Positions 1 to 64,000 of a DNA stretch of 64,000 bases are shown here, piece by piece. This DNA comes from Plasmodiophora brassicae. Taxonomy: Eukaryota. Every line of letters begins with the position of its first letter. Position 1 is the first letter of the stretch. The DNA is taken from positions 248,001 to 312,000 of the forward strand of contig CP145422.1 in the NCBI GenBank assembly GCA_036867785.1. The letters are read 5' to 3'. Both the position numbers and the translations under genes were made by a program. The notes beneath the pieces were generated by a model that was given only the letters and a program-made list of their open reading frames with translations, made no database searches and was not told the DNA's origin.

Positions 1-2541
1 CTGTCCTGTCATATGCCTTTCAGCCACGGTCGGCAACGTCTCCGCGCTGCACCAGTGGCTGCAGAAGGTCCAGGATCGGAAATCTATGCCGCTTCAGTTT
101 GTGCAGTACTCTGAGCGCTGGAACGATCACCACTACCAGGTACGCGGTGACGTTCAACAGCACCTCGCTAGCTGACTAGGGCAATGTACAGGTCTACGTT
201 CCTGCCGACGCCCCCCGGACAGCCCCTGGGCAGTCCTTCAAACCGGACGACCCGCAATGGACTCTGGGTTCTTCCATTGGCGCTCGCAACGCGGTGTCAT
301 GTCCCGACCGCCTGGTGGATCTGCATCCGGTCGGGCTTTGGGCGACGCAGACCGCTCGAACGGTCATCGAACGGCACGGGTCGCTGTCTGGGCAAACCAA
401 GCTGTCGCCATCGGAGGCGCTGACGCTCTACGATACGCTCTACGAATTGACGCCGACGTCCGAGCGGAAGGCGTTCGCCCACGAGTTCTCTCCCGAGACG
501 TACTTCCGTGGCGAATTCTTCATCTCCCAAGGAAGCGCCCGTCGATGGGCTCAGCTGCTCGTCGACGTTGCGAATCGCCCACAGTATGCGACCAAGGTTG
601 CCGACAAGCTGCTGTCTCCTGTTGTATCCGGGCTGTCGGTCGTCGACCGCGTCATCCGCTCCGACTCGTTTGACTTCGCGGCGGCCAACTTCTTCGACGC
701 CATCCTCGAGCTGGACCGCACTGACAAGCTGCCCGTGATTGCCTTCTGCCTGGATCGGCAGCGGTGCTCGGATCTGGTCATCGCCACCATCCAGCGGTTG
801 ATCGAGCTGACGCCGGCGCCGAAGCAGCGGTTCACCGAGGCGGAACGCGCCAAAGCCAAGAAGGACCTGATCAAGATGAAAGAGAAGCTGGACAAGAAGA
901 AATCGAAGGAAGGCGATGAGCAACTGCAAGAGCAGATCGGGGCGCTAGAGTCGGCGCTGTTTACGGAGGCACCCGTCGACCGACGGTACGTCTTCGGCGG
1001 TGTCGTGCGATCATCGCAGGATGCAGAGTACTGGTTGAACCGTATCCGACGGCGACACGATTGGTCGTCGGACCCGACGAAGCAGCTGCTGATGAAGGTG
1101 ATGCGGGCGCGCTCACATTTCGTGTAAGCGCCTGCGTTCTCATTTGCGGACAGGGTCTGGAGCTTGGCATTGGCGTTCACCATGGCGGGATGGATAAGCG
1201 GTACCGTGACGCTGTCGAGGCCCTGTTCCGGATGGGCCACGTCCGCGTTTGCGTCGCCACGACGACCCTGTCGGTCGGTATCAACATGCCGTGTCGAACC
1301 GTTATGCTCGTCGGCGACAACCAGTTGAACCCGCTGATATTCCGTCAAGTGGGTATCTTCCGCACGCTCGCCTGTTATGCACCTGGGCTGAAACCGTCGC
1401 TGCAGATGATCGGGCGTGCCGGGCGTCGTGGATACGATTACGTCGGCAACGTCCTCTTCCTGGGCATATCGCCGAATCGCATCGCGTCACTGGCGTGCCA
1501 TCAGCTGACGGCCGTCTACAAGAACGTGTCTGTGAATTCGACTGTGACGGCATCGCTGGCCGGTCTGGTCGCATCTGCCCAGTATGAGAAGGACGTCCGC
1601 CTGGCTGCACAACGCACGGCCATCCTCCTCGACTGTCCACTGGGCGGCGCCGTTGACGTCGTCCAGCAGGTCTTCCTGAAGTCGCTCGCGTTTCTTGTGC
1701 GTCATCGCCTGCTTCGCCCCGACGACGGCAAGCTGCGCTGGACGCGCTGGTCCGCCCTGCAAGCCGCTCTCACGGCCGAACGCGAACCCGGCAACGTCGC
1801 GCTATGCGACCTCATCTGCTCAGGTGTCCTCAGTGGCATCGCTGACGCGGCCGGGTCCGCCGAGAAGGCGGCCACTGCCCTTCTTCCAGTCCTTGCGCAC
1901 CTGTTCCACCGTCGGAACCTGTCGGAATTCTGTGCACCAGGGTCCGCTCCCCGCCTCGGACGACTATGTACAACGTCAGCTAACAGGGTGCCTCGTACAG
2001 GATTAAGGAGATGACGCTCGATCGGCTGCCGGATGTCGTTTCGCTGGTCCTGAAGCAGCTAGAGGTTGACGCTATCGCCGGCGCCGTCCGGTTCTTCCAG
2101 CGCCTGCCCGGTAAGCCGGCCTGCCTGCCGTTCTCGCACATGACGTGGCCGGGCCCGGCGCCCGAGTCGGTACGATGCCCATTCAACGCGTTATCGGGTG
2201 CGGACCCGGGCGCGTTCGCGTCGGCGGGTGATTTCCATAGGAACATTGCGCCCGCCCTGATCGACTACATCAAGACCATTCCGCTGCTGAGCGATTTGGA
2301 CCGCCCGGCCAGCAACTACGCCGTCGCGTTCTTCAAGAACGATACAACGTACACGAACCTGCTGAAGGCGACCGGCATGTCCGACCAGACCATGTGGAAC
2401 AGCCTGCGGGAGTGGAACACGACGCTGCAGTGCATCGCCAGCGTTGTCAGCGTCCCCGGCGACAAATCCCTGCTTGCCCGAGGGCTGGCCGTCCTCAGCG
2501 CCCAGTTCAACGACCTGTTTACGAACATCGGCAGCCTCTAA
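1..2541 (+). CDS. DDX60-like / Ski2-like DExD/H-box RNA helicase, multi-exon, 5' end outside the window
   Basis: Motifs LSAT (base ~15), GIGVHHGGM, VATTTLSVGINMPCRTV and RQ/MIGRAGRRGYDYVGNV across ORFs 294-1127, 1061-2014 and 2011-2541, joined by short GT-AG introns. Exon boundaries are approximate. Confidence 0.85.
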
Positions 2542-2999
2542 GCGCGACGTGCGCGCGCGCTCCTCGCAATGGATTGTCTACAGTGCATTCAATATGCCAA
2601 CGTGGCGATTACGGTTCGATGACTGGCCGAGGATTCGAACCCAGGTGATCCGCGCCACACAACCTGGTGTCCTACGAACGAGGACGATAATCGCGGCGGG
2701 CGGGGCGCTCCGGTAGACGTGCCTGTGCGTGCGACGTTTGCTGGTCCCCGGCCGGTGGGGAACAGGCCGCTGTTCATCGGGCGTCTCTGCGGATTGCAGC
2801 ACACGCGACGCCGCGACAGTGGGAGCTGCAGGCGGCCAGTGGCGGGCTGCATTGCCCGTAGTGCGTCGCCGTCGGGGGGTGGGCCGGGCGTGACCGCATC
2901 CCGGACAGGTGCGCAGGTGCGCGCGTGCGACTGGGGCGCCGGCAGAGATCCGGCGCTATTCATGCTGGGCGCCCGCCGCCCGACCTACATCGCGCCCGC

Positions 3000-5900
3000 A
3001 TGGTGGTCGTCCTGAATGTCGCCGAGAAGCCGTCCGTCGCCAAGGAGGTGGCGCGGGTCCTGTCGCGCGGCACCGCCCAGCAGGTTTGTGCAATGCGCCC
3101 CACGACGACGGTCCCCACTGGCTCAATCGTGTCGTAGCGCACGGGGCCGTCGCCGTACAACCCCGTGTTCGAGTTCCAGTTCGACCTGCAGGGCCAGCGC
3201 GTGCTGATGGTGTTCACCTCGGTGCTCGGCCACGTCATGCGCATCGACTTCGTGCCGCCGTACGACCGTGGCTGGTCGACCTGCGACCCGGGCGACCTGT
3301 TCCAGGCGCCGATCGTGAAGTCGCTGCAGCCCACCATGGACAAGGTCAACCTGAACCTGGAGCAGCAGACCAGACGCGCCGACAAACTCGTCCTGTGGCT
3401 CGACTGCGATCGGGAAGGGTTCGCGCGCGCGCGTCTCTGCGTTCCCCCAGCGCCCCGCCGCCCGACACTGAACGTCGACCGTCGCAGGGAGAACATATCT
3501 TTCGAGGTGGTGCAGATCTGCCGGTCGACGCGCCCGCACCTGCCCGTACTTCGCGCGCGCTTCTCGTCCTTGATCCCAGCGTAGGTGGCGGACGCGCGTC
3601 GCCCTCTCGATGAGCGAACCGTAACCTGTGCCGGTACGGCTGCAGGGAGCTGGGGCGCGCCTGCCAGCAGCTGGGGCCCCTGAACCAGGCGCTGTCCCAG
3701 GCGGTTGACGTGCGCACGGAACTCGACCTTCGAATCGGTACGTTGGTCGTCGTCGTCATCGTCGTCGTCATTGTCACACCCGGTAACGCGCGCGCGCGTG
3801 TGTCCAGGGGCGGCGTTCACCCGGTTCCAGACGCTGTCGTTCGCGCATCGCTTCTCGGGCATGCCCAAGGTGCTGAGTTTCGGCCCGTGCCAGTTCCCGA
3901 CGCTCGGGTTCGTTGTCGCGCGGCACCTGCAGATCGAGGCGTTCGTCCCGCAGGACTACTGGACGATCGCGATGACGTGGGCGGAACCCGGCACGCGTAC
4001 GGGCAGCGCAGCGCGCGCCCGCTCCCTGGCTGATGGACTGACCGGGGGTCGTCGTCGTCGGGCGTAGGTAAGACGGCCCAGTTCCGGTGGGTTCGTGGCC
4101 CGCTCTACGATCACGCTGCGACGCTCGCCTTCTACCAGATCTGCGTCGATGCCGCCGTTGCCACCGTTCGCCACGTGCGGCGGTTCCCGACGACGCGCGC
4201 GTAGGCGTCGTTTCCCGGTGCGGGTCGCATCGCGCGTGGTTGCTGAGGTGGCCCCGTTGCAGGAAACCGTTGCCGCTGTCCACAGTCCCTCTGCAGCAGA
4301 ACGCTGCACGTCGCCTGCGAATCGGTCGGGCGGCGCGTGCCATGGCCGTGTGTGTGTGTGTGTGTGTGCCGGGTCTGATCGGTGTTGTGCCCGGGGCGCC
4401 AGGTTCGAACGCGACCATGGCGGCGGCCGAGGAGCTCTACCGCAGGGGTCTGATCTCGTACCCGCGTACGGAAACGGACTCGTTCCTGGAAGGCACCGAC
4501 CTGATGGGCATGATCCGGGCGCAGTGTGCGTCCCCGGTCTGGGGACCGTTCGCCCAGACGTACCGTCCCGCCCTCCCTCCTCGTTCTGTGCGGGCGGCCG
4601 CGTTCGCTGACCATCCCATCCGCACAGGCTGGCCGGCGGGCGGTTCGCGCCGCCCCGGCAAGGTGGGCATAACGACATGGCGCACCCGCCGATCCACCCG
4701 ACGCAGTACGTCCCGCTAGACAGCATCGGCGACGTCACCGAGCGCAGGATCTACGAGTACGTCGTGCGGCACTTCCTGGCGTGCTGCTCGTGGGACGCCC
4801 AGGGCGACACGACCCAGGTCGACGTCGAGCTGGGCGAGGAACAGTTCGAGTGCAAGGGCCTGCAGATCCGCGACCTCGCGTACATGCACGTCTACACGTA
4901 CGAAACGTGGACCGGGAACGTGATCCCGACGATGGCGGACGGGCAGCGCCTCGTCCCGACCCGCCTGGCGATCAACGAGTCGCGGACGGCCCCTCCTCAG
5001 CACCTGTCCGAGGCCGAGCTCATTGGCCTCGTACGTTGCATGTCTCTGCGTGTGTGTGGCGCTCCTGTACTGACCCTGCCGGACGCAGATGGACCGGAAT
5101 GGGATTGGGACGGACGCGACGATCGCCCAGCACATCGAGACGATTGAGGTCCTGCTGCGTCTGCCGATGATGACGACGGCCGCTCGCTGACGTTTGGGTG
5201 CAGAAACGCGAGTACGCGGTCAAACGGCCGGACAGCCGGTTCGCCCCGACCGACCTGGGCCTGGCGCTCGTCACGTCGTACGACTCGCTGGGCCTCCACG
5301 ACCTGAGCACGCCGCGCCTGCGCGCCATGATGGAGGGCGACCTGACGCGCATCGCCCAGGGCCAAGCGGCGCCGAGGGACGTCCTCGATCGCAACCTGGC
5401 CGAAATGAAACGGGTAACGAGTCGTCCCGGTCGGGGGGGAGCACACGCGAACTGATGCCGTCCAGGTGTTCGCCATGGTGACCTCGCAGAAGAACCGCAT
5501 CGCGTCCGCCCTGTCGCAGCGTCTGGCGCCCGCCGACGCCGCCGGCCAGGGGCGGCTCGTGGCCGGCGCGTTCTCGCGCTGCGGCCGATGCAACGGGGCG
5601 ATGATGCTGCGCGAAGGCGGCACCTTCCCCCGGTACGTGGCGTGCGGCGCCTGCAACGCAGCGTACCGCCTGCCCCAGTACGGCACGTGCAGCGCCGTCG
5701 ACGACCACCTGTGCCCGCTCTGCGCCTTCCAGCCCATTCGGATTGTTCGTGCGGAACACGCGCGCGCGCTCTCGCTGTCTGACCCGGTGCGTCCCGTTAG
5801 GAGAACGTCGAGCGCGGCACGACGTACACGCTCTGCCCGTTCTGCTCCAGCGAATCCGACATCGGGTCGTGCCTGCAGTGCCGCGAGTATCGCTGCCGGC

Positions 5901-6553
5901 TGGCTGGGGGCATGTCCCCGCCTGTCCATCGCTGCCCGACGTGCGGCACGCCCAGCATGGGCCTGCGTCGTGGCGGGCCGACGCAGCGCCTGTTCGCCCA
6001 GTGCGGCACGTGTCGCGCCACGCTCGACCTGCCGGGGCCGGAATGGGGCGCCGCCGACATCACCGTCGTCGTCGGCGACGACGGCCGCCTGTGCCCCGCC
6101 TGCCAGACGCACATCGTCCAGGTGCGGATGGATGGGCGCGCGCCCGCCCAGTTCCGCCACGAGACCGTGGTCGGGTGCCTGAAGTGCTCCCGGGACCTGC
6201 AACACGTCCTGGACGCGTACGCCGGGTCCATGGGGCGACCCGCCGGCGTGCGACCCGGTCGCGTGCGCCCACCCGTCGCGCTCAACGATCACCCGCGACG
6301 GCCGCCCGCCCCTGCCCAACGTCCCGGGCGTCCACCACCACAACAACAACGCCGAGCGGCAGCGCCTGCGCGTCATCGTGCTGGTGCCGGTGCCCCACAG
6401 CGGGACGCCGGCCCTGGCGCGTCCCAGGCGTACCGCCTGCACTACCCGGGATCCGATCGGGACGCCGCCGCCGGCCGTCAGGTCGATCCCCGGTGCCTGC
6501 TCTGCGGCCAGGTCGGGCACCCGCCCCGGCTCTGCCCGAACAAGGACCGGTAG
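3000..6553 (+). CDS. TOP3A: DNA topoisomerase III alpha, multi-exon
   Basis: MVVVLNVAEKPSVAK (TOPRIM), WLDCDREG/ENI, SFGPCQFPTLGFVV, GLISYPRTET (catalytic Tyr), AHPPIHPT, GIGTDATIAQHI, then C-terminal Cys zinc ribbons and a CCHC knuckle (CLLCGQVGHPPRLC). About 10 short introns. Confidence 0.93.
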
Positions 6554-6770
6554 CGGGGCGACGACGACGACGACGACGATGTACACATGTACTATGGTAT
6601 TTATTGTCCACTAGGGGTGGCGTCGTGTGGCACGCGACGGGACCGGTCGTTGTGTGGGGAGGCGCGCGCGGGGGCGGGGTTGTGGTCGCCCGACACGACG
6701 CCCCCGGGCCCCCTCCCCGGCCGTCCTCCTGGACCTGCATGGCGGCCGATCGGGCGGGCGCGTCGGGTAG

Positions 6771-7919
6771 CTAGAAGGGCGACGAGATGGTCGTGGTGGG
6801 GTCCGCCTGGTGGATCAGGATCGGCAGCATGGCGTGTGTTGACGATTGCAGGCCGTAGTGGCAGTGGATCGTGGCCGGCTTGCCGCCATGGCGCCGGGCG
6901 TGCCGCCCGATGAGCAGGGCGACGATCAGGCCGATACTGCCGACCGTGACGCCGACGATCACGCTGATGGCGACGTGGGTGACCATGTACGGCTGGGTCG
7001 GCTTCACGGTCGGGAACGCGGGCGCCACCGGGATCGCGTCGCGGCGGATCGCTGGCGACCCGATCCGGACGCCGACGGCGATGCCGGTGGCGACGGCGGC
7101 GACCGTCGCGCCAATCAGGGCGATCGGGCGATGGTGCCGCACGAAGACGCCGTCGCCGCCGAGACGCGCTTGTCGCTGTCGCCGTTCTTGTTGCTGGACG
7201 AGGTGCCAGGCGGCGCCCGCCAAGGAGCCCGTCGCCAGCACCGGCGCGACCTGGCTTCTGGTCGGCACCAGCGAGGCCATCCAGGACGGCAACGATGACG
7301 ACGATGATGTTCGTCCGGGACGTGATCCAGCTGTAGCCGCACCGGCATCACCGTCGTCGGCACCACCGGCACCAGCGGCCACCGACCTTGGCAAGGGTCT
7401 CCGCACGGGCAGGGTGGGCGTAATCGTCAGGGGCACGGGCCCGGATCTGTCGGCATCGCTGTACGCATTGTCGTCCTGCATCGGAGCCGGGGTGCCCGTC
7501 CTGAGCGTTGGCGTCGTGAGCGGCAGGTCGACACCGATGGATACGTCGGACAGCTGCGGCGTCAACCTCTTCCGTTGGCCGGGTTCGGGCGGCCGCAGCT
7601 CGACCGGCGACACGTCGTCATCCGCCGTCATCTTGGCGTCGTCGTCCGCGCGTAACCGCAGTACCGTAATACGGTCGACCGAGGCGGCGCGCCTGGGCGC
7701 CACGTGTGCCGCCAGGTAGGAGACGGCGGGCAGTTCCGGGACCGGCGTCTCGGCAACGGCGGGACGGCGGGCCGCCCGGTTGCCGCCCGCCCCCGTAGCG
7801 CTCTCGTTGCCCTCCATGTCGTCGGTGTGGCCGCCGACGCAGACGGCACTGATGCTGATGATGATGGCCAGCGACGCAGCCCAGGGCGGCATCGCGACGA
7901 GCAGCTCACGACGTGGCAT
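6771..7919 (-). CDS. Hypothetical membrane protein with signal peptide
   Basis: Single ORF with ATG at 7919, a hydrophobic N-terminus (AASLAIIISISAVCVG), a low-complexity middle and 2-3 C-terminal hydrophobic segments. Confidence 0.6.
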   Translation of the reverse strand: MPRRELLVAMPPWAASLAIIISISAVCVGGHTDDMEGNESATGAGGNRAARRPAVAETPVPELPAVSYLAAHVAPRRAASVDRITVLRLRADDDAKMTADDDVSPVELRPPEPGQRKRLTPQLSDVSIGVDLPLTTPTLRTGTPAPMQDDNAYSDADRSGPVPLTITPTLPVRRPLPRSVAAGAGGADDGDAGAATAGSRPGRTSSSSSLPSWMASLVPTRSQVAPVLATGSLAGAAWHLVQQQERRQRQARLGGDGVFVRHHRPIALIGATVAAVATGIAVGVRIGSPAIRRDAIPVAPAFPTVKPTQPYMVTHVAISVIVGVTVGSIGLIVALLIGRHARRHGGKPATIHCHYGLQSSTHAMLPILIHQADPTTTISSPF

Positions 7920-9160
7920 CTGCGGTCGCACTGACCGACGACGCGCTATTTCTGGTTGCTGGCGCGCGCGCCCCGCAGATACGCACACACGCTGGGAGGG
8001 CAGACCGGGGCGCCGGCCGAATGCCGACCCGCGCGCTCAATCTCGACAAATAGTGGCCCCACATCGTTGCCGACCGAGGCACTCGCCGCCTGCTTATTTT
8101 TAGCGAGGCGCGCGATCCCGCCCCGATCCGGCGGCCGAACGCTTCCGGTCCGACGGCTGTGCGCCTCCCGTGAAGGGCGCGCGCGCGCGCGCGTTCCCTC
8201 AACGCCGCCTTCGCGCCGCGGACGCCTCCTCCGCGACCAGTCATTTGTTCCCGCCCGGCGGGGCGCACGGCAATTACAGCCGGTTCCTGTTCGCGAGGTA
8301 CGACCTGGACGCGATGCCCTGGCGCTGGCCACATCGGCAGGGGGGCGACCGATCACCAGCAGGGCTGTCGGGGGGACCACCGGGTCGTACTTGCTGCGCT
8401 TGCTGGTTGGACGGTCCCTTCACAATCAGGCGGGGGCCGGGGGCGGCCGCACGCCCTGCTGTCCGGACGGAGGGGAGGAAGCGCGTTCAGCCCTGTCAGG
8501 TTCGCACCCCGGCACGTCGGTGACGCGATGGCGCATCCGCAATTGATGTCGACGCCGCAGGCCAAGCCGACCAGGACGTTGGCCTGGGCGGCGCCCCTGT
8601 CTATCGTGGTCAGCGGGCCCCAGCATCACACATCCAGCGAGCGTGCCCTGCACCCGGCGCCGCATTCATCAGTGCCTTACCTACGGTATAGTAGGAGGCA
8701 AATCCGGGGGGCGCGCTCTCTGCCCCAACGCGCAGTATGGCACTGGTACGCGTCGTCGCGGCCGCCCGGGGCGCCTAAATCGGACCCACTCACTGGTCAA
8801 ATGTGTACCACCGACGCACCGACGCACCGCACACCACTTGCGCGCCTGGCTGGCCAGGGGGATTCAGGGGCCACCGCGGCCGCCAGTCGCACTTCGCCGG
8901 CTCGCCGCTGCCGCTTGTCGCTCCGGCCCCCCTCCCTTCCCCGGAGATCGCCGGTGACCTGGTCCGACCCCAGCGGGCGACTGCCTCGCGCGTGACGTCA
9001 TGGATCGGTCCAGGGATTAGTAGCACCGGAAACCGTTGCAGCGTCCGGCTGCCTGGGCGCGCTGGCCTCCGGACGCGCTGCCCCATAATCGTTTCGCGTC
9101 GCTAAATCGGAAGGCTACCTACCAAACCGCCCAACGTCCAAACCGCTCTAACGAGAGACC

Positions 9161-9601
9161 ATGCCGTCGTACTACAGGGCCATGCTGATCGTTCTGTTCG
9201 CCGTCGCCATGCTGTTCGCTGATCTTGCCATCGCCGCGGACGAGGCGGGGGGCAAGGGCGGGCCGCCAGCCAAGGCCGGCGCAGGTGAAACGGGCGCCGA
9301 CGCGGGTGAAACGGGCGCCGACCCGCCCAGCAAAGGTGCCGGGGGATCGGACGCCCCACCGGCGGCCAAGTCGACGACGAAGAAGGCCGGCGCTGAGGAC
9401 GACAAGGGCGGCCTGTCTGGGCTCGTGATCGCTCTGATCGTCGTCGCGTGCGTCGTGCCGATCCTGGTCGGCATCTTCTGCTGCTGCGGCGGCCTGGCCC
9501 TGTGCTCCAGCCTCTGCTCGCGCAGCAGCGGCGGCAACAGCAACGGCAACACGATGGCCCACCATGGCAGGAGCAACCCGATCCCGGCGTCCTACGCCTA
9601 G
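9161..9601 (+). CDS. Small single-pass membrane protein with Cys-rich juxtamembrane tail
   Basis: 146 aa: signal peptide, G/A/P-rich ectodomain, TM segment LVIALIVVACVVPILVGIF, then CCCGGLALC. Confidence 0.7.
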   Translation: MPSYYRAMLIVLFAVAMLFADLAIAADEAGGKGGPPAKAGAGETGADAGETGADPPSKGAGGSDAPPAAKSTTKKAGAEDDKGGLSGLVIALIVVACVVPILVGIFCCCGGLALCSSLCSRSSGGNSNGNTMAHHGRSNPIPASYA

Positions 9602-9697
9602 AGAAATACAGACCGATCCGGCACAGGTCACGTAGGGTACTACTCTGCCCGTCTCTGTTGTTGCCATGTTCGGTGCTCGTTGGGGCGGGCGGCAACC

Positions 9698-12600
9698 CTA
9701 GTCCATGGCGCCGATCTGCGCGTCCGCCTCGGCGTCGTCGTCCTCCTCCTTGGTGGACTCGATCAGGCTGTACCCGTCGTCCTTCTTGCCGGCCAGGAGC
9801 GCCGCCGTCGTGGCTGCCGGCCCCGCCTTGGCGGCGGCGGGTTGCACGCCCAGCGTCTGCGTCAGTTTCGCTACAGAAACGCGAGTGGGGTGTGTCAGCG
9901 CATCCCAGGGCATGGCAGGCGCGCGAGACGCTGTGTGGGGTACCGAGGCGGTGCTGTAGGGCGGACAGGATCACCAGGCAGGAGTCGTTGGGGCCCACCG
10001 AGGCGTGGGCGACGACGGCGCCGGCGCCGTTCCGGCCGGTGTCACTGGGCCCGGCGGCGCCCTCGGCGGCGTCGATGGCCCGGATCAGCGACAGGAGGCC
10101 CTCCTGGACGAACGCCAGCTTCTGGTTCATCTGCTCGACCTCGTTGCGCCGCCGCACCATGGTCAGCGTCACCTCGCGGTACTTCTCCTGGAGCTGGTCG
10201 ACGTCCTTCCACTTGGAGTCGACGACGGCGCTCTTCTGCTCGTCCAGGTGGACCAGCGACACGGTCTTGGCCGTCTTCAGGCGGTCGATGACGGCCCTGT
10301 GCGCGGCGATCTCCTCCTTGAGCTCGCGGTCGATCTCCTCGTTGAAGTAGAACTTGTCGATGATGTCCTGCGGGTCGCTGAGCCCGGTCACCAGCTTGAT
10401 CTTGTGGAAGCGCTCCTCGTAGTACTCGAGCTGGCCGACCAGGTCCTGCAGCTGCCGGCGGTACTGCTGCCCCTCCTCGATGATCTTGTCGCATTCGGCC
10501 TTCATGCGCGCCACCCGCTCCCGCTTGCGCTCCTCGCTCCTGCTGTTCTTCTCGCGGATCTTCCGCTCCTGCTCGCGGCTGTTGCTGATCTTGTTGATCA
10601 GGATCTGGTGGTAGCTCTTCAACTGGAACGCGAAGAACTGCCGGAACCCGTCCATGTCCTGCTTGAACTTGACGATCTCGGCGTCGACGGCGTTCTTCTC
10701 GGCCAGGACGCGCTCGGACATGGCCGACACCTTGCCGAACAGGCGCTCGTGCTCGGCCAGCAGCCCGCGCAGCGACTCGATCTTCTTGGACAGCTCCAGG
10801 CGCTCGTCCTTCATCCGCAGGATGTTCAGCTCGTAGTTCTTCTTGTTCTCCTCGGCCTCGACCTGGCGCGTGTTCAGCGTCAGCAACTTCATGTTCAGCT
10901 CCTTGATGTGGGCCTCGCGTTTCGCCGCGTTGGCCAGGTCCTGTCGGCGCGCACACATAGTCACGATGCGTTCGTGTCCGGGCGGGCGCGCGCGCGCGCT
11001 CTGCACCACACACGCACCTCGGGCGCCGGCTTCATGAACTTGTAGACCGACTTGAGCTCGTTCAGCCGCGTCGTCTTGCGTCGGATCTCGTCGCGCAGCT
11101 TGTCCAGGCGCTCCCGGTTGCGGAAGATCTCCTCGACGTTCGTGTGCTCGGCGATGTACTGCGGCGTCTCCTTCTCCAGCGACGCCTTCACCAGGCGCAG
11201 CGCCGACGACGCCTTCTCGAAGAACAGGATCCGGGACACCAGCGGGTTGCCGTCGGCGCCCGCGTTCCGCCTGGCGTGCAGGTCGGGGACGCTGCGCCCG
11301 CGTCCCAGGCGCGACGCCGCCCCGTGCCCCGGGGCCGACGACGCCGCTCCGGTCGCCCCACCGCCACCGTTCGCATCGTCGGCGGAGGCGGCGGCGGGCG
11401 CGTCCGTCGCGCCGTGCACCGACGGCACGACGATGCCCTTGGAGGGCGACGGCGCGCCCGGGCCCTTCCTGGCGCGCCGCAGCACCAGGTTGCCGATGTC
11501 GTTATCGTCGTTGTCGTCGGCGGTGGCAGCGGCGGCGGCGGCGGCGGCGGCGGCCCCCGCACCCTTCGATTTGCCTTTGGGTGCGGGCGCCGCCGGCTTG
11601 TCGGGCGCGGTCGTCGCCGCCTTCAGGGCGGGCGTCGATGACGACGACGCCATTGTGGCGGCCGCCGCCGCCGTTGCCCGCCTGGTCGCCACGTGAGGCA
11701 GCACGAGCGGCGGCGGCGACGACGACGACGGGGATGGTTCGGCGTTGTCGTCGTCGGCGGCGGTGCCGGCGCTGGCTCGAACCCTGGCCAGCTCCATCTG
11801 TGCGGATCGGGGGGCGGCGGCCGTCAGACCGGCACACGACCGCGACGGCTGACGGGGACGGGGACGCACCTCTTCGGCGTCCATCTCGATCTTGTCGGCG
11901 ACCTGCGCGCTGATCGCATCGGCCGTCTTGATCGTGGCGAGGCGCTCGACGATGGCGACGGCGTCGTCGCGGTGCGCGACCTCGATGCGCTCCTCGTGCT
12001 TCTGGCGGATGCGGTCGCGGGCCGCCTCGACCTGCTGGATCTCCTTGGACTTCAGGCCGGACGGCGACCGGCGCAGCATCAGCTTCTTCAGGCGCAGCTC
12101 CTCGTCCTCGAGGATGCGCCAGAAGGCCACGTCCTGCGACACGGTCGGGTAGGGCGCCGAGCTCAGCGCCATCGTGTGGTGCTCGCCGCACGCCACCTGC
12201 CCGACGACGTTGCCGAGCAGGGCGTCGACGACGCGCGGGAACACCTCGTTGTCGACGCAGTTGTGCCCTGTGCCCCTGGCGGTCAGCGCCGTCCCAACAC
12301 CACCAGACTATGTGCCCCCAGGGGGCGCGTACCGAGCTGGCCGGACTCGCCGCACCCCCAGGCGTACAGGACGCCGTGCGCCGACAGGCACATGGTGTGG
12401 TACCGGCCGGCGGCCACGTCGCAGATGTGCTTCCCCTTCAGGACGAGGCGGGGCGCGCGCACGTTCGACGTCGACCCGTGCCCGATCTGCCCTTCGGTGC
12501 CGCTGCCGTAGCAGTACACGTCGCCTGCCAGGAGCAGCACCGTCGGTCAGGGACCCCAGGCTGCGGTGGTGGTGGGTGACGCGCGCGTTCCGCCCTACGC

Positions 12601-13817
12601 TGGTCGGTGAGGATAGCCATGTGCGCCTGGCCGCACGCCACCTGCAGGACCTTCTCCTTGAAGCGGACGGGGCGCGGCCGGAAGCAGATGTTGGGCTGGT
12701 CCTTCGGGTGCAGATTCTCGCCGAACCCCCAGACGTACAAGGTGCCCGTCGACGTCACCGCCGCCGAGTTCGTCGCCCCGCACGACACCTGCACGACCTT
12801 CACGGGCGACAGCGCGTCGATCAGCTTCGGGCTCATGACGTCATCGCCGTTGTCGTGGCCCAGCTGCCCGTGCTCGCCGCCCCCGCACGACAGCACCTTG
12901 TTGCGCTTCGTGATGAAGCAGGTGTGCCGGTCGCCGCAGCTGATGGCGATCGGCGGGCCGCACCCGTTCAGCGTGTCTGTGCCCGACCCAGGCCCGGTCA
13001 GCACCCCGAGCCGGCCCACACAGGCCCGCAGTCGCCGTCGTACCGGCGTCGAATTCGACCTGTTTCGGGTATCGCTCGTCGAACCGGGTGCCCAGGCCCA
13101 GCTGGCCGTACTTGCCGCTGCCCCACGTGAAGACGCGCTCGTCGTCGGTCAGCGCGGCCGTGTGGTACTGCCCGCAGGCGACCGAGATGACGACCACCGA
13201 CATGGACACCTGGGCAGCACGCGTCACGACGCACGGCAACGGGTGTGTGTGTGGGTCAGCCGGGCGGGCGGCGCCGTACGAGAGTGTCGACGACGGCCGG
13301 CAGCGGGCGCATGTTGTGCTGCTTGTCGAGGGAGCCGAGCTGGCCCATGCGCCCGTCGCCCCAGGTGTACACGTGGCCGGCCTCGGTCAGCGCCGCCGAG
13401 TGGAACCCGCCGCAGGCCACCTGCATGATGGCCTGGTCGAACTCGACAGGCGTCGGCACCTGCGCGCACACGCCGGCGTTTGGTCACACGGGGGCGCACG
13501 CACCACGCACCGCGCCAGGGCACACGCACCTTGGCGCACCGGTCGGTGCCCCGGCCGACGCGGCCCAGCTGGCCGTAGAACCCGGCGCCGAACGTGTACA
13601 CCAGGGTGCCCGTCGGGCCCTTCGGTGCCGCGCCCGTCGCCCGTTTCCGCTTGAACTGGCGCAGGTCCTTCAGGTTCTCGAAGCTGTCAAAGATCAGCTC
13701 GCGGCGCTTGAAGTCCAGGGCGACGCCGCGCGACTTGGACGTCGACGACGTCGTCACCGAGACGGGCACGACCGCACCGGCGGCGGCGGCGGCGGCATCG
13801 TCCTCCGGGGACGCCAT
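9698..13817 (-). CDS. RCC1-repeat protein with long C-terminal coiled coil (ODA docking-complex-like), multi-exon
   Basis: RCC1 repeats (VYTFGAGFYGQLG, VACGGFHSAAL, VACGQYHTAAL, VAAGRYHTMCL, VACGEHHTMAL) at 13.6-12.2 kb. Heptad-rich coiled coil at 11.2-10.1 kb including FHKIKLVTGLSDPQDIIDKF. Confidence 0.8.
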
Positions 13818-14451
13818 TAGGCCGGGTAATACGGAACGCGACGACGACCCGCCCCGGTTAGCAGTGCCCGCTGGGTCCGATCACGCGTACGGTACCCGAT
13901 GGGCGAGGGCGGCGCTAACGGGCCAGACGCGCGCCCCGTCATGTACACATGGTGGGCAGTACGCCCCATCCGGCGACATTCGCCGGATGGGGCGAGGCAA
14001 TGGCCGTGTCCCGCCCATAATGAAGCCGGATGCACTCGCACCCCTTGAACGTCGGTGGCAGTCACCATAATACCAAACGGGCTTGCCTGTCGGGTTGCCC
14101 AGGCACGCGTCGCGCCAGACCAATGCCGACACCCAGTGGGGGAACGGTATACCGTCAGGGACGGGTTCAACCGGCCGCCCGGGGGGTGCGCCCGTACATG
14201 GACCGAGCCGCACGGTTCGTCCAAGAACGCACCTTGCCTACATAGGTAGAAAACGGGCTCTGCTGGTCGCGGGTTCGGATATCATCGTCATCGTTCGTCG
14301 ACCTTCGTATATCGGCACGGGGGGGAGAAAGTCGGGCACAGAGCGACGTGGACATGGAGGTCTGCCGGTGCCCCCGAAGAATGGGGCCGGCCCGCGCGTC
14401 CCCCACCTGATCCCGCAGCGCGCGGTCCGCCCGCCGCCGCCCCGCCGAAAC

Positions 14452-15685
14452 ATGACGCGATCGATGGCGGCCGTCGTCGTCGACTGGGCCGACCGGGTCG
14501 CCCTGGACCTACTGCGGCGTCTGCTGCCGGCATGGCTGCTTGGCCCCGTGATCGGCATCGTCAAGCGCTGCCTACGCTGGGCATCGGGGGCGGGCGGCGA
14601 GATCGAGCGGATCGCCGTGCGCCCGGCGCCCGCCCATCGTCGCATGGCGGACCTGGAGGCGGCCATGCATCGGTCGCGGGTCGTCCGCCCCATCCTGCTG
14701 GCCATGCGCGCCGGCGACGACGTCCAGGCGGTCGCCAAGCGCATCTGCGCCGCCAAGCACGTCCGGGCGGCGGCGCTCGTGTCGTCGGCCATTGCCGAGT
14801 GCCTGCAGGCGATGCAGGCCATGGCCAGGCTGGAGCAGGACCTACAGAGCGCACGCAGGACGCCGTACGACCCGGCCGACGCCTCCCATGAAGCCCTGCT
14901 GAACAAGGTCGGGGACGACCGTGCCGATGCGACCCTCATCGAATCATGTGCTGCCTGATGTGTCGATCGCTCAGTTGTGGAAGTTGCTGCGCCCGGGCGT
15001 CATCCTCCAGGGCCGCATCACGAGCCAGTGGGGCGAGATCGGGTTCCAGGGCGACGACCCCGCCACCGACTTCAGGGGCAATGGACTGCTCGGCCTCGCC
15101 AACCTCGTACGTGTCGCCAGTGGGGGGTCGACCTGGTCCCATCCCCCCCGCCGCCAATCCGTTATCTGACGTCGCTGTCCCGTGCGGCCCCGTCCTGCCA
15201 GGTGGCGTTCGCCGAGTCGTACCCGCGCCTCGCCCAGCACCTCTGTGACCTGTACGGCCGGGACGCCACGAAATTGTCAGTGATGATGTGCCCGCTCGTC
15301 GACCTGATGCACCGACTGACCCTGGTTGGCAGCCCGTCGTTCTGCATCTGTGGGATCAACCTGACGAGCGACGCCCTGGACCTGGTCGTCAGCCGTCAGT
15401 GCAACCAGTTAGTCGCATGGCGCGCGCGCGTGCGACGCATTACGATTCAGCATTTGACGGGTCCCTATCAGGTATCTGTACGCGCGAGGCGGCCCCAGTA
15501 CGGCCACGTTCGCCGACCTGTACGCCGCCCTGTGGTACGTGTTCCACCAGACGTGGCTGGACGAGCGCCCGGACAGCGTCATGCGTTTCAAGGCCGTCCA
15601 CGACGTGTTCCTCGACCGCGCCCGGCGCCGGCTCCGATCGCACGCCATGCCGACGCCGCTCCAATTGCATTCGTATAATCCATGA
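14452..15685 (+). CDS. ELMO/CED-12 domain protein (ELMOD-like Arf/Arl GAP), multi-exon
   Basis: QWGEIGFQGDDPATDFRGNGLLGL signature, FCICGINLT, and last exon FADLYAALWYVFHQTWLDERPDSVMRF ending at TGA 15685. Confidence 0.88.
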
Positions 15686-15817
15686 GAGGTCACCGCACAT
15701 CAGCACACGACGTCACGACCGTTGCCAGGGGCGGGCGCGGGCCGCACATTCCCTGTTACCGGCCAGCCATTGCCGCCCTACGCGTGATTGATCATCATCA
15801 TCGTCATCGTCATCATC

Positions 15818-16516
15818 ATGTGGGCGCTCGTTGTCGCTGTGGTAGCGCCCGTGGCGACAGCCCTCGGCCCGGAATGGGGCTCGCCGGCCGCCATCGTGTC
15901 GTCCTGGGCCGACGCCGCCCGGTCCGCTGCACCTGCTGACGCGACGTCGACGCGCATCCAGTTCCTGAAGCGGCCCATGTACGCCGGCCTGTTCGACGAC
16001 GACGACGACCGGGAGCGGCTGGCGACCGCCGGCCTGAACGACCTGATCTGGGTCCTGCGCCTGGCCTGCGCCCTGGACCGCAACCCGGACGCGTCCTTCA
16101 TGCGGCACTGCCTGGCGAACCGGGCCGCCTACGACGCGCGGTACGGGCCGGTCGGGGCCCTGGACGCGCGCCTCGTACAGCAGGTGGGCCGGCACCGCCT
16201 CAACGCCATTGCCCGGTGCTTCGCGGCGACCGGGCGCGACACCCGCCGACGTCAACGTCCCTGGCGCCCTACGACGACGTCGCTGTCGACCGCGCTGACG
16301 ATTGTCGCCGTCGGGGTCCTCCTCTGCATGCTAGCCTACGTTGCGTCGGCGTCCATGGCGGCCACGTCGCCGGGCCGGGCGCCGGCACCAGCAGGGCCTG
16401 GCATCCGCCGGCCGGCGTCGCTGCCCTGCCCGATCGAGCTGTTCCACCGCGAGTTGCCCGATGTCCCCGACGTCCGGACGACGCGTCGGGCGACCCCCCT
16501 CCAGCGTACCGGGTAG
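15818..16516 (+). CDS. Hypothetical secreted or single-pass membrane protein
   Basis: ATG 15818 with signal peptide MWALVVAVVAPVATALG and TM segment LTIVAVGVLLCMLAYVA. Confidence 0.6.
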   Translation: MWALVVAVVAPVATALGPEWGSPAAIVSSWADAARSAAPADATSTRIQFLKRPMYAGLFDDDDDRERLATAGLNDLIWVLRLACALDRNPDASFMRHCLANRAAYDARYGPVGALDARLVQQVGRHRLNAIARCFAATGRDTRRRQRPWRPTTTSLSTALTIVAVGVLLCMLAYVASASMAATSPGRAPAPAGPGIRRPASLPCPIELFHRELPDVPDVRTTRRATPLQRTG

Positions 16517-16585
16517 CACCATACGAACACGGTTGCGTCGCAGGCACTGTACTGTGTGCCCGCACGCCTTCATCGTACGCTCTCA

Positions 16586-17027
16586 TCATGTCATGTCGTT
16601 GTCCAGGTCAGACACGTCCGCGTCGCTGGCCGCCGCTAGGCCTGTTCGCGGCGGAGGGCGCCGCGCGACCGCCGGCTTGGCCATGCCCTTGACGATGGGT
16701 GCCCTGGCGCCGGACGGGGACGACGCTATGGCGACGTCGGCGGGCGCTAGGCCCGTACTGGCCTCCCAGCGTGCTGCCTTCTGCCGCCGGTCGGTGTCGC
16801 CGTCCTTGTCGTCCGTGTCGGTCATCGCGGCGATCGTCCCGAACACGTCAAAGTCGCTGCAGTCGGCGTCGTCGTTGGAGACCGTAGCGGCAGCATGAGC
16901 ACAGGGCCGGGGGCTTCTCGCTCGCCGCGCTGTGCCACCTGCCGCCTTGACGTCCTTGGTCTGCCGCTTGGGCTCGTCATCCGACATGGTGAGCACCTTC
17001 CAGTCGATGGTCCGATCGACAAGGTGC

Positions 17028-17059
<32 letters not shown>

Positions 17060-18457
17060 TACGGCGTCGCCAATCGTCTGATCACTGGCCATGGTCATGG
17101 CGTCCCAGTCGACGGTCTTGGCCGAGTCGTGCGTCAGGGCGAACGACGGCGGGCGGCGCCCGGGGAACACGAACGTCGGTTTCGCTTGTCGAGGCGATGG
17201 CGACGGCCCGCTGGACGGTGACGCTGCCGATGACGGGCTGACATTGACATGAAGTTCAACAGGTCCAGGCGCCCGGTCCGCATCCTGCAGACGCTGATGC
17301 TGGACCTGTTCGCTAGCCGTCGCGTCGCCCCTGCCCATCAGGAACATCGTGCGCATGATGAAGCCTACGACGATCAGCGACGCGAACGAGAAGACCACGA
17401 CGAGGACGACGTTCGGCGTCAGGCCCGTGCCGGTGACGTCCCCAATGGATTCGATGTCGCTACCCAACGATGCCGACGCCGCCGCGTCCATGACGACAGC
17501 GTGTGCATACGGAGACGGTGACAACGGCGTCGTCTGCCGGGCAGTGGCACGAAGGAGCGTTGTGCGGGTCGTGGGCGCCGCCGACCCCATTAGCGGCGCA
17601 GCACGACAGACAACGACGACAGATAGCCATTGCAGCGGATCCGTGCACGTCAACGGTGCATAGGATGCCGGTGTGTACGGCACCTGGCACTGGTGACGGT
17701 GTAGGCAGGCCGCACGGGCAACATCCATGGACGACGGCGCGTGACATGATGGATCGACGCTATACGTGGGATACGTGCCCTGCGGGTGCCCGAACGACGC
17801 GAACGCAATGTCGGCAATTCGGGCTGATGGCGCCGGGCACGTGATGGTGAACGGGATTGGGTCGGATTCTGGATAGGCGGTCCCTCCCGTAGCCCGCAGG
17901 TGGCCACCGGGCAATGGGTCCGGCGACGGTAAAGGGGCCGTCGGGCTACAGGTCAGATGCCCAATGTATCCAGCCATCGACAACGGATTCGATGCGTCAG
18001 AGGCGCCGGCGACGATGCTGACCAAAGGGATCGGGTCGAATGTAATTGGCATGGCAACCTGTGGTGCAGCGCTGCTGTCCGGCATGGCGAACAGCAGAGC
18101 TGCTGTCGACAACGTGACGGAAAATGACACCCAACGATCACTGGGTACAGGCGAGGTCTCAATGGACGCCTGCCCGTATGCGATCCGAATGGTGCCGCCC
18201 GGAACGAAGACCATTGTCAGCAGGGGAGCTGGTTGTCCAGGCACCCATATCGAAAGAATGGGGCGATCCATTTTCGCAGACATGAAAGACGGAATATGGA
18301 GCCAACCAGTCAGGTTGGATATCGCGTTCGACAAGCATGGGGATGACCTAACGACGATATTGCCGTACGATGGATGCACTGGGGCACTGATTACTACTGC
18401 CGCATGCGCCAGGTGAGACAGAACACAGACAGCGCCTATGAACACGGCGACATTCAT
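16586..18457 (-). CDS. Type I membrane protein with SUEL (galactose/rhamnose-binding) lectin domain
   Basis: 623-aa ORF: signal peptide, ITCPAPSARIADIAFASFGHPQG...CHAPSSMDVARAACLHRHQCQVP (SUEL pattern), TM segment VVLVVVFSFASLIVVGFIM, and a low-complexity cytoplasmic tail. Confidence 0.8.
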
Positions 18458-18616
18458 TCTACAGATGCAAGTGCATCAGAGCGATCCAGCCAGCGTACTC
18501 ATGCCGAGCAAATATCTGCATGCATGCACGTGCGAAATGAACTGGCCTGGACTCGCTTGTAGGGACCAGGCCGACATTTGCGCAGCATTGTTTGCCAGAC
18601 AGGTCTGCAAATTTTA

Positions 18617-18956
18617 GAGCATCTCCACCCGTTGTACCTAAACCTAAATTTTTCCGTAGATTTAGAGATAATGATAATGAATTTGTTCCCCACCCGTCGT
18701 ACCTATACCTAACCGTTTAGGTAGAGTCTTTAAACGGGACCACAGATCTGAGCAGATCTGTCACGGAGTATAGGTAGCGCCCAACGGCAGCGGAAATGCG
18801 TGGGACGCCGTCGGATCGGACAACTCCACGGCGACACACGTTCACAGAATTAGAGACGCCGAGCACCGCTGGGGGGAGCACCCATTTTTCTGTAAATTTG
18901 GTGATCCCTATGAGTCCGCTTAGGTATAGGTTTAGGTACAACGGGTGGAGATGCTC
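18617..18956. mobile_element. MITE, PIF/Harbinger (Tourist)-like, 340 bp
   Basis: Perfect 30-bp TIRs GAGCATCTCCACCCGTTGTACCTAAACCTA, flanked by TTA on the left and TAA on the right (imperfect as a 3-bp TSD). Non-coding. Confidence 0.8.
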
Positions 18957-19124
18957 TAAGTGGACAGTAAGCGCAGGTGACGGGCAACGAAAGTTTGCCT
19001 GGTTAGAGCACCTCCACTGCGCCGCGTTTTCAGCATCTTCACATATGTGTGGGACGGTTGGAAAATAATGAGTTTGGGGGTTGGGCGACCACCCACGAAG
19101 CTAGAAAAAAAGAACGAGGCTACT

Positions 19125-19215
19125 GCCACGGGATCCAAGTGGCAGCAAGGAAAACCACGTGGCAGCAAGGAAACCACGACGTGGCAGTAAGGAAACCACG
19201 TAACCATGTGGTAGC
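19125..19215. repeat. Short degenerate direct repeats (CCACGTGGCAGCAAGGAAA-like)
   Basis: 3-4 imperfect copies. Possibly subterminal repeats of an old DNA transposon. Confidence 0.45.
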
Positions 19216-19429
19216 ACCTGGCTCCCGTGGCGAGCGAGGCGGCAGCTGTCACGACTGAGTCGTGTTGGCGACTCAGCCGGCACCAAATTGGGCTCCTTCG
19301 TAGCGCACTAGGTACAATAAACGTCCACGGCGCGGACCGACCTCAGTCGGTCAATCCGTGTGGTTGACTCATCGTGTTCGGTCATCACATTTTGACCGAC
19401 TAACCTTCTGTCGTCGTCTTGTCTCGACT

Positions 19430-19695
19430 CGTATCGTATTGTGCCGTATCGTATCGTATTGTGCCGTATCGTATCGTATTGTGCCTTATCGTATCGTATT
19501 GTGCCGTATCGTATCGTATTGTGCCGTATCGTATCGTATTGTGCCGTATCGTATCGTATTGTGCCGTTTCGTATCGTATTGTGCCGTATCGTACCGTGCC
19601 GTACCGACTAACCTTCTGTCGTCGTATTGTCTCGACTCGTATCGTATTGTGCCGTATCGTATCGTATTGTGCCGTATCGTACCGTGCCGTACCGT
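19430..19695 (+). repeat. 20-bp tandem repeat (CGTATCGTATTGTGCCGTAT)n in the 5' leader of element A
   Basis: Directly visible. It generates the spurious RIVSYCAVSY ORFs. Confidence 0.9.
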
Positions 19696-21649
19696 TTCTA
19701 TTGTTGGTATTGTATTGCATTCATGGCAGGAGGCGATGGGTCGATTCCGTCATGGGCGGACGACGTCCCATCGTCCGCGAATCCGGATGTTGCGGGTGCG
19801 TCGGATTTTGCTCTCGGTCCCCTGTCGCATCTGACTTCGCGCGGGGTGTTCTGCCACTGGCGAATCATCTCCCTGCACGACCGCTCACCCCGCCTTCGCT
19901 CACTAGTACCGCTGCCGATTGGCCCGACGACTCTCTGTCCTGTTCGGACCCTCACTCCCCGCCTGCCTTATCGTCCCTACACGTTTCTGCCGCCTCGACG
20001 TCTCTGCAGGACCCCGGCGGCGCGCCTCGGCATGACCCTGTCTCCTCGACGTCGCAGCATATTGGCGCTTCGTCCGTTGGGGCTCGGGTGCCGGCGCCAC
20101 GGGTGTCTCCGGGCCTACCCTTAACGTCTATTGTTGTCCAGTCACAAGACATTCCGCGTTTTTCGGGAAGCGATGGTCTGTCGACGACGCGTTGGTTGAC
20201 TGCGTTCTCTCGGATCACCCAGACGTCGTTAACGTCTACAAGTCCTCTATCCGGCGATGTGCAATGTGTCTTAACGACAGCCTTGCAAGGTCAGGCCCTT
20301 GAGACTTACCTCGACTTGCCTGCGGACGCGTCTATGGCGGACGTAGCGTCCGTCCTGCTCCATGACTTCCCGGGACCTTCGTTCAAGCAGGTTGAAGCGC
20401 AGTTTGACAACATGAAGCAGACTGCAGGTGTCGCTCACCACGCACTGGCATTCCAACGCTTGTACAAGCACCTTCAACGGCTTGACCCATTGTACAGACT
20501 CAGTCCGGCCCGCTTGGCGGAAAAGTTCCGCCTCTCGTTGAACCCTGCGCTCTCCGAAGCGCTGTTCTTCTACAACTTCAGAGACTACGACAAAGTTCTC
20601 GAGATGGCGGTTCATCTTGAGTCGAAATACCCACTCGCCGCCATCAACGCTGGCGGTGATGCAGGGGCACAACCCCTGGCTTGCCACTATTGTCGCGAAG
20701 TTGGGCATTTTATTGCGTCCTGCCCGAAGAGGCCACCGTGCCCGCACTGTCATAAGGTTGGCCACCGCTCATCGCTGTGTCCCGAGCGGACCGGCAACCC
20801 TCTCCACGTCACTGATCTGTTCCTTATGACGTCTCCCTCAATACCGCATCTATTGGTATCGGTACGCCTCGTTATCGGCTCACGCCGTGTCAACACTATC
20901 GCCCTGTTAGACTGTGGTGCGACTTCCAACTTCATCGACTGGTCGTTCTGTCGTCACCATGAAATACCGGTTCGCTCTAAATCGCGTGCCATTCCTGTTC
21001 GCGTCATCGACGGGCGACACCTGTCTCCAGTAACTCAGGAAACCGTCCCGCTACGTGCTACCGTCGACGGATGTTTCGACAGCGATGTCGTCCTGAACAT
21101 GATCCACTCGCCTCAACACCCTGTCATTCTTGGGCTGCCTTGGTTGGCGGATACAAACCCAGATATCGATTGGCGTCAGCGCCGCCTACAGCGCCGCGGA
21201 GATACCCTCGTGGGGATCCGTACAGGAGACGTCCATCACAGGCAGCATATCGGCTACAGCGGGGATACAATTTTGCGAAGGAGCTACAAATCGGCTACAT
21301 CAGTGGACACATTGGTGATACATTCTTCCGCCTGCCCACGGACTGCGCTGATGGGGATACAAATGTGCTACAAGCCTTCAGCACCGCGCTTGGACGTACA
21401 ACCAAACATCGTTTACTTATCCACTCGTAGAGCATGCAACGGACGACGCCACAATCGCATTGGCCCTCGGCAGCACACAGACAAAGCTGGCGCGCATGTT
21501 CGACCCACTGTGCGAGATCATCTCTGGAATTTTCGTGGGCACCAAGACGACGTTCGCCGGAACCGACTGGTTGATCGGGAAGAACGGCGACAGTTCACGT
21601 CCGGACGCCAAGCCATCCCCGGTAATATATCGTGGCAGCTTTAACTCGA

Positions 21650-23391
21650 CGCGCCGATTCCCAATTCGCAGTTTCTTGGGGACGTACATCCTCCACCAAC
21701 TGTTCAAATGACCGGATTCAAATGCAGACACTTGGGTAACAGCAGTTTCTCCCAATTACCGTTGACAGATGAACACGTTGAACGGCGGGCCGCCAGGGAA
21801 TTCGAACTGACCAATCGCTTCGATCTGGCCGGTGTAATGTTCGTCTCCTGATATCGTGTAGACCAGGTCATTCTGGCTCCCTGGAAACGTGCGATCCAGC
21901 TGCGTCGTCCTCCATAGCACATTACCTAAAGCAAAGTAAGGACAACGTTGTGAAAGGCGCTGATGCAGCGGGTTTGTACCATAATACGCCCGGTGATACA
22001 CTTTGACTTTCGTGGGAAGCAACCGCCGACCGAAGTTGGTTAAACACCACTCGTCAAAGGCGTCGACGTCGCGGAACATGTCAACGTACTCGCGTACAGA
22101 GTGACCGACGTCGTGCGCAAACTGATGACATGCATCACGGTACTCGTCGAAGTATGGATGAGCATGGGCAGTGCGCCATTCCTGACTGCCGTACATATGG
22201 CGGTGCAGCCAAGCCCGATCGTGTCTCGACAGTAGCAGGTCGCTGGCGGGTTGGTCCACAGGTAACGCCAACACGAGCCCGTTCTGATCCTGCTCGTCGA
22301 CCTCTTCTGCATCTCCGAACGTAAACCGGTTCCTGGTTTGCGTTGGGAAACAATCGGCAGTCAGCCCTGACAAAGTGCTCGGTAAATAACTCAATGATGA
22401 CAATAACCTGGTGCTGTTCTCTTACCGGTTCCTCGCTGTCGCCGACATCACCTGGAACGCTTGTACGATGTTACGCGCGAACCCGATCGTCGCGGATAAC
22501 GCGCGTTTCACGTAGTGCATCCATCGCTCCACGTAGTAATTCCAGACAAATCCCTTGATTGGGCCGAACTGTTTAACGATATCAGGGATGTGCATTATGG
22601 AATGGGCCTACGACCAGCCGTCAACACAATCAAAGCACTCGTGTGAAGCATTTCTTACTGATATGGTCATCATGGTCGCTGGCCCTAAATACTCCATCTC
22701 AGCGAGAGCGGCGCGAAATTCCAAAGCGATATTGTCAAGGGCAGACTTGGGAATTGCCTTTGACAAAAGGAGGTTTGCGCAGTGAAGAAAGGTAAAGAAT
22801 GCCGACCAGAAACGCCTGCAGTGCAACCGTGCGTGTTACCTCAGCGATAGATTCCCCAGCGCACTGCAACTTTGCCAGCTTCGCCGTAGAATGAATAACT
22901 TGAGACATGCGAGTAAACGCGGCGTCGGACAGGGAGGACTTGCACATCTCGTCGAGGACGAAGAAAGTCTGCTGCAGACCAATGCTAGGCTTAGCACAGG
23001 GCCTGACAAACCCGGGAATGCGGGCTTTCAGCAGCGCCGCTAGTGCTTCGGAGCACTCGACTAGACATTCATCAGCATCGGGCGGAAGGGCTTCCCCGAC
23101 ATCAAAATCGACATTGGATATGTTCGATTCAGCATCATAGGTAGCATGCATCTTGGCGGCGCCCGCTGATGCATGGTCGGAGTCATACGACGAATCGGAA
23201 ACAGATGAATCGGAATCCTCGGGCGAATGATCGACGACAGGAGTGTCGACGATGGGCATTGGGGACGATGGACTAGTGCTGTCCGATGGTGGAATCGAAC
23301 TGGCCGCATCAGTTCGTGCAGCCTTCCTGGCACGAAGAAGACGTGGGGTCAGACGCATGTCGATGCAGCGAGGCGACACAGGTTGCGGCAA
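21650..23391 (-). pseudogene. CACTA Tnp2-like transposase remnant (DUF4218-like region)
   Basis: Spliced minus-strand reading AHSIMHIPDIVKQFGPIKGFVWNYYVERWMHYVKR resembles the EnSpm H..H....GP....W.Y..ER motif. The catalytic core appears deleted near 22830. Boundaries approximate. Confidence 0.65.
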
Positions 23392-24991
23392 GTGACAAGT
23401 CCGAGGAAGCCGACGAAACTGGCGCGTACACTACCCAGCGGCGGACCGCAGGCGTACACGTCGAGACCGTTATGTACAAATGTAATACGAAACAGAATCT
23501 GACGTAGGTACGTTAGGGTAAGCAGATACTGTATTGTTAATCCTGCTCAAATCGTGGAATACGGAAAGAAGCCTTGTGACGAGAAGTCGTAGTGAGCGGC
23601 GTTTTGCAAGATTCAGTGCGACCGGCTCGGGAGAGGGTGCCGGCTCGGGAGAGGGGTGCTGCATGAAGGCTGCGCAACCCCAGTGGACTCGACCCAGTCA
23701 GAGTCCGATCCGGGCTGCTCATTCGTGACGTGCGCCCACAACCACTCAAAGTGATATTGGGCGGTGTAGGTCGAGATGTCGCGACGAAGACGAGCATCGT
23801 CGAGGTACAAGTACGTCGGCCCTCTTGTCAGGTATCTGACTGTTGGCATTCGAACACAGACCTTCACGGGAAGCCCGTTCAGAGACTCAACGGTCAACGT
23901 CACCCAGTCCTGGCCCTACTCGTGATCCGTTTTCGGGCAGGGGGAAAGAACCCTTGCCACAGGGGCCGATTGCGGAATACCTGTCACCGGAGAATGTCAG
24001 GGCAGCAATGACGCCCCAGCGCAACGCGCTGCGGAGCGGGATGAAAACTCTGTGTGCCGCGTAGGTCAGGCATGGTTTGATATGACCTTATACAATCTGA
24101 CGAAACCGTGGTTGTATAGCTATTACAGTGACGAGTATTTGCTGTCGATGGGCGGACAGAAGAAGCCCACCACGATGAAGATCCATAATGACTTGAAGGA
24201 CTGGTTGAGGCATCGCGATGATCTCAGTGTAGAGGATGTCGACCAGTTCTCCTATAATCATACGAATCTTAGTAAGTGTGTATTTCCATGTAAACACCAC
24301 TGTTTCTGAATGTGTTAACTGCTCTTAGTGATCAAAACTGAGATTGCGAGGCGCCGAGATGATCTGGGGATACGCCATCACCAAGAGGGATCTCAGGTGC
24401 GTCGGAAGAATCGCATGACGATGATGATGATGAGGATTACACCTGGGTGCATCCCGACCTCGTTAAGATGACGGCTCGTCATATAAAGCGCGCCCAGCAA
24501 GAGCTGAGGAATCGGTAATACAGTTTCACGCTCCGGCGGGGTGCGATTCGTCGCAATGGATACGGGTTTCGTGCTTCGAATGCGCTACGAAATACGGTAG
24601 TAGAAGGGCTACAGCTGGGCTACATTAATGTAGCCGGTCTGTTACCGAACGGCTACATTTACGCTACATTAATGTAGCGTAACTGTAGCCTTCCGGCTAC
24701 ATCCAGACTACAAGTGTTGTAGCTAAAATGTGTCCAATCGGCTACATCTCAGATACATTGAATGTAGCGTGTATGCAATCAGGACACTGTTGCGACCTCG
24801 AGTTCGCAGTCCGTGGCGGAGTCCGTGGCGGAGTTCGTTGCTGACTGACCTATCTGGCTTTGCGGACATTCCGGACATTCTCACGGTGCTGCCATGGCAG
24901 TTCACGGACTACTAAAGTCATTCTGTTATTGTCCTGCTTGAGTTCACGTGTCCCGTGCTTCAATTGGTTTTGGGCCCATCCCAAGCCTACC

Positions 24992-25106
24992 TCTGTCCCT
25001 GTTTCTGTCCCTGTTCCTGTCCGTGTTCCTGTCCCTGTTCCTGTCCTTGTTCCAGTCCCTGTTCCTGTCCCTGTTCCTGTCCCTGTTCCTGTCACTGTTC
25101 CTGTTC
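24992..25106 (+). repeat. (CCTGTY)n hexamer repeat in the leader of element B
   Basis: Directly visible. Confidence 0.85.
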
Positions 25107-25186
25107 CAGCGTCCGAAGCCCCTCGTGATCCAGCTCGCGTCGTGACCGCCCGCGTTCCGTCTCCGTCTCTCTCGTGATCGCCCGCA

Positions 25187-26137
25187 ATGGCGGAAGACTG
25201 GAACCAGCTCGTTACAGGCCTTACCTCCCAGATCCAGATCCTTCAACAACAGCAACAGCAGCAGCAGCAGCTACTGCAGCAACAGCACGACCAACTGCTG
25301 CAACAGCAACAACAACTGACGCAGGCCCAGGCCTCCCCACAACAGCGAACGGTCTCACAGCATCATGCTCCTGAGCCCAAGGTCAAGCTTCCGCCCATGT
25401 ACAACGGCGGCCGGGGCGAACTTCGCGGCTTTCTGAACCAGATCAAGCTGGTTATCACTCAGCGGCCCAACACCTACGCGGCCGACGCTCAGAAGGTCGC
25501 GCTGGTGGGCCAGCTGTTGGGTGGGGACGCCCTAAAGTGGTTTAACCCACTGTTCGAGCGGAATAACGACCTGATGAAGGACTTCAGCGCCTTCGTCTCC
25601 GCAATCAAGAGCAGATTCGGGGACCCGAACCTCGCAGAGACCGCGGCCCGCAAGCTCCAGCACCTGCGTCAGGGCAGAGGCACTGTCGCCCGCTTCGCCA
25701 CAGAATTCCAGAATCTGGCGGCGGACGCTGGGTTCAACGACTCAGCCTGCCGACACATGTTCCGCGCCGGCCTGGCCAGGGACGTGCAGTTCCTGCTGCT
25801 GTCCCTACCCGTCGCCGAGACGCTTGACGAGCTTGTCATACAGGCAATTCGGTGCGACAACCGCCTGGCCGAGCACCGATCGGCCACCGCCCTCGTTCCT
25901 GTCCCTGCTGTCTCCGCCGCCGCAGTGCCGTCCGCTCCTTCCCCAGCCCCGGCCGCCGCGGTTGGGGATCCTATGGTTATCGACGCCGCGATCGGCGGTG
26001 GGCCCCGCGCGCCCTTAACCCAAGACGAGAAAGATCGCCGTCGTCGCGAAGGCCTGTGCCTCTACTGCGGGGTGGCTGGTCATGTCGCAGTGTCCTGCCC
26101 TGTGCGTCCGCAGGGAAACGCCTCCCGGCGTGGCTGA
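25187..26137 (+). CDS. gag: Element B gag (sushi/PEG10-like capsid plus CCHC knuckle, N-terminal polyQ)
   Basis: PKVKLPPMYNGGRGELRGFL, LRQGRGTVARFATEF, RRREGLCLYCGVAGHVAVSCP. Confidence 0.9.
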   Translation: MAEDWNQLVTGLTSQIQILQQQQQQQQQLLQQQHDQLLQQQQQLTQAQASPQQRTVSQHHAPEPKVKLPPMYNGGRGELRGFLNQIKLVITQRPNTYAADAQKVALVGQLLGGDALKWFNPLFERNNDLMKDFSAFVSAIKSRFGDPNLAETAARKLQHLRQGRGTVARFATEFQNLAADAGFNDSACRHMFRAGLARDVQFLLLSLPVAETLDELVIQAIRCDNRLAEHRSATALVPVPAVSAAAVPSAPSPAPAAAVGDPMVIDAAIGGGPRAPLTQDEKDRRRREGLCLYCGVAGHVAVSCPVRPQGNASRRG

Positions 26138-29100
26138 AATACCGGTCGGTCGCCACGTCTACCAATACACCTGTTCCATCATGTAACCCCGACCACTTCT
26201 CTCCCGAGCCAAGTATGATTTCCGCGTCCACCAACCTCGTCGAGCACTTGGACCGTGTCCTAAGCATAGACGTGTCCCTTCAACTCGACAATGGCAAGAC
26301 TGTACAGACGAAGGCACTTATCGACTCAGGAGCAACCAACGACTTCATACACTCCGACTTCGCCCGCGCTCACAACGTTCCGCTCACCAAGAAACCCGCA
26401 CCGGTAGATCTGGAGGTAATTGACGGGCGGCGGCTACCGAAGGTGGCGCTGGAAACGGCCCCTGTCCGCCTCAGCATCGGCAACCACTCCGAATCGATCG
26501 TGTTGAACGTAATCGACTCCCCACGATTCCCGATTATCCTCGGCATGACCTGGCTCTCGAGGCACAACCCGAACATTAACTGGACACGCCGAACGATGGA
26601 GATTACTCGTGTCACTCAGGACGCCGCGCGCGAACAGAGCGAACCCAAGGAAGCCATCACAGCCCTAACCTTGCACGACACTGACGTATTCCCTCAGCAA
26701 CCAGACCCACCACCTCAAGACCTCTCGCCACCCCCACGACACGAACGGCGGTCGAGGGCCCGTGTTGACAGCGGCAAGGCACCATACGCAGTCCCACTTC
26801 CCGGTGATTGGAACCAAGCCCAATGCCTCAAGCGGTGGCACCACCGACTCGGCCATCGTAACCTGCGGGACGTCATCCTGATGGCAAACCACGACCTCAC
26901 CGAATCCATGGAGATTCTGGCGCAGAAGGTTGACAAGTTCTGTGAAGGGTGCACTGTCGCGAAAGCCAAGGAACGCCCTTTCCCGTCGGAGTCCAAAGAC
27001 AAGGAGTGGAATGTTCTCGAGAGAATCGACGTCGACGAATGCGGTCCGCTTCCCGTTGCGTCACTCAATGGGGAACGGTACTTTATCACGTTCACAGAAT
27101 TCGCAACCAGGATGAAATTCACATTCCTGCTGCACCACAAGAACGAGGCGCTGACCAAGTTCAAAGAGCTCAAGGCACGAATTGAGAACCGCCTGGAGAA
27201 ATCCATTAAGATCCTGTTCGGTGACAACGATGGAGTATTCATCAACGACGAGTTCAAGGCGCTCCTGCAGGAATGCGGGATCGAATGGAGATCAACGGTG
27301 GAGTATTCTTCTAAGCAGAACGGCGTCTCCGAACGTGGCCACCTGACGCTCATGGACTCCGGCCGCGCAATGCTCGTACACGCAAGGCTTCCCAAGCAGT
27401 TCTGGGGACCCGCAATCCTGACTGCCAGCCACGTCCATAATCTCTGCCCCCACCCTCGCGATCCCACGACAACGCCCCATGAAAAGCTGTCGCGTTCGAA
27501 ACCCGACATCCGCTATCTCAGAACGTTCGGGTGCGACGCATATGGCTACGTCCCGTCCAGCCAGAGAACGAAGCTGGATCCACGCGCTGTGAAAGGCATC
27601 TTCATCGGATACGCGGACCACCAGAAAGGGTACGTTCTCTATCACCCGTCGTCCGGCCTAATCAAGGTGTACCGCAGCGTGACGTTCAACGAAGACAGCT
27701 TCGGCGGCCGCAGTGCAGATGACGCACTCGCTGATCCCGACGAGCCCGAGTCCGAATACGACGGCAACTACGTCCCCTCCGATGACGAATCCGCCGTCGA
27801 GGGGGCGCAGCTTGCAGGCCCCAGTGAGGATCCGCGGTCTCCCATTCAACGGGCTCGGCGTACCCCCCGCAAGCCAGACCGTCTTGGAGACCCCGTTCAT
27901 CACGCCTGGATCGCGTCACTGCAACCTACCCACGACGCCCCCATCCACCACATGTGGATAGGTTCCACACATCAATGCGAGGACGACGACGGCGCCACAC
28001 CCAGCGCAGAGGACCCCGACACTCCAACCACATACGAAGACGCTATGGCGAGTCCCGAGGCAGAGTTCTGGACCAAGGCGATGACCGATGAATTGAACAG
28101 CCTGACAGAGCACAAAACATGGGAAGCCGTCGAGCGACTACCCGTTGGGGCCCGTCCCATCGGATGTCGCTGGGTGTACAAGCGCAAAATCATGAAGACA
28201 AGTCAGGTTCCGCCAGACTCCACCTGGGTGCTTCGCCACGACCCCGATGGTGTCACCACCCACCGGTATAAGGCTCGCCTGTGTATACTTGGCTACAAAC
28301 AGCGCGAAGGCGTCGACTACACCAAGACGTACGCGCCAGTTATTCGCAGCGACATCCTCCGCCTAGTACTAGCCCTATCCGTCCACGACAAGGAGATTAT
28401 CGCAGAGCAGATGGACGTGATGACGGCATTTCTGAACGCCTACCTCACCGAAGAGATCTACATGGACTCTCCGAAGGGGTCGAAGGCCAGAACCCGCTTC
28501 GTCAAGCTCCTTCGATCGATCTACGGCCTGAAACAGGCACCAAGAGAATGGTTCAAGGTCATCGACGCCTTCCTCGTCAACGAATGTGGGTTCCAACGAG
28601 CCAAGTCCGCGTCGTGCTTGTACTTCAAACGTAGTCCAACCGGAAGGCTCGTCGTCGTTGGGGTCTACGTCGACGATATCCCCATCGTCGGACATCCCGA
28701 ACTTGTACACGAAACCAAGTCATCCCTCTCAAGGAGATTCAAGATGTCTGACATGGGTGAACTTCAATCCGTCATCGGCCTCGACGTGGATAGACAAGGT
28801 GGATCGGTGTTTCTGTCACAGGAACGCTACACGAAGACCATCATCGACACCTACGGCATGGCTGAATCGCGCCCCGTCTCGACACCGGCAGACGCGAACT
28901 TGAAGCTATCCACATCACTGTGCCCGCAGAACCAAGCTGACCGTGAACTGGTCGCGTTAGAAGGCCAGCGCATCAACTACCGAGCGGCAGTAGGCCACCT
29001 AATGTGGCTACTACACACTCGCCCAGACATCGCCTACGCTGTGAACGAGGTCTCACGTTATGTTCAAGACCCAGGGCCAGCCCATTTCGTCGCGCTGAAG

Positions 29101-29751
29101 CGGATCTTCAGGTACCTCAACGGCACGCGCAACTACGGGCTCCTGTTCGAAGGAGGTGGGGAAGCAACCACACCATTCCTAGTCGGCTATTCCGACTCTG
29201 ACTGGGCAGGAGACGTCGACTCACGTCGGTCAACTTCTGGATACGTGTTCCTTCTGAATGGCTGTCCGGTTTCGTTCCGTTCTAAGAAGCAGACCACAGT
29301 CGCGTTATCATCGTGCGAGGCGGAGACGGTGGCATCAACACTCGCGGCAACAGAAGGCGTATGGTTGCGCAATGTGCTGGACGAACTAGGTTTTCCACAA
29401 GCTCAGCCTACGCTCCTAAACGTGGACAACCAGGGGGCGATCGCGTTTGCCAACAGTGAAATCAACCACAGCAAAATGAAACACCTCGCGCTCAAGGATC
29501 ACTTCGTCAGAGAACTGGTGGCATCCAACCTGATCAAGGTGCACTATGTTCGCTCAAGTGACAATCTAGCCGATATCTTCACGAAGCCGCTGGGGAAGGT
29601 CAAGTTTGTCGAATTCCGGCAGGCTCTCAAGTGCGTACCTCGTCCTGACCGAATCCCGAACTCTTCGGTCGAGGGGGCGAATCAGGACACTGTTGCGACC
29701 TCGAGTTCGCAGTCCGTGGCGGAGTCCGTGGCGGAGTTCGTTGCTGACTGA
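26113..29751 (+). CDS. pol: Element B pol (PR-IN-RT-RNaseH), entered by a -1 frameshift
   Basis: Uninterrupted ORF with LIDSGAT, WHHRLGH..C..C, D-D-E integrase, QMDVMTAFLN, LLRSIYGLKQAPREW, YVDD, GYSDSDWAG, SSCEAE and ADIFTK. G GGA AAC at 26113-26119. Confidence 0.9.
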   Translation, partial: GKRLPAWLKYRSVATSTNTPVPSCNPDHFSPEPSMISASTNLVEHLDRVLSIDVSLQLDNGKTVQTKALIDSGATNDFIHSDFARAHNVPLTKKPAPVDLEVIDGRRLPKVALETAPVRLSIGNHSESIVLNVIDSPRFPIILGMTWLSRHNPNINWTRRTMEITRVTQDAAREQSEPKEAITALTLHDTDVFPQQPDPPPQDLSPPPRHERRSRARVDSGKAPYAVPLPGDWNQAQCLKRWHHRLGHRNLRDVILMANHDLTESMEILAQKVDKFCEGCTVAKAKERPFPSESKDKEWNVLERIDVDECGPLPVASLNGERYFITFTEFATRMKFTFLLHHKNEALTKFKELKARIENRLEKSIKILFGDNDGVFINDEFKALLQECGIEWRSTVEYSSKQNGVSERGHLTLMDSGRAMLVHARLPKQFWGPAILTASHVHNLCPHPRDPTTTPHEKLSRSKPDIRYLRTFGCDAYGYVPSSQRTKLDPRAVKGIFIGYADHQKGYVLYHPSSGLIKVYRSVTFNEDSFGGRSADDALADPDEPESEYDGNYVPSDDESAVEGAQLAGPSEDPRSPIQRARRTPRKPDRLGDPVHHAWIASLQPTHDAPIHHMWIGSTHQCEDDDGATPSAEDPDTPTTYEDAMASPEAEFWTKAMTDELNSLTEHKTWEAVERLPVGARPIGCRWVYKRKIMKTSQVPPDSTWVLRHDPDGVTTHRYKARLCILGYKQREGVDYTKTYAPVIRSDILRLVLALSVHDKEIIAEQMDVMTAFLNAYLTEEIYMDSPKGSKARTRFVKLLRSIYGLKQAPREWFKVIDAFLVNECGFQRAKSASCLYFKRSPTGRLVVVGVYVDDIPIVGHPELVHETKSSLSRRFKMSDMGELQSVIGLDVDRQGGSVFLSQERYTKTIIDTYGMAESRPVSTPADANLKLSTSLCPQNQADRELVALEGQRINYRAAVGHLMWLLHTRPDIAYAVNEVSRYVQDPGPAHFVALKRIFRYLNGTRNYGLLFEGGGEATTPFLVGYSDSDWAGDVDSRRSTSGYVFLLNGCPVSFRSKKQTTVALSSCEAETVASTLAATEGVWLRNVLDELGFPQAQPTLLNVDNQGAIAFANSEINHSKMKHLALKDHFVRELVASNLIKVHYVRSSDNLADIFTKPLGKVKFVEFRQALKCVPRPDRIPNSSVEGANQDTVATSSSQSVAESVAEFVAD

Positions 29752-32700
29752 CCTATCTGGCTTTGCGGACATTCCGGACATTCTCACGGTGCTGCCATGG
29801 CAGTTCACGGACTACTAAAGTCATTCTGTTATTGTCCTGCTTGAGTTCACGTGTCCCGTGCTTCAATTTATGCGTCCGAAAGGCTACATTTGAGATACAT
29901 TAATGTAGCATTCACGTGCCCGGGGTGCTACATTTGAGCTACATTCATGTAGCGTGTTTGTAGCCTTTCGGCCACAAACATGCTACATGAATGTAGCACA
30001 AATGTAGCCAACACGCTACAAACGTGACACAGGCATGTAGCACCTCTGTTGTCGGGCGGCTACATGAATGTAGCGCCGATGCACCATTGCAAAATACCAA
30101 AATGATGTAGCGCGCATGTAGCGAATCTGCTGCCTGTGCATGAGTCTGGGTCCTTCGTCTCTTCGGCGGGAACAGGAGACGTCGATGGGTCTGGGTCCTT
30201 CGTCTCTTCGGCGGGACCATTTGCAACAGTAAAGCGCGAGGATAGTCTCTCAGCTGGGGTCTCACCTCCTCCACGAAGCGTTCCTGCGCCTGCGTGTGCC
30301 ATCCCTTCAGCTGAATCACTCGAAACGTTGCCGCTTACATCCGTGTTTGTCGACGGCAAGCTGGCTTCCGTAGCTAATGACGACCACTCGGAGTGCCACA
30401 TTGCCACTGCTGCCGTCGACGACAGGCCGAGTCCTTCCGCTTTCGATTATGGTATCCCGGGGGTCGCCGCCTTCAATGATACTGTTGCCACCAGCCGCAC
30501 CGATCTCTTATCATTGCCCCGTTCAGGCTCCGAGTCCACGCCCCTTATGTCCTCCTTCCGGAACTGGGGCCCCGTTCGACGAAGGGTGAAACGGTCTCTC
30601 CCGCCGCCCCCGCCGCCTCCCTCCAATGGTGGCTTCCGAGACGGCCACAGCCTCAATCTTCTGATGTTCGCAACCTTTGTCGCCCTAGCCTGGATCCTAG
30701 TTGGGTGGCCGTATTTTCCAATAGCACAGCTGTGTACGAGCGCCTCTGCGGAGCCCCCGCCCTTGAATGCGCCCGCTGAGTCCTTCTTTGCACCTTTTGC
30801 TACGTTAGAGGATGACCAGGCCTCATCAACCTCGATCGCGTTTCTCAACCACGATCTCATGTTCCTGGACGCCGCCGCACGTGCGTTTGCCCACAAGCTA
30901 CATCGACGACAGATTCGTTCACCCCAATTCCTTAGCGAAGTTGATTTCGTTCATTGGACACCTGACGCCCTGACTCGTCGACTGGAGTACACACTGTCGC
31001 CTAATGATGAAGCAGTTCTTGCTAGGCCTCACCAAATGCTTCAACCCAGACAAGCCCGCAGCCCGTTCCCGGTGCGGCTAGAAGGGGACTATTATGTCAC
31101 GACTGAGTCGTGTTGGCGACTCAGCCGGCACCAAATTGGGCTCCTTCGTAGCGCACTAGGTACAATAAACGTCCACGGCGCGGACCGACCTCAGTCGGTC
31201 AATCCGTGTGGTTGACTCATCGTGTTCGGTCGTCACAGCAGCGCGCGCAGCGAGATATTTCTGCTTTCAGGGCGGGCCGACGAATGTTGACCGATGCAAA
31301 CTACGCTAGTTGCATGCTGTCCAACAATGCTTTGCCACTAATGAATACGGACGCCAGTACAAGTGTATACAACTAGATTCGTATTCATTACATATATCAA
31401 TGTCTAAATGCAACTCTCGAAATGCGCCATCAGGGTACGCCCTGGAAACGGGATACAGCGTCTCCAGATGCGACTCGGGAACCGACGGGAGGTTGCCCAC
31501 CCATTGTTGTACGCGTTGCTCTTCAGCACGCTGCCGTTTCAGCACATCTGCCGACCTGGCCACAGCCTCGCCGGCTCGCCTCGACCCACGCCGCCGGGAG
31601 CTCCGGCCCTTGTCTTGGACGAGCTGCGGCCAAGTATTTCTGTAGAGCGGGGCTCTATATTTAGCGTCTCGTGCCCGACCTCAAGATGCTGCTGTCCTGA
31701 GGAGGGGGTCCTGCTGTCCTGAGGAAAGGGGGCCTGCACGGATTTAGCTCCACTGTGATGGCAGGGCCGACGCCGTGGATGGGATGGATGATAAAGCTCA
31801 TTGGGATATTGGCTCGAGACTGACTACAGTGCGCACTCTGTCTGATCCCACACGTCTGACTTCGTCCCGCACCACGTTCGAGACGCTGCGCCATGGCATC
31901 GGAGACGACGTCCAGCACGGACGAGCATATTGGTGTCAAGGACGCGGATGTCAGCATCCTGCCACGGGTCGCGAAGTTGGACTCCACATCCATCTTGAAG
32001 TTGAAGGAGCAATATGATCGATATTGTGCAGTGGTGATCGACCGTGAGGGCAACCGTCCGGAAGCCGCGAGGATCAAGCCTCAAGCGATACGATTCTGCT
32101 TTACCACGCCGCAGCTGACCTGCATCGCGTTGAATCACCTGTTCCTGAACAATGTCGACCTGCTGACAGATGACGACCTGGAAGGATGGATCGAACCGCA
32201 GATCAAGAAGCTTCCAGCCAGTCATGGCCTGACGACCCAAGACATTGAGGCCAAAATCGCGAGTGAGCTGTCGATGGACACCAGCCTCCCGACTCTGAGG
32301 GATCAAGTTCAGTCGATCCTGGACCGCATGACTGAAATCCAGTGGAGACGAGGCTGGCAGCACATGCGCGAAACAGTCGGTGGGCGTAGAGCCCTTGGCC
32401 GTTTGTTGGTTGATACGCTTCAACCATGGAGGCTACGTGACTTCACAAGGCAATGGGTCAAGGAGGACAAGTCCAAGCGCGAAGGGGACCTGAAGGCGAT
32501 TATGAAGCAAGTGCAGGAGTGGATCATGCACAAGGTCGCTGTCAACGGTTCAGCCCAGACTGGTGGCGTATCCAAGAAGACCTGCGCCGAGCTCCGTCTG
32601 AACGACCGCAGCCACAAGTATCAGGTGGCGATCACGTCGGGGGGACGACGCGTTCGGGAACATCGTCCTCCTCCTCTGAATCGGCCGACCCGTCCGAAGC

Positions 32701-34910
32701 CCGCCCACCTGCGTGAGCAGCAGACACCTGCTACGAAGGTCAAGTCGCTTGGAGAACCAACGGTACAGTTCATACCCCCTAGCGTGTCGTCGGCCGAGAA
32801 TGAGACAACGTCGAGCACGAAGCGGACACGCGACGTCACTGCAGCTGAACGTAAAGGCCCCAGATCACGTGCTGGAACTGTGCGGGGCCGCACAGTTTAA
32901 AGAAGTGTCCGACGAAGCCGTCCAAGGAGAAGTGCTATGAGCTTGTTCGCGCCAACCATCGCCCGATAAAGATCCAGAAGACTAACGGGTACGCTGAGAC
33001 TGTCGATGATCTACAACGCGTAGTGCTGGAAGGCATACGTGTTCCGTACGAGTTGGATTCCGGCTGCCGCGGGGGCAACATCATGCCTGGCCATATCGCT
33101 GTCCAGTTGAAAGAGGCCACGTTCCGTGACGTTCAGCAACGAGACGTCACCTCAGCAGAAGGCAAAGTTATCGGAACCATAACGCGCACGGTGCAAGTTC
33201 CAATCACGATCCTGGAGACCGAAGTTGGCAATTTGACGCTGTATCATGTGACCTACTACGTTTGCGACGAGATTCCTGTGATCCTGTTCGGTGACAATCT
33301 ACTAACGACTCTCGGCATCAATCCGCGTCAGCAACTCGAGAACATCATCGCGTCAGGATGCACCGAGATGGATACGCTCTCAGGATGTGCCGCAGTCGAT
33401 GTCGATTGTATCGAGACCGTGAGGCGAATTGCCGCGAGAATGGCAACGTTGCGAGGAGATCACTTCCCAGTACCAGAGTCGGACTCTATGGAACCATCGT
33501 CAAGTGAAGTTGACTTGGGACCGATCAATGCTCACGAGATCGAAGCTTCTTGTAACCGGATGGTACACCAAGCACGTCTCAATGGCATGTCTCGTCAAGG
33601 AGTTGCTAAGCTACGATTGATCTTGCGACGACATCTGAACGAATTCCGCACGCGTCTGGGTCAAGATAAGCCTGTCGATGTCGAACCGATGGTAACACAA
33701 CTCATGCAGGACGCTACTCCGTACCGGTGCAAGCCGCGGTTCTACAATCCTAAGCAGAAGGAGTTCCTAGACGACATGATCAGTATGCTGAAGGAGAACG
33801 GTCTTGTCTACATGAACATGAACTCGCGATGGGCAAGTCCAGTCCTAGTCGTCAAGAAACCGAAAGGCGATGGCTATCGTCTATGTGTCGATCTTCGTCA
33901 AGTGAACGCACGGTGTGTTCCCACAGCATGGCCGATGCCGAATGTTGAGGCTGTTACGCGCAAGCTCTCCGGCATGACTTGTTTCTTCACGATTGATGCT
34001 TTCAAGGGCTTCTGGCTGATGCCTTTGGCTAAGGAGTGTCAGGAAATCTTCAGCTTCATGACGGACGACGCTGTATTCACGCCTACGAGAAGCATTCAAG
34101 GGGGAATGAATTCGGCGGTTCAGTTCCACGCCCGAATGGCAGCTATCTTCGACGACATGAAGGAGAATTTGCTCATTTGGATTGACGACATACTCGGATT
34201 CGCGAGGTCGGAGGAAGACCTTCTTCATCAATTGACACGAGTGTTAGAGCGGTGTCGCGAGCGCAACCTGAAGCTGAACCCGAACAAGTGCACATTGTTC
34301 GCTCGCGAGTTGAAGTGGTGCGGCAGGATATACTCGCGAGAAGGAGTTCGGCATGATCCAGAACGTATCGAGGCGCTGACCAGCATGCCACGCCCGAAGA
34401 CCGCTAAGGACCTGCAGCAGTTTCTGTGGGCGGCTAACTGGATGCGTACCCACGTACCCGGCTACGCAAGTATAGTACGACCGCTGCAAGAGCTGCTTGA
34501 CATTGCCAACGAGGAGCTCAAGCGCATTCGATCATCATCGCCATCATGTGTCTCGCTGGACGCACTGGGCTGGTCCGATCAGCACAGCAAATCATTCGAG
34601 GACGTGCGCTTCGCTTTGATTCAACACGTTCAGCTGGCGTATCCGAAGGAGGATCATCAGACCTGCCTGTTCACGGACGCCAGTGATGCAGCATGGTCGG
34701 CGGTGGTTACGCAGATCCCGATGGAGGACGTTGTAGTCCGGGGTCCTATATTTAGCTCCTCATCACCTACGTCAGCATCAGCATCCTCCAGATATTCACA
34801 TGCGACAGGGATTCATGTGTCGAGATATGCGGGGATCGAGAGCACGCGATCACGTGCGCCGCTGGTGGGAGAGCGGGGTACGGGATCGATGGTGGATAAA
34901 CGGCATTCGT

Positions 34911-34987
34911 TTTTGTAGACCGGACCGCCAACTAGGCCACGAGAGCAGCTGCTCTCGTGGCCTAGTTGGGCGGTCCGGTCTACAAAA
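34911..34987. repeat. Near-perfect 77-bp palindrome
   Basis: Arms of 38 and 39 bp, no loop, one extra G. Centre GCAG|CTGC. Confidence 0.92.
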
Positions 34988-36490
34988 CATCTCACCGACG
35001 GGAGTTCGAGCCTCCCCGCAGTCCGCAGTGGACGACGACGTTTTGGGGAGGACGTACCTGTCAGCACTGCAGACCGTTATGGACGAACTCCATAAGGTCG
35101 TCGATGAAGCCAGGGAGGCGAGGCACGCGTCCAATGTACGGCAACGCTCGCGACACGTGAGGAAGGCCGAATGCGAGTCGTTCATCCCGGGCGACTACGT
35201 CTTGAACGCGAAGCCCGTCCCCGGACCCGCACAGAAGTTGATTGCGCAGTGGCGCGGCCCCTACCGAGTTGTTCAACGCGTCAATGACCAGGTCTACGAA
35301 CTCGAAGACCTGTTGACTGCACGGCGCTTTCAAGCGCACACGCAATGCATCCGCCGCTATGCGGACGCCGATCTCAACATCACCACCGAAATCAAGCAGC
35401 ACCTTGAGCGGCTTTACCAGCAATTCCACGTTGACGACCTTCTCGATTGTCGTCTCGATCGCGAAACTCAGGAGTTGCAGATCAAAGTCGCTTGGTCTGG
35501 CTTCGACCCATCTGAGGCTACATGGGAGCCTGCAGCACTTATCGCCGAAGATGTACCGCAGCTTGTGGAACAACTTATTCGGAAACTGGGCAACTCTCAT
35601 GCACACGTCGATGCATTGAGGCAATTGATTCCGGCGCCGAAACGCTCTCGTACTCGGAATCCAACATCGCATCGAAAGAAGCGACGATCTTAACCTGTAC
35701 CATCACTCTGAATTAATCTCGATACCGCATCTGTTCGCGGGTGGACGATACGATGATGATCATGATCATGGATTGGTCTCTCATGACAATCCAACCTGGT
35801 TGACGGCAACGTAACCATGGTTCGACCTGGCTGGTTGCCTTGGGCACCACGGTCGGTTTGACTTGGCTGGTTGCTCGGTGCACCACGGTCAAAGTTCGGT
35901 TCGACTTGGCTGGTTGCCCACGGGACCACGGTCGATTTGACCTGGCTGGTTGCCATGTGCACCACGGTCAATGTTGTTCGATGGACTACGTGCTGTCCAT
36001 CTCGCGAGGCATTCGGCAGCATCTATTAAGTTCCTCTTCACCGCAGGATTGACTCTGTCAGGGAGTACTGATGTCGAGGCTCCTGTTGCGCTGGGGGTCC
36101 ACCCATGGGGGTCGGCCGCTGAGCTAGGTGAATGACACTTTCTAGATGTATATGGACCGGGCTCCACCCATGGGGGTCGAGCGCACCATTGCTGATGTCG
36201 TCGTTTGCTACTTTGCATTCTATCAAGGTACCCGAGGTTCTTTGATACGCTGATCGTGTATGCATAGGTGGAAGACGGTCTCGAAGAGGGTGTCCGTAAA
36301 TGGATTTTCCACCGATTTGTCCCATGGGGTTACAAGGTGGTTTTTAGTGAGTAGTGGGTGTTCTGCACTCGAGTCTCACACTACCCTACGTCTTCGTCCG
36401 TTATTCTCCTCTCGACTGCTCCTCTGACTCCGGTTCTGAGTTCGGGAAAAGGCAGTGTAGTCCGGGGTCCTATATTTAGCTCCTCATCAC

Positions 36491-37527
36491 CAGGCCTCTA
36501 TAAAGTAGTACAATCGCGTTAGAATAGTACAATGTACTAATATAAGGGCACCTGTCTGTACTATTTTAATTAGTGCGTGGCGGACTTACCAAGTGCCTAC
36601 GGACTTCCCCGAGTCGTTTGGACTGTTCCGGAGCAGGGCCTAACCCCCCACTGACCCATGATAGCTGCCGCGATGTCGGGTCCTCCACGTAAACATCCGA
36701 AACGATTATATCCCTACCTGGATAAGGTCGAACTTGAGTTCGGATTGCGAGTGACGTCACGGAACGAAAGCAGTGGCTCTGTTGAAGCTGTTGTGTGCCG
36801 CTTATGTGAGTGCTGGGGGCGCGAGGATGCAGATGACGAAGTTGCTGATGGTTGGTATGGTCAAGGTGATGGCAGGCAGACAGGATGCTGGCCGCGAATC
36901 GGCTCTTGCGCCACCTTGTCTCCCGCTGCAACTGGTTAATACGTCAATGGTCGATTTGTGTTGGTTGCAAGTCACAAGGAACAGCTGCGGGCAGCTTTCG
37001 AGCCAGAATTTATTCCTACAGTTTGCCGGCAGCACAAGATCTCATTCGCATCTCTGCACAAGAGCCGCCGTTGATGGCATCACTGCAGTCTACGATTCGT
37101 AATGCGTTCTCAAAGCCTGGTCATCTTGTGGTTCTTGTTTCGCCGAGTTGCAGCAGTTCGTTGTGGTTCTCGTTTCGCCGATCGAGTTGCAGCAGTTCGC
37201 GGCGGGTCTGGCGACCGTGATGCCAACCACTAGTCGGGTCGAGGGTGACTTCTCCTTAATGTCCTATCGCCGGAATGCCTATTGCGCCGCCATGACAGAT
37301 TTCGTTCTGGAAGGAATCATGTATGCCAAGTAATACCGAGCACTCCAGGATGTGGCAAATCGTCTCTAGGGCCTGCTGCATTGATACACACTACTTAGAT
37401 CGATCCTAGGGCGTCTACTGGACGGATTTCTGTAGATGTACTAGATGTACTATTCTAAGCGTCCCAAGGTGTACTATTTAAGCTAGAATAGTACGAATAG
37501 GGCAATGTCCTACTTTAAAGAGGCCTG
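36491..37527 (+). mobile_element. hAT-type DNA transposon, internally deleted, 1037 bp
   Basis: Imperfect TIRs CAGGCCTCTWTAAAGTAG, 8-bp TSD CTCATCAC, and a C-terminal remnant FAAGLATVMPTTSRVEGDFS resembling the hAT dimerisation domain. Confidence 0.88.
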
Positions 37528-39231
37528 CTCATCACCTACGTCAGCATCAGCATCCTCCAGATATTCACATGCGACAGGGATTCATGTGTCGAGATATGCG
37601 GGGATCGAGAGCACGCGATCACGTGCGCCGCTGGTGGGAGAGCGGGGCACGGGATCGATGGTGGATAAACGGCATTCGTCTATTGTGTCACCCGAGGCTT
37701 GACGGAAGACACTATAACGTCAACCTGCCTGTATGCGAACAACGACATGAACCTCTCGCATTCTACGGCAAGCGCTTCTCAGGTGCAGAGATCAGATGGC
37801 CTACGATCGAGAAGGAGGCAGCCGCGATCATCAACGCTACGCAGCGCGGTGATTTCCTACTGCAGACATCCCGGGAGTTCCTGCTATACTGCGATCATCG
37901 CAATCTGACGTTCATCTTTGACCGGAACTCGGAGATCAAGAAGCATACGGCGCAGAAGCTAGAGCGATGGGCATTGCATCTACAAGGCTTCAGCTACAAG
38001 ATGAAGGAGATCGCTGGAACCGACAACGTATGGGCAGATCTCTTGACTCGATGGGGAGCTGGTCGCATCGCACTGTCATGTAGAGCAACGCGCATCATGC
38101 AGATGGACGATTTGCGAGTCACTCCTCGGCAACATCCTGAATTCAGCTGGCCGACCGAAAAGGAGATCCGCGATTCGCAACGCTTTCTGTCACGAGAGGA
38201 GAAGATCGAGGACGGGGTGTACTTCGATGAAGCTGATTGTCTGTGGAAGAACGAGAGCAGAGCCGTTCTTATTCCTTGTCATCAAGACTGCAAGAGTCTA
38301 CGTCTTCGAATCCTGGTCATTGGCCATTGCGCAAGCGCTGGTCATCGTGCGCCGGAAGTAACCAAGCAGATGATCACGGAGCGCTTCTTCTGGACCAAGA
38401 TCAATCAGGACATTGAAGCGATGTGTCAGCAATGCTTGCATTGCATCACGACACGCGGTGGTAAGAAAGTTCCTCGGCCGCTCGGTGAAGCATTACATGG
38501 TCATCAGCCGTTCGACGTACTCACGATGGACTATCTCTATGTGGAGCCTGTCAGGGGCGCGGACCACAAGTACAAGTATATTCTGCTCTTGAAGGACGAC
38601 CTCAGTGGTTATGTTCGTCTGATTCCATCAGCTGAAGCGACAAGTCGTGTTGCTGCGGAAGCTCTGAATCAGTGGATTGCCGATTTCGCGACGCCCGAGT
38701 ACCTGGTCACGGACGGTGGTTCACACTTCACTGCAGAAGTCATGGAGGAGCTTACCCGGCTACGAGATGTTCAGCATCACATCACAACGGCATATTGTCC
38801 GTGGGCTAACGGCACGGTGGAACGCGCGAACCGCACTGTGCTTAACGTCATGCGATCAGTCCTGAACGAGGCCCAGATTATCACGCACAACTGGCCGTAC
38901 TTATGTCCTGTTGTTCAGCATGTCATCAACCACACACCAAGTCGACGACTCAACGGCTACGCGCCATTCACGGTTATCACGTGACGTTCACCGGAAAGCC
39001 CGCTTGACCAGATCTGGGACCCAGTAGAAAGACAGTGTCGACGAGTACCACCGGAGGGATTCGCCAAATACGTGCAGATGTTGCAGGAGACCCTCGACGA
39101 GATCCACAAGGCCGTCGATGAAGCGAAGGCACAGCGACATGCTGCCAATGTTGAGCAACGACGACGACGACTCAAGAGTAGTCCCTACGAATCGTTCATC
39201 GTTGGCGACTACGTGCTCAATGCCAAGCCGG

Positions 39232-39427
39232 TGTCGAGGACAATGTCGTACCACCGGCACACGGTGACTCTGTGACTGTGCGCGACTGTGTAACGTCCAC
39301 GGCAGAGGCTCCGCCACTGACGCCGTTGTCGGTAACGGCTTGGCAAGCCCCTGTTACACAGCGTTACGTCGCCGCCGTCTCGCGCCGATGTCGGTCGGAA
39401 TAAATCACTTCGTTATCGTCTTCATCA
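39232..39427 (+). mobile_element. Solo LTR, family F
   Basis: 196 bp, TG..CA, TSD GCCGG. Interrupts the integrase of C. Confidence 0.9.
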
Positions 39428-40045
39428 GCCGGTACCAGGTCCTGCGCAGAAGCTGATAGCGCAGTGGCGGGGACCGTATCGAGTTGTCAAGCAAATCAAC
39501 GAGCAAGTGTATGAGTTGGAGAACCCACTATCTGAACGACGCTTCAACGCACATACGCAACGAATTCGACGATATGCAGACGCTGATTTGACCATGACCG
39601 TCGATTTGAAGCGCCACCTCCAACACACTGACCAGCATTTGATTGTGGACGACCTATTGAATTGTAGTATCGATCGAGACACGCAAGAACTGCAAATCAA
39701 GGTATCGTGGTCTGGGTTTGATCTTGAGGAGGCGACATGGGAACCTGCACATATCATCTATGAGGACGTTCCCGAGTTAGTGCTCCAGCTCATAAGACGT
39801 CTGGGAGACAATCATCCACAAGCGGAAGCTCTACGTCGTTTCGCCCCAGCACCAAAGCGAGCGAGTAACGCGCAACGCCAGACAAAGCGGAAGCAGCGAC
39901 GACGGCATTAGGTATGAATGACAATAATGCCTGTGCAGTGTTTACGGTTTGTGGTTGCACAGGGGTCAACCGCCAAACACGCTTATTCAGTACCGTCGGG
40001 ACCGGAAGGACGACGCAACCGTATCGGTTCTGCACTGGACGATAC

Positions 40046-40992
40046 TGTCGAGGACCATGTCCTACCACCGGCACACGATGACGCTGTGACTGTGCGCGGC
40101 TGTGTCACGTCCACAACAGAGGCTCCGCCACCGTCGCCGTTGCCGGTAACGGCTTTGGCAAGCCCTGTTACACTGCGTTACGTCGCCATCGTCTCGCGCC
40201 GATGTCAGTGGAATAAATCACTTCGTTATCGTCTTCATCAGATTAACAGTCGTACGCGTTCTACGCGCTTCGAGGCGGCGAGCCCGCCGGCGCCCCGCGC
40301 GCCGGTGCCATCCAGTGCCAGTCCCGCGTCACCGCGTCTCTGCCCTGACCCTGCTTCTGCACAACGCGCCACGAACGCCCACTCCAGTCGCGCCACGCGC
40401 CAGAGAGCCGAGGCAGATCGCGCAAGCAAGGCAGGCCGTCATTACGGGAATCCAGAACCAGTACCGGAACGTAAGCGCCAGGCGTACGCCGGTCGTACGG
40501 GCCTCAATCGCTTGCCTACCTCTTCTCGATATAACGTTGTCCGCCGGCGCCTTCGGCGTCGGTGTCGTCCCGAGCCAGGTCCTCCTCTCTGTGTCGTCAT
40601 TGACGACTCCGCCCCAGCATATCGCGCCATACATGTCAGCTCTAGCTACGCCACGATCCGTCTCGTGTCGCGTCAACAAGCCAAGACATACGAGCACGAG
40701 CAAGGTCGTGTTGTACATGATCCAGAGTCGAAGGTCCAGCCGGGACACGTCCGTTCGACCGCCTTCCGCATGCAACCGCGTGCCGTTGGAGGGGGCGTGT
40801 CGAGGACCATGTCCTACCACCGGCACACGATGACGCTGTGACTGTGCGCGGCTGTGTCACGTCCACAACAGAGGCTCCGCCACCGTCGCCGTTGCCGGTA
40901 ACGGCTTTGGCAAGCCCTGTTACACTGCGTTACGTCGCCATCGTCTCGTGTCGATGTCAGTGGAATAAATCACTTCGTTATCGTCTTCATCA
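40046..40992 (+). mobile_element. TRIM-like miniature LTR element, family F, 947 bp
   Basis: 195-bp LTRs at 40046-40240 and 40798-40992, TSD GATAC, PPT GGAGGGGGCG. The 557-bp interior has no recognisable RT or IN. Confidence 0.9.
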
Positions 40993-41819
40993 GATACGAG
41001 GATGATCATGATCATGGTCCTTAATCATTGTGGGCCCGGTTCTCAAATAATTGGGACCATTGCAACTGGTTTGCATGCAAGTCATGGAATCAGTCTACCT
41101 GGTTGTTATGCGATCATGCAACCACGGTTTATGGCGCTCCTCTGAGAGGCCATCACGTTATTCGATGGGTAGTCACACAGGTGGCCTCATCAATATCGTT
41201 GTGTCACGGGACATTCGGCAGCATCCGTTAAGTCACTCGTCACCGCAGATTTGACTCTGGTCAGGGCGTTCTGACTATCGAGACTCTGTTGCGCTGGGGG
41301 TCCACGCATCTGTGTCGGCCGCTGAGCTAGGTGAATGATACTTTTCGGGTGTATATGGACCGGGCTCCACCCATCTGGGTCGAGCGCCCCAACGCCGATG
41401 TCTTCGTCAGTTCATGTATCTCCATCTCGGCTAATTCATGATGGTGGCTGTGGCAAGGGTGTCCGTAAATGGATTTTCCACCGATTTTTCCCATGGGGTT
41501 GCAAGGTGGTTTTAGTGAGTATTGGGTGATTCCGAGTCTCACACTACCCTTCGCCGTCTTCTTTATCTTCGCCGGGCACGATGATGATGTTGCTGGTTCC
41601 GGGCACGAGTTCGGAGAAAGGCAGTGTAGAGCGGGGCTCTATATTTAGCGTCTCGTGCCCGACCTCAAGATGCTGCTGTCCTGAGGAGGGGGTCCTGCTG
41701 TCCTGAGGAAAGGGGGCCTGCACGGATTTAGCTCCACTGTGATGGCAGGGCCGACGCCGTGGATGGGATGATAAAGCTCATTGGGATATTGGCTCGAGAC
41801 TGACTACACTTCTCATCGC

Positions 41820-42420
41820 CTACTGCAAACGGCCGGGACTTTGCAACGAACGAGATGGACTGCCGTCGTCGGCGAGCTTGGCCACCATGCGCAAACGCAA
41901 CATCGACATTGTCGACGAGCGGAACTGCATTGCGACGGGCGATACGCCGCACGGCAACTGCTCTGCGAAGGCGGAGATACAAACGCCGCACTTGAACGAA
42001 TCCTCTTGTTGCGGGACACAAACATCCTTGATGACCAAGCTGTCAATGGCTACATCCGGAAACAGAGCTCGATTGCGCTCTGATCGCAACACTTCGTGTA
42101 GCATCTCGAAATGGCGCCCCTTCCCGAAGGAATCGTAACACAACGCCGTTTGTGAGTCGACATTAACGCAGATAAGGGTCGAGTGGTAATTGGCAATCTG
42201 GAATGCACAAGTAAGAAAAGATTCTGTCTTAACGACAATAAGGACACGGGTACATTCACCGGAACAAAGGTCCATGAAACCTTAGCCATCGCCACAGTGG
42301 AAACGTTCTCGTCCGATCGTGGTTGACAGGCTAAGGCAACAAACGTCCCGGGGTACTCGAGGGCGAGCCGCCGAAACCAGAACGATAACATCATCGTCAA
42401 TTAACCATACGTCACCTGTA
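41820..42420 (-). pseudogene. Ulp1-like (C48) cysteine protease fragment, probably transposon-borne
   Basis: NYHSTLICVN...CYDSFG...VPQQEDSFKCGVCISAFAE matches the H-D-Q-C arrangement. Frameshifted. Confidence 0.65.
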
Positions 42421-42846
42421 GTGGACACTCCCAATATCCCAATGAGCTTTATATCCCATCCTCGGCGTCGGCCATGCCACGTCATCAGGCCTCTTTTCCC
42501 AGGACCGCAGTGAGGTCGGGCGCGCACGAGATGTTATGACCCATTGGATGCCTTCCAAAAATACCTTAGATCACGAATCTGCGTCGCCTTAGATCCGCAA
42601 TCTGAGCGAATTAGATCGGCTCTAAGATCCGTCTTAGATCTGCGGAGACCGCGAAACGGTCTTCTTAGATACCAGACGCAGATTCTTACAATCTTACCTT
42701 TGTCTGTGCGCAGTCCGACTTCGCCTTCCCACTACATTCCGCATTTACACTCTTTCTGCGAGGCCAACTATGTAGATCTAATTTAAAATGCCGCGTAACT
42801 CATTTTTGGATGGCTTCCTGAACTGGGTTGCGAACTGGGTTGCGTC

Positions 42847-43584
42847 GTCGCGCAGCGTCCACGGCAACCGTCGGCTTCGGCAGACGGTTAATCCGTGTTG
42901 TGGAGACAATAATTGTCGTCCGTCGTGTCGTCTCCTGACATTTTAACCGTCTTTAACCGTCCGTAACCGTCTGTCGTCGCATCGTCTGTTACTCCGCTGT
43001 CGTTCCGCTTTGTTGTTCGTGTTCCGACCGGCGGTCTGTCCGCCCCCTTTGTTATTCCGATCGTATTGGTGACACGCACGCGCACCGGCTCGACGGGCTC
43101 GGTGGATGACGAAGCCAAGTGCCCAACTGCGCTATCATCGCCTTCTTCTCCCGTCGACCCAACGACTTTGCCCGCCGTGGACGCCGCCGAGCGCGCGCTT
43201 TCGGGCGCTTTGCGCGTCTTCCGGATCCAGCAGGATGCATTCTTCATTGAAATGCGAGCTCGCGCTGAGGAGCAGCTGAGGAGCTTTCACACCGTGCTCG
43301 CCAGCCGCCTGCTCGCTATGCCGCCTACGCCACCGCCGACCACAGATCCCTCCGCGACACCTGCTGAACCGTCGCCATATATCACCTTAGCCGATCCTGC
43401 TGTCACGACGACTAAGGTGTCGTTGAGCGAATTTCCGGTGATTCTGACGCTCTGCCGACGAGTGAGTGGTGAACCTATTCGCTAACATTGCCCGCATCAA
43501 CCTCTCGTCGACCCAGTCACTGTCAGCGGGCGCTCGCGCTCTCCTGGCTAGCTGCCTGAAGGGCGAAGCGCGTTTCGTGTTTCG
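42847..43584 (+). mobile_element. Element E2: truncated copy of family E (partial LTR plus gag 5' part)
   Basis: LTR remnant ending 42940. The gag is highly similar to 54227-54720 and is frameshifted. Confidence 0.85.
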
Positions 43585-46500
43585 TGTGCCGGCTCCAAGC
43601 TATAAGACAAGAATAGCTGTGATCCGGCTGGCCGCCCTAAGAATGACGGACATGCACGAAGTCCGCACGGAGTCCGCACGGCGTCCGCACGGCGTCCGTG
43701 GGAGCTGCAGGTCGAGGACACAGACGACTTCGCACACGGTTCGATAAACCATCACCGTTAGGACGTCACAGAGATCTCTTGAACATCCTTTCGGGGAAGG
43801 TTTCAAAGAAGGACGCGATGGTGGCCACCGCGCAGGAGATGCTGTTGGAAGATGACGTCGACGATCGACAACGAGGACGGAGCGTGCAAGGCTCAACGAT
43901 CGTCCTGCAGATGAACAAGGCGCCGACCTTGAAGAGCATGGACCGCAAAGCCGTCACGACGTTCATGGCCGCGCTGAAGACGTATCGGAATCACTTCCGG
44001 GACGATCCGAACGCCAAGGGCCAGATCCCGCGATCAGTGAAGAGTATGATCGACCCCGGTCTGCTCAGGGCGATCTGCACGTGGGAACTCGGCAAGGACG
44101 CCGAGAGGGTGACGGAGAGCGACCTGATGGACTGGATGAAGAGGCATCTGGAACAGGATCGTTCGACGGACGCGAACATCGACCGGGAGATGCGCAAGCT
44201 GGCGATGAAGCTTACCATCACCACACCGGCGGCAAGGGTCGTGAACCTCGTGCAGCAGTACGAGGAATTGGTCGCGCGCAACGGATGGCAGGACCTCTTC
44301 ACGTCCCGCGAGGGACGGAAGAACCTGGTCAAGTACCTATTGGGTGCTGTGCGCCCATCCGGTTTGCAAGCGCTCATGCGGACCCTCGTCATGAAGCGCC
44401 AGACCGAGCTCCAGAAGGACCCGATGGAGTTCTATCGAGTCCTTAAGGAGCGTGCAGCATCGTATGAGGAAACGATGTTGTACGCGGAGCCGGGACGGGA
44501 GGACGGCAAGGGGAGGGGAAAGGTCAGACCCACCCCGAAGAAGCGAGGGGCGCAGACGGATGACGGAGGCGATGGAGGCCGGGACACGAAACGACACCGG
44601 AAGGACCTGCGATGCTTCAATTGCGAGGAGATTGGGCATCCAGCGTTTCGTTGCCCGAAGAAGCCTACAAAGAAACAGGTTGCAGACATGCTGAAGGATC
44701 GCCGCAAGGTGCCAACGGGAAGGGATGGCTCCCGTAGGGCCAGAGGGATTCAGGAATCTGATAAAGAGGACCTATCGGAGTACCCATGGATTCCAGTGGT
44801 AGGAAGGGTGTCAGAGGAGGCGCGGAGGACAGGGGGCCAAGTAGCCGTTCGTATCAACGGACATGAGGAAGACTACGTTGGGGTTCTGGACAGTGGAGCG
44901 ACATCGGTTGATGTTCTGATGCCATTGACCATAGCGCGCGAGCTGATGGAAAGGGACCCATTGTTAACAATGGAGAAACTCCAGAAGCCGGAAACGTTCT
45001 GTTTGGTAGACAGAGAAACGAAGCACACAGCCTACCATCTGATGACACTGGATCTGGGACTGAAGACGACGGCAGGCGAACTGATCACTCGCCGGCGCCG
45101 ATGCCTCGTATACGACATTCCTGAAAAGGAAATTATCCTAGGTGAGAGGCTGCTTGACGACTTGGGTATCCACCCAAAGAAGGCCCTGGACGTACTCATT
45201 AAGAGCACGCCGATGAAGGGGAATGACGTCATGGATGAAGTGCACAATATGGCAAATGAGGTGCCACCTCTCTGGGAAGGGGAGGAAGAGGAAACAGAGG
45301 ATGTGAGGATCGGGGCAGATTCCACAGACTCCCTGGAAAGGGAGTTGGACGGGATGGTCGAGCGCGCATTGAGGAATGGCCTACCGCAGGCGATGGCAAA
45401 ATCGCTGCGGAAGCTCGTCAAGAGGTACAGGGACGTTTGGCGTATGAGTGTTGGACCCGATGATCCAGCCAGGGTTACACCATTTGTCACGGAGCTGAAA
45501 CCGGAGGCGGAACCCTACAGGTGCCGAGCCAGAAAGTACAGTATGGAGGACAGTGCTTTCATGGAGGAATTCGTTGCCCAATTGAAGAAGTATGGCCTCG
45601 TCGTTGAAAACTACAACGCGAAGTGGGCTTCACCGGTGGTGGTGGTGACGAAGCCAGGGGGCGGAAAGCGGTTCTGTGTTGATCTCAGAGCTGTCAATGC
45701 CAAATGTGTCGCCGTGGCGTGGCCTATGCCACATCAGGAGGCGATACTGAGGAACCTGGCAGGCTCGAGGTTCTGGTTTAAGCTTGACGCGTTCAAAGGC
45801 TTCTGGATGATGCCGCTGGATGAAGCGTGTAAGGAGATCTCCTTCATGACAGATAAGGGGGTGTATAAGCCAACGAGGTCGATGCAGGGGGGAATGAACT
45901 CCGCCCCTCACTATCAAGGGAGGATGTTTGAGGTGTTCGGGGAACTGATGTTTCACAAACTAATCATATGGATCGATGATCTAATGGGGCATGCCCAGAG
46001 GGAGGATGATTGGTTCCGAACGTTGGAACGAACTTTGATGCTAGCCGAACGGCACAACATCAAGTTCAACGTGGAGAAGTGTGAGCTCTTCACGACGGAG
46101 GTTAGGTTCTGTGGGAGGATATTCACGCCAGAGGGGGTAAGGCACGATCCAGCAAGGATCGAAGCTTTGATATCGATCCCACAGCCGAGGACAGCAAGGG
46201 ACTTACAACAATTCCTAATGGCAACTCAGTGGATGAGCAGGTCCATCCCTGAGTACAACAGGAAGGTACACCTGTTGCAGAGGATATATGAGGATGCGAT
46301 GAGGGACCAACCTGGCAGGACGAAAGCCATTGCCAGGAGGGTGCGATTGTGCAAATATGGATGGTCACCCGAACATGCGCAGGCATTCGAGAAACTGAAG
46401 ATGGCAGTGGCGGACACGGTCCAACTAGCGTACCCGCGAAAGGACCGGATCCAATGCCTATTCTCGGATGCTAATGAGGTCAACAGCGCGGCGGTAGTCA

Positions 46501-46663
46501 CACAGATTCCGCCTGAGGATTTGGGTAAACCAGTGCATGGGCAGCGACATGAACCGCTGGGTTTTGTCGGACACAAGTTCGCGGGCCCAGAGCGGAACTG
46601 GTCCACGGTGGAAAAGGAAGGGTTCGCGATCAAGGATGGGATTGACAAACTGGACTATCTCGT
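43585..46663 (+). mobile_element. Element I: 3'-truncated Gypsy element with single gag-pol ORF
   Basis: Candidate LTR TGTGC..GCACA at 43585-43736. ORF has CFNCEEIGHPAFRC, VLDSGAT, WIDD and the start of RNaseH (FSDAN). Integrase is missing. Confidence 0.85.
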
Positions 46664-46665
46664 TA

Positions 46666-47410
46666 CAGTGATTACCGTAATTAGTCTGTATCAGACTAAT
46701 TAGGTGTTAGCGATTTTAGAGGCTCAACCCTTGATTAGTGTGTATAACACTAAATGCGAATTAACACTATATAGGTGCTGGCATGAATACTGTGATACAC
46801 ACTATTTATTTTCACACGTAATTAGTGTGTATAGGCATACGCAGCGCCGCAGTGCGAGCCAGTCCCCACGGACGCCGCACGTGCTGGCCGCTGAGCCCGC
46901 AGGGACCCGGAAATGATTGCACTCTGTTTGTTCACGTGAGATACGCGGATGGCTCCAGCGTCATCGTCACAAGCGTTGTCTGTCTTCTCTGCGTCACCTC
47001 TTGCTGCCGCGTTTGCTCGATCGCAGCTGCATCAGCAGCATTGGCAGCCGCATGATCAAGTGCCACGAGAACCGGAACAGCAGCAAGGCGACGGCGCCGA
47101 AGAGGAGGTTAGGATTGAAGATGATGATGCGAATGCCCGCAACGATTCGGCACGTAAGGGAAAACTGCAGCACGTCTGTACCCAGCAGTCAAGAATCAGG
47201 GTCGTGAAGTGGATGATCGACGACGAAGGTCGTTCCTTAATGTACTTACATAATGAAATTTGAATTTTCATGGTACATTTCGCGTGTATTTACCAGTGTT
47301 GTACTATATATACTGAGGTGTGCCAAGAGCACCCGACCCTGAATAGTGTGTATCACACTAATTATGAACTAACACTAATTGCGCATACAGACTAATTACG
47401 GTAATCACTG
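46666..47410. mobile_element. Non-autonomous Tc1/mariner-type element, 745 bp
   Basis: Perfect 26-bp TIRs CAGTGATTACCGTAATTAGTCTGTAT with TA on both sides. Confidence 0.85.
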
Positions 47411-47412
47411 TA

Positions 47413-50285
47413 GCATGCCTGACTCCACGTGGCCCTGGTCGCTGTCCTACTCTGCGATACTGTACAACATCCACCCGAGATCAGTCCTTCCCGGGCGTCG
47501 CACATCGTTCGAGGCTGCTCGTCGCGCCCTACCTACATCTCGGCCCTTCGTGTCTACGGTTGCGATGCCTATGCCATGCGACCACATCCAGCCACGAAGA
47601 AGCCGAGCAAGTTGGAGCCTCGTCGTGTTCGCGCTGTGTTCATCGGTTTCACGCCCGGCATGAAGGCTTGGCGGTTCTACGACGTGGACCGGGAAGACAC
47701 GTTCGAGAGCACGACTGCCGAGTTCCTGGAGACCTCGTTCACATTCGGCTTTGGAAGATCCAGCCCTGCTAGTTCATCATCAGCGCCGCCGTCCAGTCCC
47801 GAGTCGAGCTCTGCGCCGAACGTTGACACGATCGTCCCGACGCCCGTCTCTTCCGACGCCGTCATGGCACCTCTACCATCGACGTCAGCATCCCCTCTCG
47901 CAGCATCCCCTCCCGAGCCTCCGTCACCTGCCGCTGCGTCATCGCCTTCCGAGGTCGTCCGACCGTCGCGCTCACCGTCTCCTGATGACGTATCCACCGA
48001 CGAAGATGATGATGACGCTGAAGATGATCCCGACTACGAAGGTTCGGCATCCAGCAACGACTCTCCCAACGAAGCTGCCGATCCCGACGTCCACGACAAT
48101 TCCGATGCTGCTGATATCGTCGACCACAATGTCATCGACGTGCCACGCCCTCGCCGATCGAATCGTCGTCGTCAACCGCCTGGTGAATGGTGGAAGGCGC
48201 CGGAGGCGGCCAATCGTTCGTCGACACGGTGGTCCTCGACGGTCGACGCCTGGTTCCAGAATCCGACCCTAACGTCCCCGACACAGCGCCCTCCTCGTGG
48301 CTCCCGCCGACTGATCCGGCATTGGCAGCAGGTTGAGGAGCGCCGTCTGATCTATCAGGCCATCAGGTCCAACCGTCCGACATGTCGCGGCGCCGCTGCC
48401 AAGGCATGTCGAGCCAAGGTATCCGCCCCGATCGACCCAGCCCGTCTACCACGACCCGACCTGTCGAAGCTGAAAGCGACCGACATTCCCGTACCCAACT
48501 CAATGGCCGATGCCCTCTCATCACCTTTCGCTGGCCACTGGTGGGACGCCGCCGTCACCCAGATGGCAACACTGGACGCCAAGAACACGTTCGGCCCGCT
48601 AATCGACCTGCCGAAAAGTAAGATCGCTGTTGGCGCCAAGTGGGTGTTCCGAGTGAAGTCCTCGCTCAGTGGCAACGGTGGCATCCGCAAGTTCACCGCC
48701 CGACTCTGTGCTCAGGGCTTCCGACAACGCCCCGGCATCGACTTCGACGATACGTTCGCGCCGACCGCCCGTGCCACTGCGTTCCTCGTTATCCTAGCAC
48801 TCGCGGCGCAGCACGGCCTGCATCTTCGCCAGGTCGACTGGGTGGCCGCATACTGAACGCCGACATGCTCCATGATGTTTACATTCGTCAGCCGGATGGC
48901 TTCACCGATCATCACGTCCCGTACCGAGTTCGTCAACTGCAAAAGGCCCTTTATGGAACGAAACAAGGCGCCGAACGTTGGTACAAGACGCTTCGGGAGA
49001 TGCTGTTATCACTCGGATTCGAATCGATCATCGCGGACCCCTGCGTCTTCCGGTACGATCGCGATGGAAAGTTCATGATCATGTCGGTGCACACCGACGA
49101 CGGTCTGCTGGCGTACAATGACGTCCCGTTCGCGGAATCCGTTCTCGAGAAGCTCTCCACGATGGCCGAGATCACCGATCAAGGTGAACCGTCGACCCTG
49201 CTTGGCATGCGCATCCGTCGCGAACCTGGCACCGGCGCCATCACCCTTGACCAAGCCGAGTACATCGAGAAGGTGTTGAGCGACTTCAACATGTCGCATT
49301 GTCATCCGGTCGACACGCCGCACCAGCCTGGCGTTCACCTATCAACGACAATGAGTCCACAAAGCGACCTCGACCGCGACGAAATGGCGACCAAGCCGTA
49401 CCTCAAACTTATTGGCTGCCTGACATGGCTCGCCCATCGATGCCGTCCCGACATCGCGTACATAACGAATGTACTGGCCCAATTCTCCTCGAATCCCGGC
49501 ATCCAGCATTGGCGTGCGGGGCAACGCGTTCTTAAGTACCTCGCCGGCACCATGACGCACGGCATCCGATACGAACGCCAGCCCGAAGATCGTCTGATCG
49601 CATACGCCGACGCTGATTGGGCATCCGACCCTGACACGCGACGGTCGCGCTCCGGCCACATCATCCTGCTGGCTGGCGGCCCCGTGCACTGGCAGTCACG
49701 TCGCCAAGACCTAGGCGCAGTCAAAGTTAGCTTATCGTCCACACATGCAGAGATCAAGTCGCTGTGTGCTGTTACCCGCCAGCTGGCCTGGATCCGGTCA
49801 TTCCTGACCGAAATCGGCTTCGCACGCTCCAGTCCGACGATCGTATACGAGGACAATCAAGGCGCGAAGGCCTGGTCTGGCTATCGTCGGATGGATGATC
49901 GCACGAAGGACATCGAGGTGCAGTTTCACTACACCCGGGAGGCCGTCGAGGCCAGTTTGATCGTGGTCCACAAGTGCCCGTCCGCCGAGATGGCTGCAGA
50001 CTACCTCACGAAGCCCGCTCTCAGCACCTCGTATCATGCGAACCTGCTCCTGGCCGGCATCATCGACACAAGTCCCAGGCCGTGTGCTGCTGGAGGGGGC
50101 GTGTCGAACAACGTATCCACTACGACCAGCAGCACATGCCTGCAGCACGTGAACGCCGTCACGCACTCCGCGACTCCGTGCCCGCCGGCGTTGGCAACCG
50201 TTACACCGTCGGCGACTACGTCGCCACTGTAACGTCCGCCGCACACGCCGTACGTAATACATCCACTCCATTATTGTCTTTCTCA
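47413..50285 (+). mobile_element. Element G: 5'-truncated Copia element (IN end, RT, RNaseH, 3' LTR)
   Basis: LRVYGCDAY, KFTARLCAQGFRQRPGIDF, KALYGTKQG, VHTDD, YADADWA, ADYLTK. Frameshift near 48850. PPT GGAGGGGGCG, then LTR 50102 to about 50285. Confidence 0.88.
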
Positions 50286-51443
50286 TCTGCTACAGTAGTA
50301 TTGGATAGTTGTCAACACATTTCTTAAAAGTGGTACAAACCGGCCGCTAAATGTGGTCAAATTGGCATCTATTTATAGTTTACCACTTTTTATGAGGCCT
50401 GTCATATCGTCAATTCCGTTCTCGTTTAGTCCTCTGACGTCGCGCTCCTTTTGCTTGACGTCGTTTCGAGGCAGGCTGGCGATTCCCGTTCGTCGCCACC
50501 GAGTTCAACAGTGTTCGCAACTCCTCCGCCTGAGGGTGGTCATCTCCCAGTCGGTCATACAGATTACGAGCCATCGTCGGCACGTCCTCGATTATGATGT
50601 TCGCCGGTTCCCATGTGGCGTCCGATTCCTCGAATCCTTCCCAGAGCACTTTGATTTCGACTCGCTTCTCGCTCGCATTGTATCGGCAGTCAGCTAGATT
50701 CTGTGAAGATGATAACGAAGTGATTTATTCCACTGACATCGGCGCGAGACGATGGCGACGTAACGCAGTGTAACAGGGCTTGCCAAAGCCGTTACCGGCA
50801 ACGGCGACGGTGGCGGAGCCTCTGTTGTGGACGTGACACAGCCGCGCACAGTCACAGCGTCATCGTGTGCCGGTGGTAGGACATGGTCCTCGACAGATTC
50901 TCCACCAAGAGCTTGTGATTCGAGTGCTGAAGATCCGAGCTGTGAGATCTCCTCGGCCATCCACGCTACGAGGTGAGCGTCCGTCATCTCCTGCTCGTCC
51001 TGGAGTCCCAGCTCGTCCATCGCAATTGCCTGTCGTTCATGAAACTTGGAGCAGTTCCGGATTGAGACTGGGCGGCGTCGTTCTCGCTCCGGCAGGTACG
51101 CCTCCGCCTCCCACGTGATGCGACAGTAGTCCGTGTACTGCTCCTCCAACTTCTTCGGTGAGCTCGGGTCCAGCCCCTCCGCCATTGGCTGCTGCCAGGG
51201 CTTCAATTGTCGCGCCATAGTGCTTTGGATCTCGTCGATCGCACTAAAACCGGTTTTGTAGGATCGTGTATAGAGAACCTCAGCGTCCTCGTTCCCAGAT
51301 CTCCTGATCCTTCTGCCTCCCATGCCGTCCGGCCTTCCCGCATGCCGTACGGACTCTGCCTGGTCTTAGGGCTGCCTGTCCTAGATACTATTCTTGGTAT
51401 CTCTGGCTGCGACAGGGCATGCTGCACTGCTCCACCGTCTACA
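50286..51443 (-). mobile_element. Element H1: deleted Gypsy element (5' LTR, gag start, chromodomain remnant)
   Basis: LTR 51257-51443 homologous to 60958-61141, gag start MARQLKPW, chromodomain WEGFEESDATWEP at 50410-50649. Confidence 0.75.
50702..50895 (-). mobile_element. Solo LTR, family F
   Basis: Reverse complement of the TRIM LTR, TSD GATTC. Confidence 0.9.
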
Positions 51444-52225
51444 AGGTGCTGCTGGACCACCTGCGGGGATTCCCCTCAACGGGACTATCTTGTTCCAGTT
51501 CTACCAATTTCGTTGACTGTACAGATTACAGCCCATAATACCGTCCTTTGGAACGCGCTGTGTTCGCTGAGTCGCGAAAGATATTTGTGAACGGCCATAA
51601 CGTGGCTTGTTATCGATGACGAGCTGATTGCATGACACATTGTTCTTAGGTTAAGTCCTTCCAGCCCCGGAAGACTGGGGGTGCCCGGAAACGATATCTT
51701 TTCGCAAATGCAGAGTATTAAACAATGTCAACGAATGATATATTCATAGTTTTAAAGGTATTGTTGCTACAGCTTTGTAGTGGCTGAGCAAGGGTACTTT
51801 GTAAACAATGAATTTCGCGTTCTCAGCAGGGTGCGGGGTCTCTCCGGTGGTGGTCGGGAACCAAAACGTTTTCAAATCGTTCAAGAACACCATGCCCTCA
51901 GGACAGGGTGCATCGCCTCGAAAGGTACGTAGTCGGGACCCTGAGCCTTGAACAGGTCCATGGCCTCGCTCAAGGTCAGACCGGAGACTGTCCAGAGTTC
52001 CTCGCCGTACCGGTACGGCTTGTAGATCATTCGTGCGCAGCCTTGCTCAATCTCGATGCCTATCGAGTAGCCTGGCAGCATGCGCACGAACTGCACTGCA
52101 TCAGGCATTGTTTTTACTGCAACCGTCTCCAAGTCCACAAGAGTCTGGAAGTTGGCAATCGTCTGCTCGGTGTTGGTATCTTCGGAGACATCGACATCTG
52201 ACGTATCGTTGATCTCCTTCGCCTG

Positions 52226-52600
52226 TGTGACGACAGAGCAAGATGTGTCAACCACACGGATTGACCGACTGAGGTCGGTCCAACGCCGTGGACGTTTATT
52301 GTAGTAGTGCGCTGCGGAGGAGCCCAATTAGATGCCGGATGAGTCGCCAAGACAGCGACTCGACCATGACATAATCGCCCCCCTTTACGGGCGTCGAAGA
52401 CGGGGTCCGGACTTGTCTGGGTACCGAGCGTGGAATACCGGGAGCAGGCGATCGAATCCGCCGGTGCCCTGCAAGTTGGAGGCGGGTTCCCAGGTGCGCT
52501 CGGATGCAGACTAGCCTTCCCAGTCGATATAATACTGCAGCGTACCAGCACGGTATCGAGAGTCCAGGACTTCCTTCACGATGAACAGCGGTTGGTCGTC
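52226..52600 (-). mobile_element. Element A2: 3' end of an A-family element (chromodomain remnant, PPT, LTR)
   Basis: LTR 52226-52371 is a diverged reverse complement of LTR A. Upstream reads VLDSRYRAGTLQYYIDWEG*SASERTWEP. Confidence 0.8.
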
Positions 52601-52601
52601 G

Positions 52602-52675
52602 TGTAGAGCGGGGCTCTATTTATAGCGTCTCGTTCCCTACGGGCAGATTGTCGGTGTCCGTGTCTGTTAGTGACC
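52602..52675 (+). mobile_element. Fragment of a C-related LTR
   Basis: TGTAGAGCGGGGCTCTAT.T.TAGCGTCTCGT matches the start of LTR C. End is uncertain. Confidence 0.6.
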
Positions 52676-55600
52676 ATCAGAGCCCAGTCAGACATAGTCA
52701 GAGACACTGACGCACTTTTTGTTCGCCCACTGCAGGGGACTGACTGGCCTCTAATAGAGGCCCAGTCGCGAGCAGTTGTCCGCTGACTGGGAGCCCGCCA
52801 CGCAAATTTTGTAGTGCGTGAAGTGGATCGCGCTCGCTTTGAAATTTGCAAACCGGCAGGATGACACGGCACCGACAAGAGGGAAATGCTGGAGGTGCCC
52901 GCAAAGGGAGCGGCGCTCCGACCAAGGCAGCTCGTGATGCCAAGGACGCTGCGCAACGGGCTCAACGACTGCAAAGCATGAGATTTTTCCAGCCACAGGA
53001 ATACGAGCGAATTTCCGGGCCCTCTGCGTCTGACCCACAGACTTCTGCTACCACTAGCCCTTTTCGTGCAGATATCAACAACGTGGGTACGGGCTCATTT
53101 GCGCGGCCCATGCAGAGTGCTGTTTCTCCACCTGTAAGCGGCGTAGACTGGCGACGCTGGTGTTTATTCATGTTTACCCAGGGTCACGTACAGAATGCCA
53201 ACGAACAGCTGCGGCAGGCCATCGACGATGCAGTCGATATGACGAATGAGGCCGACTTTTCCGATATCGACACGGATGCTGACTCCGCGTGGGATGATTC
53301 AACAGACGATGAGTCCGACGATGACAACGACTGCGAATTTGATGACAATGATGACGCTGCCGAGATGGGCGGAGAGCGCTTAGATGCCGGTTTTGCACAT
53401 CGCCATCTGTATCGGCTCAAGGAGGACATCAACGTCGGTGCTAGGGCGTATAGCGGTCAAACCGACATTAAAGACTCGCAGGGCAATACAGTTGCGCAAT
53501 CGACAATCGACCGCTGCCGAGAGGAGTACCAGCGCATTCGTGATGGTCATATCAGAAGGTCTCCGCCCGACCCGATTGCCGTGTCTGGCCTCCGTAAAAA
53601 CGGCCTTTTCCCGCCAGATCCATTCTGTAAGGCTGGTGATCAAACGCTCGTACCAGTAAGCTGACTTCATGACCAGATGTTCCGGAAGTAAGATTGTTTC
53701 TTCCGGAAATGCTCCTTCCTGGATTTGTCCCCGAGTGCCCGTTAGGTCATAAGAACGAGGCCGTTAAACTCAATGGGTGGAATTCTAACCCGATCGCAAG
53801 ACGGGTGTATTGCGCGACTGCAGAGAATGGATTCGGTTGGTACCTGCTAATGTACAAGGTATTGGCGAGTACGCTTGTTCGTGCACCACTACTCTAACTG
53901 TGAACGATACAGCGTTACGTTTGTAATGGCTGCCGAAGTCGTCGGGAAGGTATGAAACACGAACTTCTTGCTTGTTATGGCACGGCCGCGACGGGGGTCG
54001 CGCAGCCGCGCAGTTTGAATAAACGTCCACGGCAACCGACGGCTTCGGCAGTCGGTTAATTCCGTGTTGTGGAGACAATAGTCGTCCGTCGTGTCGTCTC
54101 CTGACATCTTAACCGACTTTAACCGTTCGTCACCGTCTGTCGTCGCCTCGTCTGTCGCCGTCTGTCGTCGCATCGTCTCTCGTTCGGCCTGTCCGCCCCA
54201 TTCGTTCTTTGATCGTGTACGTATCGATGACGGTCACGCGCTCCGGTTCGACGAGCTCGACGGCTGACGAAGCCAAGTGCCCAACAACGCCTCCCTCTCC
54301 CATCGACCCAACGACCCTGGCTGATGTGGACGCCGCCGATCGCGCCCTCGCGGGTGCCTTACGGGCCTTCCAGATCCAACAGGATGCGTTCTTCACGGAA
54401 ATGCGGGCTCGCGCTGAGGAGCAGCTGAAGATCTTTACCACCGCGCTCGCCAGTCCACACTCTACGCCGCCTACGCCCATGACCGATCCCTCGGCAACAT
54501 CTGCTGAGCCGTCGTCACATCGCAACGATCCTGTTGTCACGACGACTAAGGTGTCGTTGAGCGAATTTTCCGGCAATTCCGACGACCTGCCGGCGAGCGA
54601 GTGGCTGGCGCTATTCGCTAGCATTGCCCGTGTCGATCTCTCGTCGACCCAGCCACTGTCAGCGGGCGCTCGCGCGCTCCTGGCTAGCTGCCTGAAGGGC
54701 GAAGCGCGTTTCGTTTTTCGTCAACTGGATGCGACCGCCTCCCCAGCAGCGTTCGCCGTGCTGCTCCGGTTTAATTTTCCAGAACCGGACGTCGAGACCC
54801 TAGAATCCCGGTTCGACGCTCTTCGTCAAACGGGACCGTTCGATGCTCATCTGCGTCGGTTAATGTATCTGTACAACGCCGTACAGTCGGCCTCGAAGGG
54901 CGAGTACATTCTCCCGTCAAAGCGCCTGGCGACGAAGTTCCGCAAGTCGCTCGTCCCAGAGCTTTCGACGGAGCTTTTCAAGCTCAATCCGCCGACATTC
55001 GACGCCATGGTCAAAGAGGCAGCGCGCCTGGCCCCCCTCTATGCCCCGGCACACGCGCTCCTCGCTAAGGATGTCTCGCCGGCCAGTCGGACCAAGCTAA
55101 CGCCGGAGGAGCGCGAGCGCTGCAAACGGCAAGGATTGTGCATGTATTGCCGGCAGCCTGGACATATGGTCGAAACATGCCCACATCGTCCGCCGGGAAA
55201 TGGTCAAGGGTGACTGCTCCCGGGTTGGCAGCTCACCCTCTCTCGATACACGAATGTTCTTCGTCCTCGCAACCCGACACTGTCCTCGTCACTGCTCTTT
55301 GTTTCGCAACTGCTCATTCATCTCATCATTTACTCGTTCCGTTCCAATCCACGGGTGATCGCCCGTGGGCGACGACGGCCCTTTTGGACTGAGGAGCGAC
55401 ATCTTCCTTCGTCGACGCCGGTTTCGCCCGCCGCTATGGCCTGCCGCTCCGCTCCAAAGCACAACCGATTCCAGTCAAGGTTGTTGACGGCCGTCACCTG
55501 CCACCGATCACATTGGAGACGTCGCCATTGCCGTGTTCCGTCAACGGGGCCTTCCACGACACAATTGTCCTCAACGTTATTGACGCTCCGAGTCACCGTA

Positions 55601-55739
55601 TCATTCTGGGGCTGCCCTGGCTCGAACAGCACAATCCGGATATCGACTGGCGTCGTCGCACCGTACGCGAACGTCTTACTCGGGGATCACCGCGTTTGTG
55701 GCTCGATGCTCGGGCCGGTGGGAACCCCACCGGCTCTGC

Positions 55740-55915
55740 CGACACGGTTGGCTGCTCTGCTGCCACGGTCGCCCTTTCTGATGACACGGTCGCCTGCTCT
55801 CCTGACACGGTCGCCTGCTCTCCTGACACGGCCGTCTGCTCTCCTGGCACGTCCGTCTGCTCTCCTGACACGGCCGTCTGCTCTCCTGACACGTCCGTCT
55901 GCTCTCCTGACACGG
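55740..55915 (+). repeat. 21-bp in-frame tandem repeat (DTAVCSP-like) in the PR-RT spacer of E
   Basis: About 8 copies of a GACACGGYCGYCTGCTCTCCT-like unit. Confidence 0.85.
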
Positions 55916-58013
55916 CCGCGTTATTATGCAGCGCCGACGGGTTGCCCGTCGAACCCGGACCGCTTCCGAACGCACCGCCTTCGGACATTGATCACTTCCT
56001 CGCCTCGTCGTCTCCCGTTACTGCCCAGCCGTTACCACCGGTGGGTGCTTCTCTGGTCGTCGTCGACGTTCCGGAACTAGTGCAGCCTGCGCCTGCTACT
56101 GACCAGCCATTAGTGCCGGTGGCTGCTTCTCTGGTCGACGGTCCGGAACTAGTGCCGCCTGTGTCTGCCGCTGATCGATCAGTGAATTCCGCCGCACCGC
56201 CTGCGCCGGCGACCGCAGCTACCGCCAATGTTCCGCCACCGCTCCCGCCTCTTTCGTGCTTGGCACCCATATCGGCGGCCCCCTCTTGTTCAGAACCTCC
56301 CTCGGTTTCGCCGGCACGCCGCCGCGCGGGTCGACGCACCTCTTTCGCCTGCTCAGGGCGCAGCATGCCACGCGGGTCACTCGCCTCCCGGCTGTGTGCG
56401 CTCGTTGGGCTGGTCGCCCTCCTGGCATTGATCGCCAACAGCTCCGCCCTGAGACGTGCGCCTTCCATGCTTCCGGATCCCTGCGTCATCGACAACGCCT
56501 TGCTGACTGCCGTGCCGCAGGCCTCCACGTCGTCGCCGGTTGGCACGGATCCGTTGACTACGGAGCCGCCAGGCGAACCTGTGGAGCCGCTCTCCATCGC
56601 GTTTGTTTCCGCCGAACCGTTCTTAGACGACGTGCAAGACGGCGCAGACTGCAATGCCATCCACTACACATGGTCACCGTCCGATTCCGCTGCCCACGCC
56701 GCGGAACTACCGCCGCAATATCAGGAGTTTACTGACGTCTTCGATAAGGCGGACTCAACGACTTTTCCTGATCACCGACCGTTCGACTGTCCGATTGACC
56801 TGAAACCCGGTGGCGACCCGCCGTATTGCCGTCTGTACGGGCTGTCACCCCGGGAACAAGAAGCCTTGAAGGAGTATCTCAAGATCAATCTGGAAGCTAA
56901 TCTCATTCGTCCATCCCGTTCATCGGCGGGCGCCCCAATTCTGTTCGTCAAGAAGAAGGACGGTAGTCTTCGCCTGTGCGTAGACTACCGCGGTCTAAAC
57001 TCTGTTACTCTCAAGAACCGATATCCGGTTCCACTTATCGACCAGCTCTTGATCCAGCTGGGCTCCGGAACAATCTTCACGAAAATCGACCTCCGCAGCG
57101 CCTATAACCAAGTTCGGATCCGAGAAGGCGATGAGTGGAAGACGGCCTTCCGCACGCCGTACGGCTTGTTCGAGTACTTAGTCATGCCGTTTGGCTTAGC
57201 CAACGCGCCGGCCTCCTTCCAGTACTTCATGAACGAGACGTTCAAGGATTTCCTTGATGTATTTGTGGTAATCTACTTGGACGACATCCTGATCTACTCA
57301 TCGACTCCCGAGGACCATGAACGCCATGTCCGTCTCGTCCTAGAGCGACTCCGCACTGCTCAACTCCACGCTAAACTGGAGAAGTGCGTCTTCAATACGG
57401 TCGAAGTGGAATTCTTAGGTTTCTTGGTGTCCTCCTCCGGGATACGGGTTGACCCCTCCAGGATCGATTGCATTCTCTCGTGGCAACAGCCGACCGGCGT
57501 CCACGGGGTGCAGGTATTTCTCGGGTTCGCTAACTTCTATCGCAAGTTCGTTCCCCACTTCGCAGAACTGGCCTTACCGCTGACAAAACTCACGCGTGAT
57601 AACGTGCCGTTTCGTTGGGACCAATCGGCAGAAGCCGCATTCACGGCGCTCAAGGTTGCTTTCACGTCAGCCCCTGTCCTTGCTCATTTCGACCCAGATC
57701 GCCCGTGCGAAGTGGAAACGTATGCTTCCGATTTCGCGGTGGCAATGGTATTGTCGCAGCGGGGGCCCGATGATGAACTTCACCCGTTGGCATTCTTCTC
57801 GCGCAAGCTCGCGCCTGCTGAGATCAATTTTCCTATCTACGACAAGGAACTTCTCGCGGTCGTCCAGACCTTCGAGAAGTGGCGTCAGTTCCTGGACTCA
57901 TCGCGGCATCAGACCGTCATCCACAGCGATCATCGGAATCTGGAGTACTTCACCAGGACTCACAAACTGAATCGTCGTCAAGTCCGATGGTCCCAACTGC
58001 TTAACGAATTTGA

Positions 58014-58209
58014 TGTCAAGGACCATGTCGTATCACCGGCACACGGTGACGCCGTGACTGTGCGCGACTGCGTAACGTCCACGGCAGAGGCTCCGCCACT
58101 GACGCCGTTGTCGGTAACGGCTTGTCAAGCCCCTGTTACACAGCGTTACGTCGCCGCCGTCTCGCGCCGATGTCGGTCGGAATAAATCACTTCGTTATTG
58201 TCTTCCTCA
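58014..58209 (+). mobile_element. Solo LTR, family F, at the RNaseH end of E
   Basis: Homologous to 39232-39427. Interrupts NEFD/FVI. No clean 5-bp TSD. Confidence 0.85.
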
Positions 58210-60957
58210 ATTTCGTTATCCAACACCGACCAGGCCGTCTTCATGGCAAGGCGGACGCCCTGACTCGTCGCCCCGAATACGCGCCTTCTGATCAGGATGA
58301 GGTTGTGCTCCAGCAGTCACTCCTGCTCCTTCCACCGTCGCGGCTCGGGCCAGGACCTCTACAGGAGGTCCAGATCCACGTGACCGATACTCCAACCGAC
58401 GCACTCCTCGATCGTATCCGCCGCAACCAAGCTTCCGACCCGTGTGTGTGGCGTACCCGTCAGCGACTTCATCGTCCGAGCGGCCGCCACTTTAGCGTCC
58501 GAGACGACGTTCTATACCGTGGACATTCTGTGGTTGTCTCTGGCGGTGACTGCAAACTGGACATTCTTCGCTATTTCCACGATAATGTCACGGCGGGCCA
58601 CCTCGGTATTCGAAAAACTGTGCAGTTAATTCGCCGCGAATTTTGGTGGCCGGGCTTAACCCCTTTCGTAACCCGTTACGTGCTCTCCTGCGATACGTGT
58701 CGTCGGACTAAGACGGCTCGGCACAAGCCCTTCGGATTACTCATGCCACTCCCTCTGCCGACGACTCTTTGGCGGTCCATTTCCATGGACTTCGTGGTTA
58801 AGCTTCCCTGCTCGAACGGGTATGACTCCATCCTCGTCGTCGTTGACCGCCTCTCCAAGATGGCGCATTTTATTCCTTACAACGAAACAATATCATCTGT
58901 CGACCTTGCCGCCTTGTTTCTAGCAAATGTCTTCCGCTTACAAGGCCTCCCTGACGATATCGTGTCGGACCGAGGGCCTCAGTTCATCGCTAAGTTCTGG
59001 AAGCAACTTCTCATACGTCTCGGCGTGCAACGCAACCTGTCTTCTTCGCGGCACCCAGAATCCGATGGCCAAACCGAGCGGGTGAACCAAGTCATGGAAC
59101 AGTATCTCCGTGCGTACGTCAACTACTTACAAGACGACTGGCAGCCGCTCCTTGCCGTAGCTGAATTTTCGTACAACAATGCAGACCATACCGCGACAGG
59201 TATGTCACCGTTTTTCGCAAATTATGGCTACCATCCACGTGTGATGGACGTGCAACATCGACCGTCTACCAGCGCCAATCCGACTGCCGACGAGCGAGCT
59301 GAGTCCTTGCAGAGGATTCGCAACTTCTTGACCCGCCCAATTGACTCGAGCTTCTGCCGATTCCAAACGATTCGCCGACGCGAAGCGGCAAACGTCTCCG
59401 AAGTTTCAGGTGGGCGACTTAGTGATGTTACGTCGCGGCTCCCTGAAAACTCTGCGACCCTGCGCGAAGCTCGACAACCAATTTTTAGGGCCATTCCCTA
59501 TCAGCCAACTCGTCAATCCGGTTGCCTTTCATGTATCTCAACTCGAGCCTTACGTCGCCAACCTTATCCCTGGTCGCACACAACCTCCTCCTCCACCGAT
59601 TCTTCTCGCGGATGACGATGCTCCCCTCTTCATCGTTCACGATGTTCTCGATTCTCGATATCGCCGTTCCCGATTGGAATATTTGATCGACTGGGAGGGG
59701 TACCCGCCTTCCGAACGCACGTGGGAACCCGCAGGAGAACTACACGGTACAGGTGGGCTCAACGAATTGTTGGCTAACTTCCACGCTCGGTACCCAACCA
59801 AGCCGTGGCTGAAGTGGCGAAAGCCACCCCGCAGGCCGGCCCGATGACAAGGGACTATACTGTTATGGCACGGCCGCGACGGGGGTCGCGCAGCCGCGCA
59901 GTTTGAATAAACGTCCACGGCAACCGACGGCTTCGGCAGTCGGTTAATTCCGTGTTGTGGAGACAATAGTCGTCCGTCGTGTCGTCTCCTGACATTGCTC
60001 AAGGACGTAATTTGGATGACACAACCGTGAGGAAGAAGCTCCCGAAATACTCCTTCACTGCTGTCCGCAATGACGTTCGGATAACGCTGCCGATGCAGAT
60101 TCAGCTAATGTTGCCCCTGTTCACACACAGGGGATGTCTTGGCCGTTCGCTTGTCCGCTGGCTTCGAACCGAAAGGGCATCCGGAATGAGTATGTCTTCG
60201 TGTTATGAATCTGTCAAGGAACAGCTTATGTCGGCGTACGAGGAGAAGCATTACGCCTTCTTATGCATGAACGTTGGCCGATTGCGTCAGCTTGAAACCT
60301 TGGGGATACCACCTCCTGCAATGCCACGGCCGCAGTTCAGCGATTTCGATGATCCAGAGGGGTATGGCGGTGCTTACCCTGGCAGGCGTCTTCTGGCCAC
60401 AGCTCTGAAACTGGAGATGAGGCGTATTGCTCCAGCAATGGAGCGGGAGATGCAGGCCATTCCTGTCAGGTAGGTGTGCGGATGGATAGCTATCGCGTTA
60501 CAATTCAGAGACTGAATGTGGGGATCCTTGTAGCAAACTATCGCTTGATCACTCCCATAAGATTGCCCATCGCCAACAATACTCTGAAGGCGAGCAGGTC
60601 AATGGAGGACACTTTACTGGGATGAACGAGGTCGGTTTGATTCGTCTCTTCAGTTTAGTTCACAGCACCTCCCATTCCGAGATGGAACGGCCGCTTCGCA
60701 TGATGAAAGAAACGTTAGACGCGAATGGGTACCCCGGGCTTACTCAAGTCTGTGTCGACAACTGCTGCCATTTACGGGCGTACCTTGAGACTTTATTTCC
60801 TTCCTTGAAGAATGATGTTCAGCCAGTCGAGTGCAGATCTCGTTATTCACATCTTACGAACTTCTCCATCCCTGCGGATGTTAATATTCTATACGCTGAC
60901 AACATGGCCCGTGCCGAATCCATCTGCCACGGTCTCGTTCTTGACCTGAACAGCAAG

Positions 60958-61606
60958 TGTAGATCGTGTATAGAGAACCTCAGCGTCCTCGTTCCCAGAT
61001 CTCTCGATCCTTCTCCCTTCTCTCCGCCCGGCCTTCCCGCATGCCGTACGGACTCTCCTGGTCTTAGGGCTGCCTCTCCTAGATGCTGTTCTTGGTATCT
61101 CTGGCTGCGACAGGGCATGCTGCACTGTTCCACCGTCTACACTGCCCTTTTCCGAACATGACCTGGATGCAGACGTAGAGATACGTAGGCTCGTTGCTGC
61201 GTTCGTGCGACACGTAGTCGTTACTTGGTTCGTGTGCGCGTTCAGATTGGTCACGCCCGTTTCTTGAGATTAGACTCATCGCAATAAGGACGGAGTTGAG
61301 TGAATCAGATTCGCCGGACCATGTCAGCATAGTGCTAACAGTTCTCAGCCATACTGACGACATCCACCCCCACATGGGAGGTGGTCACCTCGTTACAGGC
61401 ACCCATCCATTCCAAATCACTCCAGCGAGTCACCAAACGTTCCATATTTCCCAGCGATCCATCCAACCGTCCCCATGTGGTGTACGACAAGTCATACGCC
61501 GACATTAAGGCACCATTTCCAATTCCCACAGTTCCCAATTCGCACCCGGTTCCATCCAATTCCAGTTCCAGTTCCCCATGCACTGATTCTGTGAGTTGCG
61601 TCCAAC
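60958..61606 (-). mobile_element. Element H2: 3' LTR and 3' UTR of an H-family Gypsy element
   Basis: LTR 60958-61141 preceded on the minus strand by PPT GGAAAAGGGCAG. Confidence 0.75.
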
Positions 61607-64000
61607 TATAGTGTCTTCCGTCAAGCCTCGGGTGACACAATAGACGAATGCCGTTTATCCACCATCGATCCCGTACCCCGCTCTCCCACCAGCGGCGCAC
61701 GTGATCGCGTGCTCTCGATCCCCGCATATCTCGACACATGAATCTCTGGCGCATGTGAATATCTGGAGGATGCTGATGCTGACGTAGGTGATGAGGAGCT
61801 AAATATAGGACCCCGGACTACACTGCCTTTTCCCGAACTCAGAACCGGAGTCAGAGGAGCAGTCGAGAGGAGAATGACGGACGAAGACGCAGGGTAGTGT
61901 GAGACTCGAGTGCAGAACACCCACTACTCACTAAAAACCACCTTGTAACCCCATGGGACAAATCGGTGGAAAATCCATTTACGGACACCCTCTTCGAGAC
62001 CGTCTTCCACCTATGCATACACGATTTAGCGTATCAAAGAACCTCAGGTACCTTGACCGAGTGCAAAGTAGCAAACGACGACATCAGCAATGGTGCGCTC
62101 GACCCCCATGGGTGGAGCCCGGTCCATATACATCTAGAAAGTGTCATTCACCTAGCTCAGCGGCCGACCCCCATGGGTGGACCCCCAGCGCAACAGGAGC
62201 CTCGACATCAGTACTCCCTGACAGAGTCAATCCTGCGGTGAAGAGGAACTTAATAGATGCTGCCGAATGCCTCGCGAGATGGACAGCACGTAGTCCATCG
62301 AACAACATTGACCGTGGTGCACATGGCAACCAGCCAGGTCAAATCGACCGTGGTCCCGTGGGCAACCAGCCAAGTCGAACCGAACTTTGACCGTGGTGCA
62401 CCGAGCAACCAGCCAAGTCAAACCGACCGTGGTGCCCAAAGCAACCAGCCAAGTCGAACCATGGTTACGTTGCCGTCAACCAGGTTGGATTGTCATGACA
62501 GACCAATCCATGATCATGATCATCATCGTATCGTCCACCCGCGAACAGATACGGTATCGAGATTAATTCAGAGTGATGGTACAGGTTAAGATCGTCGCTT
62601 ATTTCGATGCGATGTTGCATTCCGAGTGCGAGAGCGTTTCGGCGCCGGAATCAATTGCCTCAATGCAGCGACGTGTGCATGAGTATCGCCCAGTTTCCGA
62701 ATAAGTTGTTCCACAAGCTGCGGTACATCTTCGGTGATAAGTGCTGCAGGCTCCCAAGTAGCCTCAGATGGGTCGAAGCCGGACCAAGCGACTTTGATCT
62801 GCAACTCCTGAGTTTCGCGATCGATACGACAATCGAGAAGGTCGTCAACGTGGAACTGCTGGTCAAGCCGCTCAAGGTGCTGCTTGATTTCGGTGGTGAT
62901 GTTGAGATCGGCGTCCGCATAGCGGCGGATGCGTTGCGTGTGTGCTTGGAAGCGCCGTGCAGTCAACAGGTCTTCGAGTTCGTAGACCTGGTCATTGACG
63001 CGTTGAACAACTCGGTAGGGGCCGCGCCACTGCGCAATCAACTTCTGTGCGGGTCCGGGGACGGGCTTCGCGTTCAAGACGTAGTCGCCCGGGATGAACG
63101 ACTCGCATTGGGCCTTCCTCACGTGTCGCGAGCGTTGCCGTACATTGGACGCGTGCCTCGCCTCCCTGGCTTCATCGACGACCTTATGGAGTTCGTCCAT
63201 AACGGTCTGCAGTGCTGACAGGTACGTCGCCACCCATCCCGGAGAGATCGGCCGCAGCTGATTGCATGCCGGATCCCAGATGCTGTCCAGAGGGTGCTCG
63301 GGTTTCAACTTGGTGACGACCGTGAACGGCGCGAAACCTCCGAGGCGTGTGCTCGGCGAATGGTTGATGGCGTGTTGCACCAATGGGCAGAGGTAGGGCC
63401 AGCTGTGCGTGCTGATCTGCCCCTCACTCAGAACGCTTCGTAGGATGCCAACGATAGTGCGATTGGCGCGTTCAACAGTCCCGTTTGCCCATGGACAGTA
63501 CGCCAACGTTATATGATGCTCGACGTCTCGCAGCCTGGTCAGCTCCTTGATGAGTTCGGCGGTAAAGTGAGATCCGCCATCGGTGACAAGATATTGTGGT
63601 GTTTTGAAGTCGGCAATCCATTGGAATAGTGCCTCTGCCGCAACTCGGCTGGTCGCATCGGCGCATGGAATCAATCGGACGAGACCACTGAAGTCGTCCT
63701 TCATCACGAGGATGTACTTGTAAGAATGATCGGTTCCTCGAACTGGTTCGACGTACAAGTAATCCATGTGCAGGACCTCGAATGGAATGTGGCCATGCAA
63801 CGCTTCTCCAAGCGGACGCGGAACCTTCGCTCCTCCCCGCGTCGTGATGCAATGAAGACACTGCTGGCACATCTGCTGAATGTCCTTGTCCATGCCCGGC
63901 CAAGCGAATCGCGTTGTGATTGCCTCCTTGGTAACGTCGTACGCGCGATGAGCAGCACTGGCACAATGACCAATGATCATGATGCGTAGGCGCAAGCTGG
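61607..64000 (-). mobile_element. Element D2: 3' part of a D-family Gypsy element, continuing past the window
   Basis: 216-bp LTR 61607-61822, PPT, long 3' UTR, and an open integrase-chromodomain ORF 62586-63995. Nearly identical to D1 where they overlap. Confidence 0.9.

What the first reader, a model, noticed from the sequence alone, without database searches (positions are those of the whole stretch)
19335..19401. Covarying LTR/PBS complementarity in three chromovirus copies, suggesting tRNA-independent self-priming
Seen: none of these copies has a TGG tRNA PBS. Two nt after each 5' LTR is a 10-mer complementary to a site inside the LTR. A: AGTCGGTCAA (19345) / TTGACCGACT (19392). E: AGTCGGTTAA (54050) / TTAACCGACT (54109). 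E2: AGACGGTTAA (42882) / TTAACCGTCT (42943). The substitutions are compensatory. The same LTR site also pairs with an upstream arm that covaries too (GACCGAC, AACCGAC, AACCGTC; TTCG loop in E and E2), and follows AATAAACGTCCACGGC, which is conserved in A and E. Established: Tf1/sushi-group elements self-prime using their RNA 5' end. Inference: this is self-priming in a protist, plus an alternative hairpin that could act as a switch or function in the 3' LTR.
Basis: partly seen in the sequence, partly recalled or inferred. Interest (0 to 1): 0.7.

Follow-up and report, generated by a model that had tools for sequence, protein, structure and literature searches.

The report
Self-priming retrotransposons in a clubroot-like protist
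A family of LTR retrotransposons, most likely in the genome of the clubroot protist Plasmodiophora or a close relative, appears to start copying its RNA into DNA with a piece of its own RNA rather than a host tRNA, a mechanism already known from fission-yeast Tf1 elements.

Summary
In three copies (A, E, E2) a 10-nt site lies exactly 2 nt after the 5' LTR. It is perfectly complementary to a site 45-59 nt before the LTR end, and it changes in step with that site. No TGG-type tRNA site is present.

When the RNA is folded from the LTR-internal site, all three copies give the same shape. It has a 10-bp end-to-PBS helix and a U5 stem, which are two of the three duplexes of the Tf1 'pretzel'. An AATAAA box lies 29-32 nt upstream, at TATA distance.

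Only E is a demonstrable chromovirus. A is a gag-protease-only element and E2 is a 5' fragment. The nearest named relatives of E are Plasmodiophora brassicae proteins.

Twelve of 23 related environmental contigs show the same layout with unrelated primer sequences.

The upstream 'alternative hairpin' is also real. It extends into the conserved CGTCCACGGC block and recurs in other lineages. It would mask the primer wherever U3 sequence is present.

Verdict: Tf1-type self-priming, a new host lineage for a known mechanism. The transcript start was not measured. The masking hairpin is the only possibly new element.

The parts
19247..19389 (+). Element A, 5' LTR (143 bp, TGT..ACA)
   Evidence: 142 of 143 identical to 31095-31237. 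Flanked by target-site duplication GCAGC.
19316..19331 (+). AATAAACGTCCACGGC block. AATAAA lies 29 nt before the primer site. CCACGG is the outer 5' arm of the U3/R hairpin.
19335..19341 (+). Arm 1 (GACCGAC), a 7-nt copy of the PBS core that pairs with 19346-19352
   Evidence: (p about 0.01)
19345..19354 (+). Putative self-primer AGTCGGTCAA, the predicted first 10 nt of the transcript
19358..19390 (+). U5 inverted-repeat stem-loop (arms 19358-19369 and 19380-19390)
   Evidence: MFE folds; pair counts
19392..19401 (+). PBS TTGACCGACT, 2 nt after the LTR end
31095..31237 (+). Element A, 3' LTR
24777..29868 (+). Ty1/copia element nested inside A (not part of the mechanism)
   Evidence: 189-bp LTRs 100% identical. 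RVT_2, rve and gag domains.
52226..52361 (-). Reversed 3' end of a second A-like copy, with LTR, hairpin and primer site
53973..54106 (+). Element E, 5' LTR (134 bp). AATAAA at 54018, arm 1 at 54034-54040, primer AGTCGGTTAA at 54050-54059.
54109..54118 (+). Element E PBS TTAACCGACT
54113..59847 (+). Element E coding region: gag 54113-55213, PR-RT-RH 55393-58185, integrase 58050-59615, SH3 plus chromodomain in a shifted frame at 59332-59847. pol is interrupted by a 197-bp LTR-like insert at 58013-58209.
   Evidence: Pfam hits
59861..59994 (+). Element E, 3' LTR, followed by target-site duplication TTGCT
   Evidence: An empty-site joint is seen in run X8.
42856..42952 (+). E2: 3' part of a 5' LTR. 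Arm 1 AACCGTC 42866-42872, primer AGACGGTTAA 42882-42891, LTR end 42940, PBS TTAACCGTCT 42943-42952. E-like gag follows to about 43585.

Best explanation
A, E and E2 belong to one family of Ty3/gypsy LTR retrotransposons. E is an autonomous chromovirus, A is a gag-protease-only relative, and E2 is a 5' fragment. They start minus-strand DNA synthesis by Tf1-type self-priming.

Inferred steps:
1. Transcription starts about 30 nt after the AATAAA box, at AGWCGGTYAA.
2. These first 10 nt fold back on the 10-nt PBS that begins 2 nt after the 5' LTR. A U5 inverted-repeat stem helps the fold.
3. RNase H cuts after nt 10, and the freed 3' OH is extended into U5.
4. Plus-strand synthesis later copies the primer. 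The PBS is therefore rewritten to match the primer in each cycle, which explains the exact co-variation.

The last 25 nt or so of U3 (CCACGGC plus arm 1) are complementary to the first 20 nt or so of R. Wherever U3 is present the primer is therefore locked in a stable hairpin. This applies to the 3' end of the RNA, to plus-strand strong-stop DNA, and to transcripts started too far upstream. Only the authentic 5' end is free to prime.

What is shown: the sequence layout, the co-variation and the predicted folds. What is inferred: the transcript start, the cleavage and the role of the hairpin.
For: Position: the complement starts exactly 2 nt after ..ACA in A, E and E2. This is where a PBS must lie so that integrase can trim 2 nt.

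Specificity: 10-nt complement, p 0.0003-0.0007. It is absent from the copia, C, D and D1 elements of the same window.

Co-variation: 54 of 54 cells paired and 3 pairs changed on both sides. Three of the 4 E/E2 substitutions form the pairing triple (p about 8e-4).

Folds from the putative start: the same two-helix structure in all 3 copies, -25.7 to -26.3 kcal/mol, z -4.4 to -4.7. It is unchanged with longer 3' context. Passages of the S. osmophilus genome preprint describe the Tf1 'pretzel' as primer:PBS plus two flanking duplexes. A yeast transposon review states that the first 11 nt of Tf1 RNA pair with the PBS and are cut by RNase H.

Promoter geometry: across the 3 window copies and 12 relatives, 13 of 14 TATA-like motifs found between -90 and +40 lie at -36 to -28 from the primer's first base. 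About 1 would be expected if they were spread evenly.

Relatives: of 23 IMG/VR loci, 12 show PPT-TGT..ACA, a spacer (2 nt in 11, 3 nt in L062) and a 9-11-nt PBS complementary to an LTR-internal site, each with a different primer sequence.

Tree: E groups with two P. brassicae proteins (SH-aLRT 99). It then groups with self-priming-type L066 and L069 and with frog and fish elements (94), apart from seed-plant chromoviruses.

Hairpin: -22.8 to -23.6 kcal/mol in A, E and E2, z about -3.3. It also forms in DNA folds of the LTR plus PBS strand. A PBS-like arm of at least 6 nt lies directly upstream of the primer in 9 of 15 elements.

Activity: E's LTRs are identical, and one run shows the empty site.
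Against: - No RNA evidence was obtained. All laid runs are contigs whose RNA status is a guess, and the transcript start is inferred only from a TATA-like box.
- E2 has no such box.
- If AATAAA is instead a poly(A) signal inside R, as passages of the LTR-structure paper read it for sushi LTRs, the start would lie upstream. The primer would then be internal and mostly locked in the hairpin.
- With a start at the primer, R plus U5 is only 45-57 nt, and where R ends is unknown.
- The third 'pretzel' duplex was not found.
- Co-variation rests on 3 PBS-bearing copies.
- The host tRNA set could not be compared.
- In the relatives the LTR borders (except L062) were inferred from PPT/TG..CA signatures on circularly permuted metagenome contigs. 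My complement scan had a high background. Pairing is imperfect in 6 of 12: one G.U in 4, one mismatch in L070, two mismatches in L073.
- The PBS-like arm is weak or absent in 6 of 15 elements.
Confidence: 0.78

Rival explanations
1. The helix is structural, and the real primer is something else. It might occlude the PBS, or serve in packaging, dimerisation or translation control, like the U5-leader stems of retroviruses.
For: Retroviral leaders do contain U5 stems around the PBS. Reference titles seen, and passages, mention the U5-IR. No direct priming evidence was obtained here.
Against: The 3' arm of the helix occupies the only place where a PBS can be, at +3 to +12 after the LTR. That stretch has no TGG or other recognisable primer complement. 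Exact tracking of the LTR site by this stretch is what copying of the primer predicts.
Confidence: 0.1
2. A host RNA primes synthesis: a tRNA half, an internal tRNA fragment or another small RNA. The LTR-internal copy would be incidental or a mimic of it.
For: Half-tRNA PBSs exist in copia lineages, according to passages of the plant LTR-retrotransposon survey. One relative, L074, has a PBS starting TGG and an LTR site ending CCA, like a tRNA 3' end. The host tRNA set could not be examined.
Against: Three PBS variants would need three matching host RNAs. An incidental LTR copy would have no reason to change in step. No tRNA-like or other Rfam match was found in either LTR region, even at E up to 10. 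The PBS lacks the TGG needed for a tRNA 3' end.
Confidence: 0.05
3. Self-priming occurs, but the primer is internal. Transcription starts upstream of AATAAA, R contains the poly(A) signal, and the U3/R 'hairpin' is really an R hairpin present at both RNA ends. It would compete with PBS pairing as a riboswitch-like control, or separate 5' from 3' poly(A) use.
For: AATAAA followed by a GT-rich stretch (TCCGTGTGG) fits the conserved poly(A) module described for LTRs, including sushi, in passages read. In RNAs starting at AATAAA the hairpin wins in A and E, but the PBS helix wins in E2.
Against: TATA-like boxes sit at -29 to -35 from the primer in 12 of 15 elements, including true TATAAATA or TATAAGTA boxes in relatives. 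U3 would shrink to under 70 nt with no other A/T-rich promoter motif. In the fission-yeast elements the self-primer is the RNA 5' end.
Confidence: 0.12
4. The complementarity is chance, or a shared-ancestry artefact with no function.
For: Only three related copies carry a PBS in the window.
Against: Shuffle p is 0.0003-0.0007 per copy. The compensating triple has p about 8e-4. The same layout appears with unrelated sequences in 12 of 23 environmental relatives.
Confidence: 0.02

Closest known systems
Tf1/Tf2 of Schizosaccharomyces pombe, with Tj1, Tosmo1-3 and Tcry1 of other fission yeasts
   Same: Chromodomain-bearing Ty3/gypsy elements with no tRNA PBS. A short stretch of the element's own RNA is complementary to a PBS just after the 5' LTR: 11 nt in Tf1 and 10 nt here. 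Extra U5 duplexes are present, and a TATA box lies upstream of a start that coincides with the primer (passages).
   Different: The host is a rhizarian-like protist. The LTR is only 134-143 bp. Only two of the three 'pretzel' duplexes are predicted. A strong hairpin spans the U3/R border and masks the primer. I saw no mention of such a hairpin for Tf1, but the primary papers were not held. The transcript start and cleavage are untested here.
Tf1/sushi group in vertebrates (sushi-ichi) and Tcn1-like elements of fungi, mosses and lycophytes
   Same: Self-priming is predicted from sequence alone, as here. E's RT groups with frog and fish elements and Ustilago rather than with seed-plant chromoviruses.
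   Different: No named Tf1, sushi or Tcn1 sequence could be put in the tree, so clade membership is not shown. For SM-Tcn1, passages read report that neither a tRNA nor a self-priming site was found.
Skipper chromoviruses of Dictyostelium (a protist host)
   Same: A protist chromovirus that lacks the TGG signature.
   Different: Skipper has a polypyrimidine stretch and no LTR complement, so its authors propose another, unknown priming mode. The elements here have a clear LTR complement.
tRNA-primed LTR retrotransposons and retroviruses
   Same: PBS 2 nt after ..CA of the LTR, a U5 inverted-repeat stem, a PPT before the 3' LTR and 5-bp target duplications.
   Different: There is no complement to a tRNA 3' end. 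The PBS follows an element-internal sequence instead.

Membership tests
Tf1-type self-priming LTR retrotransposon | No PBS complementary to a tRNA 3' end (TGG...) next to the 5' LTR | tested here: met
   The first 25 nt after the LTR in A, E and E2 hold no TGG. There are no tRNA-like Rfam hits.
Tf1-type self-priming LTR retrotransposon | [quoted passage not shown] | tested here: met
   10 of 10 Watson-Crick pairs in 3 of 3 copies, spacer 2 nt, p 0.0003-0.0007.
Tf1-type self-priming LTR retrotransposon | The complementary LTR sequence is the very 5' end of the transcript | tested here: inconclusive
   Indirect evidence only. A TATA-like box lies at -29 (A) and -32 (E), there is none in E2, and 13 of 14 such motifs across 15 elements fall at -36 to -28. 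No usable RNA data.
Tf1-type self-priming LTR retrotransposon | Three-duplex 'pretzel' RNA structure (primer:PBS plus two duplexes between PBS-adjacent and LTR sequences) | tested here: inconclusive
   Primer:PBS and one U5 stem are predicted in all 3 copies. No third duplex appears with 40 nt of extra 3' sequence.
Tf1-type self-priming LTR retrotransposon | RNase H cleavage of the RNA duplex releases the primer | not testable with these tools
   Needs biochemistry. E does encode an RNase H domain.
Tf1/sushi ('fungi/vertebrates') clade of chromoviruses | RT/IN phylogeny places the element with Tf1, sushi and Tcn1 | tested here: inconclusive
   Quick LG+G4 tree of 42 RT-RH rows. E groups with P. 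brassicae, frog and fish elements and L066/L069 (SH-aLRT 94) and apart from seed-plant elements. No named Tf1/sushi reference was available.
Chromovirus (Ty3/gypsy with integrase chromodomain) | Chromodomain at the C-terminus of integrase | tested here: met
   E: PF00385 at E 2.5e-12 and SH3_Tf2-1 at 9e-9, in a shifted frame at 59332-59844. This is not met for A, which has no RT, IN or chromodomain. It cannot be tested for the E2 fragment.
tRNA- or half-tRNA-primed element | PBS matches a host tRNA 3' end or fragment | not testable with these tools
   No genome is held and there is no tRNA gene in the window. A match to a 3' end is excluded by the missing TGG.

The most novel reading that the evidence does not exclude
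The last 25 nt or so of U3 are a built-in 'anti-primer'. They are a PBS look-alike plus an anti-U5-stem segment, and they form a hairpin of about -23 kcal/mol with the first 20 nt or so of R. The transcript start lies at the apex of this hairpin, so the genomic RNA's 5' end lacks the masking arm and can self-prime. Every molecule that still carries U3 has its primer copy locked away. That includes the RNA 3' end, plus-strand strong-stop DNA (whose 3' PBS could otherwise fold back) and read-in transcripts. This would be a general, previously undescribed fidelity device of self-priming retroelements. It recurs with unrelated sequences in independent lineages: the window family, L069, L062 and the L065/L067/L070/L073 group.
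Probability: 0.3. Interest if true: 0.6.

Novelty: new member of a known kind. Interest (0 to 1): 0.4.

Why it matters
Self-priming is documented for fission-yeast elements. It is inferred for fungal, vertebrate and non-seed-plant relatives. In the searches I ran I found no report for Plasmodiophora, Rhizaria or other protists with a clear LTR complement. Supplements and the primary Tf1 papers could not be seen.

The finding extends the host range of the mechanism. It gives a recently active family (identical LTRs, polymorphic insertion) in which 5'-end mapping could test the mechanism. It also shows that many environmental chromoviruses share the layout.

The U3/R masking hairpin, if confirmed, would add a new control element to the self-priming model. 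The relative whose primer ends in CCA bears on how tRNA priming and self-priming are related.

Tried and rejected
- **Whole genome.** None is held, so there is no host tRNA set, no family census and no R-scape-scale test. There are no tRNA genes in the window.
- **Earlier notes.** Nothing by place or by sequence.
- **Metagenome scan.** A scan with an LTR pattern that left the primer free gave 55 loci.
- **IMG/VR scans.** The 16-mer gave 5 chance hits. A single-protein RT query gave none.
- **Sequencing runs.** No RNA holder is listed. The four runs laid are contigs whose RNA label is a guess. The contig start at 54078 is where 31-mers first leave the LTR, so it gives no transcript-start information. 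No begin/end pile-ups were seen.
- **Rfam on both LTR regions.** No relevant match.
- **Third 'pretzel' duplex.** Not found.
- **My scan for CA-spacer-complement pairs in 3-kb regions of 21 loci.** The background was high, with shuffles reaching 9-14 nt. Candidates were therefore accepted only with a PPT-TGT start, an ..ACA end, a following gag and a TATA box. An L070 candidate (CAAGAAGAA) and the palindrome-array hits in L076, L078, L080 and L083 were rejected.
- **Unresolved loci.** L064 and L075-L083 (10 of 23). L063 looks tRNA-primed (TGG start).
- **Other window elements.** D1, C, D and copia have no self-complement.
- **Papers not held.** Lin & Levin 1997 and 1998 and the Esnault & Levin review. 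Butler 2001 was not looked up.

Full report
**1. The observation**

The motif AGWCGGTYAA occurs 9 times in the window, against 0.35 expected. Self-alignment defines three elements.
- Element A: LTRs 19247-19389 and 31095-31237, 142 of 143 bases identical.
- Element E: LTRs 53973-54106 and 59861-59994, 100% identical.
- Element E2: a 5' fragment, alignable to E from 42856 to about 43585.

All LTRs read TGT..ACA. A is flanked by GCAGC and E by TTGCT, both 5-bp target-site duplications.

In each 5' LTR copy the LTR ends in ..ACA. A 2-nt spacer follows (TT, TC, TT). Then comes a 10-mer that is the exact reverse complement of a site 45-59 nt before the LTR end.
- A: TTGACCGACT against AGTCGGTCAA.
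- E: TTAACCGACT against AGTCGGTTAA.
- E2: TTAACCGTCT against AGACGGTTAA.

No TGG lies in the 25 nt after the LTR.

A 10-nt match is rare by shuffling (p 0.0003-0.0007). The nested copia and elements C and D have only 4-6 nt matches (p 0.64-1.0). The D1 repeat has 6 nt (p 0.46).

On the three-row alignment, 54 of 54 cells of the two helices pair. Three pairs change on both sides, and slid controls pair at 35-48%.

Between E and E2 there are only 4 substitutions in 98 aligned columns. Three of them are the mutually pairing positions of arm 1, primer and PBS. In a simulation, at least 3 of 4 random substitutions fell in paired columns with all pairs kept in about 8e-4 of trials.

**2. What the copies are**

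E encodes gag with a zinc knuckle, protease, RT, RNase H and integrase. In a shifted frame it also encodes a Tf2-type SH3 domain and a chromodomain (PF00385, E 2.5e-12). E is therefore a chromovirus.

E's pol is interrupted by a 197-bp LTR-like insert at 58013-58209. Contigs in all four laid runs lack this insert. Other copies differ by a 1-base indel near 59336.

A shares only gag (35% identity) and protease (55%) with E. It has no long plus-strand frame beyond the protease, and it carries a nested Ty1/copia element at 24777-29868.

E2 has the LTR 3' part and the gag N-terminus. The RT downstream of it is only 24% identical to E's and belongs to another element. 'Three chromovirus copies' is therefore too generous.

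A fourth LTR, reversed at 52226-52361, is the 3' end of an A-like copy.

**3. Host**

No genome is held. The nearest named proteins to E's RT-RH are two Plasmodiophora brassicae entries, at 76% and 71% identity. Frog, Ustilago and Planoprotostelium elements follow at 50-57%, and seed-plant elements at 43-46%.

The window is 59% G+C and packed with LTR elements. Passages of a 2026 preprint say P. brassicae genomes hold 11-14% transposable elements, dominated by Gypsy and Copia, in blocks such as one of about 67 kb. The holders of this DNA include soil and plant metagenomes.

One run shows the empty site of E (joint 53967 to 59995 with 5 shared letters). E is therefore a polymorphic, recent insertion.

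**4. Mechanism**

When the RNA is folded from the LTR-internal site to just past the PBS, A, E and E2 give the same minimum-energy structure.
- A 10-bp helix forms between the RNA's first 10 nt and the PBS.
- It encloses a stem between the sequence just after the primer (CCGUGU..) and the LTR end (..ACAU).
- The energy is -25.7 to -26.3 kcal/mol, z -4.4 to -4.7, and 0 of 200 shuffles fold as well.
- The structure persists with 40 more nucleotides.

This matches what passages of the literature describe for Tf1. The first 11 nt pair with the PBS and are cut off by RNase H. The 'pretzel' has a central primer:PBS duplex and two flanking duplexes. Only one flanking duplex is predicted here.

The geometry is right for priming. 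The primer's last base pairs with the first PBS base, so the first bases copied are the 2-nt spacer and then the LTR end.

In any primer-copying scheme the plus strand copies the primer. The PBS is thus rewritten to match it. This is established knowledge for retroviral PBS/tRNA pairs, and it is inferred here. Exact tracking of the LTR site by the PBS is therefore the footprint expected if the LTR site is the primer.

**5. Where transcription starts**

No usable RNA data were obtained, so the evidence is indirect.

AATAAA lies 29 nt (A) and 32 nt (E) before the primer's first base. It is the only A/T-rich motif in these GC-rich LTRs.

Across the 3 window copies and 12 relatives, 13 of 14 TATA-like motifs found between -90 and +40 lie at -36 to -28. 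About 1 would be expected if they were spread evenly. In several relatives the box is a true TATAAATA or TATAAGTA.

E2, L066 and L069 have no such motif.

There is a competing reading. AATAAA followed by a GT-rich stretch is the conserved poly(A) module of many LTRs, including sushi. It may serve both roles, or the start may lie upstream.

**6. Relatives**

Scans of IMG/VR with RT and integrase alignments gave 23 loci. Most are circularly permuted contigs with assembler-size terminal overlaps.

Twelve loci show the same layout with quite different primer sequences: L061, L062 and L065-L074. The layout is a PPT, TGT..ACA, a spacer and a 9-11-nt PBS complementary to an LTR-internal site. The spacer is 2 nt in 11 loci and 3 nt in L062.
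- Pairing is perfect in 6.
- It has one G.U in 4.
- It has one mismatch in L070.
- It has two mismatches in L073.

L063 has a TGG-type PBS. Ten loci were left unresolved (L064, L075-L083).

Three caveats apply. Borders other than L062's were inferred, not seen as two LTR copies. The raw complement scan is noisy. Metagenome contigs of multi-copy families can be chimeric.

In a quick tree of 42 RT-RH rows, E sits with the P. brassicae proteins (SH-aLRT 99). It lies in a group with L066/L069 and frog and fish elements (94), apart from the seed-plant group that holds L076-L083 (100). No named Tf1 or sushi sequence was available.

**7. The alternative hairpin**

The arm upstream of the primer (GACCGAC, AACCGAC or AACCGTC) is a 7-nt copy of the PBS core, and it co-varies with the primer.

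The conserved CCACGGC pairs with the conserved CCGUGUGG after the primer. The resulting structure is -22.8 to -23.6 kcal/mol in A, E and E2 (z about -3.3), and -19.7 kcal/mol in the reversed copy.

It therefore sequesters both the primer and the 5' arm of the U5 stem. It excludes the priming fold, which has similar stability. It also forms in DNA folds of LTR plus PBS.

A PBS-like arm of at least 6 nt directly upstream of the primer recurs in 9 of 15 elements with unrelated sequences. Examples are AGAACTC-CATC-GAGTTCT in L065 and L067, and an 8-bp stem in L069. It is weak or absent in L061, L066, L068, L071, L072 and L074.

The predicted start lies at the apex of the hairpin. The simplest reading is that the masking arm is U3-only. 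It would leave the true 5' end free and lock the primer copy wherever U3 is present. This is inference.

Alternatives are a role in 3'-end formation or a competing fold in upstream-started RNAs. Tf2 is known to be regulated by choice of start site.

**8. Comparison and verdict**

The layout matches Tf1-type self-priming. This mechanism is documented for fission-yeast elements. It is predicted for sushi, Tcn1 and plant Tcn1 and TAR lineages. It differs from Dictyostelium Skipper, which lacks an LTR complement.

In six literature searches I found no report of it in Plasmodiophora, Rhizaria or other protists, and no description of a U3/R masking hairpin. The primary Tf1 structure papers and all supplements were out of reach.

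The finding is a new member of a known kind, in a new host lineage. It carries one possibly new structural feature.

Noticed in passing
window 58013-58209; also 39232-39429, 40046-40243, 40798-40995, 50700-50896(-): A 197-bp LTR-like repeat (TGTC..TCA). It is very high-copy in the laid DNA run: depth about 16,000 in its bin against roughly 400-1,300 in the other bins. One copy interrupts E's pol, and contigs in all four laid runs join across it. It contains an ACGTCCACGGCA block like the A/E LTR core and an AATAAA. Three copies lie 750-815 bp apart in tandem, like a miniature terminal-repeat element. No self-complement after the LTR (6 nt, p 0.46).
   Followed up: partly
window 24777-29868: A Ty1/copia element is nested in A. 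It has 189-bp LTRs that are 100% identical, target-site duplication TATGC, and unusual LTR termini (AATC..CAATT rather than TG..CA). The stretch after its 5' LTR holds a GGGCCC palindrome. Its primer type was not worked out.
   Followed up: no
window 19429-19685: A 20-nt tandem array (12.4 copies, consensus TCGTATCGTATTGTGCCGTA) lies directly after A's PBS. It is inside the open stop-to-stop frame that continues into gag. Part of the leader, including ACCGACTAACCTTCTGTCGTCGT, is duplicated at 19603.
   Followed up: no
L074:100-197: A relative whose LTR-internal primer-like site ends in ..ACCA and whose 11-nt PBS starts with TGG. It looks like a tRNA 3' end copied into the LTR, with TATAAATA at -32. 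It is either a tRNA-primed element with a coincidental LTR copy or a possible link between tRNA priming and self-priming.
   Followed up: partly
L076, L078, L080, L083 (LTR/leader regions): Environmental chromoviruses that group with seed-plant elements carry arrays of palindromic CTCGCCTAGGCGAG-like repeats around the LTR end. These swamp any search for a self-primer. Their meaning is unknown.
   Followed up: no
window 55272: In run X1 (RNA status only a guess) a 1,208-nt contig covering 54078-55272 continues into 13 A's that are not in the window. The point is 59 nt after the gag stop. This could be a polyadenylated gag-only transcript or another genomic copy. It is a single contig and is unverified.
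   Followed up: no
window 31641-41808: Another Ty3/gypsy element (C) has 188-bp LTRs that are 97.9% identical and several nested insertions. The stretch after its 5' LTR (GTGCGCACTCTG..) has neither TGG nor an LTR complement, so its primer is unknown.
   Followed up: partly
window 19377-19383: A's U5 contains TCGGTCA, a second 7-nt complement of its own PBS. In folds that include U3, the PBS pairs with this site instead of the primer. E and E2 lack it.
   Followed up: no
window 53967-59999: Run X8 holds a contig that joins 53967 to 59995 with 5 shared letters. This is the empty target site, so E is absent from that isolate.
   Followed up: partly

What the first reader, a model, noticed from the sequence alone, without database searches (positions are those of the whole stretch)
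24777..29868. Intact Gypsy/Copia hybrid retrotransposon that appears to have transposed as a unit
Seen: the gag (LPPMYNGGRGELRGFL...RRREGLCLYCG..GH...CP..GN) and protease (LIDSGAT...EVIDGRRL...IILGMTWLSRHNPNINW) align by eye with the chromovirus gag and PR of elements E and A in this window (KRQGLCMYC..PGH; VVDGRHL; IILGLPWLEQHNPDIDW). The same uninterrupted ORF then continues with a Copia WHHRLGH integrase, Copia RT (YGLKQAPREW, YVDD) and Copia RNaseH in IN-RT-RH order. The PBS (GGTTTTGGGCCCA, close to Drosophila copia's half-tRNAiMet site GGTTATGGGCCCA) and the PPT are Copia-type. The LTRs are identical and there is a 5-bp TSD. Established: Ty1/Copia and Ty3/Gypsy normally keep superfamily-specific gag, protease and domain order. 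Inference: this is a functional inter-superfamily recombinant packaging Copia enzymes in a Gypsy-type capsid, with the junction at about 26600-26820, and it was recently active.
Basis: partly seen in the sequence, partly recalled or inferred. Interest (0 to 1): 0.92.

Follow-up and report, generated by a model that had tools for sequence, protein, structure and literature searches.

The report
Copia retrotransposon carrying Gypsy gag and protease
This is an intact, recently inserted jumping gene whose shell protein and protease come from the Gypsy group while its integrase, reverse transcriptase and RNase H come from the Copia group, and relatives elsewhere show that this mixed design is an established lineage, not an accident of assembly.

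Summary
Window 24777-29868 is a complete LTR retrotransposon with 189-nt LTRs that are 100% identical, a 5-bp TSD (TATGC), a PBS-like site, and intact gag and pol.

- **Gypsy part:** gag matches Retrotrans_gag, Ty3_capsid and the PEG10 capsid. The protease matches RVP_2 and is 43-45% identical to the chromovirus proteases in the same window.
- **Copia part:** the same pol ORF continues with integrase, RVT_2 reverse transcriptase and RNase H.
gag and pol lie in different frames. They are linked by an in-frame G_GGA_AAC -1 slippery site that recurs in a relative and, as G_GGA_AAT, in a resident chromovirus.
- **Not an artefact:** contigs from independent sequencing runs bridge the junction.
- **Not a one-off:** at least ten sequences share the protease-integrase fusion. 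Three of them, including the window copy, also show the Gypsy-type gag.

In RT-RNase H trees these elements form one clade (99-100 SH-aLRT) nested inside canonical Copia. Its sister elements have Copia-type gag and protease. This is an old recombinant lineage that is still active. Eight full-text searches aimed at this design found no description of it.

The parts
24772..24776 (+). 5' copy of the target site duplication, TATGC
   Evidence: Empty-site reads, table 7 (place 24776, runs X2 and X3).
24777..24965 (+). 5' LTR, 189 nt, with termini AAT...ATT. Holds a tandem 12-mer GTCCGTGGCGGA x2 at 24809-24832.
   Evidence: (100% identical to the 3' LTR).
24966..24978 (+). Primer binding site candidate GGTTTTGGGCCCA, directly after the LTR
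   Evidence: The same motif class sits at the equivalent place in L001.
24971..25128 (+). 5' leader with about 10 tandem 12-nt units (CTGTTCCTGTCC-like). Its length varies among copies.
   Evidence: family D1. table 5 (joint 25015 to 25111 in X2 and X7).
25187..26137 (+). gag, 316 aa: N-terminal Q-rich coil, Ty3/PEG10-type capsid and a CCHC knuckle
26113..26119 (+). Candidate -1 frameshift slippery heptamer G_GGA_AAC, in the gag frame, 16 nt before the gag stop
   Evidence: The same heptamer is in frame in L001 at 1536-1542. G_GGA_AAT is in frame in chromovirus E at 55195-55201.
26127..26159 (+). Hairpin 7 nt after the slippery site, a possible frameshift stimulator
   Evidence: The energy is not better than shuffles (z -0.57). 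Its position matches hairpins in L001 and chromovirus E.
25828..29751 (+). pol frame, stop to stop. The first ATG is at 26215. It ends inside the 3' LTR.
26290..26613 (+). Gypsy-type aspartic protease, with DSG and the IILGMTWL motif
   Evidence: RVP_2, residues 31-133. (44.6% and 42.9% identity to the window's chromovirus proteases)..
26632..26757 (+). Poorly conserved Pro-rich linker that contains the Gypsy/Copia junction
   Evidence: protease similarity ends at residue 139. (conservation resumes at about residue 182). (gag_pre-integrs from residue 205).
26758..27702 (+). Copia-type integrase: HHCC finger, D,D35E core and SH3-like domain. No chromodomain.
   Evidence: (invariant H209, H214, C243, C246, D274, D337, E373).
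28216..28890 (+). Copia-type reverse transcriptase (RVT_2, YVDD)
   Evidence: 1.6e-58..
28972..29604 (+). Copia-type RNase H (SDSDWAGD ... ADIFTK)
   Evidence: 33% identity to the other Copia, E 6e-46..
29667..29679 (+). Polypurine tract region (GGTCGAGGGGGCG). It lies inside the end of pol and encodes the conserved VEG motif.
   Evidence: (C-terminal VEGG/VERG conserved in 5 of 5 aligned pols).
29680..29868 (+). 3' LTR
29869..29873 (+). 3' copy of the TSD, TATGC

Best explanation
This is an autonomous LTR retrotransposon from an established recombinant lineage. An ancestor within Ty1/Copia had its own gag and protease replaced by the gag, -1 frameshift site and protease module of a chromovirus-like Ty3/Gypsy element. 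It kept Copia integrase, reverse transcriptase, RNase H and the polypurine tract, and probably the PBS.

Inferred life cycle:
1. The LTR drives a full-length RNA.
2. Ribosomes make a Gypsy-type Gag (capsid plus CCHC nucleocapsid).
3. A fraction of ribosomes slip -1 at G_GGA_AAC to make Gag-Pol.
4. The Gypsy-type retropepsin cuts the polyprotein.
5. Copia RT/RNase H copies the RNA inside a Gypsy-type particle. Priming is probably from a tRNA fragment paired to the site next to the 5' LTR.
6. The Copia integrase, which has no chromodomain, inserts the DNA with a 5-bp duplication.

Shown here: the architecture, its conservation in relatives, the phylogenetic placement of each half, the reality of the junction, and the signs of recent insertion.

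Inferred only: frameshifting, particle formation, the primer identity and the way the recombination happened.
For: **Integrity and recent insertion**
- LTRs are 189/189 identical, the TSD is TATGC, and both ORFs are intact.
- Catalytic residues are present: DSG, HHCC, D,D35E and YVDD.
- LTR ends of this family join at least four other flanking sequences in public runs. Internal contigs occur both at 0 differences and at about 8-9% divergence, so the family is multi-copy (tables 7 and 8).

**Gypsy half**
- gag hits Retrotrans_gag, Ty3_capsid and DUF4939 and the PEG10 capsid 7lga at E 1.8e-11.
- gag is 31% identical over 312 aa (E 8e-39) to the gag of P0134, a polyprotein that carries RVT_1.
- For the protease region, 12 of 12 database hits carry RVT_1 and 0 of 12 carry RVT_2.
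- Of 149 representatives examined, 14 of the 14 protease matches that also hold an RT hold a Gypsy RT.
- Canonical Copia proteases split from Gypsy plus hybrid proteases with 100 SH-aLRT.
- The IILG motif is the non-Copia state according to Llorens 2009 (passages).

**Copia half**
- RVT_2 at 1.6e-58, plus SH3_retrovirus and gag_pre-integrs.

**Lineage**
- P0014-P0017 (49-57% identical in pol) have the same protease fused to a Copia integrase.
- L001 has gag (35% identical, E 6e-55), a -1 frame, the same in-frame GGGAAAC, the protease and Copia pol.
- P0135 has the gag CCHC knuckle, the protease and the Copia integrase in one frame.
- P0136, P0137 and P0145 have the protease plus the Copia integrase N-terminus.

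**Direction of the swap**
- The hybrid clade (99-100 SH-aLRT) is nested within canonical Copia when rooted on Gypsy RT.
- Its sister pair, P0022 and P0023, has Retrotran_gag_2 and Pol_BBD in a single ORF.

**Junction**
- X7 record 30 (691 nt) covers 26313-27003 with 0 differences.
- X11 records 5 and 6 cover 25738-26932.
Against: - No whole genome was available, so full-length copies with other TSDs were not counted. The other flanks seen could belong to solo LTRs.
- No run on record as RNA holds the element, so expression is untested.
- The hairpins after the slippery site are no more stable than shuffled sequence. One member, P0135, has gag and pol in one frame, so frameshifting is not universal in the lineage.
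- The protease tree does not resolve the hybrids as one clade. Six of nine group at 88 SH-aLRT and the window copy is unresolved. The AU test only fails to reject one clade (p 0.249).
- The LTR termini AAT...ATT are unusual for an integrase substrate.
- The protease active-site triplet varies among members: DSG, DNG and DDG.
Confidence: 0.85

Rival explanations
1. Assembly artefact or nested insertion. A Gypsy fragment and a Copia fragment merely lie next to each other between two unrelated LTRs.
For: - Fungal surveys report 'complex transposons' that arise from multiple insertions at one locus (Muszewska 2011, passages). Pipelines routinely discard elements with mixed domains (Neumann 2019, passages; Donnart 2017, passages).
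- The window is a nest of elements. This copy itself sits inside an older LTR pair.
Against: - One ORF runs uninterrupted from the protease through RNase H.
- The LTRs are identical with a matching TSD.
- Contigs from independent runs bridge the junction, one with 0 differences over 691 nt.
- Nine other sequences at 49-57% identity or less have the same fusion at the same place.
Confidence: 0.02
2. Ancestral architecture, not a recombinant. Early Copia elements had Gypsy-like gag and protease, and this lineage kept them while other Copia diverged.
For: - Capsids and retropepsins of the two superfamilies are anciently homologous (established knowledge, recalled).
- The protease tree is poorly resolved.
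Against: - Rooted on Gypsy RT, the hybrid clade lies several nodes inside canonical Copia. Its immediate sisters, P0022 and P0023, have Copia-type gag and Pol_BBD.
- The protease is up to 54% identical to the protease of a Gypsy polyprotein (P0002) and 43-45% identical to resident chromoviruses. No Pol_BBD hit appears at E up to 0.1.
- The gag C-terminus and the slippery site line up with chromovirus E.
Confidence: 0.05
3. Same recombinant, opposite backbone. A chromovirus contributed the 5' half (LTR/R-U5, PBS, gag, protease) and a Copia contributed the 3' half, through a single crossover between the protease and the next domain. In this reading the PBS and LTR features come from Gypsy.
For: - One crossover is simpler than the two needed to swap an internal cassette.
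- The LTR termini AAT...ATT are not typical of either group.
- A 5-bp TSD does not discriminate between the groups.
Against: - The PBS motif is conserved between the window and L001 and is unlike the region after the LTR of chromovirus E.
- By recall it resembles the half-tRNA sites of copia and Ty5. This was not tested here.
- After one replication cycle U3 comes from the 3' parent in any case, so LTR origin is mixed in either scenario.
Confidence: 0.2

Closest known systems
Ty1/Copia (Pseudoviridae), especially elements primed by a half-tRNA such as copia and Ty5
   Same: - PR-IN-RT-RH order, RVT_2 reverse transcriptase, Copia integrase with gag_pre-integrs and SH3-like domains, and a 5-bp TSD.
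- RT-RH is nested inside canonical Copia.
   Different: - gag is Retrotrans_gag/Ty3_capsid type, not Retrotran_gag_2/UBN2.
- The protease is RVP_2 type with ILG, not Pol_BBD with LLS.
- gag and pol are separated by a -1 frame shift.
- The LTR termini are AAT...ATT.
Chromoviruses (Ty3/Gypsy, Metaviridae), including elements E and A of this window
   Same: - Capsid and CCHC gag, the GGGAAAY slippery site close to the gag stop (16 nt before it in the window copy, 10 nt in element E), and the protease. The protease is 43-45% identical to E and A, and up to 54% identical to the database Gypsy protein P0002.
   Different: - No RVT_1 reverse transcriptase, no RT_RNaseH domain, no H2C2 integrase finger and no chromodomain.
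- The integrase lies before the reverse transcriptase.
Gmr1-like Gypsy elements (Goodwin and Poulter 2002; seen only as a reference title, content recalled)
   Same: They mix the features of the two superfamilies: Copia-like pol domain order in an element with Gypsy affinities.
   Different: By recall, all their domains including the RT are Gypsy by descent and only the order is rearranged. Here IN, RT and RH are Copia by descent.
'Complex' or chimeric LTR elements from nested insertions in fungal genomes (Muszewska 2011; Donnart 2017)
   Same: Domains of both superfamilies lie between two LTRs.
   Different: Those are described as the result of multiple insertions at one locus and are filtered out as artefacts. 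This element has one continuous pol ORF, a TSD, identical LTRs and a diversified set of relatives with the same junction.
Within-superfamily recombinants (ancient Copia-Copia domain exchange proposed by Neumann 2019)
   Same: Modular exchange of polyprotein domains between retrotransposon lineages.
   Different: Here the exchange crosses the superfamily boundary and replaces the whole structural and protease module.

Membership tests
Ty1/Copia (Pseudoviridae) | Reverse transcriptase of the Copia type (Pfam RVT_2) that groups with Copia RTs | tested here: met
   RVT_2 at 1.6e-58. Nested in canonical Copia when rooted on Gypsy RT.
Ty1/Copia (Pseudoviridae) | pol domain order PR-IN-RT-RH | tested here: met
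   Order of the Pfam matches along the 1178-aa pol.
Ty1/Copia (Pseudoviridae) | Copia-type gag (Retrotran_gag_2/3, UBN2 families) | tested here: not met
   No such hit at E up to 0.1. gag hits Retrotrans_gag, Ty3_capsid and DUF4939 instead. By my reading of the table, 0 of the 120 listed Copia relatives carry PF03732.
Ty1/Copia (Pseudoviridae) | Copia-type protease (Pol_BBD; LLS motif) | tested here: not met
   No PF22936 hit. The IILG motif is present. Copia proteases separate from it at 100 SH-aLRT. The marker is taken from Llorens 2009.
Ty3/Gypsy chromovirus (Metaviridae) | Gypsy-type RT (RVT_1) with RT_RNaseH | tested here: not met
   No RVT_1 or RT_RNaseH hit in pol.
Ty3/Gypsy chromovirus (Metaviridae) | Order PR-RT-RH-IN, with an H2C2 integrase finger and a C-terminal chromodomain | tested here: not met
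   The integrase precedes the RT. No Integrase_H2C2 or Chromo hit. Both are present in the window's chromoviruses.
Ty3/Gypsy chromovirus (Metaviridae) | Ty3-type capsid gag and RVP_2-type protease | tested here: met
Programmed -1 ribosomal frameshift site | An X_XXY_YYZ heptamer in the zero frame within the gag/pol overlap | tested here: met
   G_GGA_AAC at 26113-26119, in frame. Conserved in L001. G_GGA_AAT in chromovirus E.
Programmed -1 ribosomal frameshift site | A stable downstream stimulatory structure 5-9 nt after the heptamer | tested here: inconclusive
   Hairpins start 5-7 nt downstream in all three elements, but their energies are not better than shuffles (z -0.57, -0.71, -1.27).
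Programmed -1 ribosomal frameshift site | A measured Gag-Pol fusion product | not testable with these tools
   Needs protein or ribosome-profiling data.
Half-tRNA-primed elements | PBS complementary to the anticodon stem-loop of the host initiator tRNA | not testable with these tools
   No tRNA gene in the window and no genome held. Only conservation of the motif between the window and L001 was shown.

The most novel reading that the evidence does not exclude
This is a previously undescribed, evolutionarily stable clade of LTR retrotransposons created by exchange of a whole module across superfamilies. A Copia replication engine (IN-RT-RH, PPT, half-tRNA-like PBS) is packaged and processed by a chromovirus capsid, nucleocapsid, -1 frameshift signal and protease. 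The clade has non-canonical AAT...ATT LTR ends and is still transposing. If so, capsid/protease and polymerase/integrase modules of Pseudoviridae and Metaviridae are functionally interchangeable in nature, and classification by RT alone hides such lineages.
Probability: 0.5. Interest if true: 0.8.

Novelty: new variant of a known kind. Interest (0 to 1): 0.72.

Why it matters
LTR retrotransposon classification, and the virus families Pseudoviridae and Metaviridae, assume that gag, protease and pol evolve together within a superfamily. Annotation pipelines discard elements that mix domains as artefacts.

Here the mixed design is a working, diversified lineage. That shows a Gypsy-type capsid, nucleocapsid and protease can serve Copia enzymes. 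This raises testable questions:
- how Gag recognises the RNA and the primer;
- how a foreign protease finds cleavage sites in a Copia polyprotein;
- how the Gag to Gag-Pol ratio is set when a single-ORF lineage acquires a frameshift signal.

It also warns that surveys built on RT alone (for example from pfam07727 to the ADxxTK motif) cannot see such exchanges.

Tried and rejected

**Expression**
- No RNA holder is listed among the 24 runs.
- Runs X7 and X11 are only guessed to be RNA. Their contigs cover mainly 24866-27023. I draw nothing from the uncovered parts.

**Frameshift structure**
- Folding 26114-26200 gave no significant structure (z -0.66).
- Folding from the spacer onwards gave hairpins in the right place but not better than shuffles.

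**Searches that found nothing useful**
- Atlas search of pol residues 1-420: the listed nearest large clusters with a named Pfam family are canonical Copia fragments. No hybrid cluster appears. This is a blank, not evidence of absence.
- Host taxon: Pfam on ten further window ORFs found one helicase fragment and a chromovirus integrase. The Atlas search on the helicase gave no usable taxon.
- PDB sequence search with the protease: no hit at E up to 1.
- tRNA scan of the window: 0 genes.
- gag search among longer proteins: only 1 hit among 8000 scored candidates. The Q-rich N-terminus probably wasted search words.

**Analyses that failed or did not finish**
- AU test on the full 104-row protease set did not finish in 576 s. 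It was replaced by a 47-row set.
- MAFFT alignment of the LTR-end and PBS regions of the window and L001 misaligned the motif. It was replaced by a pattern search.

**Papers**
- Gao et al. 2003 on recoding signals is not held, so statements about how rare -1 frameshifting is in Copia are recalled only.
- Two calls had term-syntax errors and were rephrased.


Full report
**1. What is at 24777-29868**

Two 189-nt direct repeats, 24777-24965 and 29680-29868, are 100% identical. The five bases TATGC lie immediately outside both, at 24772-24776 and 29869-29873.

The element sits in a 44-nt satellite (family D3). Contigs from two public runs (X2, X3) read from 24776 directly into the sequence that follows the 3' TATGC (table 7). 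That is the unoccupied form of the site, or a sister repeat unit. Either way it fixes the element's ends.

Those ends are 5'-AAT...ATT-3', not the usual TG...CA. Kojima 2025 (abstract) notes that TG...CA termini are the rule for LTR retrotransposons.

Directly after the 5' LTR lies GGTTTTGGGCCCA. With the two preceding T, this motif class occurs once in the 64-kb window, against 0 of 100 shuffles.

**2. Coding capacity**

- gag is 25187-26137, 316 aa.
- pol is open from 25828 to 29751, with its first ATG at 26215, giving 1178 aa.
- Sixteen bases before the gag stop, in the gag frame, lies G_GGA_AAC (26113-26119). This is a textbook X_XXY_YYZ slippery heptamer (established knowledge).
- A hairpin starts 7 nt downstream, but its energy is not better than shuffles (z -0.57).

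**3. Which superfamily each part belongs to**

*gag.* Pfam gives Retrotrans_gag 1.1e-14, DUF4939 9.7e-11 and Ty3_capsid 2e-8.
- gag matches the solved capsid domain of PEG10, a Gypsy-derived gene, at E 1.8e-11.
- The only longer protein found, P0134, carries RVT_1, and its gag is 31% identical over 312 aa (E 8e-39).

*pol.* Pfam gives RVP_2 (4.4e-8, residues 31-133), then gag_pre-integrs, rve, SH3_retrovirus (5e-26) and RVT_2 (1.6e-58). There is no hit to Pol_BBD, RVT_1, Integrase_H2C2 or Chromo.

*Comparison inside the window*.
- The protease is 44.6% identical (E 1e-30) and 42.9% identical to the proteases of two chromoviruses, at 55336-55695 and 20856-21191.
- The Copia part is only 26-40% identical to the other Copia at 47423-50232.

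*Database searches with the protease.*
- With pol residues 1-200, 12 of 12 hits carry RVT_1, 8 of 12 carry a chromodomain and 0 of 12 carry RVT_2.
- In an exhaustive HMMER search with pol residues 1-330, I examined 149 of the 150 best representatives. I left out P0041, which one search had already listed as a canonical Copia protein.
  - 72 match the protease only. Of these, 14 also hold an RT, and all 14 are Gypsy RTs.
  - 73 match the integrase N-terminus only. Of these, 19 hold a Copia RT.
  - 4 match both parts in the right order.

*Protease trees.* Canonical Copia proteases separate from Gypsy plus hybrid proteases with 100 SH-aLRT (104 rows; 47 rows). Rows labelled Gypsy in the 104-row tree include 58 protease-only fragments from the representative search whose RT is unknown.

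*Literature markers.* Llorens et al. 2009 (passages) state that the ILG versus LLS protease motif separates Copia from the other families. This element has IILG. Muszewska et al. 2011 (passages) report RVP_2 in Ty3/Gypsy elements.

**4. The junction**

Protease similarity ends at about pol residue 139 (nt 26631). Conservation among relatives resumes at about residue 182 (nt 26758). The Copia gag_pre-integrs match begins at residue 205 (nt 26827).

**5. It is not an artefact**

Twenty rows in 11 studies hold the stretch 25900-27300. I laid contigs from four runs of four studies on the element.
- X7 record 30 (691 nt) covers 26313-27003 with 0 differences.
- X11 records 5 and 6 cover 25738-26932.
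- X2 record 10 and X3 record 18 cover 26750-27447 with 0 differences.

The same runs hold diverged versions, such as 61 differences in 663 nt and 27 in 351 nt. They also hold LTR 3' ends joined to at least four other flanks, all with the ...CAATT terminus. The family is therefore multi-copy and has inserted elsewhere. Those other sites could be solo LTRs.

**6. It is a lineage**

Searching with the Copia part (residues 201-1178) gave 4210 hits, of which 120 were listed.
- The top four, P0014-P0017, are 51-57% identical by BLASTP (49-57% in the alignment) and about 1100 aa long.
- They lack the Copia gag (PF14223) and Pol_BBD (PF22936) that nearly all other listed hits carry. By my reading of the table, all but ten of the 120 have PF22936.
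- P0015 carries RVP_2 and P0017 carries gag-asp_proteas.
- Aligned, all share the protease motifs (VIDGR, ILGM.WL..HNP.I.W) followed by the Copia integrase (Pfam).

A metagenome contig, L001, has the full design.
- Its gag is 35% identical to the window's (E 6e-55) and hits the same three Pfam families.
- Its pol is in the -1 frame.
- G_GGA_AAC is in the gag frame at 1536-1542, with a hairpin 5 nt downstream.
- A PBS-like TTGGTTATGAGCCCA lies upstream of gag.

P0135 carries the gag CCHC knuckle, the protease and the Copia integrase in one frame. The linkage is therefore seen in a third member, and the frameshift is not universal. P0136, P0137 and P0145 add three more protease-integrase fragments.

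**7. Direction and age of the exchange**

In an RT-RNase H tree (55 rows, 469 columns) the six hybrids form one clade at 100 SH-aLRT. The clade also includes P0021, which is identical to L001. Its sister is P0022 plus P0023, also at 100.

With nine Gypsy RT-RH sequences as outgroup, the clade (99) stays several nodes inside canonical Copia. This is a quick tree, and a long-branch warning applies at the outgroup attachment.

P0022 and P0023 are single-ORF polyproteins with Retrotran_gag_2 and a weak Pol_BBD match. The simplest reading is that a canonical Copia ancestor lost its own gag-protease and gained a chromovirus one.

One origin is not proven from the protease alone. Six of nine hybrid proteases group at 88 SH-aLRT, and the AU test does not reject a single clade (p 0.249).

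Chromovirus E of this window has G_GGA_AAT in frame 10 nt before its gag stop, a hairpin 5 nt downstream, and a CCHC region 44% identical to the hybrid's. The whole gag, frameshift signal and protease module therefore looks chromoviral. The resident chromoviruses are not the direct donors, since their identity is only 43-45%.

**8. How it probably works, and what is inferred**

*Shown:* the architecture, intact catalytic motifs (DSG; HHCC; D274, D337, E373; YVDD), recent insertion, conservation across relatives, and the descent of each half.

*Inferred:*
- -1 frameshifting at GGGAAAC sets the Gag to Gag-Pol ratio.
- A Gypsy-type particle assembles and is matured by the Gypsy-type protease.
- A tRNA fragment primes at the PBS. 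The likeness to the copia and Ty5 half-tRNA sites is recalled, not tested. Neumann 2019 (passages) confirms that half-tRNA priming is a recognised class.
- The plus strand is primed at GAGGGGG, which lies inside the conserved C-terminal VEGG motif of pol.
- A Copia integrase without a chromodomain carries out integration.

Whether the PBS and leader came from the Copia parent (two crossovers) or the chromovirus parent (one crossover) is open. The region after the LTR of chromovirus E is unlike this PBS.

**9. Is it known?**

Eight of my nine full-text searches were aimed at an inter-superfamily Copia/Gypsy recombinant lineage, and none found a description. The ninth only located a cited paper.
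- The closest statements are ancient recombination within Copia (Neumann 2019) and 'complex' elements from nested insertions (Muszewska 2011).
- Two papers report deliberately removing mixed-domain elements from their surveys.
- Fungal Copia clades were defined from RT-RNase H only (Donnart 2017). This clade may therefore be catalogued without its hybrid nature having been noticed.

Supplementary files, Repbase and Dfam could not be consulted. I rate the element a new variant of a known kind, with about even odds that the design is truly undescribed.

**10. Host**

The window is a nest of retrotransposons at 59% G+C. Attempts to get a taxon from host ORFs gave nothing. Some protease relatives come from smut fungi, and holders include plant and soil metagenomes. 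A plant-associated fungus is only a guess.

Noticed in passing
window 24777-24779 and 29866-29868: The LTR termini are AAT...ATT instead of TG...CA. Other copies in public runs also end ...CAATT. The conserved pol C-terminus VEGG-N suggests that the LTR starts with AAT or AAC in relatives too.
   Followed up: partly
window 24971-25128: About ten tandem 12-nt units lie in the leader between the PBS and gag. In runs X2 and X7 a variant replaces 25016-25110 with 39 other letters (tables 5 and 5c). This could be a packaging or dimerisation region, or just a variable microsatellite.
   Followed up: no
window 24809-24832; L001 about 225-250: The LTR carries a tandem 12-mer, GTCCGTGGCGGA x2. It also encodes the SVAESVAE tail of pol. 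L001 has a similar doubled motif in the opposite orientation upstream of its PBS. This may be a shared regulatory site.
   Followed up: no
window 19247-19389 and 31095-31237: A 143-nt direct repeat pair, 99% identical, brackets the hybrid, the 44-nt satellite arrays (24591-24767, 29866-30041) and a gag-protease ORF (19404-21644).
   Followed up: partly
window 53973-59995: Chromovirus E has identical 135-nt LTRs with TG...CA ends, gag at 54113-55213, G_GGA_AAT at 55195-55201 and a -1 pol frame. A stop at 55390-55392 interrupts the protease frame.
   Followed up: partly
window 47423-50232: A second Copia (SH3_retrovirus, RVT_2) is split over two frames. It is only 26-40% identical to the hybrid's Copia part and lies just downstream of a Gypsy RT ORF at 43647-46703.
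   Followed up: no
P0135 (412 aa): In this relative the gag CCHC knuckle, the protease and the Copia integrase are in one reading frame. The lineage therefore uses both frameshifted and single-ORF gag-pol layouts.
   Followed up: partly
alignment A1 and L001 pol: The protease active-site triplet varies among members: DSG in the window and P0015, DNG in P0017, DDG in L001, and an unclear state in P0016.
   Followed up: no
window 16589-18475 (-) and 920-2011 (+): The only ORFs with non-transposon Pfam hits among those I scanned are one with a SUEL-type lectin domain (7.2e-9) and a helicase C-terminal fragment (2e-10).
   Followed up: no
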